Part shown: positions 1 to 64,000 of the stretch, piece after piece
Layout: the number at the start of each line of letters is the position of its first letter
Numbering within the stretch: position 1 is the stretch's first letter
Made by a program: the position numbers and the translations under genes
The notes under the pieces: generated by a model
Database searches by the model: none
Told to the model about the DNA's origin: nothing
Seen by the model: the letters and a program-made list of their open reading frames with translations, nothing else
Assembly (NCBI GenBank): GCA_002269645.1
Contig: NIVC01002379.1
Location: 115,441 to 179,440, forward strand
Source: Macrostomum lignano
Taxonomy: Eukaryota
Direction: 5' to 3'
Length of the DNA stretch: 64,000 bases

Positions 1-608
1 ATTTGCATTCATCAGAAAGAGCATGCTTAAGCATAGATGAAATCATGGATAATCTGCAACAACTGGAGCCCTGCATAAATTGGCCCCTAATCTGCATAGG
101 TTTTGCAGAAACTATAAATAGCTACCCGGAAGCATTCATACTGTCTATACTTCCCTTCTTCATCAACAAATTCCAAGTGCAATTGCTCAAAACTACGAAA
201 CTACGAATAGCAATACCAACGACATATGACTAAGAATGATAGTAAATAAGCTTCTGCACTTTTAGAGCGCAACAGTAGGTAAATAAATGCAATAAAAACC
301 AACTATCCAACAGTTTCGGAAGCATTAATACAAAGCCAAAAGAAATTAGACGCATTGCACTTAACCAGAAAGATTACTTAGAATTTGTCAGTTCTTCGCT
401 CTCGCTACTGCAACGCGGTAAACGTACTTTTCAATCAGATGGCTTGTTCACATCGACATCAAATGAGGCGAAATTTCGAGTGATGGCGCGACTTGCATTT
501 TCATTCTTTATTACTCTGAACATTAGTCGTGCGAGTTGACGGCTCATTTGACGGCAGTGTAAATGAGTCTTTAAAGACTGCGAAAAAACGTAGCTGCATA
601 CCCGAGCT

Positions 609-2094
609 TCAGCAGTAGGGATAGCCAGTCAGTGCCGCTTTGTCCCCGGTGTACGCAAGTCGACTCTGTCGTTGCAGCTCATTAATACCGGCGTCTCCAA
701 GCCGCCGACAGTCCATGGGACCGATGCTGAACGCTGGTGACCAGCGGTTAGCCAGAAACGTGAAGTCGTTCCCGGAGGCGGCGGCGGCATCGCCTCGTTC
801 AAGCGCCCGACAGCGTCTCCGGATGAACTTGCTGAGACTGCGGAACACGCGAAGCTCTGTACGAAATGAGGGACCTTCTTGGGCCACGCGTCTCCAGAAG
901 CTGGCGTTGGCTGCCTGGTAGAGTTTGTAGTCAACGGGACTCCAGGCCTGGTGAACTCGCATTAAGTCGGGACGTTGGGCAGCCATCATGCGGGGATAGC
1001 GACCAATATTTCGCGACACAAATAAAATGTCCTTGAAACTCCAGTTCATCAGGCGTTTCAAAAGCACAAGCGAATGCATGAAATAATCTGTGATGAGGAT
1101 CAGATCGAAATCGGCTATGATGCTGGCAACAAATTTATCAGCATCTTGGCCTTCAACGTAACCAAGGATGCGTGACATTGTATTCTTAGTCAGGCTATAG
1201 TTGTCCGGCACGCAGTAGCGCTTTGCAGCCCGGCGTGGTGATTGGTACTCTCTGTCGTAGCGCGGCAGGTCGCTCAGGTACGTCTCAAAAGCATCTGGCC
1301 GCCCACCTAGCCCTGTTAGGTGTTAGGAATATTTATTTGTATGGCTGGAAGATTATTTGTTAATCAAATAAATATATCAAACCTGATATCTCCGCCATAT
1401 TGTAATAGGCAAACAGGGATTGAAGCTGCCGGAATGGCTCCCTCAGGCTAGTGATGTACACACAGGGCTTGGCCATGAGGCCATCGAGGAAGGTGCGGTT
1501 GTACACGCACTGGTCCAGCAGTACGCTAGGATGGGAGACACCCGAAGGCAGAACGATGTACTCCTGACGCAGAGGGTTCGGCCAGCCCAAATAGATTTTT
1601 TTGGGCAGCGGCATTGCGAAGCTGAGATGCCGAGACAGCCCGAATCTGCGCAGCATCGAAGTAATCGTTTCGCTAGCCGACTTAATCACCTTCAAGTAGA
1701 CGAAGCTCTGCCGTTCTACACCTCGCCGGCGTTTGTTTTTTGAGCCTTCAACGTCGCCGGCAGCATCGTCTTCCTCGGAGTCCGGCAGCAGCAGCGGGGG
1801 CGGGGGCGGCCGTGGCTGTAGCTGCGCTCTGAGTGCCGCACCGAGGAACCGCCACATGCGGCTACCAACACTGTTACCGCCGCCGTTGTTGTGGTCGACA
1901 GCGTCGTGAACTTCACCATAACCGTGCGCTGAATCGTCTGGCTGGTTGCCAAACCAAGTGGCTGCGGTGGCTAGCAGCCATAGGCCGGCCAGCAGAAGGA
2001 GGCTGCGGATGGCGAGCCGTTTTACGGCGGCCGGATGAACGCAGCAGCGCATGTTGAGACGGCCTGAACGCAGGACGTCTGTGGATGGATACAT
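609..2094 (-). CDS. Galactose-3-O-sulfotransferase family (GAL3ST-like) type II Golgi membrane protein, 2 exons, 471 aa
   Basis: Exons 2094-1383 and 1312-609, with a 70-bp GT..AG intron (GTTTGA...CTAACAG) joining in frame: MAEIS|GLGGRPDAFETY...YCVPDNYS. N-terminal TM, 5'-PSB-like FVYLKVIKSASET, 3'-PB-like YITSLREPF, and C-terminal FDLILITDYF..SLVLLKRLMNW / DYKLYQAAN..FW typical of the family. Confidence 0.88.
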
Positions 2095-3023
2095 GCGATT
2101 TCCTTGCTCAAACCCATATAAGAACTTTCAGTCTGTAACCTTAGATTTAGAATTCAGTCATTAAAACAAATGTTTTATAGAGTCAATAAGCAGACCTAGT
2201 TTCACTTCAAAGTGCTATGCTATATAAAGTATGTGGAGCCGTTTCTCTTCGAGAAATCTATTGTTATTGTTGTGCACCTCAGGTAAGCCTAAAACAGACT
2301 ACTGCACGAACTCTACATGGACAATATATGCAAGCATTGGCAGGCACCTATTGGTTTTAGTCCCGAATCAAACTTCATTGGATAACTTGTCGGGAACCTT
2401 GCCGACGTATAAAATATGTAGCCTTGAAATATGACTTATAATGGTGATTAACTGAGCTAGGACTAGTAAAATATTCGAGGGTTCAATCAGATTCAACAAG
2501 TCACGTAGTAATAGCCCATAAATCAAGCGACCAATATCATTCTGTTACTAGCACTTCTGAGCACTTACCGAGATCGACGCACAAAAATTTACACGCATAA
2601 ATCAACGAGCCTGTGCCTATTTAGCAAGCTATAGCAAAATATGCTGCTCCTGCTGTTTAGTCTTTGCATTCCATAAAGTCAAACCGCTGAATCTGTCCGC
2701 GCTTAATCTAGTTGAGAGTGGTAGCCTGCCACACACGCACACGTGGCTCCTTACGTATGCTACGCACGTACGTACTACGTGCCTATTTGTGGGCGGGTGT
2801 GTATGACTACTCCAAGCTTCTCTGGTCCTGCAAGTACTCCAGCTCAATAGTGTACTTCGAAGTACACTCCAGGCATTGTCCGGACAGGAGAGAAATTTGA
2901 GCTCACCATACTGTACACTGAGGTCAATACGTTGCAGAATGTAGTGAATACTTGAGTATAGGGAGTGAACGGGCTTTTAACAGCGTCGGATTGCACGCTA
3001 GTTTTGTTTCTTTCGCTTTGATT

Positions 3024-3139
<116 letters not shown>

Positions 3140-4744
3140 CTCCTCAGTGGCTTTCTAATTCTATGATCTGTGCTGACGTGTTGATACGAGCGTGTTAATA
3201 CATAATCCTCATCCTCTATCCATTTAATAAATTATATTGTTGTGGCAGTCGCACAAATGACCAAATCCTTCAATTGAATTAATAATTTATTTTGTAGCCG
3301 AAATCGACATTCAGTGAAGCTTGAATTTGAATGGTGCATTGGCACTGCAATAAGGCATTGCTAGAGGCATCACTGTTTCATTCCCATGAAGCAATCATTT
3401 CATCATTGACGGTCCGTCGGGTGCTCCAGAGCAACAAGCCTTGACAAGAGAGCTCTTCACAGATGCCTCTTGTCTCTCTGTATGTCTCTTAGACTGTACA
3501 GGGGTAAATTGACATAAAGTACAATTTTTTCAGCTTAAACAGGCACTAAAGCAGCCTTAGGAGATTCGGGACAGAGGGCGGAAGAAATGAAAAGGCGTGT
3601 AGGGATGGGCCAGCTGAGGCCGGGCGACTCTCCGCTTGCTGGCTTCAGTTTCTCTGACTTCGCTGCGGAGAAGCTGGAGAACCTATGCCTGCACACAGGC
3701 GCAAATCACCATCGGTAACAAGCGGCAAATAATAATTGGCCAGCGGACAGGAAACTGTACCGCTAATGGAGATGAACCGTCTCGCTCTCTCCGATGTCTT
3801 TTTCCTGAGGGAGGGGGGGGGTAAACCTAGGGAAGCGGTGGCAATATCGATTGGGACCTCCGGCGAAGCGATAATATAGTTAGAAACAGTTAGAAAGAGA
3901 AGCGCGATAGTTCTTAGCTAACCTGTGCTATTTTGGCTGTGGAGACGCGGAAACTTTAAAGTTGCTATGCGGCTGTTTTGAATTCGATAATATAGATCAT
4001 GTAGAAATGTGCAGCTTAGGCTACTGGTGCACTTTAGAAAGGTAATTTTACGTCAAAATACAGGCTTTTTTGGTTTGGTGTGCTTCTATCTCCTGTGAGT
4101 AAGTTCTACTTACTTACTTGACTCAGCTGCAGGGGTTCCGGGCAACCGGATACAGCGGGGAGGCGTCGCCCCCCATTTCGCTAACCCTCTGGCAATGTGA
4201 GTAAGATATTCGCTAATTACCTTAATCCTTATCTCAGGTGGCACGACATAGTAAAAAGATGCTGATTGTTGTCTCAAAAATACAACGCCTGTATCGGTCT
4301 ATGGGATACTGAAAAGCAGCAAAGCGTCTGCATGGTCGTGTCCTATTCGACGAAGATACAAAAACACTTTGGGATTAAAAATCATTTATTTTTTGCCTGT
4401 CTCAGGTGCTCATAGCAGCCCAGGCTTAAGATCCTGGGTAAGCGGCTTATGCACATCGGTAGCTCAATCTCTTGATTGCCCGAACGTGCTTAAGTACAGA
4501 ATTAGCACCTTTAAATCCTGTCCCGTTAGCCTCTTTTTGCTCGCTATTGGGTTGACACAACTAAGGCTTGAATACATCAAAGAAACGAAAAACATCTCTA
4601 TAAAGCCTATGCTTATAGCAGCCAATGAGAGCCGCGCAAAGTCAGATAGGATATAAATCCGGGTCCTTTGCTGTTCCTGTGAACACTGACAGCAGAAAGG
4701 CTCTGTAGCGATCCCAACAGACGTAAGCTCGTAAGATCTACAGA

Positions 4745-6025
4745 ATGATTCCTCCTCTTTGTAACCATTAGTCTCTGCGTCCAAATGGGTCTCTGCCTGG
4801 GCGCCTGTTGGCACGGGAAATCCGATCGACAGTCTCGGGCTGATGACGGAGGCTGCTGCAGCGATGCAAAGCTGCGACAATTTCGTCAACTGGAACCGGT
4901 TTCGCCAGGACTCACAGCCGATGAGAAGAGTATCGGGTAAGCATCAGCATCCTGGAGTTGATCAAATTAACTCTCACTAGCTACGGCGGCTCATGCCATA
5001 TCTAGTATGGTTCCATTCAGTTGGGAACCCGATTTGTAGATGCTAAATAGGATTCCAATGGCTGTTTTTCAGCTCTCGAGAGTTAAGTACATGTATGAAC
5101 ACAGCATTAAAAGCAGTGCATTATCGTCCGCTTCTCTGAACCCCCATTTACCTCTTATAGACTGCAAGTAAGTATCATAAATTTTAAATGAAGCCCTTAG
5201 TAAAAGGCTAAACACTTCTGTGTTGCTGGCTGCCTTTCCCTGTTCTAAACTGCCTACACTCGAATTATGCGTTTCAAATACCATCTGTACACTGAAAATA
5301 GTAAACTAGCAATCACTTATATGCATGCTACTCTATATGAATGGTTTCTCTAAACATAGATCTCCCCAAAACGGCTGGGAGCTAACGGAATATAAATGAA
5401 AAGGTTAGGGACTAAAGAACTCCATGAGGATGCTATAGGGACTATAGAACTCGATGAGAAAGAAGGTTAGGGACTAAAGAACTCCATGAGAAGACTATGA
5501 TGACTAAAAAACTTCATGAGAAGGTTATAGGGACTATAGAACTCGATGAGAAAACTAAGTAGGGACTAGCAAACTTGATGAGAAAGAAGGTTAGGGACTA
5601 AAGAACTCCACGAGAAGGCTATGGGGAATATAGAACTTCATCAGAAGATTATAGGGACTTTAAAACTCGATGGGCATAGTTAATTCATTGTGCTTTAATA
5701 TCCGTACAATTTATTTTAGTACCTTTAAACAGTGCCTATTGTGCAGTCAATGATAGTAGTACATGAATACAAGCTAACAATCAGATACTTTTCCTGTCAA
5801 CAATGGAACTATTTAATAAACGATCAAATTAACAAACATCAATAACAGTTTTGTACTCTCATTAACAGGTCAACGCTAGTCGAGCAGTCAGCAATGCAAT
5901 TGAGGCAACTGCAGCGACCCTCCAGCAGTGACGATGCTTCAAGGAAGCTGCAAAAACGGACGATGCTCTACGGCCTGAGGTCGATGCGTCCAGTTGACGA
6001 AGAGCCCGACGAGCAATTGAAATAG
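4745..6025 (+). CDS. Candidate small secreted prepropeptide, 2 exons; needs a 1-nt indel near 4748
   Basis: Frame open 4749-4936, donor GTAAGC at 4937, acceptor TTAACAG at 5868, in-frame second exon 5869-6025. The hydrophobic start FLLFVTISLCVQMGLCLGA is 1 nt out of frame with ATG 4745. Contains KR-TMLYGLR. A competing antisense ORF (4464-4889) exists. Confidence 0.3.
5401..5672. repeat. Degenerate minisatellite, about 9 units of 28-36 bp (AAGGTTAGGGACTAAAGAACTCCATGAG and variants)
   Basis: Variant units read directly. Confidence 0.85.
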
Positions 6026-6584
6026 AAGGATGCTACGGTTTACGCTTCAAAATGCTGTCGGTAGACTGAACTGTCTCAGATCTGACCTTCTGAACTTTCA
6101 ATTTGCAAATTAAGCGAGTGCTTGGTTTCTTAGATGCTGATGCACATGCTTTCTGCTATTTTTGGCCTGTTCCAGAGAATTTTCGATTGTCAAACACGTA
6201 CCACCCAACAACCAAACGGTCGTTGAGACTTCTAGCTCAAAGTCATTTAAATCACCAATCTCAAATATTTTTGCTTAAATTAGTCATCTATACTGGCTGA
6301 TCCCAAAGTAAGATTGGCATTCAGCTTTGAGTGCGTAAGTGTCTTAGCTAGGAGTTCTCGTACATAAGTTTTAGTCTTTTCTTGACGCACTTGTGGCAGG
6401 ACAGTTTTGTACCAATCTCATTGTAATATTGGGAAGGTTTTTAGCCATAGAAAATTATTTATTGTAAGCTCTTTTGTTTCTTTTTGTTAGAACTTGAAGA
6501 ATTGGGGGACTAGAATAAAATTCAAACAGGTTGAATCACAACCACGTCCATCCACACAGGCTACGAGCGTTTATTATGACAAGG

Positions 6585-6716
6585 GGGTTGTAGCCTAATG
6601 GGTGGAGCGTCGGACTTACGACTGAAAGGTCGGGAGTTCGATTTTGGACCCAGTGGCCTTGAATTTGTGGCCTTGAGCAAGACACTTAACTCTGCATTGC
6701 TTCAGTTCGCCCAGCT
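6585..6716 (+). mobile_element. tRNA-derived SINE with CORE-like domain, 3'-truncated
   Basis: A-box TAGCCTAATGG, B-box-like GGAGTTCGATT, then GGCCTTGAGCAAGACACTTAAC resembling the MIR/CORE domain. A second copy lies at 53740-53969. Confidence 0.75.
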
Positions 6717-9179
6717 TGGAAAAGTAATTTCTAAAGCTTCATTTTTAGCTAATTGATTTTGCGCTTCAACAGTAATCAAGAATCGATGGCTGGAACAACC
6801 GGCAATTAAAAAGGACAATTTTCTGATGTCGAAAAATTACGACCCCTCTAGCATTATAAGAAAGTGTTTCAAGTATTGATACGCAAGCTCACGAATCGGC
6901 ACGATAAAAAGGTACTTGTTTTCATGGTTTCTTTTCCATCTGCAAAGACTGCTTGATGGATAACCCATAGGCCGTTAACTCATCTGCTTCGATTGTCGTC
7001 TCAATAGCCAGATGAAAGTGTCCGCTTCAGAGACCTAATCGGCATGCCTTCTGATTCATGAAACCAGCTTTCAGTGAAAGCCTTAGCTTCTTCAGCTATC
7101 CAAAAGTTTTTATTCTATTCTATTCATTTCTTTGTGCCGTCGCTTCCCTCCTTAAAATGTTCATTTCCGAGGTTTCACCGTTGTAGTGTCGTGTAGCAAA
7201 GCAATCCACGCAGTTTTATTGCATTGTAAGCCGTGCTGTAGGCCCTAATTGTTCGCATTTTCCTATCACGCTATCCCAACAACGGGTACACGCATGGCTC
7301 AGAAAAACGAGCCACTCGACAATCTGTTGCAAACGAAGCAAAGTATTAATTCCAATTTCTTCAATGTAGCAACTACACAGCGTAGACTCCGGATAGACTC
7401 GTAGAAACTCGCAGATTGTAGAAGTTCAGCTTGTATGCGAGTAAATAATGGTTAAGCAATGTAGGTATAAATTGACTATGGTCGAAAAGTAGAAGCCTAG
7501 CCCGAAGATTTTGGGACCGTTTTGTCTTCAGATTAACATAAATACAAGTATTGACTCTCCATGACAGCTCCGCACTCTGATCAGGCAGATTTTCTAACTC
7601 TTCAAAAATAACACCGAGAACTTTCTAAGCTACTTGTAGTAGGGCATCCTGGTTTTAATGGGCAATAAAGCCATATGATCTTTGGTAATAACTATATTGG
7701 ATTTCTGCAACAAATGATTTGTAAGTATGCATCTTCAGTATGGATATAGTTAAAATTACTGGATTTTTGCTTGCAGATATCAAATTAAAGCTAAGTTAAC
7801 TAAAGAATACTGCATAAAAAGTCTAGAAAACATAAATTATAAAAGTAAATTACTTCTCAAAGCAAAAAACATGGAGCACAATAAACAACACTATTCTGAT
7901 CTGGGTGTTTCAAAACACGATCACGTGACAATTGTACACATGTGTGCGCAATGCTCAACATCTTTGAATTTAGTATATTAGTTCGTCGAAGAAGGTAAGT
8001 TTTAAAAAAACGATTGGCTTTTTGCTAATAGAGACGAAGCAGATATGTACTTTTTATGAAAAACGAATGGAAGCACCCGAACAAAGCGTAAAATGATAAT
8101 CTGACTCGCTGAATCGACTATATCAGATGGTCGATCTTAACCTGCATTTTTGCAATGATTTTAACTAAAAAGTGGCGCTAGTTTTCAAGGCTGGGAGTGA
8201 CGAGGATGCGCAGCCAAAGAACTGGTTGAATCCGGAATATCCGGAATAAAAGGATCTTTTTTTCTAGACTTTTACTGCATGAAAGAATCGATTTCACTGT
8301 CCACTTAACTTGGGAAAATTGTGCTGAAATGAGGAAGCACGCGGGTATTCATGTCAGTCTGGGGCTGATGTTGGATTTATTACAAGGTTAAACATTAAAC
8401 AGTTTCTTAATTTCAGTGGAATCTCCCTTACGTGTCTCCAGTCAAACGTGTATTCAGCTCGAAAATAACGCACACTGGACCTCACCGGTAGCTATTCTAT
8501 TTAAATTCTATTGCTTCATTTCGAAATTTGATACCGCACGAGCAGCAGAAGTGAAAATGTGGGGGCGGGATAGAATTTGTGTTCGAAAAGAAAGCTATTT
8601 TCGTCTCGTCTGCTTTATATTGTGTCGCTCATGCTTCAGGTAATGTTCAACATGACACAAATAACGTGTTACGAATAATTTTCTTGTCGAAAAGGGATGC
8701 ACAAATTTATAACCATGTATCAATCGGTGAATCTGGGAAAACAGTTTCAGGTTAACCTCAGGTTATGACTTAAGTGCCGCCCTAAAGCTACATGTAAGGC
8801 TACCGGTAAATCTGGGATAAGTATGATGCCCACAGGGATTCTACCGGAACTGCAATTTGTGAGCCCAGACAAAGTAGGTAAAAAAGGAATCAATTGTTTA
8901 GAAGTCTTACTTAGAATAAAGTCTGCTGCATCATACGCTGGGGCCTTTTGTGCTATTCTTGGCGTGTTCCTTCCAGGCGGGCGTCCTGACAAAAAGCAAA
9001 CTTCTACACGTGCTGCGGAGTGGATTGGAGCTTCCCTGAAAAAAATCAGTTTTGTTATTTTTGTGCCGATGCATGTTATTCAGCTGCAGTTGGCAGACCA
9101 GATCAAGTACGAGTGTATGAAGTTTGTTGTAAAAAACAGACTCTCAATAGATTTATAAACATTTTCCATTCAGTCTTCG

Positions 9180-9619
9180 TACTGAAGGCGGTTGCGTACT
9201 GAAGGCAGTGGCGTATTGAAGACAGTGGCTTTCTGAAGACAGTGGCGTATTGAAGACAGTGGCGTATTGAAGACAGCGGCTTTCTGAAGACAGTGGCGTA
9301 TTGAAGACAGTGGCTTACTGAAGACAGTGGCTTACTGAAGACAGTGGCTTTCTGAAGACAGTGGCTTTCTGAAGACAGTGTGGCGTATTGAAGACAGTGG
9401 CTTTCTGAAGACAGTGGCTTTCTGAAGACAGTGGCTTTCTGAAGACAGTGTGGCGTATTGAAGACAGTGGCTTTCTGAAGACAGTGGCTTACTGAAGACA
9501 GTGGCTTTCTGAAGACAGTGTGGCGTATTGAAGACAGTGGCTTTCTGAAGACAGTGGCTTACTGAAGACGGTGGCTTTCTGAAGACGGTGGCTTTCTGAA
9601 GACAGTGGCGTATTGAAGA
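9180..9619. repeat. Minisatellite, 17-19-bp unit (CTGAAGACAGTGGCTTT / TATTGAAGACAGTGGCG)
   Basis: About 25 tandem variant units. Confidence 0.95.
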
Positions 9620-11014
9620 GGGTGACATACATCGAAATCGCAACTGTCTATCTGGTAGGTGATGCTCCCATATTTTTGTGTCACACCAAATTATCAAGTA
9701 CGCGCCTGATGACTAACTAAGGACTATGGTAGATAGCTAGACAATCAGATTTTCACGATCTTCTATTCCAGCTGGCGTTGATGATGCGTAGCCACTGAAT
9801 CCCTGTCTACATTGGATATCAGCAGGCTACGGGTCCCTGATGCAGGCGCTATGCATAGATTTTTCTCTGCCAGTCTCGGCATGAAATCAGATCTCTGGCC
9901 GTCTTCACGCTTCTGTGATTAGCACACCAGGTCGACTCGTCCTCCAGCTCTCTCACCCTCGTTCCCTCCGTGCCGCTGCAACTATGGAGCTCAAACTATT
10001 CTGATATTAACCATGCAAAGATCAATCAAAATGCTGGCATAGGCTAGTCAATGCAGGCCCAGTAAACAGCAACTTTTTTATCTTTTTCTGGATGTCGTAG
10101 CTTCATGCTTTGGCTTTGATTTGACCACAATGTGATCTAATTATTTCTTCAGGAGCTCAATCAAGGCCTCTTCTCTAGGATCTATAGGACGAAAACAGGC
10201 TGAAATCAAAGATACCTTAGATAGCCGTATTGATACGAAATTTCGATTTCACGATTCCTGATTCTATGCAGCTGATATATTTTAAAGCAAACTTTCCACG
10301 CATCGCATCCCGAAAATGCTCAAAAAACGATTTTTTTCGTGGTTCTTTGGAAACAGCGAGCATCGTATGCCATGAAAGGTTCGACATATCTTATAGTGTA
10401 GAGGGTGCTTTCTAACGGATTGAAGCTGCATAAGTATTGAAATAATTTCAAAAGCGAACTCTGATACTTATGGTAGTGAAGCTCCTGTCAGGAATTCGGG
10501 TCATTCATCACTTGCATGATATGAATAGGCTTGAGAAGGGTCGATCAGCTTTTGAGCTACTGTTATGATCTGATCGAATATGCATGCAATGCTATCTTTA
10601 TTCGAAGAACAGTAATTAAGGAGGGTTGCGTTGGAGGCATGCTTCGACCTAGGAAGTGTATGCATAAAAAGTTGCAGAATCACTGCTCAGTACTAATCTT
10701 GAAGCTATGAATTAATGTTGAGCCGAATCAAATTAGGGAGTCAAGCAATGGCCAATCCCAGTTCAGGTAGAACCTGGTGAGAGACGAATGGAGAGAAAGA
10801 TTATTGGCTGAAAGCGAGAAAGGGAGCCGTCAGATGACAGGGAAGCCTATGTGTGGCAGCGTCTGTGGAAAATAAAAACTCAATTCTGTGCTCAACTGAG
10901 CCTTGGTTACATCCCACGCAAACAGGCTGGAACTTCCGTCCAGAGGCTATACTTTCGAATTCATTGTTTCCGTATTTCATCCGGTAAATTTGCTTGCTGC
11001 TTAAGGCTGCCCTG

Positions 11015-13423
11015 ATGAACTGCCAAACTGGACAAACAGTCTGCGGCTTGCTGCTGCTGACGCTCTGCCTGCCGGTGACTCTGAGCGGAGGTAAGCATCT
11101 CCCGGACCACTAGGCTGTAGCTGTATACTTGAGCGTGTACATAGTGACAGCAGCGCGAGCGTGCCAGCGTTGGGCAGTGGTGCAAGAGTGAACGAACGAT
11201 GCCTGGGCGCTTAGACGGAGATGGCACAGGAGTCTCATCCGGAATGCTTCCGTTCTGTACTGTTGCTATTAATGATAACAGAAACTGTCACTTTCTCAGT
11301 ATCAACCTTACTTTGTAAGTGTATATTAAAACTGTCACCAACTGTCAGTCATCGTTCGAGCGTAAGTATTTTTTACACGAAATCTTGGAAAATCTGCCAA
11401 GGTTAAGTTGCTAGCTTTACTTAAGAATTACGTCATTCAGTGCAGTATAACGGCTTGGTCGATGGGTAAATGATGTTTTATGAGAGCACCGTCAGTACAA
11501 GCGTACAACTTTTTTAGCTTCAGCAATCCTCCCTCCCCAAAGTGACTGCTTTTTCGGGAGTGCCGATATGAGGCTTCGCAACTAACCATTGTTCCGTCTT
11601 CATCGTTCCGTTACTACGATGATTGACTGCCGTCGGCTTCAGAAGCAGATATTCTTGATTTTTTATATGTACATTTTGAATTTCTGTCCCAAATCAACAC
11701 CCACGCTATTCCCGCTTCCTGTTGCATTCCTAATAGTTTCAGATTTTTACCTGGGGAAAATTTCCTATTATAAGCGGGGCTTCTAGATAAATTTGACTTT
11801 TTTATATGATGAAGGGCCATACTAATTGATGCTGGGTGACCAGAATAGTGAGACTCCTTATAACAAGCCAAATTAATTTAGAGAAGAGAACTCGAAAAAT
11901 GTAATTGAATTCATCATTGAGCCTGCGTCATCGAATGACCTCAGTTGCTGTTCACCCGGGACACACCCTTCACAGGGAAGTATCATTATTCCCCGGTCAC
12001 CATTAGAGAGATTAAAAGTTGGCTTGGCTTTGAAGTCCGTGCAAGCTCAGTGAAATAGAGCACGGATTACAGAGAGGAGCGGCAGGACATGCTCGCAATA
12101 ACAGGGTACCCTTCCATGCATATTTTGCCTCTCTTGCCTCTGCATAAGTTAAGATGAAGGTAACGATGGCTGACTCTGATTTGAATAGCAAGATGTCTTC
12201 TGACCTACCGGCATTTAATCAGAATATCTGATGAAGAAAGCAGATTATTTGAATTAATAAATTTCGTTCCAACTTGCAGAGTGTACGCTCGTACGCTCGC
12301 ATAGCGCTGATCCGAGCGGATCTTAGGATTAAAATGGCTGCAGATTGGGATCAATAAACCCGGGATTAACCCCCCCCCAAATTGAATTTTATGCCCGAAC
12401 TAAGGAGGAAAAACCGAATCTGATCCAGTCTGATGCGGAATCTGTCAGCTCAGTAATGAAAATAATATATAAATTAGCTCACAATCTTGCTTTCTCTGGC
12501 TGGGAAGACTTACAAAAACAAGTTTTTTTTCAATACTGCTCTGCCAGGTACATTAGACACCGGAGTTATCTTCAGAGACGAATTCTTCTCGTCTCTGAGT
12601 GCATGCAATCCAATGTGCGGAGTTGCACTAAACTCAGAGAGTCTACAATTAAACAAAAACTGATACATGGTTCGGGACTGTTGCCGGACATGTTGCAACA
12701 AGTGCTCGAACGTGAAGATTTGAGGATGTCAAGTAGATTTATCAGATCTATCGGCACTAATAGTTTCCCAAAATTTTGAAACTCACCTCTTTAGCCTTAC
12801 AGCAATTCAACGTAGGTAGCTTGGCCGATGTTCTAACGTCGCTGGTGAAATGGGTACTTTTGTACAATACATCGATTTTTGGCCGACGTTTGGCCCTTGG
12901 TGCTGGCGCCCCTTGGTGCTGGCGCCCCTTGGTGCTGGCGCCCCTTGGTGCTGGCGCCCCTTGGTGCTGGCGCCCCTTGGTGCTGGCGCCCCTTGGTGCT
13001 GGCGCCCCTTGGTGCTGGCGCCCCTTGGTGCTGGCGCCCCTTGGTGCTGGCGCCCCTTGGTGCTGGCGCCCCTTGGTGCTGGCGCCCCTTGGTGCTGGCG
13101 CCCCTTGGTGCTGGCGCCCCTTGGTGCTGGCGCCCCTTGGTGCACAGGGTTGGTTAATTTGTGAATTTTATCGGGTGATTAATTTGAAATTTTCAGAAGC
13201 TTTGGACCCAGAGGAGCCAGTAGGCAGCATTGAACTCGAAGAGCCGTCATTAACCAATTATGACGCCCTTGATGCCGCCGCCAATGCTGGTGGTGATCGG
13301 GCAGGCGCGGCAGGACCTGTGACGCGGCTTCTGGAGGCGCTGCGAGCTGAACAAAACGTCGGGAGTTTCGAACGGCCAGCCAAGCGTTGCAGGATTAACG
13401 GAGCGGCCTGCATGCTGGGCTGA
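11015..13423 (+). CDS. Allatostatin-C/somatostatin-like neuropeptide precursor, 2 exons, 100 aa
   Basis: Exon 1 11015-11090 encodes signal peptide MNCQTGQTVCGLLLLTLCLPVTLSG, with donor GTAAGC in phase 1. Acceptor TTTTCAG at 13196; exon 2 13197-13423 joins in frame: acidic pro-region, KR, then C-terminal CRINGAACML-G-stop (C-x2-N-x3-C plus amidation Gly). Confidence 0.75.
12894..13143. repeat. 16-bp minisatellite (GGTGCTGGCGCCCCTT) x about 15, intronic
   Basis: Near-perfect tandem units; they explain the LVLAPLGAGAPWCWRP ORFs. Confidence 0.97.
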
Positions 13424-14495
13424 TTTAACCAACGACAGATGATCGGAAATCCAATCAGGGAGCCGAGTTTTTGCGTCGATATTCGTAGGAATGAAACCCA
13501 CAAAATTATCATGCGCGACTCCTTTGGCTTGTTGTTTATCTTTTTGCTCCCGAAAAGTTAATACAATTCTATTCTCCATCTTCTCACGCCGGCGTTGCGA
13601 TGAGAACCGCTGCCGATATTGAATCGGTGCGAGAGAATGCTGTGGCAAAATAACTTGCAGAGCACGTGCTTAGCGCGCATGCCATTTCGAGTCTTTTCCC
13701 GTATTTTCCAATCTCATGTTGTGGGCTATTCTGTACAGCAATGTCACTAGGTACTTTTACTAAAGCTTTTGTCATGCTATGTGGAACAGTGGGTATGCAA
13801 AACGGAACGGTTCGATAGAGTTTAACTCGAGAAAGCAAGTCAAAGACAAGTCGATTTTGTCATGCTATATGGAACGATGAACCAGAATAGAAGGAACGAT
13901 TTGAGTTTTTCACAAAAACAACAACAAGATACTTTAATTTTTTCGGTTGATGGAGCTCAGCTATAGTGGCGCCGCTAATTTCTGTACGCCATCGTCAGCA
14001 TATCGTCGCTGCCTTGCACCGTGGACTGTCGATGAAGGATGTGTCAGTGTTGTTAGGTCTCGTGGCTCGTCGACACCCAATAAAGCGCACGAGGACAATC
14101 CAGACGGGTTCTGACATTACGGTTTGCACGTCAATTTCTTCGGAGTTCGGGTTGGTGAATTCTTTCATCCAGAGAGGTGACCAAATGGAGCAAAGGATTG
14201 CGGTGCAGCCTTCGGGAGTGGAGCGAAGCCTCCACATTTGAACCATTGACAAATTTTCAATGAAATTAAGACAGTTGTTAATACGAAATTCTTCTTTTTG
14301 GTGCGTATGTAAGAAGTACAAATATTAAAAGCTTAAAGGAGACTTTGAATTTCTATTAAAGAAGAATTTGATATCGACATTCTTTTAATTTATTCGATCC
14401 AGCCCCTGCTGAAAATGTAGTTCCCCCGCCCCTCGGAATTGCTAAAACACTGCCGACAAATCCTATAGCTCTCGTTTCGGTGAGTTGCTTGATTA

Positions 14496-14665
14496 GACCG
14501 CTTTGGAGCTCAGAAGTTAGAGAGCTTACCTGAGTCTACAGGAGCAAAGGAAAAGTGGACGATAAGGAAAAGTGGACGATGAATGTGTTCCGGACGTGGA
14601 AGGATAATTGTGTCCAAGTGCAAATGCAAGGTCATCCGTCAGGACTAATCCAGGCATACATGTAA
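14496..14665 (+). pseudogene. Crypton/DUF3504-type tyrosine recombinase N-terminal relic
   Basis: LESLPESTGAKEKWT[17-bp duplication]MNVFRTWKDN matches the P.ST...KW.MNVF..W pattern of Crypton N-termini. Confidence 0.4.
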
Positions 14666-14799
14666 GTGAGCTAGTCGATTCTGAAGATTCCTGTGCATCT
14701 ACGAGTATAACTGAACATGCTGTGAAGTCTATCATCATTGATCGAGTAAAAATCGAAAATCGGTTTAAGTGAGTTTGTGAAACCTCTAATGCACGTACG

Positions 14800-16640
14800 C
14801 TCGTATATAACAGTCTTTTGTTGCATTTTAAGCCCATTGGGCTTACATGCATTGAAGTTCATCTAATATATGTTTGCCAAAGTAATTGTTTTTGTCTATC
14901 GTAGCAAGGCTGGCACAGCGGCATTTAATTTGATCCAACAAGCATCAATTTGGTTTTTTAGCGGCTCTATCCTTAGATTCTAATTTAGGCACGACTGTCA
15001 CAAACAGTGAGGACGAAAGCATAACTTTATTTGCAACTGCCGCGGAGAAGGAAGATAGATCAGCCACCAAAATCGTGGACCTTTCTGACGAACGAACGTC
15101 AAACGAATGAACTGTCGAGACTTGTGATCGGCGTGGAGTTTTTACCGTGCAAAGATGCCTTTTTTGTTTTTTATATTCGAGCAAATTGCATTTTTGTGTC
15201 ACCTGTTATTGGTACATTGAAATTTGCTTAAATAAGTTCCCTTTTGTCTACGGTTTTTGTCTATGCAAGAATTTCCCGGCAGCAATGTAACGCTACGCGG
15301 CTTCAGCTTACGCAATTGCTGCCGAAAAAAATCGGTACATGTCATTATTGTACCCTTTTGACTTCCCCTGTCTATGGCCCAGACATGTATAGTGCGGATG
15401 CTGAGTATGAAATGCGATTGTTGCCGGAATGCGCTTTGAAAGGGTTGTAGAGATAATCAATCGTCTATGGCAAATTTAGTTGCTCTCTAAATGAAAGGGT
15501 TGTAGAGATAATTAATCGTTTATGGCAAATTTAAAGGACAGTGAAGACAGCTAGCCTGGCTGCCATGAGTTAATTCTCAAGTTGATTTTGAGCTTGAATT
15601 AATTCTCCTATTCGGAGTGCAAATAGGAAAACTAGCTATGATTCGCTACGCAAACATTCCTGGCGGAGAAATATGTGGACTCTCCACGGACGAGTTGGCT
15701 TTTGTCACCCGAGAGTCGAGCACGCGCTACGTTCTGGAGATGGACAACCTGGATGCGTCGTCCAGTTCCAACGGGCTGCCTGAGCTAGGTAGCGAAGATC
15801 TGGAAATGTTGGACCGACTTGAGAGTGACTCAGTGCCGAAATCGACCGAGACGCAACGGAAGCTTCACGTGGCAAGGTTCCGACAGTTCCTCAACGAGAA
15901 GGGGCTCTGCCAGGAGTTTGAGCGTGTTCCGGATCGATTTTTGAACGATTATCTGAGGCTTTTCTGAGGTTTGTTCTTAAGAACTTTTTGTGACTATGAA
16001 ACACTTTCGCCGTGTTGCTATTGTTGTTCCTTGTTTTGATAGCCAAATACATTCGTCTGAAATCCGGCAACAATCGAAAAAAAGCCGACAAACAATTAAA
16101 TTGTTACCGCAAGTATGAATGCCGGAAACCATAGACAAAAGGGAACAATATTATTTTTTACCGGCTATTGATCGAAATGTCACTTCACGATAATGACCTC
16201 TAATTAATGGCCAATAATTAACGAGTATGCCTGTTAGGGCCATAGACAATTCAATCAATTAACGGTTCAATTGACGATTCCATGAACGGTTTTTGCTTTT
16301 CGTTTTAAGCAAATATAATTGCTGCCGGGAATTCTTGCATTGAACCATAGACAAAGGGAGTAATACTTAATACAGATTGCGCTGTCCCAACCATAGACAA
16401 AAGGGAACGATACACATGTGGCCGGCTTTTTTTCGGCAACAATTGCACAGCTGTAACTCATGATAGAGTTTCATAATGAACCAAATTAAATGCTGCTATA
16501 CCAGCCTTGCCACGATATACAAAAGCTCATTACTTTGGCAAAAATAGCTCGTATATTGGATTAAATTCAATGCATACTTTAAATTTAATTCAAGGCATGC
16601 TTTCGATTAAATTCAATGCCCAAATGGACTGCAAAAAACT
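14800..16640 (+). mobile_element. Non-autonomous Crypton-like element: inverted arms with CCATAGAC boxes around a truncated recombinase ORF (15617-15967)
   Basis: TTTTGTCTATCGTAGCAAGGCTGGCACAGCGGCATTTAATTTG (~14889) is inverted at ~16484-16525, and homology extends outward and inward. The ORF SVPKSTETQRKLHVARFRQFLNEKG...FLNDYLRLF resembles the DUF3504/Crypton N-terminus. Confidence 0.55.
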
Positions 16641-17954
16641 GTAATGTCTCACATAAACGGATAAAGGAGTTCTGAAGGCTTGATTATTGGTTCCATATGG
16701 ATTTCAATAAGGACAGAGAAAGACATTAGCATCGAACACATGCTGCTAAAAAGCCAGAGCTGTTCGAGAAGTGCTCAGCTGCTTGAGGATAAGGGAGGGC
16801 GCGGTTTCGTCTACCGGTCTCCAGTTAATGTGTGCTGCCTTTGTGGATTTGAAGAAGATAATAACTTCATTGACATTAGCTGCCTATAATTATGTGGTTC
16901 TTTTGGGGTTCTCACTGAAAAACTACCAAGAATTAAATAATTTAAAATGATTGCTTCGGCTTTCACAAAAAACGGTCATTACTTCGAATATGGAGATTAA
17001 AATTATTAGCCTCGAGGGCTGCGGTGTCATTAAATTTAATAGCTAGTCCGAAGATTTGGAAGAAAATATGGATAAAGCTGTGCCTTTATGAGACTGCGAC
17101 TAGTCAGCCCATATTCCAAGCTCAGTCCGACCACAACTGAGGCTTCCCAAACAAAAAGGTCCGTGACTTTCCCTGAACAATTTACCAGACAAATTGTTAT
17201 AAACCGCTACAGTTTTACACTCTCAAATCCAAGCATAATAAAACGTATAAAACGATTTGAAGAGTGCAATCCATCAGTTTTTTCTGTTCTCTAAGAGACA
17301 AATCTAATAGCATTCGAATCGATACTGCATTTCTGAAGTAGTAAAACAATGTTTATCTTACAAAATCGACTCACTCGAAATAGAAAGCAGGCTTAAAAGG
17401 TTTAGATTGATGAAGCATTCGTGTCTATTAATAAAATAATGTACGCCTCATCAGCTTAACGAATTCCAATACAATCGATTAAAGTCTCAAAGCACTTTTC
17501 TCCCAAATGCAAAGTATATCCCCTAGTAAAGGATTTCTTGAGAGCATGTCGGACCAGCATATTATATTCGCGGCAACATGAAATCAATGGCGAACAGCAT
17601 TTGTCTAATTTTAAGTCAGACATAATCCGATATAACTGTATAAATACAGTCTAAAATGATATTTTGGTTGAAAATAGCAGCAAAACAGTATGGGATTTCA
17701 AGCAACAGTGAAGCAAAATACTACTAAGGAAAGATTTAGAGATAAAGTTTTTAAACATTTAAAATTCAGAGCCTTATCGAACGCGTCACACAAGCTTTGT
17801 TAATTAAAATTCTGTTTGACATCAATCAGAAATAACAATAGCTAATGCAATGAACCGGTTTCCAGCTTTCCAGGGTAAATACAGTTTTTTTACGGATCGG
17901 CACGAAGAATTGTTTTTAAAAATGAGATAAGACGCAAATTTTACTAAATATAGG

Positions 17955-20901
17955 CTACTCCATCTCAGTCACCTGAATGATCTCCTCGTACTTCGGCGGC
18001 TCCTCGTCGGCAGCGAAGCCCGAGTTGAAGGCTCCCACGGCCACCTCGTCGTAGCTAGGTGGCATGTCCGGCCTGCGGCGCGTCCTGTCCGAGAAAAGAT
18101 CTGGGGGCAGTCGGCCGTCCGACACCGTCATGGCAGACAGCGCTGAGCGATGATGGCTCACGGCTCGGGCGCGAGACCTCGAAGACCACCTCTGGCGCAG
18201 ACAGGTCGAAAGCGCTACGAAAGCCGTCGCAAAGACGAAGAGCCCGATGAGTACACGAACGATGAAAGACCAGTATTTACTCTGTCCGCTGGACCCACCT
18301 TCCGTGCAGTTTGCTTCATCGCTTGAGTCGCTGCAGTCTGTTTGACCGTCGCACACTTTGGCCAATAGGATGCACTCTCGGCCGTTTGAACAGCGCCACT
18401 CTAGAGTTGTGTTGAGTTCGTTAAAACTTGTTTAGCTCGTACTGAAGTCATGGCAAAAATTGAACTAAATCTAGCGAGGAAGCAAACTTTCATGACGCTG
18501 ACTCCTCAGAGCGCACATGTACATGGATACGTGAGCAGGCGCACTCTCACGCAGTGTGTACAGCGGCCCTGACTTTCTAATCATCAGACACTCTTTGTGC
18601 CTTGGGCGTTAGCCCTCATGGGCGAAAATCGCAAAAATCTTTGCGATACATTAATGTGACTGCATCCGGAATCGAACCTGGGTACGTCGTTGGCGCGAGA
18701 GCCAGACGCATTGTCTTGCAATTTGACGATCATTATTCACATTTTTAATGCAGAACAATCCATTACTACAAGCAATGCATTGTCTGTAGGATCATCAAAC
18801 AGAAAAACAATGCAAAGAATCAGCGGTCGCAGCACGTGACAACCATTTGTCTATGGCTCGCGCCTACCGGCGCTCGCCAGACAATCGTTGTCACGCACTG
18901 GGACCGCTGATTATTTATCCATTGCCACTAGGCTACTTTAAACCCCTCTCTTCATTTCTCCCGCTTGTCTTTTGATTTCGTATATGCGAATACGAGCTAA
19001 AAATTCATGCTTTTTATCGAAAGATTTTCATAAAACGTACCGCTACTTCCACACTGAACAGTGCCGTTGACGCCATTGGAACAGTCGCCGTCAGTCACAC
19101 TTAGGTCATCCAAAAGCACCGTGTGAACTTTGTCCCATCGATAAGCTCTGACCACGAGAACCACGCTAGTAAATGAAGATATCGCTTCCGAGCTAACTGA
19201 TCCACTGATCCGATTCCACTGATTGATAGGTCCAGTTGTGGTCAGCACCACCATCGAGTGTCCTGGATAGGTTCCGGATATTTGAACCTCCATTTGGAAG
19301 CTGAACCCGTTGGAGCCCACTCCGTAGAACCACAGTTCGAAGCACCTTTGGCTGCTATACCCAAGACGGCGATTGGACAACAAAACGGCATCCTCGCTTC
19401 CAGGACACAATCGCAGCATCCACTGAGGCAATCGCGGCACACTCCGATCCGGCACTGAGCTTGAAGTGTGGTCCAAGAACGAGCTGATTCCGAATTCACT
19501 GGCTACGCTAAAGTCGGTGACAACTGGCAAGTTAACCGTCTCCCAGCCGCAGGTTGACCACTCAAACGAGCAGATGAACGGCATTCGGCTCTCATAAGCG
19601 GAATTACTGCACTCTGTGGGTTCAGCGCTCAAGTCGTCAAGCCAGTGCGCGCCCCCAGTTGATTTATTCCTGCCCTCATCTGACTGGATGATGTTTACAT
19701 CGATCCAACCGCCAGAGAATCCAGACTCAAGCTGCACTTCAGCCATGCTCCAAGTGGTCAGGCTCCAAAGAGCTGGCAGCCGCAGCAGTACTCGACCACC
19801 ATTCGATTCGGTAAGCGTCAGGGCCTCGTTAGCTGTAGTAAAGCCATTTGATATCCAATAGAATCGGTAGCAGGTTGCAGATTCTGCTTCGGCTGCAGCT
19901 TTGAATCCAGACAATCTCAAAGGCGATCGCGTCCGTTGAGCGAACTCAACAGAATTTCGCTGCACTCTCAGACTGCAGTCGCGTAGGTCAAGCTTCTGGC
20001 TGAAGTGGTTCGAGTGATCCACTTTGCAATCCACCCAGGCATCTTCTCTTTGAATGCTGTGTGCGCCGGTTCGACCAAGAGCAAAATTTGTGCCGAAGTT
20101 GCCAGGTGAATAGCAGCGAGCGTATTCGTAACTTTCGTCGCTTGACATTCCGGCAAAGAAGTCGCTGGAATACGGCCGACTGCAGTCGTTAATGGAGTCG
20201 CAGCGCTTGCTGAAATTAAACCGCGTGCGATTTAAAGTGAGAGCTTTTTAAAAATATTTTTACAGCACACAGTTATTGTTTTAGTGATTTTGTTCTGCAT
20301 GAACTCACCTCGAATTGATTTCGGATCCGTCCAGGCACCGATGTCTCCCGATAAGGCTAGAACTGTTTTGCCCCGGCTTCAAGTTTCTGGAGTCCTCGGT
20401 AGCAAACTCCGCTAGGAACAGAGTCACTCTTTCAAGCTTGGGCTGCAAAACTTCAACGTTGTGTACAGTTAAGAAATACCTGTTGATCGTGTCTGAGATG
20501 TGAAGGCAGATAGATCCGCTGTAGAGACTTTCAGGGCGCAGAAAAACAAACGTGTCGGAGTCGTCTCGCTGCCACAATAGAGAGCCGTTACCCGCGTAGT
20601 TAAGAAACGAGTCGTGCTCACTTTTAAATCCAAATAAAAAGTAAGTATCGTTAGCAGAGTAGAATTCGAACTGTTTGAACTCGATGCACAAGACGTCAGA
20701 TTCGTTTCTAAACTCAATTTCGAATTCGTAGACGCAGTGCGATTGCACAGGTAAGGAGTGGGGAAAGTTTTCACTGACGAATATCCCGCTGCTTTTAGTG
20801 GTAGAGTTTGCATCAATATTGAACACTTCTCTGCAGGCGAGGCAGCAACTCTGAAACAGCGTCAGCATCAATAGCTGATAAATCCTCAATTTAAAAATCA
20901 T
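17955..20901 (-). CDS. Type I receptor A: signal-CUB-LDLa-MAM-MAM-LDLa-TM-PPxY tail, 3 exons, 735 aa
   Basis: Exons 20901-20309, 20209-19041, 18400-17955; GT-AG introns of phase 2 and 1 join in frame. CUB-like GIFVSENFPHSLP..CVYEF; MAM CSFEWSTCGW...LLDDLSV..GDC; LDLa WRCSNGRECI..VCDGQTDCSDSSDEANC; TM; PPSY and PPKY. Confidence 0.88.
18490..18725 (-). mobile_element. Second tRNA-derived SINE-like element, in intron 2 of receptor A
   Basis: Minus-strand B-box CCCAGGTTCGATTCCGG preceded by a tRNA-like head; the tail GCGCTCTGAGGAG...GAAAG resembles L2-type SINE tails. Confidence 0.45.
18818..18912. repeat. Hairpin MITE-like inverted repeat (arms about 34 bp)
   Basis: AATCAGCGGTCGCAGCACGTGACAACCATTTGTCT ... 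AGACAATCGTTGTCACGCACTGGGACCGCTGATT. Confidence 0.7.
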
Positions 20902-21469
20902 GTCTGTCCGTTCCTTCTTTTGATCTTTTCGCGAGAATAGCTATATGAACTTTTTACTGTCTCATAAACACTCTCTAAGCACCTACTGCTATGCTTAAAA
21001 GCATGAGCACAAACGTCACAAAAGGTAGGAAAGCTTGAGCAAAAGACGTTAATTGGCGATAAGATATGTTTGATAAGTACATGTACCTTCACCGCACAGT
21101 GGGCAGCACCGTAGCACTGTCGACACCCGTGTTGATATCAAAATTTTAATCGTCAAATTTATATTTGTTTCTATGATGATATGCTTAAAGACGATTCGAA
21201 AAAGCAAGCATTGCATGGTGCCGTTCTGCACCTGGCTGCGGGACCTTAAGACACATTCTACCATTTTGCTTGAGACGCGCAAAATCTTTCGCGTTGTCAA
21301 AAGACAAAAATGTTGACTTATACGCCATGCATGTAGTGCACTCGTACAAGATGCCTTCTTAGATTTTAACACTGCAAGAGTTCTTGTTTATAGTTCTTAT
21401 TTTCATTTTTGTAAAGCTTGGGGAGTATTAGGATAGGATTGAGCTGGAATCTTTGTGTGTTTTACCAAA

Positions 21470-21527
21470 CTGGATTTTACCATTCAGAACTGGATTTTAC
21501 CATTCAGAACTGGATTTTACCATTCAG
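21470..21527. repeat. 20-bp tandem repeat x3 (ACTGGATTTTACCATTCAGA)
   Basis: Read directly. Confidence 0.9.
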
Positions 21528-21825
21528 CTTTCCGATTGTAATTTTTCTTCATTTTTTATGAAGCTACAAGGCTATTAAATTGAGTAGCAGAGTTGGTGAG
21601 TAAAAAAGGACTGATCGACCGATCATGGATCAGTTATAGTCCAAACATGACCAGTCACTCAATAGACATGGACTGAAAAACCACTCATTGGCCTGTGTTA
21701 AATCAGTCATTGAAGTTGATAGACAAACCATAGACCTGTGTCAAATCAGTAATAGATCTGCAATAAACCAGTAATTAAGCTGTAATAAACCGTTATAGTC
21801 ACTGACCGGCCAGATCAATTTAAGA

Positions 21826-22153
21826 TTAGCCATAGACAAATAATAGCTCATCGTAGACCAGTCCGCACAGAAAGAGAGACACGATGCTGAATTTCGCTAT
21901 TAAGTCGGCTCTCTTAGGCGATATGTTGGCGGCGTCAATATTCTCCGATTCTTCCCCGTTCAGCAGCTGATTTTTCACTGCCTCTGCTTCGTCTCCTACT
22001 GCATCGTCTGGGACTTCGGCGTCGTCTGGCTGTGGTGGAGCAGCTTGTTTTTTCTTGCTCAATAAGCTCTTGTTTGTTTCCTGAAGCCGGTAGGCCATTG
22101 TCTCTGAGAGCCGCGCGCAGTTGGGCTACTGTTAACCGGTCGAGATCAGACAT
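21826..22153 (-). pseudogene. SAP-domain ORF relic with frameshift (retroelement gag-like or SARNP-like)
   Basis: MSDLDRLTVAQLRAALRDNGLPASGNKQELIE is a SAP motif; an acidic continuation lies in another frame. About 30-bp direct repeats at ~21851 and ~22433. Confidence 0.55.
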
Positions 22154-23386
22154 GACGACAGATGAAAAATTTTAGAGCTAAAAAATTGAGCTCACGCAGG
22201 CAGCCAAAAACGCTGAGTAAGCAGAGCGAGACGCAAAGAAAAGGGCAGACGGCGCAGAGGCTAAAGCCCACCTCGCCCGGCCACCACCCCACGCACGCAG
22301 AGCCAAGCACCCCCCATACAGCGCGGACAGAGGGAGAGAGAGAACGCACGCAATGCGACACAAGGCAGGGCAAAGGAGAGGGGTTTAAAACTGGATAGTG
22401 ACTAGTCAAGACCGGTCACAAACCAACGCAGCATCGTAGACCAGAAAGAGAGACACATTGGGAAGACGCGAACACCCATTCCGCCAAATTTTGAAAGCGT
22501 CGGCATAGAAAATGGGCCGGCGACGCACTGGTATATCTTTCGCCAGCGCATTAATTAATTATTGCCAGTGAGTCTTGAATGGGTAAAAGTAGTGAGTAAG
22601 CGCAGGACTAATGCTGACGAGAAGTCCAGCTGTTTCGTTAACCGAGTTGCCAGATTTAGAATACGGCCTTGCAGGTACGGATGTCTGAAGAGGCAGCACG
22701 GCTTTGGAAGATTCAAACAGTCGGAGTGACTTTTCGATACAGTCCGACGGCATTTCGATACAGTCGGAATGAAGGCATCTCGTATCTCTCCGCGTTTCGG
22801 AACTGGCAAGACGTCTTGGAGTACAGCACTGCTAAATTGACTACAGGTAGTGCCGCTTGCCCAAATTGAGCGATTTTGGGTCTTGCTTCAAGTTTTAATA
22901 GGAGTACACAAGCCAGAAAAGTCAGGTTATTACCGAGACAAGTGATTCAAGCCCGACGGAGGATCCAGGGAGCGCCAGGTTTAACCATATCAAGTCCGCT
23001 AGCTCGTCTGAAGTTTCGAAAAATCTTCGATCACTCTCTAAATTTAATTGTCTTTACGAAGATATTTTTGATAAATGACTTTAAAAATCGAAGAGAAATA
23101 AAATTACAATACAATTTCACCTGCAAAAAACTGCTTCGGTCCTCGTCGAGCATCTCAAAAAAGCTCTAGATTGATTTTTTAAACCTATAGCACTTACTCC
23201 GATGTTCGGACCGGAGTACGTGCGACAGAATACGAGGCGTTAAAATTTGACAAGACGTGAATGATTAAAGAATTGAAATAAAAAACTATACAGATTCTGC
23301 TACGAATATATGGAATCAAGAGTAAGCAAGAAAAAGTTATACACGAATTCGTGAAAGGTTTTACGCGTTTTTATCGTTAGGTTCGC

Positions 23387-26017
23387 TTAAACAGTGGAGC
23401 CGCTGCTCTCTTCCTGGTTTTCATTGCCACTTCTCGCCCTGGGTGGTCGCCGAGGTGGCAGCTGAGGCGGCTGGGATTCTTGCTGCTGCTGCTGCTGCTG
23501 CTCCTGCTGCTCTCGCATCTGTATCACCTGAATGATCTCTTCGTACTTCGGTGGCTCCTCGTCGGCAGCAAAGCCCGAGTTGGAGGCTCCTGCGGCCACC
23601 TCTTCGTAGCTAGGCGGCATGTCCGGCCTGCGGCGCGTCCTGTCAGAGCAAAGGCCGGGCGGCAGCCGACCGTCCGACACAGTTACCGGTGGCGCCCGGC
23701 TGTGGTCAGCGAGGCCTCGAGGCCCGCGGCCCCACCAGAGGCGCCTCTTCCGAAAGCAGATGGACAGAGTCAGGAAAGCCACGACGCTAACTGAGATGCC
23801 GAGAACAATGCGAAGGATAAGGGACCAGGCATAATCTCCAGATCTTTCGTAGCAGTTAAGCTCGTCACTGGCATCCGGGCAATGTATTCGACCATCGCAA
23901 CGATATCTCTCCAGAATACACTGCTGCCGATTGGAACATCTCCATTCTGAAGTAGTTTATTCAAAAGACTTAGTCTAATTAGTATGGCACTTCTGCTAGT
24001 ACCGATATACTCGTAATACGAGTATTTTAGAGAACAAGGGAATAATTTTTCTATCTAGTATCCGTATTTCATATATCTTTCAATCTCTAGAAATACTGGA
24101 AATACTCGTAGCTAAACAACAAATTTACCACGCACCATTGGATCCACATTGCACTGATCCGTTGTTTTCGACATTACAGCTGCCCTCAAATACGCTCAAG
24201 TCATCCAGTAGCACCGTAGATAATTCGTATCGATCCTCAGCTAGCATAGTGACACTTATGATTGGTGATTTTGGGAGCATCGTCATAAAAGTGCCACTCA
24301 GACGGTTCCATTGGTTCATTGGCATAGTTGTCGTTAGCAAGACAAATTCATTAGGAAGAATCCCGGATATCCGAGCCTCAACCGTGACGCTGTAGCCGCT
24401 GTATCCGACACCATTGAACCAGATTTCAAAGCACCAAACACGGTCGAATGCCAAGCGACGCTTGGACTCCAGTTGTCCTTTGAAATTGGTTCCCGGACGC
24501 AGACGGAGAACCCGTTGCGGCAGTGGTGGCATCGTCCGGTCTGGCACCGATATCGAGGTGTGGTCCGATATGCTGACTCTCAACTCTTTTGCAACGCTAA
24601 CGTCGGTGACGACTGGCAAGTTGGTGGCCTCCCAGCCGCAGGTTGACCACTCAAAAGAGCAAACGAACGGCATCCGGCTCTCATATGCAGACTTGTCGCA
24701 GGCAGCCGGCTCAGCACTCAAGTCGTCAAACCAGTGCGCTGCCGTAGTCTGATTGCGTTGTTTCGACAGAAAGGCATGAACATAGATCCATTTATTCGTG
24801 AATCCGGGTTCTAGCTGGATTTCAGCCAAGCTCCAAGAGTAAAAACTTTTGCGAGCTGGCAGTCGGAGCAGGACTCGGCCACCATTCGGCTCCGACAGAG
24901 TCAGGGCCTCGTTGTCATCGGTGAAGCCACTAGAGAACCAAAACAACCGGTAGCAGGATGCGGACCGCGTGTTGGCAGCCCATCTAATTCCGTACAGCCA
25001 ATAGTAAAGCGGAAGTGAATTGGTGTTGCCCATCCGAATTTTGAGACTGCAATCGCGGGTGTCAGAGAATGGGAATTGGCGCGAGTGGTCGGTACGACAG
25101 TCACGTTCGGTTCCCCAAGTCGAGAGGCTATGTGCGCTAGCCTGACCTAGGGCAAAGTTGGTGCCAAAACTGCGGTTTGAATTGCAGCGCGCGTGCTCGT
25201 AACTTTCATCGCTTGATTGACCAGCGAAGAAGTCGCTTTGGTACAACTGGCCGTTGTTTCTGCCACAGTCAATTACTGAATTACAGCGGGCGCTGGAAAG
25301 CACATTCATGGAGGATTTTTTCTTGTATTTATGGAGGATAAACAGTATTTCCCCATGTATAATGAACTTTGGTTAATAAAGTGCCTTTTGGTCCTTTTTT
25401 GAAGCTCACCTTTCGTTTAAATAGCTGCCATCCAAGCACCGGTGAAGACCCAAGAAACTTGAATTGTTGTCTATCACTGTCCCCGAGTCCATAGCCTCGT
25501 ACTCAGCGTAGAAGCGAGTCATTCTACCAATACTGTTCTCATAAAATTTCCGATTGACCACAGCCACCAGATGAGTGGACATTTGGTAGTTGCAATGCAT
25601 GCAGAGCGGTCCGTTATGCAGATTTGATGGCCACTTGTGCACAAATTTACTAGCGTTGGCTCTCTCCCATAAGAGCGAGCCGTTCCCAGTGTAGATAAGG
25701 ACCGCGTCGTAATGACTCGAACCTCCGACCAGAATTTGCGTCTCCTTGTCCGAGTTCTCGTTCACAGTGAAGAGTTCCAACTCCTTGAATCGAAAGCACA
25801 GGACATCGGAGGCGAAGCTTAGTTGCACTTTGAATTCGTAGACACAATAGGACTCCGTTGGCAGCGAGTGTGGAAAATTTTCGCTGACGAAAACTCCTCG
25901 ACTGTTAGCGCTTGTTGGACGGCCGTCGACGGTAAGCACTTCTCTGCAAGCGAGACAAAAATTCGCATGTTGAAGAAGCTGCAACACCGACAGCAGAAGC
26001 AGCAATTGTCCTGTCAT
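23387..26017 (-). CDS. Type I receptor B: same CUB-LDLa-MAM-MAM-LDLa-TM-PPxY architecture, 3 exons, 774 aa
   Basis: Exons 26017-25410, 25292-24136, 23946-23387; intron positions and phases are the same as in receptor A. Second LDLa WRCSNRQQCILERYRCDGRIHCPDASDELNC; poly-Q tail. Confidence 0.88.
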
Positions 26018-28483
26018 TTGAGAAGAGTTTTTTGCTTCTATATGTCTGAATCTACTCTTGGATAAAAATTCGAGGTGTATATAGGTAAATCAAAGTATTG
26101 GGTCGATGCACTGAGCGTAAGTGGCTGGCTTTGTTTGCTAGCTATACACTTATTTCTTTGCTTTTCAGTATTTCCACCAGCGAATAAACTCTAGCATAAA
26201 CAGTTTTTTCAATGCGATAAGATATTGTGCACTTGCTGGGCCAGTAGAGGGGAGTTAGATACCGAACCTGCTCACTGCCTTTCAGCTCGCAGCAGTCTGA
26301 GTTGCCATGGCGATAGGCTTGTGCAGTGCAGGACTCGAGATTACTCGAGGTTGAGAATTGGAAGCCTGCGAGATATCGCTTTTCGCAGGCCTTATTAACT
26401 ATAGCAAATTGCCTGACACATCCGCAACCTGAGTAGTTCTCTAGAGGATGTTGGCGGTAAAATATTTTGGATTAAACTATATGCATTTTGAAAGAACTAT
26501 GAGCATATCCTGAGTCTCAAATAACTCCAAAAAAAGCAATCAAGTGGCCAGAATGAAAGGCTAAAGGTGTCCCCAAGTAACGTCTAAGCCTGTCTTTTTC
26601 TCTTTATGGAACCCAATGATTAAAATTTTGCAGGGCCTTTATAGGCTTTATCTCTTAGCTTTGTTTTGGTTGAAAAAAACAAAATAGACCCGATTTAGTT
26701 GGATTCGCTGCAATACGGATGCTATAGAGATAAAATATAAAGTTTTAAGATGAAAGTGTAAGCATCATTACATGTAAATTATACTGCAAAGACTCGGTGA
26801 GTTTTATGCATCTGTTTATTCTTAGAACGCGTAGCGAACTCCGGTCGGAGGGGCTGTTACACCTCGAGTTGTTATAATTCTACACATTGGCTGGTGAATT
26901 TTATTATTCCATCTGATAAATTCTGTTTATCCAGAAATTTAAAGAAAGCTACGAGGTAGGTTTTAAACTTTGTTCTCTTGATGCCTCTGGATTAAGCTGA
27001 AAATATGTAAATATTTTTAATCTTTTTCTATTTCGTATGAGCGTAGCTCATGTCCTGGATGGTGTCACACATTATAGCGACCGTTACTAGCAGGTAGCAC
27101 GTACCTGCATCGGACTCACTCCTATAACCGGCTTTAGCAATTTCATCTGAACACAATTGAAGTAGCAATATACTTCATTTTTATTCGTAGCTCTAGTGCA
27201 ATCTACGCGTTTTGTTTAGTTCATAGGCACTGCAGGTTCACTTTACATAGAGCGCGCGCTCTGAGCAATTGCCGGGCATAACTGGTCTATTATACTCGGA
27301 TGCTTTACTAACAATAGTTGCGCACTCAGCTAAGAGTATCAGAGCCAACTGTACAGCCCCCATCGGGGTGCAGGCCGGCAATTGTAGTTAGACAAAGCGC
27401 GCTGTTATTGTAAGAGCCTGCCATATGGCTTCATAGGGGCTAATTGGCATCGTACGCACTGGCGTGGCGCACTTATGATTTTCTAATTGGGCGAGAATTA
27501 GCATAATTATAAACGGATAGAACGGTAGACGAAGCCTCTATCTTTTTATCCGTATTGCATTGGTTGCTTCTGCATAGTGGTGGGGGGTAGACTGGACCAC
27601 AATCTCCTAGCTATTGAATACACAGTTTGTAATTGTACATATAATGACATGAGTAGTCATACACCAGCCTGCAGCCCTGCTGTGCACACTTGTCTGCTAC
27701 GGTCCCCTAAAAGCGCCGCTCCAGAGAGTGCACCCGATCGGATGCTATATATATAAGATAAGCGTAGAAGCTCTTCGGCAAAAGAAAAAAAGAAAAAAAT
27801 GGAAAATTCTCTATGCTCGTAAAGCGCAACGATTTTGTCAGTACGAGCCGTAATAGTAAGTAAATTTTTCTGAACCCTAGATACTTCGGCCTACCGATTG
27901 CGCATGCAATGAGTGGCCGACATTAGCCATCTAACCGAATACAGTTCCGGTTTTATAATGCACATGATGCATAAGAGCTGCTTGTAGTTTAATGTCGCCA
28001 CTCATTGCATGCCTATGCGAGCCTGAAGCAACTTCATTTCAGCCTACCATTGTCCCTATTTCGCATGAGGCAACCTTTTTTTCTGTCTTTGGAATCATGC
28101 GATGTATAACAACGTGAAAAAAATGCATGCAAGTTTTTAAATAGGTCAGAAACAGCATTCAAGGCTAGCTAGTAAGCTCGTCAGACGCTAGGTAATGCGT
28201 CTGACTCGCACATTAATTTGGGGCTCGGGCAGGGGATTTTGCAATTCTCGCCCAAGAGCCCTTTAAGTCTCAGAGGTTTGTTCGTGCCTGACGATAAGAA
28301 AATTAGAGGGCCTCCGTACTCTGCGTGCCTGCCGTGTACAGAGTGCCTAGAGTGTGTGTCGGAGTACATGCGTGTCAGCTGTGGTCAGCGGAGTGTACAC
28401 GACTGCTTGCTCCCTCCCTCGCTGCCTGCTGGGTCAACTGTCGTTCTTTATCTACTGGAAAAATAACTAACTACATGTAGCCA

Positions 28484-28809
28484 CAGGGGCGTCGCCACCG
28501 GGAAGGGGGACAGGGGGGAGGCATGCCCCACCCAGTGAAAGCTAAAGCCCCACCCCACCTTGTGACCCGTTGGGGAAATCCGTAGTTTTGCTTTAGGGCG
28601 CCAAAATATAACGCCTTTGGCGCCAAAATGAGTGCCTGTGGCGCCAAAATGAGTGCCTTTGGCGCCAAAATGAGTGCCTTTGGCGCCAAAATGAGTGCCT
28701 TTGGCGCCAAAATGAGTGCTGGCAACACCGATTCTCAAAAAATGTACATGTGGGAATTTAGTCATGTACTGAGTACATGTAAGACGTAGATTTCATGGGG
28801 ACGCCCCTG
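28484..28809 (+). mobile_element. hAT-type MITE (TIR CAGGGGCGTC) containing a 21-bp internal repeat x5
   Basis: TIRs CAGGGGCGTC/GACGCCCCTG; 8-bp flanks TGTAGCCA/CGTAGCCG (6/8 match). Internal unit TGGCGCCAAAATGAGTGCCTT. Confidence 0.8.
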
Positions 28810-29455
28810 CGTAGCCGCCAACTGAGTCAGACTAGCCAAGAGCTTGAGTTAGAATATAGCCAAGCGCTCAGGTACTCGAACTCTGTTTCAAACTCATGTC
28901 ACACTAATATGTTATATGTTATTTATTTCTTAGGACTAGTTGTGATTACTTATCGTAGATTGCCTATACTTACGAGTATAGTGGAACCCAATAAGTTGAT
29001 TTACAGTCTTATGATGCCGAGTTAAATATTCCCATTGATTACACTCTAGCAAGGACTATTCAAACATCCTTGAGGTTACTGAGTTAGTAACGCTTGGTCA
29101 TTCGCAAAGCAACAAAACACTGAGTAAGTAACAATAGGCTAACTATTAAGAAACGCACTTTTGATTCGTTGGATACATTCGTGCACCAGGTAAATAATTT
29201 TAGATAATCTCATTCATTACTGAAAAGTACTTCGTATGATGTTTAGTGTACAACGGCTACGTCCAAACAAATCAAGACGTGGGAAATTCTTCAAGTTTCT
29301 GTTAGTCGACATATCTAACTGTTATAGCCCGCCATCTAAATAGAATTTGAATTTCTCTTCTAGTTAGGCATCGCATTTCACAGTTGCGGAGTTGCAGATT
29401 TGACAGTTCGATAGCGGAGAAACCCGCGTCCAGTCAGTTGACGACTTCACAAAAG

Positions 29456-31923
29456 CTAATGTTGGGGGTGAAGTTCTTCGTACTTTGGCAGCCCCTCAGT
29501 TGCCTCCTCGTAGCTTGGTGGCGCCTCTGGTAACTCATCCAGGCCTGTCGATTGTGCTGCAAAATTACCTGCCGTTTGATGGCTGCTACGAGCAGACCTG
29601 AGCCGACTGTACTGGCAAGCCCCCAGAAGCAGAAGCAGAATCACTACAACGCTGAGCGGCAGGATGGCTGTCCAGTTTGGCGCCGCGGCTACGAAGCAAT
29701 GAGCTTCGTCGCTTTGATCACCGCAATCAAAGTGACCGTCGCATATCTGGTTGACTTGAACGCACTGCTTCCTGTCAGAACAGAGCCATTCTGAAAGAAG
29801 TACGAGGTACGAAGTATATATGATCTGTCAGAATTGGCAGGGATCTGAAGTCACGCTTAGGTTTCTAGTAGCCAGAAGATTTTGACTTTGGGATTTAATC
29901 AGATTTTGATTCCATATTTGGAGCATGAGCAGCCAGCGAATAAATAGTATAAGTTTGCACAAACCTAGTATCCCACACTCTACTGTGCCATTAACTTCGT
30001 ATTGGCGAAAGCATGAATCATCAACAATGCTCATATCGTCTAAAAACACGGCACGGGTTGTATTGCTTGACTTCACTCTGAATCTGATTGCTACGTTTGG
30101 ATGCCTCGACTGTCTTCCAGCTTCGACGCCAAAGGTGCCGGACAGGAGACGCCACTGATTGTTCGGCACGTGAGGGTCAGAAATGTCCAGCTCTCTATGC
30201 CGGACAGCAAGTCGATAATGACGTCAATTTTAAAACTGTAGTCTCCGTCACCTAATCCGTACACCCAGATATCGAAGCACCATGAGCTGCCAAATGACAA
30301 GCTGCGCTCGTACCAAATGCTTGCCATCCAGCTAGTCTCTGGGGTCATGTGAAGCATCCGCTGAGGCAGCCGGGGAACCCTCCGGCCTAGCACCGAGCTC
30401 GAAGTGTGGTCCGACATATTGACTCCGAACTCCTTTTCAACGCTCGCGTCAGTGACAACTGTCAAGTAATTCGTTTTCCAGCCGCATGTTGACCACTCAA
30501 ATGAGCATATGGACAACATGCGTTTCCCATATGCTGAGTCGTTACAGGCTGCGGGCTCGGCACTCAGGTCATCCAACCAATATGTGCCAATCGTTCGATT
30601 CTGCTGCTCCGATTGAATCGCAAGCGCATCGATAGAGCTGCCTGTGAATCCAGGCTCAATCTGCACCTCAGCGATGCTCCAGGTATAGAATCTCCATCGA
30701 GCCGGCAATCGGAGCAGAGCTTTCCCACCGTTCGGCTCTGCCAGCGTCAGTGCCTCATCGTCTTTGTTGAATCCACTGGAAAACCAGAAGAATCTGTAGC
30801 AGGTTGCAGATCCCGGATTGCCTGCCGCCAGCAGACCAGACAGGCGAAGTTCCGGTATGAACGCTTTCGCTGATTTGGGTTGCAGCATAAGACTACAGTC
30901 GCGAGAATCAGATAAGCTGCTAAATAGACGCGAATGATCCATTGTGCAGTCCAACTGAATGTCAGCAAGACTGTGTGCACTGGCCTGGCCTCGTGCAAAA
31001 TTGGTTCCGAAGCTACGGGTTGAGTTGCAGCGTGCATGCTCGTAGCTTTCATCGCTTGATAAGCCCTCAAAGAAGTCGCTGCTGTTAAAATAATTTTCAC
31101 AATCGTTGACTGTATTGCAGCGATCGCTGAAACGGAACAAATTTCGAAAATAAATTATAGTTTCAATTGAAATGTTGTCAAGTTTGTGACTGGGTAGAAA
31201 TACTGGATTGGTTAGTTGTTGAGGTAAAATCTAAATTACCTAACCCTTTGGATGCTCCAAAGTTAATGTAGAATTTGATTTACCTTTTATCAACGTATGT
31301 GCCATCCAGGCATCGATGCTGCGTCTCAGTACTTTTGATCAAGCCGGGGTTAGTCTGCCAGTTCGGATCATTAATATTAATCGCCTCATATAAAGCAAGG
31401 AAGCGTGTTAACCTGCTGTTTGAATTATGAATGAATTTGTAGTTGATTACAGTTACATAGTATCGCCAGTAGAATTCGCTTATTTTGATTTTTAAACACA
31501 GCGAGCCGTTGCGCAGATTTTCCGGCCGAGCAATAACAAGACCATCGGGTTCGTCAGCCTCTCGCAGAAGCGAGCCATTCCCGGCATAGGCAAGCAGAGG
31601 ATGGGCCAGTAGTGTTCCATAGCGCACCTCCAAAACTGACTCCTGATCGGAAATCTCATCAGCTGTGAAGAGCTTCATCTCCTGGAACTGGAAGCACATG
31701 GCGTTAGATTCGTCACTTCCCGAGTAGTAAACACGAAACTCATAGATGCATATTGAATGCAGCGGCAGAGGGTGGGGAAAGTTGTCGCTGACGAATGCGC
31801 CTCGGCTATCAGGACTTCGCCGGTTGCCGTCAACCATGATCTGCTCCCTGCGACGAAACAGTTTGAAGGCCGATGCAGCATGAGGAGCAGAAAAAGAAAC
31901 TTTAAATAAATAGGCTGTTTCAT
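29456..31923 (-). pseudogene. Receptor C (third paralog) with two apparent 1-bp deletions
   Basis: Exons 31923-31284, 31126-29965, 29790-29456 with homologous splice sites. Frameshifts at ~31851 (signal peptide MKQPIYLKFLFLLLML.. vs REQIMVDG) and ~30170 (FLTLT vs VPNNQWRLLSG). Could be assembly indel errors. Confidence 0.75.
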
Positions 31924-32385
31924 TTCGGGGGTACCCAGAATGGCTCTGTATTTCTGAGCTGCTGTCTACTTGGCCTGCAAATTCAATGAAGTTATGCAAC
32001 TCTGGCTGTGGGCTCAATGTCAAAGCATAACAGCTATTTTTTCTCTGGCGATTCCTATTAATGTACTTAGAAATTATTATCTCATAAATGCTAGAACCAG
32101 ATTTTTGTAAGCCAATAGCTAGAAATACGTTCATAGAGCTTTTCGACGAGAAAGATAAGTTATCGGAGGCACCAGATACTGCACTTGCTGTACATGCATG
32201 GCACTAATAACTGGCTGTGCAAGCTCTACGCAACAAACGAGGGAATGGCGATACTTCTCAAAACACGATCTATAAATTTCTAATGAAACTTGAATATAGT
32301 CGAGTCGGAGTATTCAAATGCTGCTATTGGTACATATAGGCATTTTAAAGAGATCAGATTTGTTTTAACGAGGAATACGTGAATC

Positions 32386-32684
32386 CAGGGGCGTCGCCAT
32401 GGATTTTATGGTGGGTGGGGGACAAGGCCAAGAATTCAACATGTAGATGACTAAATTCCTATATTTCCATTATTGTGAGAATCGTGTTGTCAGCGCTCAT
32501 TTTAGCGCCGCAAGCACTTATTTTAGCACCGAACGCGCTATATTTTGGCGCCCTGAAGAAAAATTATTTATTACCACAACGAGTCACAAGGTGGGGTGGG
32601 GGACAAAGCATTGGCATGTCCCCCTCATAGCTTTTACTGGGGGGGGGACATGTCTCCCCTGTCCCCCCGGTGGCGACGAGCCTG
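32386..32684 (-). mobile_element. hAT-type MITE, same family as 28484-28809, opposite orientation
   Basis: TIRs CAGGGGCGTCGCCA/TGGCGACGAGCCTG; perfect 8-bp TSD CGTGAATC (32378-85 and 32685-92). The reverse complement aligns with the first copy. Confidence 0.88.
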
Positions 32685-33160
32685 CGTGAATCGCAATTAA
32701 AAATACAGAATGCTCACTTTTCTTTGCTCAATTGACCATCGTTGTTTATTTCTTTATTAGATATCTGGAGAACACAATGACAGGGATTGAGTATATAGGT
32801 CGTATAAGCTTAAACTTTGCTAACTTCGCATGAATGTCTGGCAATCATACAGCACAGCAGTGGTTAACATGACTTTGACTCTGATATAGAGTCGACCCGT
32901 ACAATGTTTAATGCTTTTTATAAACCAACAATTGTCCATAAACAGGAATGCGACAGAAGCACATTTTTTAAAATGAGAAGCAAAATCAAATTCATCAGTA
33001 GCTACAGCTACTTATCCAAGCTCTCCGCAAATTAATACAAAAGTGCATCCTCAGCTTTTTTCGAGGTCTTCCTCGGTCTAATAAAAAAAACTGAATATGA
33101 CTTGTCTTCGCAGTTGCTGCATGTCGGTGCGCATGCTAGATAGGCGTCCAGAACCAGTGA

Positions 33161-34338
33161 TTAATGCGCCGGAGAGTCAGTTACCAGACCGGAGTCCTTG
33201 CTCCGGTGTTCACCTGAGGTCAAGGACACAATTAAAATGATCAGCAGCAGTAGTGCAACAACTCCCACGAATACGACGGCCGGTCGGTGATTTCGCCACA
33301 GCCGCATCATTGGAGAGGCCGGCTGCTCGTCCACCGCTACGCTGAACTGTCTTCGGCCCCGAACACTGGAGTCGTCTTGGATCAGCAGCTCCACATCGTC
33401 GTCTTCGTCGTCCTGCTGCAGAAGAGATTCAACGAGGCGCTCAGTTGATGCACTCATCCCCGAGTCTGGTTGCTGCTGTTGTTGATGCCGATTCTGACGA
33501 CCATCTGGTGACTCTGAAGCTGCCGAAGCCTCAGACGATTTTTTTACCTCATCGTCGATAGTCGTTAGAAGATGGCGCATTCTACGGATGTACTCGCCTC
33601 GGGCTGTGGTTTCCTCCGCTGGCTGACGGTTTTGCTCAGACATCCGTCGAAGGGTCTCGGCCAGGTCGTCCAGATCCCAGCCAATGCTTTTCACCGACTT
33701 TCCAATTTCTTCTGTAAAAGCAGAAAGGCATCGACTAACAACACTCCGAGCGTATTATATATTAAAAAATAGACAGCTTTTAGCGTTAACTTCGCTTTAT
33801 CCACTTTTTAGTAGATATAATAAATAGATCGTTTCGTCATCACTATGCCTGTAGGTATGTTATGCTGATTATTTTATTTGCGCATTTTATAATTTACTAT
33901 ACCGACGATATTTAACTCTGCGACTGATAACCTCACCTATGCATGCATGTATACATACATGTACGTGACTGGGTGGTAACTAAAGCACTGAATTAGAACT
34001 AATTGACATCTCAAATGTCAAGTCTAGTTAGTCCTTTAGCTCCTATATCATGCATGATTCAATTTACACTAGGATTATGATCAATTGGACTTTCAAAAAA
34101 CACATTTAACTGTACATGTTACATGCAAACTGGATGCACGAATTGAAAAAAGACCTAAATGCGAGATCTTACCGCGCAGCCAGTTGAATTCATCCTCGGC
34201 TTCTTGAAGCTCCTCCTGCGAGGTAAGTTCACCAGCGTCAATCTTCACGCGGCGCCATCTTTCGAGGCTCTCTTGAAGTAGCTTTAGCTTGTTGTCTAGA
34301 GCCTGCTGGTCGAGCTGAAAAGGATCTAAAGAAGGCAT
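33161..34338 (-). CDS. Syntaxin-6/10-like protein (Syntaxin-6_N domain + TM) lacking the SNARE motif, 2 exons, 238 aa
   Basis: Exons 34338-34173 and 33711-33161, phase-1 GT-AG intron. MPSLDPFQ...WLREEIGKSVKSIGWDLDDLAETL aligns with STX6 EDPF...NNLRSIEWDLEDLDETI; hydrophobic segment near the C-terminus. Confidence 0.8.
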
Positions 34339-34907
34339 AACTTTGTTGATTCGCGAGCTGTTTGAGCCCGCTACCTATGGCTGCAGAGTGCATGTTCAGG
34401 GTTAAAGTCAGTAAGTATACTTGTAGACAAAGTGAGATAGCTAAAACACTGCGATAGACTCTTCCCTTATCTCTCAAGGCTAACCAAAATCGAAAAACAG
34501 TCGACTTATTTTCGTAACACTGGTCAGCGCACAATGGTAGGAACAGCTTATATTTAAGCCCTAGCCTGCAAGATTAGAAATGCTTTCGATTTATGAGCGC
34601 AGATGGGGCATGCAAATGTATGTGCTTACACACGTACACGTGCCTGTGCATGTATAACTTCAAAATATGCTGCGTGCAATTGGAATGGAAATATAACTCC
34701 TGCAGCTTTTGAATGCACATGTAATACAAATTTATACGAGCGTACTTTGTACATTTACGAGATATTTAGCATACACGGATAACTAAAGTAATTGTCCATG
34801 CTTAATTATACATATACACATGCCTGCTATACATGTATAAGAATTACAGTAGATGGAAATCCGCTGCATCATGTATATGATAAAAAATATTTTTTTTGAG
34901 TAATAAA

Positions 34908-35080
34908 CCCTCTCGGAAAAAAACTCGCCGGTTCGCCGGCAATTTTATCGATAGCGAATCGCCGGCGATTTTGTCATTTTATCCGCTATAGCGATTCGCC
35001 GGCGAATTGCCGCCATTGTATTCGCCGGCGTTTCGGTAGCATTTCACTGGTGTTTCGCTGCATTTTTTGCTAAAGTTTTG
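34908..35080. repeat. Solo transposon end with TTCGCCGGCGA subterminal palindromes
   Basis: Starts CCCTCTCGGAAAAAAACTCGCCGG with repeated ATCGCCGGCGAT-type units; no partner TIR found. Confidence 0.45.
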
Positions 35081-35256
35081 ACGCGTATTTGCAAGGAGTC
35101 GCCTACATTTATTTACAAATGATTTTATAAGTTGTTATGATACTGCAGTACTGCTAGAAAGACTCCTACGCTACTAAAAAAGATATGGACATGACTAAAT
35201 TACCGAATATACTAATATAAATTGACTAAGTGGAGCGTTATTAAATCCTGTCATAG

Positions 35257-38200
35257 CCCACGTAACCAAGAATCTCGCCAAAGGCTTGCGTCCCCATCGC
35301 GTGGCAATATTAGGCGATATCTCGCCTGGCGATATCTAAGCAATATCTAAGCGATATCGATCGGCGATAAATCAATACGATAGGAAATTGCCTCTAAAGT
35401 CCTATATATATGTCTAAAAGACACTAAAACGAAGTTCAAACCTATATTGGCCCATCTTGCGCGCATTCTTGCGAAATCGCCAAAACCTTGAGTTTCGATG
35501 CCTTGGCGATAATTGCACCATCGCCGAGCGATAGAACAACGTTGGGAATGCGATCCATGCTTAATTCACATGTATTTTAGCCCACTCGACTTATAAATTC
35601 GCAATTTAAGGTCACTTCGTGAATGGTGAGTTGCAAGCGAGTGATGCTCTTCTGTTTTAGCATTATCTTCTTGGTCTATCGTACCGTACATATAAACAAG
35701 TTCGTGCATCGCGGCGCGATATTTTAGCGGTTGGCTGGCGCTGTTTTTAAGTTCATCTTGAAACTTTGATGCCAATAAGATGTATATCAAGTTAAATTTG
35801 CAGTTTTGATATATAAAAATAAAAAATATGTTCTTTTGTCGTCTTGTCCTGCTTTGTGTTTCTGACTGCAAAATTCATTTATTAATTTGATAAAATACGC
35901 GTTAAATGTATGCTCTTTTAAAAATGACGCTGCACAACTATAGTCAGAGGTCTTGATCGAATTAAGACAGATCATCAGATCGCATGTTCCCTTTTTTCAT
36001 ATGTTATACATGTCTTACGCTCAAGATTATTTGTGAAACAAAAAACTGTGGTAAATAGTGGTAGATAGTAACAGTAGTCCAGTGCTCAGAGTTTTATTTT
36101 GTCAAACTGTGTTTTTAGCACTTCATTTTTAGATTTCTTTTGCACATCCAGATGCCAATTTTGCACCTCGAAATGTTGGTAGACGCATACTTTTAATTAC
36201 ATTTCTAGAAATCAAATGCATTTTGGCTCTTTTAGAGAAATTATAACTATTACTGAACTTAGATCAGTGCCAACTGCCAATGTAGTTGATTAGGGCCTAA
36301 CTTAAATTTCCTTCATTGTTCATTTCAATTTCAACCTGATCTAGCATTGATTAGGTTTTGGAAAATTCTAAATAGCTAAACTAGCTCCAGCCTATATTCT
36401 ACAAGTAGAAGATAGCTTTTGTGGACTTATTAAGGATCAGATGTATAAAATACTTGCTGATGTCCAAATCTTAAACTGCTTTTGTCAAATGTCAATACTA
36501 CTACTAATGTAAAATTTAGGATTTTGGAGGATTTTTGACAAGTGGAAATTTTTATACCTAGCTATTAATGGTGATATTGATCTTCTTGAATAGAACAATA
36601 GGCCTTTCCAACCATAACCCATAGGCCATATTCCCCATGGTCCAAGTATTAAGGTTAACTTGTTTTAGACCTTGACTTATTGTTAAATGCTAATTAGAAA
36701 CTTATTTTATAGAATATAATGGCCATTGATCTTGAAATTAGATAGAACAGTGAGTCTCTATTAAAGATCAGTTACAATATAGGTAGCTAGTAGTCTATAC
36801 TATATATGGCTATAGTTTATTGTCATTTTTCCATATCTATAATTTTTGACTTAGCCATTTTCTTATGCCATGGTTTTTGGTGTTTAGGTTAGCTACCCTA
36901 GGGCTAGGCCTAGTCATTTCAAATTGACTAGATCTCAATTTTTAATATATTTTATAGTAGCTATTTATCTTAAATAGAAAAGTGGGCTTCTTTTAAAGAT
37001 TAGGCTAGGCCTAATACTATATTAATACTATATTATATTACACTTCTACCTACCCTAACACCCTGTTCCCTATACAGGTTATAGCTATGGTACTTAGCAT
37101 TGATATTAGGATTATTCTAGTTATTTTTTGTAGTAAAAATGGATGCATTATTTGAACTCTCCATACCAAAAGACCTCTATTTAGACTATAGCTACAAATT
37201 TATGAACTGATATAAAATGGAACTATCCTAGTTATTTTATCATTTGGACCAAAAATGCTAGTTTTACTGGTTTAATAAAATTTGTTCACATCTTTATTTA
37301 TGCAAGCAATTATATCCTTTCTTTCAGCTGTTCTACAATCTCAATTTTGGGGGCCAGTTTGTCAAGTATGCTCCCGAAGCATGAATTATCAGCCTACCAA
37401 CATGCCAATGGCCTTGAGTGAGCAATGAATGACTGAAGGTCCTCAGAAGCAAAGGTTCAATTCCGGAGACTGACTGGGAGGCCCATTCCTGTACCATCCT
37501 GTCAAAGTGTGGTAAATAATTTTAAAGTTCTAGACTTCCTTTGAATTACTTATTTGGTGACTAACTGAACTGCATACTTCTGATGTGGGTGATATTCTGC
37601 ACAAGCATGATAAGTCAAAGTAACTGGAATTTTACTTTGTTACATTTAATTTTTCCATTGTGAAGTAACCAATATTTACTGTCGAATTGCTTGTTAAAGA
37701 AGTCAGAAATATTTAATATTTTGTTTTTTTTAGTCATCTGGGTTTTTCACCTTAGACTTCAAGTCATGTAATGACATGACCGTCATTCTATTAGCATGAC
37801 CAAATTGAGACGGGTTCATGCCAGCCTGGTATTTTCAAGAAATTTTATTGTTATGGGTGTCATTTTGACTTGGCTTAGGTTTTGTAAAGGGCAAAAATTT
37901 ATTAAGTTACGAATTTTGAGTCATTTAAAGATTCGAGGAGTCTGACAAGAATGCATCATACTTGTCAAATGTATGTTTTTTCTTATTGCCAACCAGCCCA
38001 GCATTTGTCTTCAATATTTGTCAAATGAAAGTCTTTAGTGCTCAAGTCTAACTATTGCTATTTTTCTCCTATATTATATTTTTCTCTCCCTGCCTGCTGC
38101 ATATTTATAGCTGAATTTTCACCATACATGCTGCTGTAAGTAGCATCATTAGAAGTAAAATATATATTCAAAAATCGGGAGGCATTAATAAGAACTTGTG

Positions 38201-38511
38201 GAGTTTTCGTCTCCAGCGACTTAAAGGAAAGCTATAGGCTATCTGATGGAATAATAAATTTGCAGTATTGAGCTGTGTCTGTTGATTCTTTCAATCATTT
38301 TTAATGCTATCATTTAAACAAGAATTATAACTGTATCGTCAATTCATCGCCAATTGCTCGCCAAACGATATCGCCGGGCGATACGGGACGATATCGCCCC
38401 TGCGGACAGCCGCGATATTTCGGCGAGATGAGGGCGATCGCTCGGCGATGTTTAGACGAATCGCCGGGCGGTATCGCCCCGATGTGGAGGCGAGGTTTTT
38501 GGTTATGTGGG
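35257..38511. mobile_element. Non-autonomous EnSpm/CACTA-type element, 3255 bp
   Basis: 23-bp TIRs CCCACGTAACCAAGAATCTCGCC / reverse complement CCCACATAACCAAAAACCTCGCC (3 transitions); 2-bp TSD AG; arrays of ATCGCC/GGCGAT subterminal repeats at both ends; no transposase ORF seen. Confidence 0.72.
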
Positions 38512-41500
38512 AGATTTGTTACTGCCGCTGAGAGTTTAGAAAAACTTTGCAGATTCGGCATTTCGCAACTCGATACGCTACATGTAGTTACTTTAAGTCT
38601 GAGGAAATCACACTTGCATGTCGCTAGCCGCGTTTCAGCCACTCAATTATTTAAACGCATGCCCCAGACGCGGCATGTGACCATCATGCATGCCACAGCC
38701 GCATGGGCTGAGTTTGCAATACAATAAAAAAGTATTGGATGTATACAAACAAATTCTTCATTTTTTACCCTGATAAACAACAAAAAGTCAAAAGTTTTAT
38801 TCAAAGTTAAGGTTTTTTATATAATTTTTTTAATTCGTAAAGCTATTAAACAAAATTTATTTGGGACTAATTGGCACTTTTAAATTTTGGTTTGCCTGCC
38901 TTTGGCTTATAACTCAATGTTGACTGACTGTCTTTCTATAGGCCTACGCCTGTGGACGTGCATGCTCGTCGGCGATCTATCTAAGGTACTCAGTCTTCCA
39001 TCTCCCACCATTATCTGAAATACCCATCGTCAGCTTTTGTTTATGCAGCTGGCTGCTGGCTATTAGCTCTTAGCAACACTAAGTGACACAGACTGTCGCT
39101 ACTCTATATGAGACAAACCGATGTATGTAGGCCTATTTATATAGACCATATATAATATTTATATTAGGCCTATGCTATCGAATCGATATCGAATAAATTG
39201 TAGTAACAATTAGACAATAACAATTAGGTCTAGTGTGTGATAAGGCCTAGGTTATTTATTTTAAGCCGATTACAGGCAGTCCTATAAGAAAATTCTGGCA
39301 TGCAGGCATGCACTAATCTTCCAGAGTAGGCCTAGCCTGAGTAGGCTAGCCTATGGCTGCAATGGATAGGCCTACTGATTGCTTTACCTTCAGTCAATTG
39401 ATATTTTCACCTTATCACCTATACCTATAGGTAGTCCTATATTGGGGGTGGGCAATGCTATTAGGCTAGGCTAGGCCTATTATAGCTTTATATAATAGCT
39501 TTGGCTAAATGTTAATATTAATATTAATATATTGGTCTTTTGCTTGGCTTAAATAAAATAAATACATTGCATTATATTTTTAGATAATTCACTTATTTTT
39601 TTCTTAAAAATATTGCTTTGTTTGTCATTTATTAAAGCTACTATACTCAAATAGTTCAACCTAAATATAAGTCTAGATTTTATATAAACTATTGTATTTT
39701 CTATATTTTTAATATTCCCTCTAAAAGCAACTTAGGCCCTAGTCTTTGGATTGGATAGTGCAATATAGTATATTAGAAAAATGATAATAAAGGACCTTAT
39801 TTTGTAGTTGCGACAATTAAAGGACCTTTTGCAATTACAACAATAAAGTAACAATTAAAAGGATTGAAAATGCTATCAAAGTGAAAATTTTTTTTTAATT
39901 TTCTGAAAAATGTTTTTAAATAAAATTTTTTATAACATCTTACAAAAAGAAAAAATGTTATCACCAACAAATTTTAAACAGATAAAACTATTTTTCAAAG
40001 GTTCTATTTAAAAAAGTACTGTTATAATATTAGTTTATATATATAATATAAAAATAGTATTCTTTAATTTTTAAAACTCTTATTATTGTTAAAATGCACA
40101 TGTAGTTTTAAAAACAAATTATTGTAGTTTATATACCAAAATTTTCTTAAGCTCAAAATGGTATGCCAAAACAGCTAAACTTTCCAATGATATACCGGAA
40201 AATTCCAATATATACATAACCTTCCAGAGTCTAGCTTAGGCCTAGCTTTATCTTGCCTATCCAAGTGCAACTTAGCTTCAACTAAATACAACCTGGCTAC
40301 CTCTAATTGCAACTTATTTCTTATTTGCTTTTTTTCTTTTCTTTTTTTCCTTTTTCTCTTGTTTTCTTTTTTATAATTATATTTTCCTTTTTTGTTTCTT
40401 TTTAGATTTTTTCTTAGATAATGTTTTTGCAACTTAATATACTTGCTTATTGCCTAGCTTAATAAGCTATGTTGGTTGGATGTTAGCAATAGAGATAAGA
40501 GAAATCTTTTGAATATTTGGAATTGAATCAAATTGACCAAATTTCTAGTTCAAATCAGAATTGGAAAGTTGACAATCTGAATACCAAATAGTCATTTGAA
40601 TGTAGGGCAAATATTTAGAATGTGTCACAAGTTAAGTATTAATATTGTAGCTTATAAATGAAAAGAAAGAACTAGGGAATTAAGAACTAAGAAGTTTACA
40701 TTTGAAAAGTCAAGAGTTTTTGGGGTTGTGGAATTGAGGCTCATATATGAAAAAGGGAATTTAGGATTAGACTGGCAATCAGCACCCCCTATTAGAGAGC
40801 CAAAAAATGCAATAAAAGTTTTCAAATAATCTATCTATAGTATCTCTTTGCAATAACCTCAGCAATCCCTTATAAGCATTGACATCTAAGCAATTCCCCC
40901 CTATAAGCCTTGACATATCAACTCCTTTCCCCCTTTGATATCTCAGCAATGACTCCCAATAAGCCTTGAATTCCTCAAAAATATGTCATCCTTCTAACCC
41001 TAATCCTAAAGCATTAACATTTCAGTAATTCTCCTATAGTTATTATAGCATTACAGCATTATAGCAATCTCTCTAAGCCTTGATATTGCAGTGATTCCTA
41101 AATAAATCTCCTGACTTTGATTATGACGCTTCTTTAATCAGCAACCCCTTGTGAGGAGCCAGCAAATAATATAGTAAAAAGTTTTGAATAAACTACATAT
41201 AGCTTTTGACCTTAGCCTTGACATCTCAGCTATTCCCTATAAACTTTGGCTTAAAGCCAAAATCTCATTTTGTCCCATCTTTATTTATATTTATATATAG
41301 TTATTAAAGATTAATAACTTCTGTAATTTTTATTCTTAGCATTAATGCTACATCATTATGAAGGCTAATTCTAACTTTTTTTCTGAAACTAAATGCTTTT
41401 TTATATAAGCCTTAATTCAATGCTTAACCCTCCCTATTTACTTTAATAGTTGTAGTAAATAGGTAATAAATTAATAAATTATATATTTTAAAATAACTTA

Positions 41501-41792
41501 AGTATAACTTTGACTATTCTTACCTATCATATCCTTGGTAATAGTCTTATTATATACTAAATAGTCTAACTCAAATTTTATTGGCTTTTGATTTTGTGTA
41601 TTACTTGAAAACAGGTTTGTCTTTTTATGATTTTTTAAATTTCTTTAGTAATTCTCAATTACTTAATAACCAAGTTTTTTTGTCTTTAAGCATTACCAAA
41701 ATAAGATGGTCATGGCCTCTTATGACATGTATGCATAATAATGTATGTATATGATTCTGTATCATAATAAGATGATTTGTTCTAAACAATGT

Positions 41793-42250
41793 CTGTTTAT
41801 ATACATACATGCGCAACTGCTGGCCGATCTGGCCACCGTAAATTGTGGTGGACCAGGGGTAAGTCGCAAAAATGCCCAGCCTATAGAATACAGATGTAGT
41901 ACTAATTAGATGACGAGGCATTTAGCCCTTATAAGACAGTCATAGTTACTCCTGCCGTTTACCCAAAATTGCGTTAGGGTTTCTTTCACAGGTAAGTCGC
42001 ATTTTTGGTCAAAAAGTAAGTCGCATGGCCAGTGTAAATCAGGGGGGTTGCGCATGTATGGTTTATATACATACATGCGCAACTTTGGGATTCACTCGGC
42101 CGTTTCTATTGGCAACACACGCATGTAAGTCGCTATTGGACAGAACAGTAGTCACGTGACTGCTCTCAGCCAATAGCAACTTACATGCGTGTGTTGCCAA
42201 TAGAAACGGCCAGGTGGATCCCAAGGTTGCGCCCAAGCATGTTTATATAA
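41793..42250. mobile_element. Two abutting MITEs with TIR core CATACATGCGCAAC; the second is a ~190-bp hairpin centred on GTCACGTGAC
   Basis: TATACATACATGCGCAAC at ~41797 and ~42066, inverted copy at ~42047; the arms of 42062-42250 are reverse-complementary. Confidence 0.75.
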
Positions 42251-42510
42251 AAAATTGGCAGTTTTCAACAAAATATTTTTTATTATGTTTACCTTTAAAA
42301 AGATTGTTGCCATCAATTGCTTATAAAATTATATCATTTTATATAGAACTTATATCTACAAAAAGGCCCTTTTAAATCTATAGCCAAAGGGCTTTGTCTC
42401 TGTGCTTTAAAGGCAACATTGCCAGTTTTGGGCTATTATCTGTTAAATCTGATATTTCAAAAATATTGTTATTTATTGCATGATATACTTTTTTACCAGC
42501 TAGACAAATA

Positions 42511-45154
42511 ATGTCTAATTGCTCAATCATGCTATCTGGCATTCTAGCCCATGTGGCTGATTTTGACAGACTTTACATCAATCTTGATAAGGAGGCAAAT
42601 GATTTAGCTCAAGTGCAGCAGCTGGTTGAGGCTTGCTCTAAGCCAGCTGTGCCAGTTCCTGGAGAGGTAAGCTGTCTTGTCTACATAATGCCAACACATT
42701 GATATTTTAATGTTTTTAGATTATTGATTAATGTTACACTGAGACTGGCATTTTCAGACTATCTTCTGAGAATGGGAATGACAGCATACAACTGGGAAAT
42801 GTTGTGCAATCCTTGCAATTCTGTCCCAATTGTGTGCAATCCATGCAGTTCTGTCCCAATTGTGTGCAATCCATGCAATTGTCCCAATTGTGTGCAATCC
42901 ATGCAGTTCTGTCCCAATTGTGTGCAATCCTTGCAATTCTGTCCCAATTGTGTGCAATCCATGCAGTTCTGTCCCAATTGTGTGCAATCCATGCAATTGT
43001 CCCAATTGTGTGCAATCCATGCAGTTCTGTCCCAATTGTGTGCAATCCATGCAATTCTGTCCCAATTGTGTGCAATCCTTGCAATTCTGTCCCAATTGTG
43101 TGCAATCCATGCAGTTCTGTCCCAATTGTGTGCAATCCATGCAATTGTCCCAATTGTGTGCAATCCATGCAATTCTGTCCCAATTGTGTGCAATCCATGC
43201 AGTTCTGTCCCAATTGTGTGCAATCCATGCAGTTCTGTCCCAATTGTGTGCAATGTGTGCAGTTCTGTCCCAATTGTGTGCAATCCATGCAGTTCTGTCC
43301 CAATTGTGTGCAATCCATGCAATTCTGTCCCAATTGTGTGCAATGTGTGCAGTTCTGTCCCAATTGTGTGCAATCCATGCAATTCTGTCCCAATTGTGTG
43401 CAATCCATGCAATTCTGTCCCAATTGTGTGCAATCCATGCAATTCTGTCCCAATTGTGTGCAATCCATGCAATTCTGTCCCAATTGTGTGCAATCCATGC
43501 AATTGTCCCAATTGTGTGCAATACATGCAATTCTGTCCCAATTTTTATTCTGATATCTATTCTGACGCTTAAGCTGACAGCTCCGTGTTAGTTATGATTT
43601 ACCTGGCCTTCTCTAGCTTCCCTATTGAAAGCTTAAGCAGTAAAAATTGTGTGCTTTCCACCCCAGCTGTTCGCCGCATGCTACGAAGGCAGTCTCTACC
43701 GAGGCATGTGCATCAGGGCCGGTCGGGAAGACTCACTTATTCATTTCTTAGACTATGGCAACACCGAACGGGTGCCGCTGAATCAAATGTTTGAACTGCC
43801 AGCCGGGCTGCTACAAACGAGTCCGCCGCTAGTTCGGTGCTGCAGCCTGGAAGGCCTGCTTGCCATTGACGAGGAGGCGGCCCTGGCTGAAATCACCCGC
43901 TTGGCGCTGGAGCGGCCAGTCACGCTGCGCTTGTCCGACGGTACAGACTGCGGCCAGGCTGCCATCGTTGTCGAGGATCTGCTTGATGAGGCTGGTCAAT
44001 CAGTTAGCGAGCGTCTTATCGAGCTGCGTCTTGTCCGTCGCTATAAACCGGTACGGTACGGCAATAAGCAAGCCGCCGGAACCGCGCCTGTTGTTGCTAT
44101 GCGACCGATAACAAATATCAATGCTGCTCTGTGCGATGAAAATTCGAACCTGCCTATTAATGAGTTGTCGCTTGCCAAGCAGACTGCTAGTGCCTTGAAG
44201 TTTTGCGAGTCTAACGACTTGTTAAAACCGCCTAGCAACGAGACTAAATGGCCTAGCAACGAAATCAAGCCGCTTATCAACGAGGCTAAATCGCCTAGCA
44301 ACGAGGCTAAGTCGCCTAGCAACAATGTTAAACTGCCTAGCAACGATGCTAAACCCCCTAGCAACGAGGCTAAACCGCCTAACAACGAGGCTAAACCGCC
44401 TAGCAACGAAATCAAACCGCCTGGCGACGAGATCAAACCGCCTGGCGACGAGATCAAACCGCCTGGCGACGAGATCAAACCGCCTGGCGACAAACTACAC
44501 TGTATCTATAGTGGCCCGCTAAAGCTAACGCATATAGTCTCGCCAAGCGAATTCTATTGCATACTTCCTGGTGCGCCTCCATCGCCGCCAGCTCCGCCGC
44601 TCACGTACAAGAAGCCGGCGCACCTCGTCAGTCTGGCCGACCAGAACGAAATCGATGTGAACAGCGTGTACCTCGGCCAGTATTCGCACGATCCAACGCG
44701 CCGCTATCACCGAATGCGCCTACTCAGATTGAACCTTAGCAACAACACGGCAACCGTTCTCTTAGTCGATTTTGGCTACGTTGAAACTTGCAAATCTTTG
44801 TCAGAAATCTATGTCGTACCACCGACTGACGCCGAGCTGGCGGCTTTTATGACCGCCCCGACGCGGGCCTCGCTGTGCCGCCTGCGCGGCCTGGCCGTCG
44901 GCGCCCTGCCCGGCTTGACCAGCAAGGCCGTTTGCCTGATGCGTCGTCTGGCGGACCCGAGCTGGGCCGATCTGAAAGAGTCCGGCGGGGCCGCCGCCAC
45001 CACCTCAGCCGTGTCGGCCTACGCGGACGTGTACAGCTCGGAAAGCGGCGGCCTGCCCTGCTACCCGGTTGACCTTCACGTGTCCGGCTCCGGTAATAGC
45101 GGCTGCCTCATGGCCAGTCAGCTGATCTCGGCTGGCTTGGCCATGCGGGAATAA
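42511..45154 (+). CDS. Tudor-domain-containing protein (TDRD-like) with two extended Tudor domains; may be 5'-incomplete
   Basis: Exon 42500-42666 (ILAHVADFDRLYINL...PVPGE, donor GTAAGC) joins in phase 0 to exon 43667-45154 (LFAACYEGSLYRGMC...IHFLDYGNTE). Second domain THIVSPSEFYC...VLLVDFGY...ASLCRL. Confidence 0.85.
42803..43542. repeat. 30-bp minisatellite (TGTGCAATCCATGCAATTCTGTCCCAATTG) x about 25 with 27-bp variants, in the Tudor intron
   Basis: Read directly; explains six overlapping repeat ORFs. Confidence 0.97.
44226..44492 (+). repeat. Coding 21-bp repeat (KPPSNEA/KPPGDEI) x about 12 in the inter-Tudor linker
   Basis: 7-aa periodic peptide in ORF 43649-45154. Confidence 0.9.
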
Positions 45155-45276
45155 TGCTGTTGTTGAATCAGCTGACTGCCGCAGTGCCGCTGTTGTTGGT
45201 TAATTGGCTAGTTAATAATTACAGAAATTTGTTCACTTTGTCCTATAAGCAGCGTTTTTATACATCTTGAAAAAAT

Positions 45277-45575
45277 TTTTTGTCTATGGTAGCAAGGCTG
45301 GCACTGCGGCATTTAATTTGGTCCATAGCGGCTCCAACTTGTTATCGAAGCGCAGTTTGGACCATTCTAAAAATGCTCTTTTTTGTTATAGTTAGGCAGA
45401 TAGCATTTTTAATTTCAAATGCTGCTGTGCCAGCCTTGCTGCCATAGACAAAGGTTACATTTAGTTTGGCAAACGTATCTTGGATTGAACTCAATGCGTG
45501 TAAGCCCAAATAGGATGCAAAATGCTTTTAAAGCACATGAAACTGAAATGGCTTCATCAGTTTACGAGCGTATCG
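45277..45575. mobile_element. Internally deleted relative of the CCATAGAC-arm element at 14800-16640
   Basis: TTTGTCTATGGTAGCAAGGCTGGCAC ... GTGCCAGCCTTGCTGCCATAGACAAA. The following TTTGGCAAAC...TCAATGCGTGTAAGCCC matches the outer arm at ~14820-14885 (reverse complement). Confidence 0.7.
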
Positions 45576-46670
45576 ACTTGAAAAAATAGCGAAAAATGCT
45601 ACCAGCGACTCCCCCAAGATTGTCTGTTGGTAAAGGACCATTTGATACAGTGAATTCTGCCAAAATTTCTAATAGAGAACATATTATACTCTTCCGCTTC
45701 CAGCTTCCCGAACAGTAATTCAACAAACAATTATGTAGATGAACCTCCCAATCGAATAGAAGCCTGAGATTTGTCCCGGGATATACACCGGTAACTTCTA
45801 GTGGTCAGTGCATCTGAAGTAGACTCCATCCAGTTTTTAAGCATTTTTATAGGCTTTTTTCCAGCAGTTTGGCATCGTAATTCGCCTTTTTCCGTAATAA
45901 TTTTTTTCGATTTTGCAAAAAGCAAATTTAAGTCTTCTGTTTGCATTTTATGTCGAATTATTATTGCCTTATAATATGAGCTGCTGAAATATGCAGTTCA
46001 AAGGAGCCAACATCCTTTGCTGCCAAGCATTTTTTAGGCAACGAACAGTTTGTTTGTGCAATTATTTTGTTTTTTTTTCTGTATTCAAAGTAAAAAATAA
46101 AAAGGTGCTAAAGACGTTTCTGCTTATGACGGCCTTGCCGTTCTCAAGGCATTGTTTTTGTTTTCTTTGACACGAGACGATTCGGTTTTGTTGTCAAATT
46201 TTTTTAATATAGTTCTTGAAGTTTAACAGGCTTTGATACCCAATTATTTTCTCCCATTTTTGACTACCGCTGACTTCGAAATAAAGCACGACTGCTGTAT
46301 TCTATAAATGAAATATTTTTGTTACGATCAGCATCTGTTTGCACAACGCTATTTTAGGAATCGGAATGCACTGTGCAAGCGTACCACATGTACCAGAGTT
46401 GCTTCATCTTAGCTTGAACTACATGTATTGTACTACGAGTTCTGATGATTCACCTTTCTGCACCTCAGGAAAAATATTAATATTGTTAAGACAATACTGG
46501 AACCTATATAACTCTGGCTAGAATGTCAGTTTCATACATGCAGATGAACTGCTCAATCGATTTCCCGGAGCGATATCCCATTTACAGTTATAACTATAAG
46601 TACAGTGCGACTAAAGAGCGTTTCGATTTTTTTGCTGTAATATTATCACAAAACGTTATTTTCGCCCTAG

Positions 46671-46845
46671 CTGTTCGCCGCATGCTACGAAGGCAGCCTC
46701 TACCGAGGCATGTGCATCAGGGCCGGGCGGGAAGACGCCCTTGTACATTTCATCGACTATGGCAATACATAACGGGTGTCGCTGATCATCAAATATTTGA
46801 ACTACCAGCTGGGCTGCTGCACACGAGTCCGCTGCTAGCTCGGTA
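46671..46845 (+). pseudogene. Decayed duplicate of the start of the large Tudor exon
   Basis: Acceptor CCCTAG, then LFAACYEGSLYRGMCIRAGREDALVHFIDYGNT-stop (GAA>TAA), then a frameshift; high nucleotide identity to 43667-43830. Confidence 0.85.
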
Positions 46846-47733
46846 TTACCCTAGAAAGTTGTTATTTCTTTTGGCTTTCAAGAATAGCTTTGAGCCTTGT
46901 AGAAATACGTGCTTTAATTGCTATACTTTTAGATATTAAAAGTATTTTATATACGCTGCATTCAGATACACTTCCATAGTCTAAAATGGTATTGTATGTC
47001 TTCCCAGAAGTATTAAAATAAATGAGTTACTTAACTTCATGGGACGTAAGGGTAAATTTAATATAATGTACTCATTGGTTAGAAAATACAAATTTCGCAT
47101 TAGATAAAAATTAACATTAATAACTTTTTAACTCCGGAAATATATGTCGTATATTTCTTAGATGGCCAGGTAATCTCTATTTAAAACTTACATTTAAATT
47201 CTTTTGAAGATTATGACTAAATTAACAGTAAAAGACTAGTGAAATGAACGAAAAATGTTGTACACGATTTGTTTACATCACCATAAAATATTTTTCAAAA
47301 TCCGATATCATAACTAATTTACTAAACTCATTATTTATTTTTCATATAATTGCATTTTCATCACAATCGTATTAAAGTAATCTCTATGCCGTAGCCCTCA
47401 CAGAGTTTCACTTCTTAGTACTTAAATAACTATCTATATTCTTCCCTTAGAACTGTAGTTTGTGACTGTTTCTTAGTAAGTCCCATTAAGTGAACGGTGG
47501 CTTAACTTAAGCAAAGTCTTATCAATATATCATGTCCACTGTTGGCCCGTAGCGCCATAGCGGTAGGCTAGGCTCTATCTAATATATCTGGCTATAAAAA
47601 CATTAACACCGAACAGACAACTGTTTGCAACTTCTTGCAAAACAATTTTAACTGTAAATGCAAGATTTGAATAGAAAGCAATAAGAATATTTTTGTGTGG
47701 AGTAGTAGAGCTGAGGAATAATGGCTAGGCCTA

Positions 47734-48166
47734 TCCTGCAGAATCGTTCGTCAAATTCACTGTATGCACATTTTTTAGCTATTGACATGAAACTTTCCAA
47801 AAATGAATGTTTTCATTATGCCAAGCCAACATTTTAGAAGTGTTTAAAAGTGTCCGATATTTGTTAGGCCCCTAGTTCAAGGGCTAGGCATACCTTTTGA
47901 TGTGGCACAATCTATCTATGTTGGGGCAGAAGGTTGTACGCCAGCCATTTTTAAGTGGAAAGCATGTTAAATTTCAGAAAAATCTAGAAAAACCCAGAAA
48001 TTGTAATAAAAGATAATTTACAACTCTCCAAAAATGGAGTTTTAATGCCAAAACACTTCTAAAATGTTTGCATAATGAAAGTAGACCCCCTATTCATTTT
48101 TGGCAAGTTTCATGTCAATAGCTAAAAAATATGCATACAGTGAATTTAATGAATGATTCTGTAAGA
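47734..48166. mobile_element. MITE with ~75-bp TIRs and TA flanks (Tc1/mariner-type)
   Basis: 47731-47808 is the reverse complement of 48092-48169, with 7 differences. Confidence 0.75.
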
Positions 48167-48477
48167 TAGCCAAAATAATTCTTAGCAAATTCTTAGCAAA
48201 AAGTTCAAAAACCTTATTCTCCTTGTCATTTTTTGTTCATATAATAATTGACTAGGCTATAGTATAGGAATAATTTAGGTCTAAGCTATTATTTCAACTT
48301 TTTAAGTAAAAAACATAATATAGGCCTAGAGCTTAGTATTTTTAGAAAAGTTGGAAATTGGCATAACTTAGCCTAAAATAAAACTTAAAAGTTGACTTTT
48401 TAAAAATTGCAATAGGCCTCTAGAGACTTAGTTAGACTAGATTCTTAGATCCCTATCTAAAGTTTTAGGCCTAGTTT

Positions 48478-50551
48478 CTAGTCACTTTGGTGATAAGACA
48501 TTTTGGCAGTAGATACTTTGGCAATAAGACATTTGGGTAATAGGCCTAGGCCTAGTCACTTTGGAAACAATCTTAAATTCTTAAATTAATTATATCTTTT
48601 TAACAAAATAAAGATGCAGCTACTGCTTAATATACTCAAATGGACTAGTTTAGGCCTACTTCATTTTAGTTTATTTTATTTAATGACTTATTTAATTTGA
48701 AATCAATAAGTTTTTTTAACTTGCTACTTTTGGTAAACCTAAATTCTTTAAATATATCAATTTATTAAAATAAAGATGCAGTTGCTACTGCTTAATATAT
48801 TTATTCTTAAATTCATATTCTAGGCTTTTGTTGAAATGTCTTTTTCTTTGTTGCCAATATAGCAATTATTGGACTTTTTGAACTTTAGTTTAGGTAGATA
48901 AAATAGTTGCAATTTTGATAAGATCATAATTTTGTCTCTATAAAGTTTTTTGGGCAATGTCCTAGTTTTAAATTCATTAAATTTTTTGACTCAAAATTTG
49001 AAACAAACAAACAAAAGCAAGTTTATTAAAAATTTTAAATGAGTCTTAGGTCTTAAAAGGAGTATTACATGGCATAGTAATATGTTAGCTAGTATACAAA
49101 GTTGCCAAAACTCTTTTTTGGGTAGAGTTGGTGCCAGAGAAACTTGCTAAAGTGGGAGTCAAAAAGGTTGTCACTGGTACCATGCTGACTACAAAACTTT
49201 GTCTTCACATAGGCTCAGGTGCCTTCAATGTTATTTGTGTGCATGGGTCAAAATAATTTAATGCAGAAAACTAGGACATTGCTAGTTTTTTATTTTTAAT
49301 TTTAATTTTTAATTTTTAATTTCAAATTTGAGCTTCATTTTTTCGTAGCTCAAAGCCAAACACTGAGGCATGGGAAATGGAAGGTTTTAGGGTAGGGAGA
49401 ATCTTCATGAGGATTAATTTTATGTACATAAACTTTAATAGAGACATGGATGTCTATTGAAGATTTGGTAGATAAATTCAAAAGCTAAAGAGAAGGGACA
49501 AGTCTTGGGAGGTAGGGGTAGGGGTAGAAAAGAGGACTAACAACCATCAACAACCAAGGAATAGGGGTTTTAGGGTAAGGGAGAATCTTCATGGGGATTG
49601 ATTTTATATACCTTAACTTTAAGAGAGGCATAGAGGTCTATTGAAGATTAGGTAGATAAATTCCAAACCTAAGGGAAGAGGTCTAACAGGGGGTGGCTAA
49701 CAACCAACAACTACCAAGGCAAGGGGGAAAGGGGGTTTTAGGATAAGGAGAATCTTCATTAGGAATTGATTTTTTGTACCTAAACTTCAATAAAGGCATG
49801 GGAGTCTATTGTAGATTAGGTAGATACATTTAGAGACTAGGGGGATCTAGGGGAAAATTGTAATAAAGCTTAAATTAAAAATTCAGCAAATTATCAAATA
49901 CTTCCATTTAGAAAAAATTATAAACCCTATCAAATTAATTGATATCAGTAGCTATAGTTACCTTTAGAATGGAGAAGACAGCACAGATTAATATTAATAA
50001 GTATAGGTAAACAAGTAAAGAATGTACAGCTAGTCATAACCATGAGAGAAAAATAGCAAATCAAAAGCAGGAGGTGAGAGGCAATGGTAAACAATGAGTC
50101 AGCATTTTTTCAAAAATACTAATCAAACATGGCACTCTCACTGCACTATAATAAACTAAGTAAAGATAAATTAAAATATACACTCTTTATTGGAGTTAAA
50201 AATCTAACCCTCTAATTGTTTTTTTTATTTTTTTATTATATTATAGAAAGTTTAATTTTCAAATATACAATTCTCCAAAACTGCTTATATCAAATTATCA
50301 CTAAATATATAGGGATTAACAAATTGAGCTCCTATTAACTCTGAAGATAATTTTTTGTAGTTTTTTGCTTTATTGTCATTTTAAACAGTCTATAAGACTC
50401 TGGCAAAAGTTTTAGAAAAAATGGAAAATCAGGAATATTTTATATACCTAATGTTTAGGAAGTCGCAATTACTATTGCCAAAAATCATTTTTGTCCCAAA
50501 ATTGTCACCAAATTATTTATCACCAAAATGTCTTGTTGCCATAGTGACTAG
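48478..50551. mobile_element. Old TIR element with GGCGA-derived subterminal repeats; contains three 170-185-bp-period internal repeats (~49380, 49563, 49732)
   Basis: CTAGTCACTTTGGTGATAAGACATTTTGGCAG vs reverse complement CTAGTCACTATGGCAACAAGACATTTTGGTGA. Confidence 0.55.
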
Positions 50552-50820
50552 TAATCTAATTTTTTCTATTAAAAAGCTAGAAAGGTTATTGAGAGCCCTT
50601 TCACTTTCCAAATATTCATAAAAAGGCTTTTTAAATGACAATCTATAACATAGCCATAGGGGTTAGATAATACTAAATTTTCAAGAGTTTTGAGACTTAA
50701 GATCTATATTTTTGAGATAATCAAGATTTGATTAAGATTTGGGATTAAGCCTAATTTTTATCTAGTAGGCCTATTTATATTATTCTTTCTATCAATAATG
50801 GTATTATTATTGGTTAAATA

Positions 50821-52137
50821 CAAGGGGTGTTCCGAAAGTTATGAGACTTTTTGCCCTAGCGAACGAACACAGTCACTCAGAGTCTTCAAAACTGTCACAC
50901 TTCTCGATGTAGTCCCCCTTCAAGTTGACACACTTCTTCCACCGCAGCACCAGCTTGCAAAGGCCGTCATTGAAGAAGCTTCTTAGCGTAGCCTCTATCC
51001 ACCTGTTCAGCGCATGTTTCACCTCAGTCAGACTGGTGAAATGGTGACCACGGAGTGATTTTTTCATTGGTCCAAAGAGGTGATAGTCACTGGGTGCCAA
51101 ATCTGGTGAATAGGCAGGGTGTGGAAGCAGTTCCCAGCGCAGATCGCCGACTGTTCTCACAGTGTGCATGGCAGTGTGAGGCCTAGCATTGTCGTGCTGA
51201 AGGAGTGGCCGAGAGTGCAGCTTTCCAGGCCGTTTTTCAGCAAGTTTTTGGCGAAGTGGCCCACTTAGCAGGTCAGCGTAGTAAGCAGCGTTGATAGTGC
51301 GGCCTGACTCGAGGAAATCAATGAGGATCACGCCTTCGGTGTCCCAAAAGACAGTGATCATTGTCTTCCCCAAAGACGGAGCAGCACGGGCCTTGACTGG
51401 GTGACCTTCTTCTGGCCTGCGCCACTCACGTGACTGCTCCTTGGTTTCTGGATTGTAGTATGGAAGCCAGGTCTCGTCCACAGTGATGATGTGTTGCCAG
51501 AATGCCTCGCCGTACTTCTCAACCAGAGCCAGCAGGTGCTTGCACGTGTCAGCCCGCTCGTGCTTCTGGTGGACGCCCAACAGCCGAGGCACCCATCTGG
51601 CTGACAGCTTGCTGAGCTGCAGCTTGTCTTGCAGAATTGCATGAATGCGTGCCACACCAATACCACAGAAGTCAGCGATCTCGCGAACCGTGACTCGCCT
51701 GTCCTCCATCACCATGTCGGCCACCAGCTGAATTTTTTCCTTGGAAAGTGACGTCCGTGGTCTGCCACACCTCGTGTCGTCTTCCAAGGACTCCTGGCCA
51801 GACTGGAAGCGATCCACCCACCGGTAAACAGTGGCTCGCAATTCAACATCGTCACCAAAAACAGCTTGCAGGCGGCGGGCGATTTCGGCTGGCTTTGTCC
51901 CTTCCTTCCAGAGGAAGAACATGATGGCTCTTTGGGAATTTTTAGCAGTTTGCATCTTGGCTGAAAAGGCAGCTTACAGAATTTAGCGTTGCTGGGCAGC
52001 TGATGCTTCAAACTGATTGAAAATTGATAGGAAGCACAATGATATATTGGTGTATAAGTGTGTAAAGTTTCAAAGCAATGACACGAAGCGCCTGAATTCT
52101 ATGGCAAAAAGTCTCAGAACTTTTGGAACACCCCTCG
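50821..52137 (-). mobile_element. Full-length mariner (DD34D) transposon, 1317 bp
   Basis: 35-bp TIRs C(A/G)AGGGGTGTTCC(G/A)AAAGTT(A/C)TGAGACTTTTTGCC with 3 mismatches; TA TSD at 50819-20 and 52138-39. Confidence 0.95.
50873..51955 (-). CDS. Mariner transposase, 360 aa, uninterrupted
   Basis: HTH region, WVPRLL, TVDETW, HDNARPH and YSPDLAPSD; 34 residues between the last two Asp. Confidence 0.95.
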   Translation of the reverse strand: MQTAKNSQRAIMFFLWKEGTKPAEIARRLQAVFGDDVELRATVYRWVDRFQSGQESLEDDTRCGRPRTSLSKEKIQLVADMVMEDRRVTVREIADFCGIGVARIHAILQDKLQLSKLSARWVPRLLGVHQKHERADTCKHLLALVEKYGEAFWQHIITVDETWLPYYNPETKEQSREWRRPEEGHPVKARAAPSLGKTMITVFWDTEGVILIDFLESGRTINAAYYADLLSGPLRQKLAEKRPGKLHSRPLLQHDNARPHTAMHTVRTVGDLRWELLPHPAYSPDLAPSDYHLFGPMKKSLRGHHFTSLTEVKHALNRWIEATLRSFFNDGLCKLVLRWKKCVNLKGDYIEKCDSFEDSE

Positions 52138-53739
52138 TAAATAAAATCCTTATTCTAGATCATGTTGGATGCATGGCAGAATTTATACCAGGGAGTTTTT
52201 TGTTTGTATACCTATTGTATATGTACAATTATAATAAAAAGAAAAATGATTATTATTTAATATTGGGTTTGTTAATAACTTAACATATATATTAAATGTA
52301 AGTATAATAATATTTGCAAGCTTCTAGTTTGTTTTGGTATTTTATTTTTTAAGTTTGAATTGATGCCATAATATAGTATCTTTGAGTACTAGATAGAGTA
52401 GGCCCTTTGTTTATAAAGAAGTTATTGGAGCAGTAGCTAGAGTCGTAGATAGAGCAATAAATGGGCAAAATAAAAGCAGCAATAGATATAACAGTTAGAT
52501 AAATTAGTAGATAGAGTGATAGATAGAAAAGTAGATAAGAGCTAAAGGCTAGAACATTTTTTATATCATTTCCTATCCCTTTTGGCCAGACATCATTTTC
52601 TACTATGGCATTATATTATAATACCAATTCAAAAATGCCAAGATCTTAACAATTGAGATCTTGTTTGATCCCTATTATAACACTCACAAAAATAAGTATA
52701 TTATATTGGTGTAAAATATACTTAGTTTATTTTTTTAAGAAAAGGATAAAAAAGAAAAAAAGATGACATGGGAATTAAAAGTAGTTGGATAAACATGCTA
52801 GGTCAAAAGTTTGCAAGCAAAATTGATTATAGTATATTAACTTATAGGCAAAATGCATTATAAAAATATTAAAAAATTAAGATTCAAAATGCTTTGTAAC
52901 TTTTTTATTACTTGAACAATTTTCAAAAGTAAAGTGTCTTTTTACTTAGATGAATGAAGTTTAAAAATGAAAAAAATATTTAAAAATCCTCAAAATCTTA
53001 TTAGACTGCCTGCTAGGAGCTTAATTCACTCAAATTAACTTTTTAAACTAGACTACATTAAAATTTTTATAAAGTCTACCAGGGCCTAGGCAAAGATGCA
53101 TTTGAAATGGAGTTGAAGTCTCTTTGGTAGATAAGGTTTAGTATGTCTAACTTATATGTAAATGATTTATATTTCTTTGACTAATGCTTAAAGGCAAGGT
53201 GATTTTGTATATTAGAAGATAAATGCTTGCTTTTTTTCAAATTAGATTATTATGTTATTTAGTCTTTGGATTAAATAAATGAATAAGAAGATGAAGCTTT
53301 GGCTCATCTTGTAAATTAGAAATTAAACTTTTTAGTATGTAGATAATAATTTCTTTTCTAAGATACTTTTTTATTAACCAATTTTTGTCATTAGATATAA
53401 AAATAAAAAATTGAATATGATTTCTTGGTGATCTATAATTAAATTTTGTACATTTATTTATTATCCTTGAAATTTACAATTTAAATGGCTGCAAAAATAT
53501 TTAGCTTAAAAGATTTGTCTTTGGTACAATCTAAATATTAGGGGTAAATAGACTTTGTGGGTAAATATATAATTTTTACTAATTAAAACTATGGCTGTCT
53601 TCTTACCTATACCTACAGCCATTTTTATCTAGCTTTTATCTATAGGACTACTTATTCATTCCATTAGTTTGAAGATTTAAGATGTGCAATTAGAAAATAG
53701 TTGATATATATTATACTATTTTAGTTGTGGAACCAAAAG

Positions 53740-53969
53740 TTCAGCTGCAGCTATTGCGTGGTGCATCTGAAGGCTGTGTATGGCTGTTCAGTCCAAGGAC
53801 CTGGGGGGTGGTTCACCACACACCCTAAATTACCCCAGCTAATGCTGGCACCCATTTACAGCTGAGTTAAGTGTCTGCTCAAGGGCACAAATTGTTCAGA
53901 GTGGGTCAAGAATGGAACCCCTGACCTTTCAGTTGGGAGTCTGACACTCAAACCATTAGGCTACAACCC
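53740..53969 (-). mobile_element. tRNA-derived CORE-like SINE, longer and CpG-eroded copy of 6585-6716
   Basis: Reverse complement GGGTTGTAGCCTAATGG...ACTGAAAGGTC...GCCCTTGAGCAGACACTTAACTC...GTAAATGGGTGCCAGC. Confidence 0.72.
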
Positions 53970-54074
53970 ATTCTTTAAAAGATACGTAAGTTAATGTGTC
54001 TATTGCCAAGTTTTCATAGATGATTCCCATTTTTTATTTCATGTTCTTCACGAATTCTATTGTTAAAATTTAGA

Positions 54075-54782
54075 ATGTCCGCCTCAGCCTCATCTGGCTT
54101 TTCAATGTCCTCGAGCTGGCGCAGCCTGGCAGACACGGTGCTGGCAGGTTGGCCCATAGACTACGACCTGCTGGAGCCCGACGTGCCCGCAATCAGCGAG
54201 GCGGACATCGCCAAGCGAATGTGCGGCCTGCCATTCAAACCTGTTGACGATGTTACTCGGCCAACACCGGCCGAAACTGTCCGAACTTTAAGCCGGCCGG
54301 ACCCAGAATCCGGCCGGCTTATGCAATTGCCAGCCATTCCTAGCGCCGAATCGGCGCGCTCTATGAAGCGTCAGCGCCGCGCCGAGCGCCTGCGAACAGC
54401 CGGCAAGAATTGGTTCGGCTTGCCGCGTCAGGAGACCGACGAGGCTCAAACGCAGGCTTTAGAAGTGCTTCAGATGCGACGAGCTCTGGACACGAAGACT
54501 TTCTATAAACGCAACGATCGGGACAAGCCCGCTCGCTACTATCAGGTTGGCACTTTCGAAGATCGGCCCGAGGATTATTACAGCTCCAGGACAACGCGCA
54601 AGCAGCGTCGGGCGGATGTTGTGGATGAACTTCTAGCTAGCGAAGACTTTATGAAGAAGCTCCGCGTGCGCTATAGAAAGATTCATCAGGCTCGCATTGC
54701 CGAGAGTCTGCGCAAGGCCAATAAGCTGAAACGGCTTACTAAGAAGCAGAAATCAAGGACTACTAAGGCTAAGGGCAATTGA
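54075..54782 (+). CDS. DNTTIP2: Fcf2 pre-rRNA processing protein / DNTTIP2-like, 235 aa from ATG 54075
   Basis: TAGKNWFGLP...LEVLQMRRALDTKTFYKRND...YYQVGTFED...YYSSR..RKQR...VVDELL is the Fcf2 domain; acceptor TTTAG ends at 54073. Confidence 0.88.
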   Translation: MSASASSGFSMSSSWRSLADTVLAGWPIDYDLLEPDVPAISEADIAKRMCGLPFKPVDDVTRPTPAETVRTLSRPDPESGRLMQLPAIPSAESARSMKRQRRAERLRTAGKNWFGLPRQETDEAQTQALEVLQMRRALDTKTFYKRNDRDKPARYYQVGTFEDRPEDYYSSRTTRKQRRADVVDELLASEDFMKKLRVRYRKIHQARIAESLRKANKLKRLTKKQKSRTTKAKGN

Positions 54783-54857
54783 GCATTTTAACGATATTAC
54801 GAAAGTATGAGGGGCTTATGGATTCAATTCTGTCAGTTGTAACTCTTGTTTCTTCGA

Positions 54858-55806
54858 CCTTCAGTAGGCCGCCGCTATCCCCCATGTGGTCCTTCAGTAG
54901 GCCACTGCTATCCCCCATGTGGTCCTTCAGTAGGCCGTCGCTATCCCCCATGTGGTCCGTGGTCCTTCAGTAGGGCGCTGCTGTCCCCCATGTGGTCCTT
55001 CAGTAGGCCGCTGCTGTCCCCCATGTGGTCCTTCAGTAGGGCGCTGCTGTCCCCCATGTGGTCCTTCAGTAGGCCGCTGCTGTCCCCCATGTGGTCCTTC
55101 AGTAGGCCGCTGCTGTCCCCCATGTGGTCCTTCAGTAGGGCGCTGCTGTCCCCCATGTGGTCCTTCAGTAGGCCGCTGCTGTCCCCCATGTGGTCCTTCA
55201 GTAGGGCGCTGCTGTCCCCCATGTGGTCCTTCAGTAGGGCGCTGCTGTCCCCCATGTGGTCCTTCAGTAGGCCACCGCTATCCCCCATGTGGTCCTTCAG
55301 TAGGGCGCTGCTGTCCCCCATGTGGTCCTTCAGTAGGCCGCTGCTGTCCCCCATGTGGTCCTTCAGTAGGCCACCGCTATCCCCCATGTGGTCCTTCAGT
55401 AGGCCACCGCTATCCCCCATGTGGTCCTTCAGTAGGCCACCGCTATCCCCCATGTGGTCCTTCAGTAGGCCGCTGCTGTCCCCTATGTCCTTCAATAGGC
55501 CGCCGCTACCCCCCATGTGGTCCTTCAGTAGGCCGCTGCTGTCCCCCATGTGGTCCTTCAATAGGCCGCCGCTACCCCCCATGTGGTCCTTCAGTAGGCC
55601 ACCGCTACCCCCCATGTGGTCCTTCAGTAGGCCACCGCTATCCCCCATGTGGTCCTTCAGTAGGCCGCTGCTGTCCCCTATGTCCTTCAATAGGCCGCCG
55701 CTACCCCCCATGTGGTCCTTCAGTAGGCCGCTGCTGTCCCCCATGTGGTCCTTCAATAGGCCGCCGCTACCCCCCATGTGGTCCTTCAGTAGGGCGCTGC
55801 TGTCCC
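54858..55806. repeat. 33-bp minisatellite (GGTCCTTCAGTAGGCCGCTGCTGTCCCCCATGT) x about 29
   Basis: Read directly; starts about 75 bp after the FCF2 stop. Confidence 0.97.
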
Positions 55807-58562
55807 TCATCGGCAGTGTAGCCCCTTGTTCATTTTTGGCTCAGCTGAACTACCCGCGTTCTCTCTGTACATGCACATATAGTACGCGGCCTTACTATTG
55901 GTTTGTAGATCTGGGCAAGCCGGTCACGTGACCGCCTTCAGCCAATAGCAGTAACGAAAATTTATATATAGAAAGTGCCAGAGCACTAACATCTATAAGC
56001 CTTCTACTATTACATTAATGTATTGAAGTGGTTAAAACATTGTGTACTTTTCTGCGCTAAAGTCCTCGTACTAGCTATTACTGTAAAGATCAATTTGTCC
56101 GCATCTTTCTGTCTTTTTTCTGAGCATTCAGTAAATCGAGTAGATTATACATACTCTGGAATGGCATTTGCTCCTGCGATTGACTTGTCATTGCGTGTTT
56201 GTTTTGCGTTTCATTTTTATTTCCTTATGTGCGCCTATACTTAGCTGATGTAGAGTCTATAGTTAGTTTTGCACTGTTATATAGAAATAGTTGGATAGTT
56301 TTTACTTTTCTTCTACAGTTACTGGCTTCGGACAGTTTGCTGTGATTTCGGGACTTCAAAATCCCCTGCCTTCTCTTCCCCTCCCCGCAGATGCAGCCCG
56401 CGCTCTTGACGATCTATCTAACTTCCCTTTTTTTACTCAAAGCCAAGCCAATCTTCCCCTTTCCCTCCTCTTCCATGCTTCTATCTAATTGGAAACCTCC
56501 CAAAAATATCCCCATCCCCTCTGTTCCTGTGTCACTCTCTCTCTATCTCTTTCCCGACCTTCGCTTGCTCCAGTCCCCCCCCCGATTGCCACCAAAATCT
56601 TCCCCTCTTCCTCACCTCCTCCCCGTCTCCCAAGGCCACGTCTGTCTGTCCGGCTCTCCTCACCGAGAGCATAGTTAAAGCCGAGCTTCAGCAGGCGACC
56701 GACCAACCTTCCCCGCCCTTCCACCCCATTCTTCAGCTTTCAGTCAAATAAAGCTATACCTATCCACTTCGCCTGTGTCTCACCCCCACCCCAGACACAG
56801 CAAGACCAAGATAACCACCCACAAATTTCCTGATCGGGTTCGGTGCGGCCAGGGTGGGGAGTCTTCTAGCTCAGCTTCTGCTCCTCTATCTCTCTCCCGC
56901 CTTTCCTCCTCAGCTCTCTTTTTTCTGTGGCTAACTCCGTCCCGAAACCGCCAAGCTGAGGCATTAGTTTTTCTTTCTTAGAAAGCACCGCCACGGCGCG
57001 CGCTTCCATAATTCTGCTGGGGTGAGGGATATGGATGGAGGATGGGGACGGGAGGCTGCCCTAGCTTAGCCTGTTCAGTCTCATTTTTTACTTTGCTTTT
57101 AGGTATAAGAGCTTTCTCTCTACGTTAGAGAGAAACGTATGCAACGTTGGATTAAAGAGAGTTTATGTAATCATATTTCGGCAAAAATTCAAATCATAGT
57201 CGTAGCCGATACGGGTAATTCTTTTAATGAACTTTGTTCGCTTTGGTTACTTTGTTCGCTTGCCTCGCTTAAGAGTATGGCATGGTAAATTTTGTCCGCG
57301 TTGATGATTTCTTTATCTATCTTCTCGACTCCTTAATCCAGATGGGTGGATGAGACTGCGGCTATTCTCTCCCAACCCTGTCTCTTGTCTTTGAGGAAGG
57401 GGAAAAACAGACTGCTAAGCCACACAGCTCCTCCTCTCCTCCGCCCACTGGCCAGCCGCATCACCAGATTCTCCTGAGCTGCTAATGCTGCGCGTCTCAA
57501 CTCAAGTAGCAGGGGTAGCTGGCTTAGTTCTCTTTGGTGCACATGCGAGACGGGGGGGGGCGCTGGGAATAAACGGGACTACGGGTCTTCCTCCCCAAGC
57601 CCTCCACCACACTGTTCGTCTCCCCACCCCACCCTCCTACTTTGCTCTCTTCCCTTCTCGCCTGATCTTCACAGAGTCTCCGCTACACACTCAAACTCCC
57701 TGAGCAATAATTCTGAAGCTCGCGTTTTCTCGTCCACGGCTAAAATATCCTCCTAAGTCTCCCTCTACACTATGCCTCATTGCCGCGTATTTCCCAGCCG
57801 AGGCCTTGGCCTTCCACCCTCTCCTTTTTTCTCCCATACAGCAATCTCGATCCAATACTACTGCCTCCTGCCCCACCCTTTCTCTCTCTCTTTCTCTTTA
57901 ATGTCGAGTGAACTAGCAAAAAGAGAGGCCAGGCAGCCAGAAAGAGGAAAGGAAAACGCGATGCGTCACACACACAGCACTGCAGACACGCTTTGGGAGT
58001 TGAGGTGGGCCGGTTTCGAAGGATACACAGGGGGGCTTTGGAAGCTTTGCCAAGAAAGCAAGCCCAGTCTGCCACCCACTAAGAATATGAACCGCTCTGT
58101 TTTATTGCTCAATAGTATGTAGAAACCTTGAGACAGTGGAATCAATGAGCAGCTTGAGCACATAGAGAAAGCTAACCTAATTAAATAACTTTCAAATTTT
58201 AACCTATTACCATTTATGCCAATATCCATTATCTATATAATTCTTTTGCAGCCAATTTTGTGTCGGCTGCCGATCAAGCATCGGCGCTCGAGCGCGATAA
58301 AGAAAATTACTTAAATAAGCCGCGATTAATCAGCCCAGCAAGGCAACCGCTTGAAAGCCTATCAAAGCTTGCCAAGGTGTTGATAATAGGAACAAAAGAA
58401 TAACAAAGGTCACAATTTATCCACTCTCAACTTTGTATCGGTACACTTGTTCAACTGATGCAGCCGATTAAATAGAGCGAGTAATTGGCAGGCCAGTTCG
58501 ATTGCCCCCTGCACCTTAGGCGGGCAATCAAGGCATTATTGATAATCTGGTTATCGCTAAAC

Positions 58563-61500
58563 ATGGACGGGCAGTCTTTCATGAACTTTCTTGAGCCGTC
58601 GTCTTCGCACTCTAGCGCCGGCGGCGGCGGTGTCGGCGGCACCAGCTTCTTGGAGGAGCTGACCAACGGTGACCCGGTTGCTGGGCAGCAGCCAACTGGC
58701 ATGTCTAGCGGATTTGGCCAGGCTCAGGCTATGCCGGATTATCCTGGAGCTGGCGGCGGGCCAGCTGCCTATTATCCCCAGCAGCAGCGCATGTACCCCA
58801 CTGACTCGGCCGGCTATCCATCGCCTTCGCAGTACGCCGGCTACCCTGGCGGCCCAAGCGGCTATCCGACTTCTTCACCGTCGCATCAGATGCGCTCTGC
58901 TGCTGCTGCTGGCGCCGCTGGCGCCGATCCCTGGTCAGCGTCTTCAACTGGCGGCGCCGGTGGCTATCCCGGATATCCGGGTGCGTCTGCTTCAGCTGCT
59001 GCCGCCTACGCTCAGCGAGTGTACCGATCTCCGCATCAGCAGCAGATGTACAGTCCTAGCGCCTATCACCATCAGCAGTATGCTCAACCGCAGCAGGCTG
59101 CAGCTCAACAGCAGCAAGGATATCCGGGCTATCCAGGCGGACCTTACGGTTCGCCGCATTCGCATTTAAACGCTGCCGCTCATCATATGCAATATCCTCA
59201 ACAGCCTACGTCAATGGCGTCAGTTAGGGAGCCTATGGCGCCGTTGCAAGTGCAGCAGCAGCAGCAGCTGCAACAACAACAGCAACCGCCTCAGCAGCCT
59301 ACTCAGCAACAGAGCTTGCCTAGTCCGCAGCTTATGCCCCCTCCAGCTGCCCCTCCGCCGTCATCGTCCAAAGGCGAGTCTGGTAGTAAACGAGGTAGCA
59401 GATCAAGTGCTCATCATCAACAGCAGCAGCAACAGCATCTCTTGCATCAACAGCAGCATCCGCAGCAGCTGTCTCAGCATCATCAACAGCTTCTCCAGCA
59501 TCAGCAAATGCACCAGCAGCAACAGCAGCAGATGTATCACCATCCGCAGGCGGCGGCACCGTATCCGGGTCAGATGCCGCCGCAGTCGCCTTCTCAGTTG
59601 CATCAGATGCACGTGCCGCCGCAAGCCTCAATAGCCAACACGTCAATGATGAAATCGCCTCATCACATGCAGCCAATGCCTCATCAGCATCCGCAAATGC
59701 ATCAGATGCATCCGCCACCGCCTCCGCCGCCGCCTCCTCCGCCGCCCCCGCAGCAGCAGCAACAGCATCAGCATCAAGCTCCACCTCCAGTTCCGCAGCC
59801 GCCTCCTCAACCATCGCCAATCTCTCAGCCGTTGCCACCCTGTACAGCATCGATGATTTCACAATCGATGACTGCGGATTTACCAGCAGTTCGTACCAGT
59901 ATCAGTAGCGACGTTCATAGCAGTAGCGCTATCCCAGTTGACATTGGGAATAGCGATGACGTAGTGGCTGAAGAGGCTGAAGATGATGGTGATGATGAGG
60001 AAGAAGATGATGACGAAAGCAGCAATGCGGACGCGGCCAGGCAAGAGATGAATACGCCGCCGGTGCAGTGTTCGCCAGAAGACGACGAGGAAGCATCTTC
60101 TACGGCTTTAAATCTAAACGAAAACGTGGATAATACTGCAGCGGAGATGACGGAGGCGGACAAGCAGCCTTCGCCGCGCCAGGAGCAGCAGATGGAACAG
60201 GACAACTCCGGGCCATCGGAGCCAGTGAAAGAATCCGCTGCAAGCTCAAACGAGGAGCAGATGCTGGTTGATGAAGCTTCTAGTGAAGTGATTAACGCAA
60301 AACCGGACACTGATCAGCAAGATAAAACTGAACCAAGAGTTGAGACAGAGTTGCCAAAGTCCACAGCAGATGATTCAAGTGCAACTAAGGCGGAGACTGT
60401 CTCACCAACCGTGCCAATGGAATGCGATACAGTTCCTGCTGCACCAGCTGAACCCGAGGCGGCGCAAAAATCAACTGTTGTTGAAGTGCAGGCAGCTGAG
60501 CCGGAGAGCGGGGTCAAGGATCAGCCTCCTAGTCTGTCGCCGAGTCCGCAGTACGTAGTCCCGGCAGCTGAGACTCCTCAAGTCAACAAGCCGGAGACTG
60601 GGCTAGACGATAGCTCTGCTAAGCCTGTCCAAAATGTTGCTGCTCCATCAGAAGCGTGCTCTTCTATAGTTGCCGTTTCCGTGTCAGATGCGTCAAGTAA
60701 CATTAGTACTAACTATAGTAAGCCGCCAGTGCTGTCACCGCCTCTGCCACCTCAGTTGATCACCACCTGCGCAGTCACCACTGTTGCCGTCTCATCCGCT
60801 GGCGGCCGGGCCTACCCGCCTATTCGGCCTAAGCAGAAGCAGCCAGCGTTGCCAGTCAGCGGCGTTGACGCGCCGCAATTGAAAGCGTCGACCTCATTGC
60901 CGACCTCGTCGCCGCAGATTTCGCCAACAACGCCAGCCGAAGAATCTGCGGCGGCAGCGAAGACGGCAACAACTATGCCTGGCTCTTGCGGTCCGCAGCC
61001 GCCGGTGCTCATAGCGGAGCCGCAGCATCAGTTGGGATCTATCGATGAAACTCTAGCAGACGTTTGCGGCAGCGAAGCGCCGGTTTTCGCGGCGGCGGCG
61101 CCTTCGCCACCGAAGCGAAGACGGCCCGCTGCGACAAAGCGCAAACGGGAGAGCGAATCCGCCGCTGGCGCCCCCGCGGCATCTGCGACGCCTTCGTCAA
61201 TCGCCGCGTTAGATGATTCGGCAACGGATGTCGCAGTCGCCGCCGCAGCCGCCGAGGTGGCGCCAAGCAAGCCGAAAAAATCAAAGAAGAAAAAACAACA
61301 ACCAGAAAAAGAAGCTGAAGAGAAAGCCGACGAAAGCACGACACCAGTTGCTGCGGCTTCTAAGAAGAAGTCCACTCCTAAGTCTTCAAAGTCCAAGAAG
61401 GCCACGGCAGCAGCGACTGCCGCTGATGAATCATCGGTGGCCCCGACAGAGGAGGCAGCGGCTCCAACCGAAGCGGCAACTCCGAAACGAGCCCAGCCGG

Positions 61501-62154
61501 CCAAGTCTAAAAAAAAGAAAAAGAAGACGCCGCCGTCAACTCCGACTGCTGACGCTGCGTCGGCGGTGGCCTTTGCCAACGCCCAAGGACTGGTGCCGAT
61601 CGCCCCCGCTCCGCCCAAGAGTCAGGTTTCCGCCGCCGCCGCCGCTTCAGCTCCGTCAGCGGACGTAGGCGACGCCGACAGCGCCAGCCAGCCACCGCCG
61701 GCTAAAAAGTCCAAAACGTCGGCGCCAAGCAAAAAACGAAGGTTTGTGTCTTGGGTTTTCACATTTTCATGATAGTAGGGGTGGGGGCAATTGACCCCCT
61801 TGACCCAGCTCTCGTTTGTTATAATTACTAGTTAGAAAATCCTAGAAAACTACCAGGTACTTTTATTGTTCCAGGGTTGCTGCTTGTATGCTCCTCAATA
61901 CTACTTAATATATTAGTAGTATAAAAGCATTTCACGCACTAAATCTTTCCGTCCGCAGGCCGGCACCCGTCCTGATTAAAAAGAAGCGACCGAAACGCGG
62001 CGACGAGTCAGACGACTCGGACGATGTTGATCATCGGCCCAGCAAGTCGTTTGCCGCTGCCGCCGCTGCTGCCGCCGCTGCAGCCGCTGCTGCCGCATCT
62101 GCGGCCTCCGTCTCCGCTGGAGATGCCTCGATTGATGCCGCCAGCGAGGACTCG
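58563..62154 (+). CDS. First coding exons of a very large low-complexity (Q/P/H/A, then K-rich) nuclear protein, possibly CHD6-9/Kismet; gene probably continues beyond exon 2
   Basis: Exon 58563-61741 (3179 nt), donor GTTTGT, acceptor CCGCAG, exon 61959-62154 in frame (RPAPVLIKKKRPKRGDESDD...EDS), donor GTAAGC. No folded domain is seen, so the family call is weak. Confidence 0.7.
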
Positions 62155-63068
62155 GTAAGCTTCGTGTATTATTTGTTTTCTAAATAATTTTGTCAACATT
62201 TGATTGATTTTTACGTAAAAAAAATTGCTAGTGGAGAACTGGTGAGGTAAGGCCATTTCTTTTCGGTGCGCTGGCCCGCCCCTGTCTATTCCTTCTATCT
62301 CCTCAAACTAGGGGACTCCAAACTTGGCTAGTTTCGTCCAGATCTTTGCCCGACCTCGAATCGCCGAGCCCGAGCCCCAAGTCTAAAAGGACTTAATGGT
62401 TGGTTTCTATTAGCCAGAGACTCTCCTGTTTTAGCAATGGCACTAGCAGGTATCTCAGTGCCGCTCTCCTTCATCTCCTTCACCTCCGTCCCTCTGCCTT
62501 TCTTCCCACCCACCCCCTCTATTCTGTCCGCTTGCTGCTTGTATTGCACCAGCTGATCCCCGCCTAGTCCGCGCCAACCCCCCCCCATCGTGTGTTGGAC
62601 ATCCCTTCCGTCTCCGAATCTACGATCCGAAGCCTTTTCCGCGGTCTCTCTCCCTCTCTTTCTCACTCCAGCTTCTTGTTCCCAAAGCTTTCATTCCCCG
62701 AAATCCCCCCATTTCGTCTATACGAGCCGCTCCCAGCATCATCTCCCTCTTCATCTGTCTCTCTCTCTCTCTCTTTTCTCTCGGGCCAGAAGATGCAGGT
62801 CAATATTTCCAGTGAATTGCTTGAACCCACCGCCAGCCAATGTCAGGCCACGCGGGGATCTCTTTCACTTTCGTCTCTCTCTCGCACACAGTATATCGTT
62901 CTCCTGGCTCCCCACCCTCACGATTTTCTGCCGTTCAGCTTGTGCCGGCCTTTTTTGCCTATCTAGATACTGTCCGACCCACTAAGTAGAGACTATAGCT
63001 TAGTTTTGCTTGGAGTGGTGAATTGATTTCGCCGCTTCACTCTGTTATAGATATTTTGTAGTTTTCTA

Positions 63069-63093
63069 CTGTCTGTCTGTCTGTGTGTCTGTG

Positions 63094-63180
<87 letters not shown>

Positions 63181-63199
63181 GTCTGTCTGTCTGTCTGTC

Positions 63200-63266
<67 letters not shown>

Positions 63267-63267
63267 G
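63069..63267. repeat. (CTGT)n microsatellite
   Basis: Read directly. Confidence 0.97.
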
Positions 63268-64000
63268 CCCGGCTTAGTTTTCCATAGAACTAAAAGCCGG
63301 TATTCACAAGAACAATATCTGTTCAGTGCACAGTTCAGAAGCTGCAGAAGGCAGGCAAAATCATATTAATACTACTGTGTAGTGTGCAGAGCTCTCTGCC
63401 CAATTTATAAGCGAGCGAATGAAATATTGATGCCGCCTCTGCTTGCTCGGCAACAGAAAACTCGCGCGACCTTAGCCGCACCCACCCCACCCCAACCCCC
63501 CCCCCCCATTCCTACTACTTTTCCTCTCTATCGTTCAGGTTCTTGTCATCATCTCTTGGCCTGCGTAGCCTTATTTCCTTCCCGCAGCTGACTGCCGCCA
63601 GTTTAGGCCCAGTTAAATGACTTTTTCTTTTTCGAAAAGAAACCAAAAAGAAGCTGACTAAAACAGCGGAGAGAGGAGAGAGAAGAGAAGGCGGAACAGG
63701 GAGAAGGCGCGATGCAGGTTTTGGCTTCCTCCACCCTCCCTCCTCCCGGCATGAACGCTAGCGGGGTCCAGTCGGGTTTAGTTGACTATATAGGCTAGCC
63801 ATGTGCGTAGATTGTGATTGTCTCGCATCTAGGTAGGGCTTGGCCGTGCGAGGCATGTTTATACCCCAGGTGCGGTTTGTGAAATCTGGCCTAACCAAGT
63901 CCAACCTATAGCGGCGATTGGCGCATGTGCATTCTTGACTGACTGTACCGTCAACCCGTCTCTCTCTCTCTCTCTTTTCCCCTGTTTTCTTCGGATTGCT

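What the first reader, a model, noticed from the sequence alone, without database searches (positions are those of the whole stretch)
11015..13423. Hidden two-exon allatostatin-C/somatostatin-like neuropeptide gene
Seen: a 76-nt signal-peptide exon with a GTAAGC donor splices in phase over a 2.1-kb repeat-laden intron onto an exon encoding an acidic pro-region, KR and C-terminal CRINGAACML-G-stop. Known: AST-C precursors carry one C-terminal C-x6-C peptide with Asn third after the first Cys (CYFNPISCF; CLVNxxxC in lophotrochozoans), and terminal Gly signals amidation. Inference: the mature peptide is cyclic CRINGAACML-amide, a divergent AST-C-type ligand. Gly at loop position 4 also recalls CCHamide, but the precursor layout favours AST-C. 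The ORF track fuses exon 2 to a minisatellite and misses exon 1.
Basis: partly seen in the sequence, partly recalled or inferred. Interest (0 to 1): 0.85.

Follow-up and report, generated by a model that had tools for sequence, protein, structure and literature searches.

The report
Orphan cyclic-peptide prohormone gene, Macrostomum
This is a real, already annotated two-exon gene of the flatworm Macrostomum lignano; it encodes a 100-residue secreted precursor whose tail looks like a small disulfide-looped, amidated signalling peptide, but the proposed kinship with allatostatin-C/somatostatin has no statistical support and remains a guess.

Summary
Exon 1 (11015-11090, G|GTAAGC) and exon 2 (13197-13423, TTTTCAG|A) splice in frame to a 100-aa protein ending KR-CRINGAACML-G-stop. 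The gene is not hidden. The identical protein is GenBank PAA58399.1 (BOX15_Mlig009695g3, "hypothetical protein") in Macrostomum lignano Mlig_3_7, an annotation built from RNA-seq transcript models. Two near-identical genomic copies exist, and an older frameshifted UniProt model crosses the same junction.

The prohormone reading fits the sequence: hydrophobic signal peptide, acidic Ala-rich spacer, a dibasic site, a C-x6-C loop and a terminal Gly. It is still untested.

The allatostatin-C (AST-C) assignment is weak:
- Shared with AST-C: layout, six-residue loop, Asn at loop position 3.
- Missing: the aromatic residue after Cys2, which all 24 compared loops have, and the hydrophobic loop core.
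- The intron is phase 1, not the phase-0 pro-region intron of AST-C genes.
- Against an AST-C loop matrix it scores -3.4 bits; the worst true member scores +4.8.
- HMM and hhalign comparisons are non-significant.
- No homologue was found outside M. lignano, but a control shows the databases lack congeners, so conservation could not be tested.

Verdict: an ordinary annotated gene and a plausible orphan neuropeptide; AST-C orthology about 20%.

The parts
11015..11090 (+). Exon 1 (coding part), 76 nt: Met1 to the first base of codon 26. It encodes the signal peptide MNCQTGQTVCGLLLLTLCLPVTLSG.
   Evidence: It is the start of the annotated CDS. The hydrophobic core spans residues 10-21, with a Kyte-Doolittle mean up to 2.6.
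11091..13196 (+). Phase-1 intron, 2106 bp, GTAAGC...TTTTCAG, placed at the boundary between signal peptide and pro-region.
   Evidence: Both splice sites are identical in the two other genomic copies. The public CDS span 11015-13423 implies this intron.
12894..13143 (+). Perfect 16-bp minisatellite (CCCTTGGTGCTGGCGC, 15.6 copies) inside the intron. Its translation is what the mechanical ORF list fuses to exon 2.
   Evidence: The array is 156 bp and 224 bp shorter in the two paralogous loci.
13197..13381 (+). Exon 2, pro-region part (residues 26-87). It is acidic and Ala/Gly/Pro-rich (13 acidic and 4 basic residues, no Cys) and is presumed to be a spacer.
   Evidence: Both amino-acid differences among the three gene copies (G35D, S36R) fall here.
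13382..13387 (+). Lys88-Arg89, the predicted dibasic prohormone-convertase cleavage site.
   Evidence: Cleavage is inferred, not shown.
13388..13417 (+). Predicted mature peptide CRINGAACML (Cys90-Cys97 loop, C-x6-C).
   Evidence: It is identical in all three gene copies. The disulfide is inferred.
13418..13423 (+). Gly100 (presumed amide donor) followed by the TGA stop.
   Evidence: Amidation is inferred from the known mechanism of peptidylglycine alpha-amidating monooxygenase.

Best explanation
The locus is a small, genuine, transcribed two-exon gene of Macrostomum lignano (BOX15_Mlig009695g3). It encodes a 100-residue prepro-peptide of the prohormone type.

Proposed mechanism (every processing step is inferred from sequence, none shown):
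1. The N-terminal hydrophobic signal, encoded entirely by exon 1, directs the protein into the ER. It is removed around Ser24/Gly25.
2. The two remaining cysteines (Cys90, Cys97) form a disulfide.
3. A prohormone convertase cuts after Lys88-Arg89.
4. The terminal Gly100 is consumed by the amidating enzyme.

The product would be a cyclic decapeptide, CRINGAACML-NH2 (calculated [M+H]+ 1048.485). It would be released as an extracellular signal, most plausibly a neuropeptide or peptide hormone acting on a GPCR.

The peptide's family is open. It has the general design of allatostatin-C-type peptides, but on the tests run here it cannot be told from an orphan, lineage-specific cyclic peptide.
For: Gene and splice:
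- The spliced CDS equals PAA58399.1 / A0A1I8GEJ4 over all 100 residues.
- The called gene span equals 11015-13423.
- The GenBank annotation of NIVC01 derives from RNA-seq/StringTie/TACO transcripts plus TransDecoder ORFs (PMC5730564).
- An older, frameshifted model (A0A1I8FNY3) reads across the same exon junction.
- Three genomic copies keep both splice sites and the entire signal and mature-peptide codons.
- CDS G+C is 0.60 against 0.46 in the intron.

Secretion:
- There is a 12-residue hydrophobic core followed by TLSG.
- UniProt names two of the three copies 'Secreted protein'.
- A phase-1 intron at the signal-peptide boundary is typical of secreted-protein genes (established knowledge).

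Prohormone design:
- The spacer is acidic and free of Cys (net charge -9). It carries a single KR directly before a C-x6-C segment, then two residues and Gly-stop.
- Published spiralian AST-C, CCAP and other precursors show the same grammar: KR, then the peptide, then an optional Gly.
- Amidated AST-C2 has been confirmed by mass spectrometry in a nemertean.
- No Pfam domain and no folded-domain homologue were found.
Against:
- The gene ID is absent from the main text of the searched papers. It is also absent from the held supplementary tables of three M. lignano expression papers.
- No homologue was found outside M. lignano, so conservation of the peptide is unknown.
- The signal n-region has no basic residue.
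- Cys directly after KR is unusual for AST-C-like peptides.
- Signal, acidic propeptide, KR and a small Cys peptide is also the design of secreted toxins and of antimicrobial or gland peptides. Tissue of expression, not sequence, decides between hormone and exocrine product.
Confidence: 0.6

Rival explanations
1. The peptide is a true, divergent allatostatin-C-type ligand. It would be orthologous to spiralian AST-C and act on a gamma-rhodopsin AST-C/somatostatin-type receptor.
For: - It is a single peptide at the extreme C-terminus after a basic site, as in all 36 AST-C precursors collected.
- The loop has exactly six residues. This is 'always' the case in protostome AST-C (PMC9048919).
- Asn sits at loop position 3, Ile at position 2 (Novocrania has CLINIMSC) and Ala at position 6. 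Arg at position 1 also occurs in chitons (CRVHAIAC).
- C-terminal amidation occurs in several AST-Cs.
- hhalign puts the loop in register with the AST-C consensus. Arg85 aligns with the usual cleavage Arg, four residues before Cys1.
- The loop scores better than about 98% of random loops.
Against: - The PSSM score is negative (-3.4 bits). The worst leave-one-out true member scores +4.8 and the median member 19.
- Met follows Cys2, where all 24 compared AST-C loops have Tyr, Phe or Trp.
- Gly-Ala replaces the aliphatic pair at loop positions 4-5.
- HMMs of AST-C precursors match only the signal peptide. C-terminal HMMs give about -0.6 to -0.9 bits, and 7-11% of shuffles do as well; the pro-region adds nothing.
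- hhalign gives probability 0.6% and P = 0.09.
- The intron is phase 1 at the signal boundary. All AST-C/SSRP genes examined have a phase-0 pro-region intron.
- An AST-C profile search of 5.8 billion proteins returned molluscs, a brachiopod and arthropods but no flatworm among the best 120.
- Gamma-rhodopsin (SOG) receptors were counted as 0 in Schistosoma mansoni and Schmidtea mediterranea (PMC3261222).
- Allatostatin ligands were 'not yet reported in flatworms' as of 2018.
Confidence: 0.2
2. The product is secreted but is not a hormone. It would be a fast-evolving, species-restricted exocrine peptide or protein (gland, epidermal, reproductive or antimicrobial). The neuropeptide-like tail would then be either coincidental or processed for a non-signalling role.
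For: - No homologue was found beyond M. lignano in 1.84 billion representatives or in the 5.8-billion-protein word search.
- The pro-region is low-complexity.
- Published work reports rapid evolution of reproduction-related genes in Macrostomum (title of PMC7336406).
Against: - The gene ID is not in the held supplementary tables of the reproduction, germline or neoblast papers searched. This is weak, because the files may be incomplete.
- The combination of one KR, two Cys and Gly-stop at the very end of an otherwise Cys-free spacer is more specific than a generic secreted protein.
- The missing homologues carry little weight, because congeners are absent from the databases.
Confidence: 0.15
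3. The peptide belongs to another known Cys-loop family: CCHamide/excitatory peptide, CCAP, CCWamide or SSRP-like/urotensin.
For: - Gly at loop position 4 and a six-residue loop recall arthropod CCHamides. This rests on my memory of SCLEYGHSCWGAH-NH2, not on a retrieved sequence.
- The peptide is amidated, like CCAP.
Against: - Nemertean CCAP precursors carry several copies of PFCN..GC with a five-residue loop in mid-precursor.
- CCWamides are knottin-like peptides with eight Cys.
- SSRP-like peptides have a C-x4-C loop with a W-K core and a three-exon gene.
- CCHamide/EP peptides follow the signal peptide directly and end in GH-/GN-amide (established knowledge). Here the peptide is at the C-terminus and ends in ML-amide.
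Confidence: 0.03
4. The ORF is a non-functional by-product: a transcribed locus whose best ORF happens to look like a prohormone.
For: - The CDS is only 303 nt.
- The three copies are so similar everywhere (97-99% in the flanks too) that they give no evidence of purifying selection.
- The loose C-terminal pattern occurs once by chance elsewhere in the window.
Against: - A signal-peptide exon, consensus splice sites, a frame kept across a 2.1-kb intron, coding-like G+C and a complete prohormone grammar together are unlikely by chance.
- Two independent annotation efforts called the gene.
Confidence: 0.04

Closest known systems
Spiralian allatostatin-C precursors (e.g. Crassostrea ...RKR-SHIRCLVNVIACY-RKK, Novocrania ...KR-AYPCLINIMSCYTL, Rhyssoplax ...KKR-GHFACRVHAIACY-KKR; Thiel et al. 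2021 supplement)
   Same: - Short precursor of about 100 aa.
- One peptide at the extreme C-terminus after a basic site.
- Six-residue disulfide loop with Asn at position 3, Ile/Val at position 2 and Ala/Ser at position 6.
- Optional Gly-directed amidation.
   Different: - No aromatic residue after Cys2 (Met-Leu instead).
- Gly-Ala instead of aliphatic residues at loop positions 4-5.
- KR abuts Cys1, so there is no 3-8-residue N-terminal extension unless cleavage is at Arg85.
- The pro-region lacks the long coiled-coil-like segment, and profiles do not recognise it.
- Intron is phase 1 at the signal boundary rather than phase 0 in the pro-region.
- No statistical similarity.
Arthropod CCHamide / lophotrochozoan excitatory peptide (EP)
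   Same: Two Cys, amidated; arthropod CCHamides have a six-residue loop with Gly at position 4 (from memory).
   Different: CCHamide/EP sits directly after the signal peptide and ends in -GH/-GN-amide. Here the peptide is at the far C-terminus and ends in -ML-amide.
CCAP (nemertean KR-PFCNGYYGC-GNG-KR)
   Same: Small disulfide-looped, amidated peptide flanked by KR.
   Different: CCAP has a five-residue loop with an FCN motif, several copies per precursor and a mid-precursor position.
SSRP-like / urotensin-II-type peptides of protostomes (Koch et al. 2022)
   Same: C-terminal cyclic peptide from a small precursor. This is the other candidate branch of the somatostatin/AST-C question.
   Different: C-x4-C loop with a conserved W-K; three exons with phase-0 and phase-1 introns, the peptide being split across the last intron. 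None of these features is present here.

Membership tests
Allatostatin-C type neuropeptide precursor | Single bioactive peptide at the C-terminal end of a short precursor, preceded by a basic cleavage site | tested here: met
   KR at residues 88-89 and the peptide at 90-99 of 100. The layout is the same in 36 published AST-C precursors.
Allatostatin-C type neuropeptide precursor | Disulfide loop of exactly six residues (C-x6-C), invariant in protostome AST-C (PMC9048919) | tested here: met
   Cys90-x6-Cys97; the criterion comes.
Allatostatin-C type neuropeptide precursor | Asn (sometimes His) at loop position 3 | tested here: met
   The loop is C-R-I-N. Asn contributes +3.4 bits in the PSSM.
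Allatostatin-C type neuropeptide precursor | First loop residue aliphatic (molluscs, annelids) or aromatic (arthropods) | tested here: inconclusive
   Arg is neither. However, Arg occurs at this position in two chiton AST-Cs (CRVHAIAC).
Allatostatin-C type neuropeptide precursor | Aliphatic/hydrophobic residues at loop positions 4-5 (or Pro-Ile in arthropods) | tested here: not met
   Gly-Ala scores -3.8 and -2.7 bits. Gly is never seen at position 4, nor Ala at position 5, in the 24 compared loops.
Allatostatin-C type neuropeptide precursor | Aromatic residue (Tyr/Phe/Trp) immediately after the second Cys | tested here: not met
   Met98 scores -2.7 bits. All 24 compared loops have Y, F or W here.
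Allatostatin-C type neuropeptide precursor | N-terminal extension of about 3-8 residues between the cleavage site and Cys1 | tested here: inconclusive
   There is none if KR88-89 is cut. If cleavage is at Arg85 instead, the extension is four residues (PAKR), which is the spacing hhalign aligns. Mass spectrometry is needed.
Allatostatin-C type neuropeptide precursor | Phase-0 intron within the pro-region (common to all AST-C/SSRP genes examined by Koch et al. 2022) | tested here: not met
   The only intron lies after nt 76 of the CDS. It is phase 1 and sits at the boundary between signal peptide and pro-region (criterion).
Allatostatin-C type neuropeptide precursor | Detectable sequence/profile similarity to family members | tested here: not met
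   - hmmsearch matches the signal peptide only.
- C-terminal HMMs give -0.6 to -0.9 bits, and 7-11% of shuffles do as well.
- hhalign gives probability 0.6% and P = 0.09.
- The PSSM gives -3.4 bits against at least +4.8 for members.
- Positive control: the same profile retrieves 379 AST-Cs from the database.
Allatostatin-C type neuropeptide precursor | Peptide activates an AST-C/somatostatin-type (gamma-rhodopsin) GPCR, and such a receptor exists in the species | not testable with these tools
   The M. lignano proteome is not searchable here. The literature counts 0 SOG/gamma receptors in S. mansoni and S. mediterranea; M. lignano is unknown.
Prohormone / neuropeptide precursor (generic class) | N-terminal signal peptide, basic cleavage site(s), small product with an optional Gly amidation signal, and no folded domain | tested here: met
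   plus the UniProt name 'Secreted protein'. SignalP and NeuroPred were not available, so the assessment uses hydropathy and the -1/-3 rule only.
Prohormone / neuropeptide precursor (generic class) | Expression in neurons or endocrine cells and detection of the processed peptide | not testable with these tools
   No expression or peptidomic data could be reached. The gene ID is absent from the searched papers and supplements.
CCAP | C-x5-C loop with an F-C-N motif, usually several copies in mid-precursor | tested here: not met
   Here the loop has six residues, there is no FCN motif, and the single copy is C-terminal (against the CCAP sequences).
CCHamide / excitatory peptide | Peptide directly follows the signal peptide; C-terminal -GH or -GN amide | tested here: not met
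   The peptide lies 64 residues downstream of the signal peptide and ends in ML-Gly.

The most novel reading that the evidence does not exclude
CRINGAACML-NH2 would be the first allatostatin-C-type ligand recognised in Platyhelminthes. It would have been retained in the early-branching Macrostomorpha in a strongly derived form: the aromatic residue after Cys2 lost, the loop core reduced to Gly-Ala, and the intron shifted. That would imply that AST-C/somatostatin-type signalling was present in the flatworm ancestor and was lost or transformed later in triclads and parasitic neodermatans.
Probability: 0.18. Interest if true: 0.55.

Novelty: new member of a known kind. Interest (0 to 1): 0.3.

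Why it matters
Flatworm neuropeptide catalogues lack many ancestral bilaterian families. In the literature I could search, no allatostatin-C ligand has been reported for the phylum. The matching receptor class was also counted as absent from the two best-studied flatworms.

A cyclic amidated peptide from M. lignano would therefore be useful either way. The species is a transgenic, RNAi-tractable model on an early flatworm branch. The peptide could be a remnant of AST-C signalling or a lineage-specific ligand for one of the many orphan flatworm GPCRs.

As it stands, the gene is an already annotated 'hypothetical protein'. The added value is only a functional hypothesis that can be tested cheaply by peptidomics, in situ hybridisation and a receptor screen.

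Tried and rejected
1. Homologue searches with the precursor. The word-indexed search of 5.8 billion proteins and full phmmer over 1.84 billion representatives found only M. lignano copies and one low-complexity hit.
2. Pfam: nothing.
3. Literature searches for the peptide string and the gene ID: nothing. The supplements of three M. lignano expression papers also gave nothing.
4. The three genomic copies as a selection test. I rejected this because the flanks and intron are as similar as the exons.
5. An apparent pro-region resemblance (Mlig LLEALRAEQ against mollusc LKEALREA / FKMALREA). I rejected it because profile scores do not exceed those of pro-region shuffles.
6. An AST-C profile search for canonical flatworm AST-Cs. 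None appeared among the best 120 hits, and the remaining 259 were not visible.
7. A control with the neighbouring Fcf2 gene. It shows the protein database has no other Macrostomum species, so 'no orthologue found' says nothing about conservation.
8. A receptor search in M. lignano was not feasible with the collections on hand.
9. Rfam scan of the window: no RNA families.
10. McVeigh 2009 (PMC2749192) was not held. Koziol et al. 2016 was seen only as a reference, with no PMC id, and was not read.
Full report
**What is there**

The window is eukaryotic. Protein searches identify it as Macrostomum lignano, assembly Mlig_3_7 (GCA_002269645.1), contig NIVC01002379.1. Window coordinate x corresponds to contig coordinate x + 115440.

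At the coordinates given, an ATG at 11015 opens a 76-nt exon ending at 11090, followed by GTAAGC. A TTTTCAG acceptor ends at 13196, and the frame runs from 13197 to a TGA at 13421-13423. Joining the two pieces gives a 303-nt CDS and the following 100-residue protein:

MNCQTGQTVCGLLLLTLCLPVTLSGEALDPEEPVGSIELEEPSLTNYDALDAAANAGGDRAGAAGPVTRLLEALRAEQNVGSFERPAKRCRINGAACMLG

The mechanical ORF list does fuse exon 2 to the translation of an intronic minisatellite (ORF 12776-13423). It shows exon 1 only as a 39-aa ORF. The intron is 2106 bp and phase 1. It carries one perfect 16-bp x 15.6 minisatellite at 12894-13143 and no other repeat family.

**Is the gene real, and is it hidden?**

It is real and it is not hidden.

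- The spliced product is identical over its full length to GenBank PAA58399.1 (BOX15_Mlig009695g3, 'hypothetical protein') and UniProt A0A1I8GEJ4 ('Secreted protein').
- The gene call on the contig spans exactly 11015-13423 in window coordinates.
- That annotation was made from RNA-seq-derived transcript assemblies (StringTie/TACO plus a de novo transcriptome) with TransDecoder ORFs (PMC5730564). The 11090|13197 junction therefore rests on transcript evidence, although I did not see the reads myself.
- An older UniProt entry (A0A1I8FNY3, 58 aa, misnamed 'Oxidoreductase') is a frameshifted reading of the same spliced mRNA. It crosses the same exon junction.
- By sequence alone, 20 GT..AG pairs would keep the frame. 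The annotation, not the sequence, settles the splice.
- CDS G+C is 0.60 against 0.46 for the intron.

**Copies**

The assembly holds two further copies, g1 (PAA70734.1) and g2 (PAA63410.1).

- Exons differ at three sites: G35D and S36R in the spacer, and one synonymous change in codon 83.
- Both splice sites are identical, and the minisatellite is 156 bp and 224 bp shorter.
- Flanks and intron are as similar (about 97-99%) as the exons. These are recent duplicates of the partly duplicated DV1 genome, so they carry no information on selection.

**How it most likely works**

The protein has the grammar of a prohormone.

- A hydrophobic core spans residues 10-21 and is followed by T-L-S-G. The whole signal is encoded by exon 1.
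- A 62-residue spacer follows. It is acidic, Ala/Gly/Pro-rich and free of Cys, with net charge -9.
- There is one dibasic site (K88-R89), two cysteines spaced C-x6-C, then Met-Leu and a terminal Gly.

From the established mechanisms of prohormone convertases and the amidating enzyme, the expected product is disulfide-cyclised CRINGAACML-NH2 ([M+H]+ 1048.485).

All processing steps are inferred. One uncertainty concerns the cleavage site. In most spiralian AST-C precursors the cleavage site lies four to seven residues before Cys1. hhalign aligns Arg85 with that site, so a longer form, PAKRCRINGAACML-NH2, cannot be excluded. Cleavage with Cys at the P1' position has precedent (big endothelin, from my own knowledge).

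No Pfam family and no homologue with a folded domain was found.

**Testing the allatostatin-C reading**

I collected 28 spiralian and 8 arthropod AST-C precursors from the supplement of Thiel et al. 2021. I took the family's descriptors from Koch et al. 2022:

- the loop always has six residues in protostomes;
- an Asn is common in the loop;
- the first loop residue is aliphatic or aromatic;
- there is a phase-0 intron in the pro-region.

The M. lignano peptide shares several features:

- the C-terminal single-copy layout;
- the six-residue loop;
- Asn at position 3;
- Ile at position 2 (as in Novocrania CLINIMSC);
- Ala at position 6;
- Arg at position 1, which occurs only in chitons (CRVHAIAC).

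It lacks others:

- the aromatic residue after Cys2, which all 24 compared loops have;
- the aliphatic pair at positions 4-5, which is Gly-Ala here;
- the phase-0 intron (here the intron is phase 1 and sits at the signal-peptide boundary).

The quantitative tests point the same way.

| Test | Result for M. lignano | Comparison | Call |
|---|---|---|---|
| Position-specific matrix from AST-C loops | -3.4 bits | Better than about 98% of random loops. Worst leave-one-out member +4.8, median 19.
| Full-length AST-C HMMs | Match the signal peptide only | - | 45 |
| C-terminal AST-C HMMs | -0.6 to -0.9 bits | 7-11% of full shuffles score as well, and the pro-region adds nothing. | 49 |
| hhalign against the AST-C alignment | Loop aligned in register; probability 0.6%, P = 0.09 | - | 59 |
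| Positive control: the same AST-C alignment against 5.8 billion proteins | - | Retrieved 379 proteins. Named hits are molluscs, a brachiopod and many arthropods. No flatworm is among the 120 listed. | 58 |

The literature I could reach reports no AST-C ligand in flatworms. It counts zero gamma-rhodopsin (SOG) receptors in Schistosoma mansoni and Schmidtea mediterranea. The state in M. lignano is unknown and could not be tested here.

I conclude that the peptide is built like an AST-C, but membership is not supported. I put orthology at about 0.2.

**Other families**

- CCAP has a five-residue loop and an FCN motif, with several copies per precursor.
- CCWamide is a knottin with eight Cys (for both).
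- SSRP-like/urotensin peptides have a C-x4-C loop with W-K and three exons.
- CCHamide/EP peptides sit directly after the signal peptide and end in -GH/-GN-amide (established knowledge).

None of these fits.

**Conservation**

No relative was found outside M. lignano. However, a control with the neighbouring housekeeping gene Fcf2 returned only M. lignano entries and one nematode. The databases therefore contain no congeners and are insensitive at this distance.

**Verdict**

- Observation: confirmed.
- Gene model: already public.
- Prohormone mechanism: plausible (about 0.6) but unverified.
- AST-C/somatostatin kinship: a reasonable lead that fails most discriminating tests.
- Interest: modest. 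This is a cheap, testable candidate ligand in a tractable early-branching flatworm, not a discovery of a hidden gene.

Noticed in passing
UniProt A0A1I8FNY3 (P0002), corresponding to window 11015-13423: A 58-aa entry named 'Oxidoreductase' is a frameshifted mosaic of frames 1 and 3 of the same spliced mRNA. It probably comes from indel errors in the older assembly, so its name is wrong. It does, however, cross the same exon junction.
   Followed up: yes
window 12894-13143; L002 and L003 at the equivalent place: The intronic 16-bp minisatellite is perfect (100% matches). Its length differs between the three gene copies by 156 bp and 224 bp, so it is an unstable array that could mark the copies.
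   Followed up: partly
window 10990-11014: A pyrimidine-rich tract ending in AG (TTGCTTGCTGCTTAAG|GCTGCCCTG-ATG) lies 9 nt upstream of the start codon. It could be a 3' splice or spliced-leader acceptor. No transcript data were available to check.
   Followed up: no
window 8584-8643 (+): A chance match to the loose pattern basic-basic...C-x6-C...stop (RKESYFRLVCFILCRSCFR*). The C-terminal motif alone is therefore not rare in six-frame translation.
   Followed up: partly
window 50873-51955 (-): An intact 360-aa ORF of a mariner/Mos1-type transposase (Transposase_1, HTH_48, DDE_3 domains).
   Followed up: partly
window 17955-32134 (-): A tandem array of three paralogous genes. Their large exons encode a weak CUB-like N-terminal part, a MAM domain and a C-terminal transmembrane/Pro-rich tail. 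Public gene calls here carry LDL-receptor class A domains.
   Followed up: partly
window 42803-45154 (+): A Tudor-domain ORF (43649-45154) contains a 21-bp coding repeat (44225-44485, PSNEAK-like units). It is immediately preceded by a 30-bp x 25 minisatellite (42803-43543). A second Tudor-like fragment lies at 46523-46939.
   Followed up: partly
window 54060-55931 (+): An Fcf2 pre-rRNA-processing gene (54060-54782) is followed by a 33-bp x 29 minisatellite (54858-55810) that is open in several frames on both strands.
   Followed up: partly
window 609-2094 (-): Two ORFs of a galactose-3-O-sulfotransferase gene lie upstream of the peptide gene.
   Followed up: partly
window 58485-61772 (+): A 1095-aa open frame that is very rich in Gln, Pro and Ala (low complexity), in the G+C-rich right end of the window. 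It was not characterised.
   Followed up: no

Follow-up and report, generated by a model that had tools for sequence, protein, structure and literature searches.

Three old tandem paralogs in Macrostomum lignano are predicted to encode CUB-LDLa-MAM-MAM-LDLa membrane proteins with paired PY motifs

A 64,000-nucleotide stretch of the Macrostomum lignano genome (contig NIVC01002379.1; hereafter the window) contains three related genes, A, B and C, which raise the question of what kind of membrane protein they encode and which partners their cytosolic tails may recruit. Using spliced protein A as query, tblastn matched exactly three loci in the window, all on the minus strand, with exonic direct repeats spaced by ~5.1 and 5.85 kb. 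The reading we favour, with a probability of about 0.6, is that of a tandem trio of old paralogs encoding type I single-pass glycoproteins, whose PY tails would recruit WW ligases of the Nedd4 family. The gene models are:

17955..20901, minus strand: gene A (exons 20901-20309, 20209-19041 and 18400-17955; 735 aa, intact; sequence read and translated)
23387..26017, minus strand: gene B (exons 26017-25410, 25292-24136 and 23946-23387; 774 aa, intact)
29456..31923, minus strand: gene C (exons 31923-31284, 31126-29965 and 29790-29456; 712 aa only after two 1-nt corrections)

Each gene consists of three exons with GT...AG introns at homologous codons: intron 1 interrupts the AG|C codon of a Ser within LDLa1 (phase 2), and intron 2 the G|A(A/G) codon of the Glu preceding the LDLa2 Trp (phase 1). 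The claim of the first-pass annotation, that three same-strand paralogs share exon structure and intron phases, is thereby borne out. Two public gene models of independent origin, P0001 and P0003, have the same splice junctions as A and B. Protein A is 100% identical to UniProt A0A1I8GD79 (P0002) where the P0002 model covers it, and protein B is nearly identical to NCBI BOX15_Mlig012733g1 (P0003); no mention of the gene ID Mlig012733 was found in the literature texts or supplements searched. Protein B also carries a Q-rich C-terminal extension. A hydrophobic N-terminus (signal peptide), one TM segment, two PY motifs and 8-9 NxS/T sites were found in each of A, B and C, and their predicted status as type I single-pass membrane proteins is supported.

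In the window, the reading frame of gene C is broken, and two single-base insertions are needed to restore it. The affected sites, compared with the copy at locus L001, are:

31851..31852, minus strand: frameshift site 1 of gene C, one G missing (GTCGGCAGG -> GTCGCAGG)
30169..30171, minus strand: frameshift site 2 of gene C, within MAM2, one C missing (CTCACCGTG -> CTCACGTG)

Site 1 lies in the signal-peptide/'CLAC' region and puts the signal peptide and the CUB in different frames. The earlier description of this locus did not contain the broken frame. The L001 copy is 99.8% identical, intact and located in another M. lignano assembly; its locus (assembly GCA_002269645.1) has both bases present and an annotated product of 712 aa. 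Two indels introduced in assembly would explain the frame break, as would a very recent inactivation specific to one haplotype. In the latter case, C would be a true pseudogene in the captured haplotype or homeolog rather than an assembly artefact, leaving only A and B functional here, which we consider possible but somewhat doubtful. Both deletions (GG to G, CC to C) fall outside long homopolymers, whereas runs of 5-7 bases contain most of the remaining 1-nt indels that distinguish the two assemblies. The coding substitutions between the window copy and L001 (n=4) comprise three non-synonymous and one synonymous change, compared with ratios of 4:5 for B/B' and 23:26 for A/A', but these counts are too small for testing. 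Against a pseudogene, the two copies differ by just 5 substitutions in 2.6 kb, and two frameshifts arising so soon are therefore unlikely unless they are errors. The frame of C is intact in two independent sources (the L001 annotation and UniProt A0A1I8GS94, P0004), and long-read assemblies of the M. lignano genome show ~1 indel per kb between them.

With respect to the ectodomain, the most informative relative was an uncharacterized protein of the nemertean (ribbon worm) Tubulanus polymorphus, XP_074643565.1 (LOC141900531; P0057). The following parts were assigned:

20350..20832, minus strand: divergent CUB of gene A (aa ~24-185; Pfam, PDB profile search and hhalign)
~25450-25945, minus strand: CUB equivalent in gene B
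~31325-31849, minus strand: CUB equivalent in gene C
20113..20343, minus strand: degenerate LDLa1 of gene A (aa 187-230; interrupted by intron 1; Pfam 18.2 bits, partial)
19609..20112, minus strand: degenerate MAM1 of gene A (aa ~231-398; hhalign and collinearity with P0057)
19081..19572, minus strand: MAM2 of gene A (aa 411-574; Pfam MAM 29.9 bits, cut-off 26.4)
18306..18400, minus strand: canonical LDLa2 of gene A (aa 588-619; begins exon 3; Pfam Ldl_recept_a)

The profile-based assignments of LDLa2 and MAM2 are solid. Pfam Ldl_recept_a is significant on LDLa2 of all three proteins (A, 48 bits; B, 36.6 bits; C, 28.4 bits), with PDB matches to LRP2, enteropeptidase and VLDLR, and MAM2 passes the Pfam cut-off in A only. 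The CUB, LDLa1 and MAM1 assignments are weak in Pfam and backed by collinear homology to the Tubulanus protein. Pfam CUB scored 20.2-20.5 bits (E ~7e-4) in A and B against a gathering cut-off of 21.4 and gave no match in C. In the PDB profile search, 10/11 matches of this region were CUB-containing proteins (best cubilin, E 0.0018), and hhalign aligned it with the Tubulanus CUB (88%, E 3e-6). LDLa1 of A retains four cysteines instead of six, with C1 and C3 both absent, and has an insert of ~9-13 residues ahead of the SDE acidic motif; it aligns with a canonical LDLa of the Tubulanus protein, with 'SDESYE.A.C' common to both. For MAM1, Pfam gave no match in A or B and a weak one in C (15.5 bits). 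Compared by hhalign with an independent profile of 200 MAM domains, MAM1 reached 84.5% (E 7e-6) with its C-terminal half in register, while in the same comparison the controls MAM2 and the CUB region scored 98.3% and 0.5%, respectively. MAM1 is also collinear with the Pfam-called MAM1 of Tubulanus, although the match to that single sequence is, taken alone, below significance. The two AlphaFold models were too poor for use (mean pLDDT 36.8 and 38.3), and a Foldseek search returned nothing at E <= 0.001, so that the CUB and MAM1 folds are predictions from sequence profiles.

Aligned to Tubulanus, the lost cysteines come as disulfide pairs (LDLa C1+C3, CUB 'C...fCG' and MAM 'C.FE...C'), which fits coherent degeneration rather than misalignment. 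Altogether, the predicted order is shown to be signal peptide, divergent CUB, degenerate LDLa, degenerate MAM, MAM, calcium-cage LDLa, TM and a short Arg-rich tail. Of the CUB-LDLa-MAM-MAM-LDLa order proposed in the first-pass annotation, LDLa2 and MAM2 thus stand on Pfam itself and the Pfam-weak remainder through the Tubulanus collinearity.

This collinearity extends from CUB to TM: hhalign of the Macrostomum family profile with XP_074643565.1 covered 561 columns (99.1%, E 7.5e-19). The two share the CUB-LDLa-MAM-MAM-LDLa-TM order and paired tail PY motifs (PPPY and PPSYDDA in Tubulanus). Unlike in A, B and C, however, all domains of the nemertean protein are canonical, with the disulfide cysteines retained (Pfam CUB 51 bits, MAM x2 135 bits, LDLa x3 84 bits). 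It has an extra LDLa ahead of the TM (CUB-LDLa-MAM-MAM-LDLa-LDLa-TM), a low-complexity, lysine-poor tail of 336 aa in place of a short one, and a gene of ~12 exons instead of 3, with no tandem paralog within +/-10 kb. Homolog searches turned up no named family with this domain order and, as full-length relatives, only auto-annotated or uncharacterised entries, in line with the first-pass annotation, which did not recognise the exact order as a named family. As judged from these alignments, A, B and C are shown to belong to an unnamed group including the nemertean protein, with an architecture that is not flatworm-specific; because a nemertean has it, the layout predates flatworms.

Next, we considered the age of the trio and the selection acting on it. 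Paralog comparisons gave pS ~0.7 and dS >2 (saturated), and because synonymous sites are saturated, the paralogs are estimated to be old. Every ectodomain segment has a dN/dS of 0.14-0.33 between paralogs, and the value for A against A', its 95-98% copy, is 0.25. These estimates indicate that every segment is under purifying selection and hence that the genes are functional. An arms race in immunity or gamete recognition, two of the roles suggested previously, is not favoured by these values. In M. lignano, the family comprises paralogs of three types, each old, together with homeologs or alleles that are nearly identical to them; the description as lineage-expanded was overstated.

Turning to the membrane anchor and the tail, we located the following features:

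18204..18266, minus strand: TM of gene A (aa 633-653; hydropathy scan)
23759-23821, minus strand: TM equivalent in gene B
29615-29677, minus strand: TM equivalent in gene C
18051..18062, minus strand: PY motif 1 of gene A (PPSY, aa 701-704)
23606-23617, minus strand: PY motif 1 equivalent in gene B (PPSY)
29510-29521, minus strand: PY motif 1 equivalent in gene C (PPSY)
17988..17999, minus strand: PY motif 2 of gene A (PPKY, aa 722-725)
23543-23554, minus strand: PY motif 2 equivalent in gene B (PPKY)
29480-29491, minus strand: PY motif 2 equivalent in gene C (LPKY)
17961..18128, minus strand: A/B tail-coding tract spanning both PY motifs (88% nucleotide identity with gene B, 23516-23683)

The Arg-rich stretch following the TM agrees with the positive-inside rule. 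The hydropathy scan and the tails as read confirm one TM and paired PY motifs per protein, with LPKY as the second motif in C. The motifs follow the consensus PPSY[DE]E[VA] and [PL]PKYEE[IL], and in residue shuffles of each tail at least two such motifs occurred at a frequency of 5e-5 to 7.5e-4. In A and B, both tail tyrosines sit in PPxY, and conservation between the C tail and the A/B tails is confined to the PY motifs. Outside the tail tract, synonymous sites are saturated between A and B; the tract itself is likely a gene-conversion tract homogenised between the two genes. PPxY and LPxY are recognised ligands of Nedd4-family WW domains, as described in PMC8509885. On the basis of these motifs, we infer that the tails of A, B and C can reasonably be expected to recruit Nedd4-family WW ligases.

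The tail tyrosines could instead serve mainly as YxxPhi sorting signals or phosphotyrosine docking sites, which would make A, B and C constitutively endocytosed proteins or tyrosine-kinase-coupled receptors. YEEI is the classic, optimal Src-family SH2 ligand once phosphorylated, and among the tail motifs (PPSYDEV, PPSYEEV and PPSYEEA; PPKYEEI and LPKYEEL) all but PPSYEEA also fit Y-x-x-hydrophobic. The acidic +1/+2 positions after the Tyr are conserved, and the Tubulanus tail contains a third tyrosine motif, IPSYEDA, in a similar acidic context but without PP. Still, we regard this as unlikely to be the main role: all copies and the nemertean homolog conserve the prolines at positions -3 and -2, which YxxPhi or SH2 recognition does not need, and PPSYEEA of C and PPSYDDA of Tubulanus end in Ala, a poor Phi residue. 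WW binding and these roles are, moreover, not mutually exclusive, and beta-dystroglycan is a known case of PPxY motifs switched by phosphorylation. PPxY is also a generic class I WW ligand, and in receptor phosphatases and meprins homophilic adhesion or oligomerisation depends on MAM domains, both of which facts count for binding of non-ligase WW proteins (Yorkie/YAP, Kibra, MAGI, WWOX) by adhesion or signalling receptors that would feed Hippo-type or scaffold pathways instead of ubiquitin-dependent trafficking. This is improbable, however, since the documented partners of LDLa single-pass proteins with paired PY motifs, such as LDLRAD3 (cited in PMC11150648), are Nedd4-family ligases, and no other signalling motif or domain was seen in the short tails of A, B and C.

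For recruitment of Nedd4-family ligases, LDLRAD3 (LRAD3) offers the best functional analogy. According to PMC11150648, it is, like A, B and C, a type I single-pass protein with membrane-adjacent LDLa module(s) and a tail in which two PPxY motifs are conserved; Itch and Nedd4 are reported as its partners (Noyes et al. 2016, cited therein). Its ectodomain, however, comprises three LDLa modules only, without CUB or MAM, and its similarity to the trio is generic to LDLa (PDB 7ffn, E 2e-5 over LDLa2). The MAM-LDLa repeat unit of MALRD1/MAMDC4 (AEGP, endotubin) matches MAM2 and LDLa2: entries named 'MAM and LDL-receptor class A domain-containing' (P0069, P0071, P0084) cover family-profile positions ~414-634, and proteins of this type are the best named matches of the Tubulanus protein. 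They are nevertheless much larger, with 4 to >30 alternating MAM/LDLa repeats and no N-terminal CUB, whereas in A, B and C one MAM directly follows the other without an intervening LDLa; none of the screened examples showed a tail with paired PY motifs. LRP3/LRP10/LRP12 and NETO1/2 are likewise type I proteins with CUB and LDLa before a single TM, and the match of a NETO2 chain (7f56_E) spans LDLa2 and the TM (E 1.4e-4). Unlike A, B and C, they have two CUB domains in other spacing and no MAM, and no homology beyond generic modules was detected. The enteropeptidase heavy chain (LDLa-CUB-MAM-CUB-LDLa) combines the same three module types, and enteropeptidase is the only solved protein class matching both the CUB-like region (E 0.07-0.2) and LDLa2 (E 4e-10), but it belongs to the type II membrane serine proteases, carries SEA, SRCR and protease domains, and has another module order and no PY tail. 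Finally, the small PY-motif membrane adaptors of Nedd4/Rsp5 (Ndfip1/2, CYYR1 and yeast Rcr1) share the TM followed by paired PY motifs but lack a large ectodomain. Weak, sub-threshold Pfam echoes of RCR in protein B (E 0.015) and of CYYR1 in the Tubulanus TM and tail (E 1.8e-5, below cut-off) are probably due to composition and motifs rather than to descent.

The nemertean relative, being uncharacterised, lends no function to the trio. In the proposed mechanism, the ectodomain of A, B and C would bind an extracellular ligand or partner, and the two PY motifs would dock the WW domains of Nedd4-family HECT ubiquitin ligases. One possible outcome could be that receptor and cargo are ubiquitinated, endocytosed and sorted to the lysosome. 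Alternatively, the proteins might act as membrane adaptors or activators of the ligase, a role described for LDLRAD3 and Ndfip.

Three loci of the window, all on the minus strand, were matched by protein A in a tblastn search, and exonic direct repeats lie ~5.1 and 5.85 kb apart. The exon junctions were read from the sequence, resulting in the following structures for the tandem paralogs A, B and C:

Gene structures of the three paralogs (exons in order of transcription)
20901-20309, 20209-19041, 18400-17955, minus strand: gene A, 735 aa
26017-25410, 25292-24136, 23946-23387, minus strand: gene B, 774 aa
31923-31284, 31126-29965, 29790-29456, minus strand: gene C

All introns are bounded by GT...AG. 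In each of the three genes, intron 1 (phase 2) cuts a Ser codon between AG and C within the first LDLa-like module, and intron 2 (phase 1) cuts a Glu codon ahead of the Trp with which the last LDLa module begins; protein alignment shows these positions to be homologous. In each encoded protein, the N-terminus is hydrophobic, the ectodomain contains 22-25 cysteines, and a single strongly hydrophobic segment of 21 residues precedes an Arg-rich region; NxS/T sites number 8-9. For A and B, the exon junctions coincide with those of the public models P0001 and P0003, respectively, and protein A is 100% identical to UniProt A0A1I8GD79 (P0002) over the part covered by that model. The remaining three database matches of protein A are likewise M. 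lignano proteins, and the trio is already present in public databases as automatic annotations. A0A1I8GD79 lacks residues ~455-587, i.e. most of the second MAM domain (MAM2; exon 2, 19041-20209), probably owing to a mis-predicted internal intron. The three genes are real, and the three same-strand paralogs with three exons and shared intron phases described in the first-pass annotation were recovered by tblastn and junction reading. That description is exact for A and B; it holds for C only after repair of two frame breaks.

A second M. lignano locus, L001 (contig NIVC01001210.1 of GCA_002269645.1), carries a syntaxin-6-like gene followed by the counterparts C', B' and A' in the same order as in the window. 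Identity between the two loci amounts to 99.1-99.5% over C and B and ~95.6% over A. Over 12.3 kb we counted 56 substitutions and 14 indels, among which are nine of 1 nt that fall mostly in homopolymers of 5-7 bases. Besides that, ~3.5 kb between B' and A' (L001 13076-16569), which holds no ORF of at least 120 aa, is absent in the window.

Within the window, the signal peptide and the CUB region of C lie in different frames, as do the start and the end of its MAM2. Compared with L001, gene C shows five substitutions in 2.6 kb and two single-base deletions, located by alignment:

31852/31851, minus strand: deleted G in gene C
30171/30169, minus strand: deleted C in gene C

A 712-aa product is annotated for the counterpart in L001, and both sites are read through in UniProt A0A1I8GS94 (P0004), the public model of gene C. 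We consider it possible, if somewhat doubtful, that C is a pseudogene in the form of a recent null allele and not the result of an assembly error.

Directly upstream of gene C lies the syntaxin-6-like gene (33161-33694, minus strand, and upstream). A0A1I8GS94 joins this gene to C by splicing into the signal peptide, and the annotation of GCA_002269645.1 keeps the two separate; A0A1I8GS94 is likely a chimeric gene model. Gene C is further flanked by a 109-nt inverted repeat (28548-28656 and 32493-32601, 83% complementary), which is probably a dispersed repeat element because the peptides encoded by ORFs spanning the two arms resemble each other. At its left arm, a 21-nt tandem repeat (28597-28719) is found, where the window is 63 nt longer than L001. 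The following elements were identified elsewhere in the window, in which tRNA genes were not found:

609-1211 and 1360-2094, minus strand: ORF pieces matching successive parts of a galactose-3-O-sulfotransferase profile, together a gene of two exons that lies at the edge of the window
3026-3137, 9180-9619, 12894-13143 and 63069-63267: tandem repeats; the tandem repeats of the window include a perfect 16-nt array (15.6 copies, 100% match) and long CT and CTGT microsatellites
42803-43543: 30-nt satellite, 25 copies, directly upstream of the next ORF
43649-45154, plus strand: 501-aa ORF with a Tudor domain and an internal 21-nt coding repeat (44225-44485)
50873-51955, minus strand: intact 360-aa ORF of a Mos1/mariner-type transposase (Pfam Transposase_1, HTH_48)
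54060-54782, plus strand: Fcf2 (pre-rRNA processing) ORF, followed by a 33-nt satellite (28.8 copies, 54858-55810)
58485-61772, plus strand: 1095-aa low-complexity ORF rich in Q, P, A and S

Domain content was assessed by running Pfam on whole proteins and on excised segments, with cut-offs of 24.1 (LDLa), 26.4 (MAM) and 21.4 bits (CUB).

Pfam scores of the candidate domains in genes A, B and C
CUB (PF00431): A 20.2 and B 20.5 bits (E ~7e-4), C none; under the cut-off
LDLa1 (PF00057), first copy: 18.2 bits, partial match; under the cut-off
MAM1 (PF00629), first copy: matched in C alone, at 15.5 bits; under the cut-off
MAM2 (PF00629), second copy: 29.9, 20.9 and 12.7 bits in A, B and C; above the cut-off in A, below in B and C
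LDLa2 (PF00057), second copy: 48, 36.6 and 28.4 bits in A, B and C; above the cut-off

LDLa2 (C..C..C..CDG..DC.D.SDE..C) combines a score above the gathering threshold with six cysteines and the DxSDE calcium cage. For the MAM domains, we compiled an independent profile from 20 unrelated representative proteins, which together supplied 200 MAM domains. MAM2 scored 41, 24 and 29 bits (A, B and C) against this profile, with an hhalign probability of 98.3%; MAM1 reached 84.5% (E 7e-6), and the CUB region, included as a negative control, 0.5%. The C-terminal half of MAM1 is in register with the profile (C-YRFFWF..., W..AEVQ, W-L-DDLS...C), the N-terminal C.FE...C.W motif is absent and its Cys pair replaced. 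When MAM1 was compared with MAM2 by hhalign using the shallow family profiles, the terminal DDLS..C strand alone was matched (probability 0.7%), and a search of PDB sequences with the MAM1 profile returned nothing relevant. Judged by its alignment, MAM1 appears to be a degenerate MAM. The profile of the CUB-like region matched 11 PDB sequences, ten of which contain CUB domains (including cubilin, E 0.0018, the enteropeptidase CUB2 region and MASP-3), and these matches align on the canonical G-x-F-x-S-P-N-F-P...C-x-Y motif. AlphaFold2 models of A had low confidence, with a mean pLDDT of 36.8 for the full-length protein (5-sequence alignment), 38.3 for aa 19-401 and 30-67 over the CUB region, as the alignment depth amounts to only about three effective sequences. 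A Foldseek search of the PDB with the aa 19-401 model gave no match at E <= 0.001; the best matches, the MASP-2 CUB and enteropeptidase (E 0.03), were not significant. The region is probably, though not provenly, a divergent CUB.

A more distant homolog proved informative. HMMER, run exhaustively against 1.84 billion representatives, returned 3710 matches, nearly all via LDLa. The best 150 of these 3710 were screened for TM segments and PY tails (PPxY or LPxY motifs) as well as for MAM and LDLa modules, and more orthologues may exist beyond them. This screen picked out P0057 (XP_074643565.1, "uncharacterized protein LOC141900531") of the nemertean Tubulanus polymorphus, in which Pfam identifies a CUB at aa 36-148 (51 bits), a pair of MAM domains (135 bits) and three LDLa modules (84 bits), followed by a TM segment and a tail with PPPY and PPSYDDA. 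The Macrostomum family profile aligned collinearly with P0057 from CUB to TM over 561 columns (hhalign 99.1%, E 7.5e-19), and at least two [PL]PxY motifs are found in the tails. The CUB regions alone still aligned at 88% (E 3e-6), and the MAM1 region was not significant against the single P0057 MAM1 sequence. Among the matches listed in the representative search, P0057 was the sole CUB-region match among 148 non-Macrostomum proteins. With the N-terminal 383-aa profile as query, a word-indexed search (E <= 10) returned M. lignano alone, and a search with P0057 returned MALRD1/AEGP-type partial matches alone. The domain order CUB-LDLa-MAM-MAM-LDLa proposed in the first-pass annotation is correct and collinear with P0057, but the Macrostomum domains are degenerate. 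On this alignment, the trio belongs to an unnamed family common to at least one nemertean, with an architecture older than flatworms.

The comparison also points to how the Macrostomum domains diverged. LDLa disulfides connect C1-C3, C2-C5 and C4-C6. Macrostomum LDLa1, a homolog of the canonical P0057 LDLa1, keeps C2, C4, C5 and C6, is without C1 and C3, and carries an insert of roughly 9-13 residues ahead of the 'SDESYE.A.C' motif common to P0057. In the CUB, the 'C...fCG' pair is changed to 'A...YAG', and in MAM1 FGCTFENDYC of P0057 corresponds to FGTNFALGQA. The cysteines have thus been lost as disulfide pairs, which explains why these domains are hard to detect. The Tubulanus gene is split into ~12 exons, and no tandem paralog was seen up to 10 kb away. 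We claim no conserved intron position with Tubulanus: the two introns preceding the last LDLa agree in phase but are 6 codons apart.

Several known systems resemble the trio in part. LRP3/10/12 and NETO likewise combine CUB and LDLa but are without MAM, whereas MAM2 of the trio is called by Pfam. MALRD1/MAMDC4 have many alternating MAM-LDLa repeats, while the trio has just two adjacent MAM domains; MAM2 plus LDLa2 resembles a single repeat unit of this type (Mercenaria, Diadema, Aplysia, Petromyzon, Latimeria). The enteropeptidase heavy chain has the same three module types. However, none of these shows the trio's order, its adjoining MAM pair or a PY tail. LDLRAD3 shares two PPxY motifs with the two-motif tails of the trio, which may by analogy bind Itch/Nedd4, but its ectodomain consists of LDLa modules only, and the similarity lies solely at the level of this module and does not extend to orthology. 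Sponge LDLR-like proteins with PY tails (P0055, P0109) make LDLa plus PY an old combination. The trio is best described as predicted modular single-pass receptors that are built from CUB, LDLa and MAM domains and end in a PY tail. Proteins mixing CUB, LDLa and MAM modules are common in animals, as are PY tails, and as a kind of protein the trio is therefore unsurprising.

PPSY is found in all three tails and is joined by PPKY in A and B and by LPKY in C. At least two [PL]PxY motifs occurred in shuffled tails at frequencies of 5e-5 (A), 5.5e-4 (B), 7.5e-4 (C) and 2.8e-3 (Tubulanus). Comparison of the tail of C with those of A and B shows conservation only at these two motifs and their acidic +1/+2 residues. 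A rival reading takes the tail tyrosine motifs as YxxPhi signals or SH2 ligands: the PY motifs also fit YxxPhi, and YEEI is a classic SH2 ligand. Each of the two tyrosines in the tails of A and B is part of a PPxY. PPxY and LPxY are described as ligands of Nedd4-family WW domains (PMC8509885). A precedent is LDLRAD3, in which two PPxY motifs follow LDLa modules and a single TM, with Itch and Nedd4 reported as partners (PMC11150648, citing Noyes et al. 2016). The P0057 tail (aa 682-1017) contains 2 Lys in 336 residues versus 5.5% Lys in its ectodomain (binomial p ~1e-6). The Macrostomum proteins are Lys-poor throughout (2.2-2.8%; tail depletion p ~0.5), and lysine depletion, significant in Tubulanus alone, was dropped as a clue to adaptor function for Macrostomum. 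The published full text and supplements searched contained no expression data for Mlig012733. The earlier proposal of a ubiquitin-regulated recognition or endocytic receptor is reasonable on architecture and motifs, the function itself being putative.

As to the mode of evolution, synonymous sites among A, B and C are saturated (pS ~0.7), and dN/dS is 0.14-0.33 in every segment. Between the two loci, A and A' (97.5-97.9% exon identity) show a dS of 0.055 and a dN/dS of 0.25, and B and B' a dN/dS of 0.23. The paralogs are old duplicates under purifying selection. The suggested arms-race role in immunity or gamete recognition is not favoured by these segment-wise dN/dS values, which are pairwise and coarse, and the lineage expansion was overstated, with old paralogs and the architecture also in a nemertean. 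One tract of 159-168 nt, from VSDGRLPP through both PY motifs, shows 88-89% nucleotide identity between A and B, most synonymous sites included:

17961-18128, minus strand: shared tail tract in gene A
23516-23683, minus strand: shared tail tract in gene B; 88% nucleotide identity to that of A, the rest being saturated at synonymous sites

The simplest reading is that gene conversion probably keeps the PY tail uniform.

A further-reaching reading, to which we give a probability of roughly one in three, is an unnamed spiralian-wide receptor family in which a CUB/LDLa/MAM ligand-capture module would be hard-wired to Nedd4-family ligases by a paired-PY tail. Such a receptor would represent a large-ectodomain counterpart of LDLRAD3/Ndfip and a potential ligand-gated ligase adaptor, triplicated in Macrostomum, where the ectodomains would have lost several disulfide pairs and gene conversion would hold the PY tail constant. 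For annotation, A0A1I8GS94 fuses C to the syntaxin-6-like gene, A0A1I8GD79 skips part of MAM2 and C is frame-broken. The trio also illustrates how CUB, LDLa and MAM domains can degenerate so far that standard domain libraries miss them and only a cross-phylum homolog brings them to light. RNAi and transgenesis both exist for M. lignano. If the inference holds, the locus would offer a simple, genetically tractable case of a modular ectodomain coupled to HECT-ligase recruitment, with natural paralogs that combine a constant tail with differing ectodomains.
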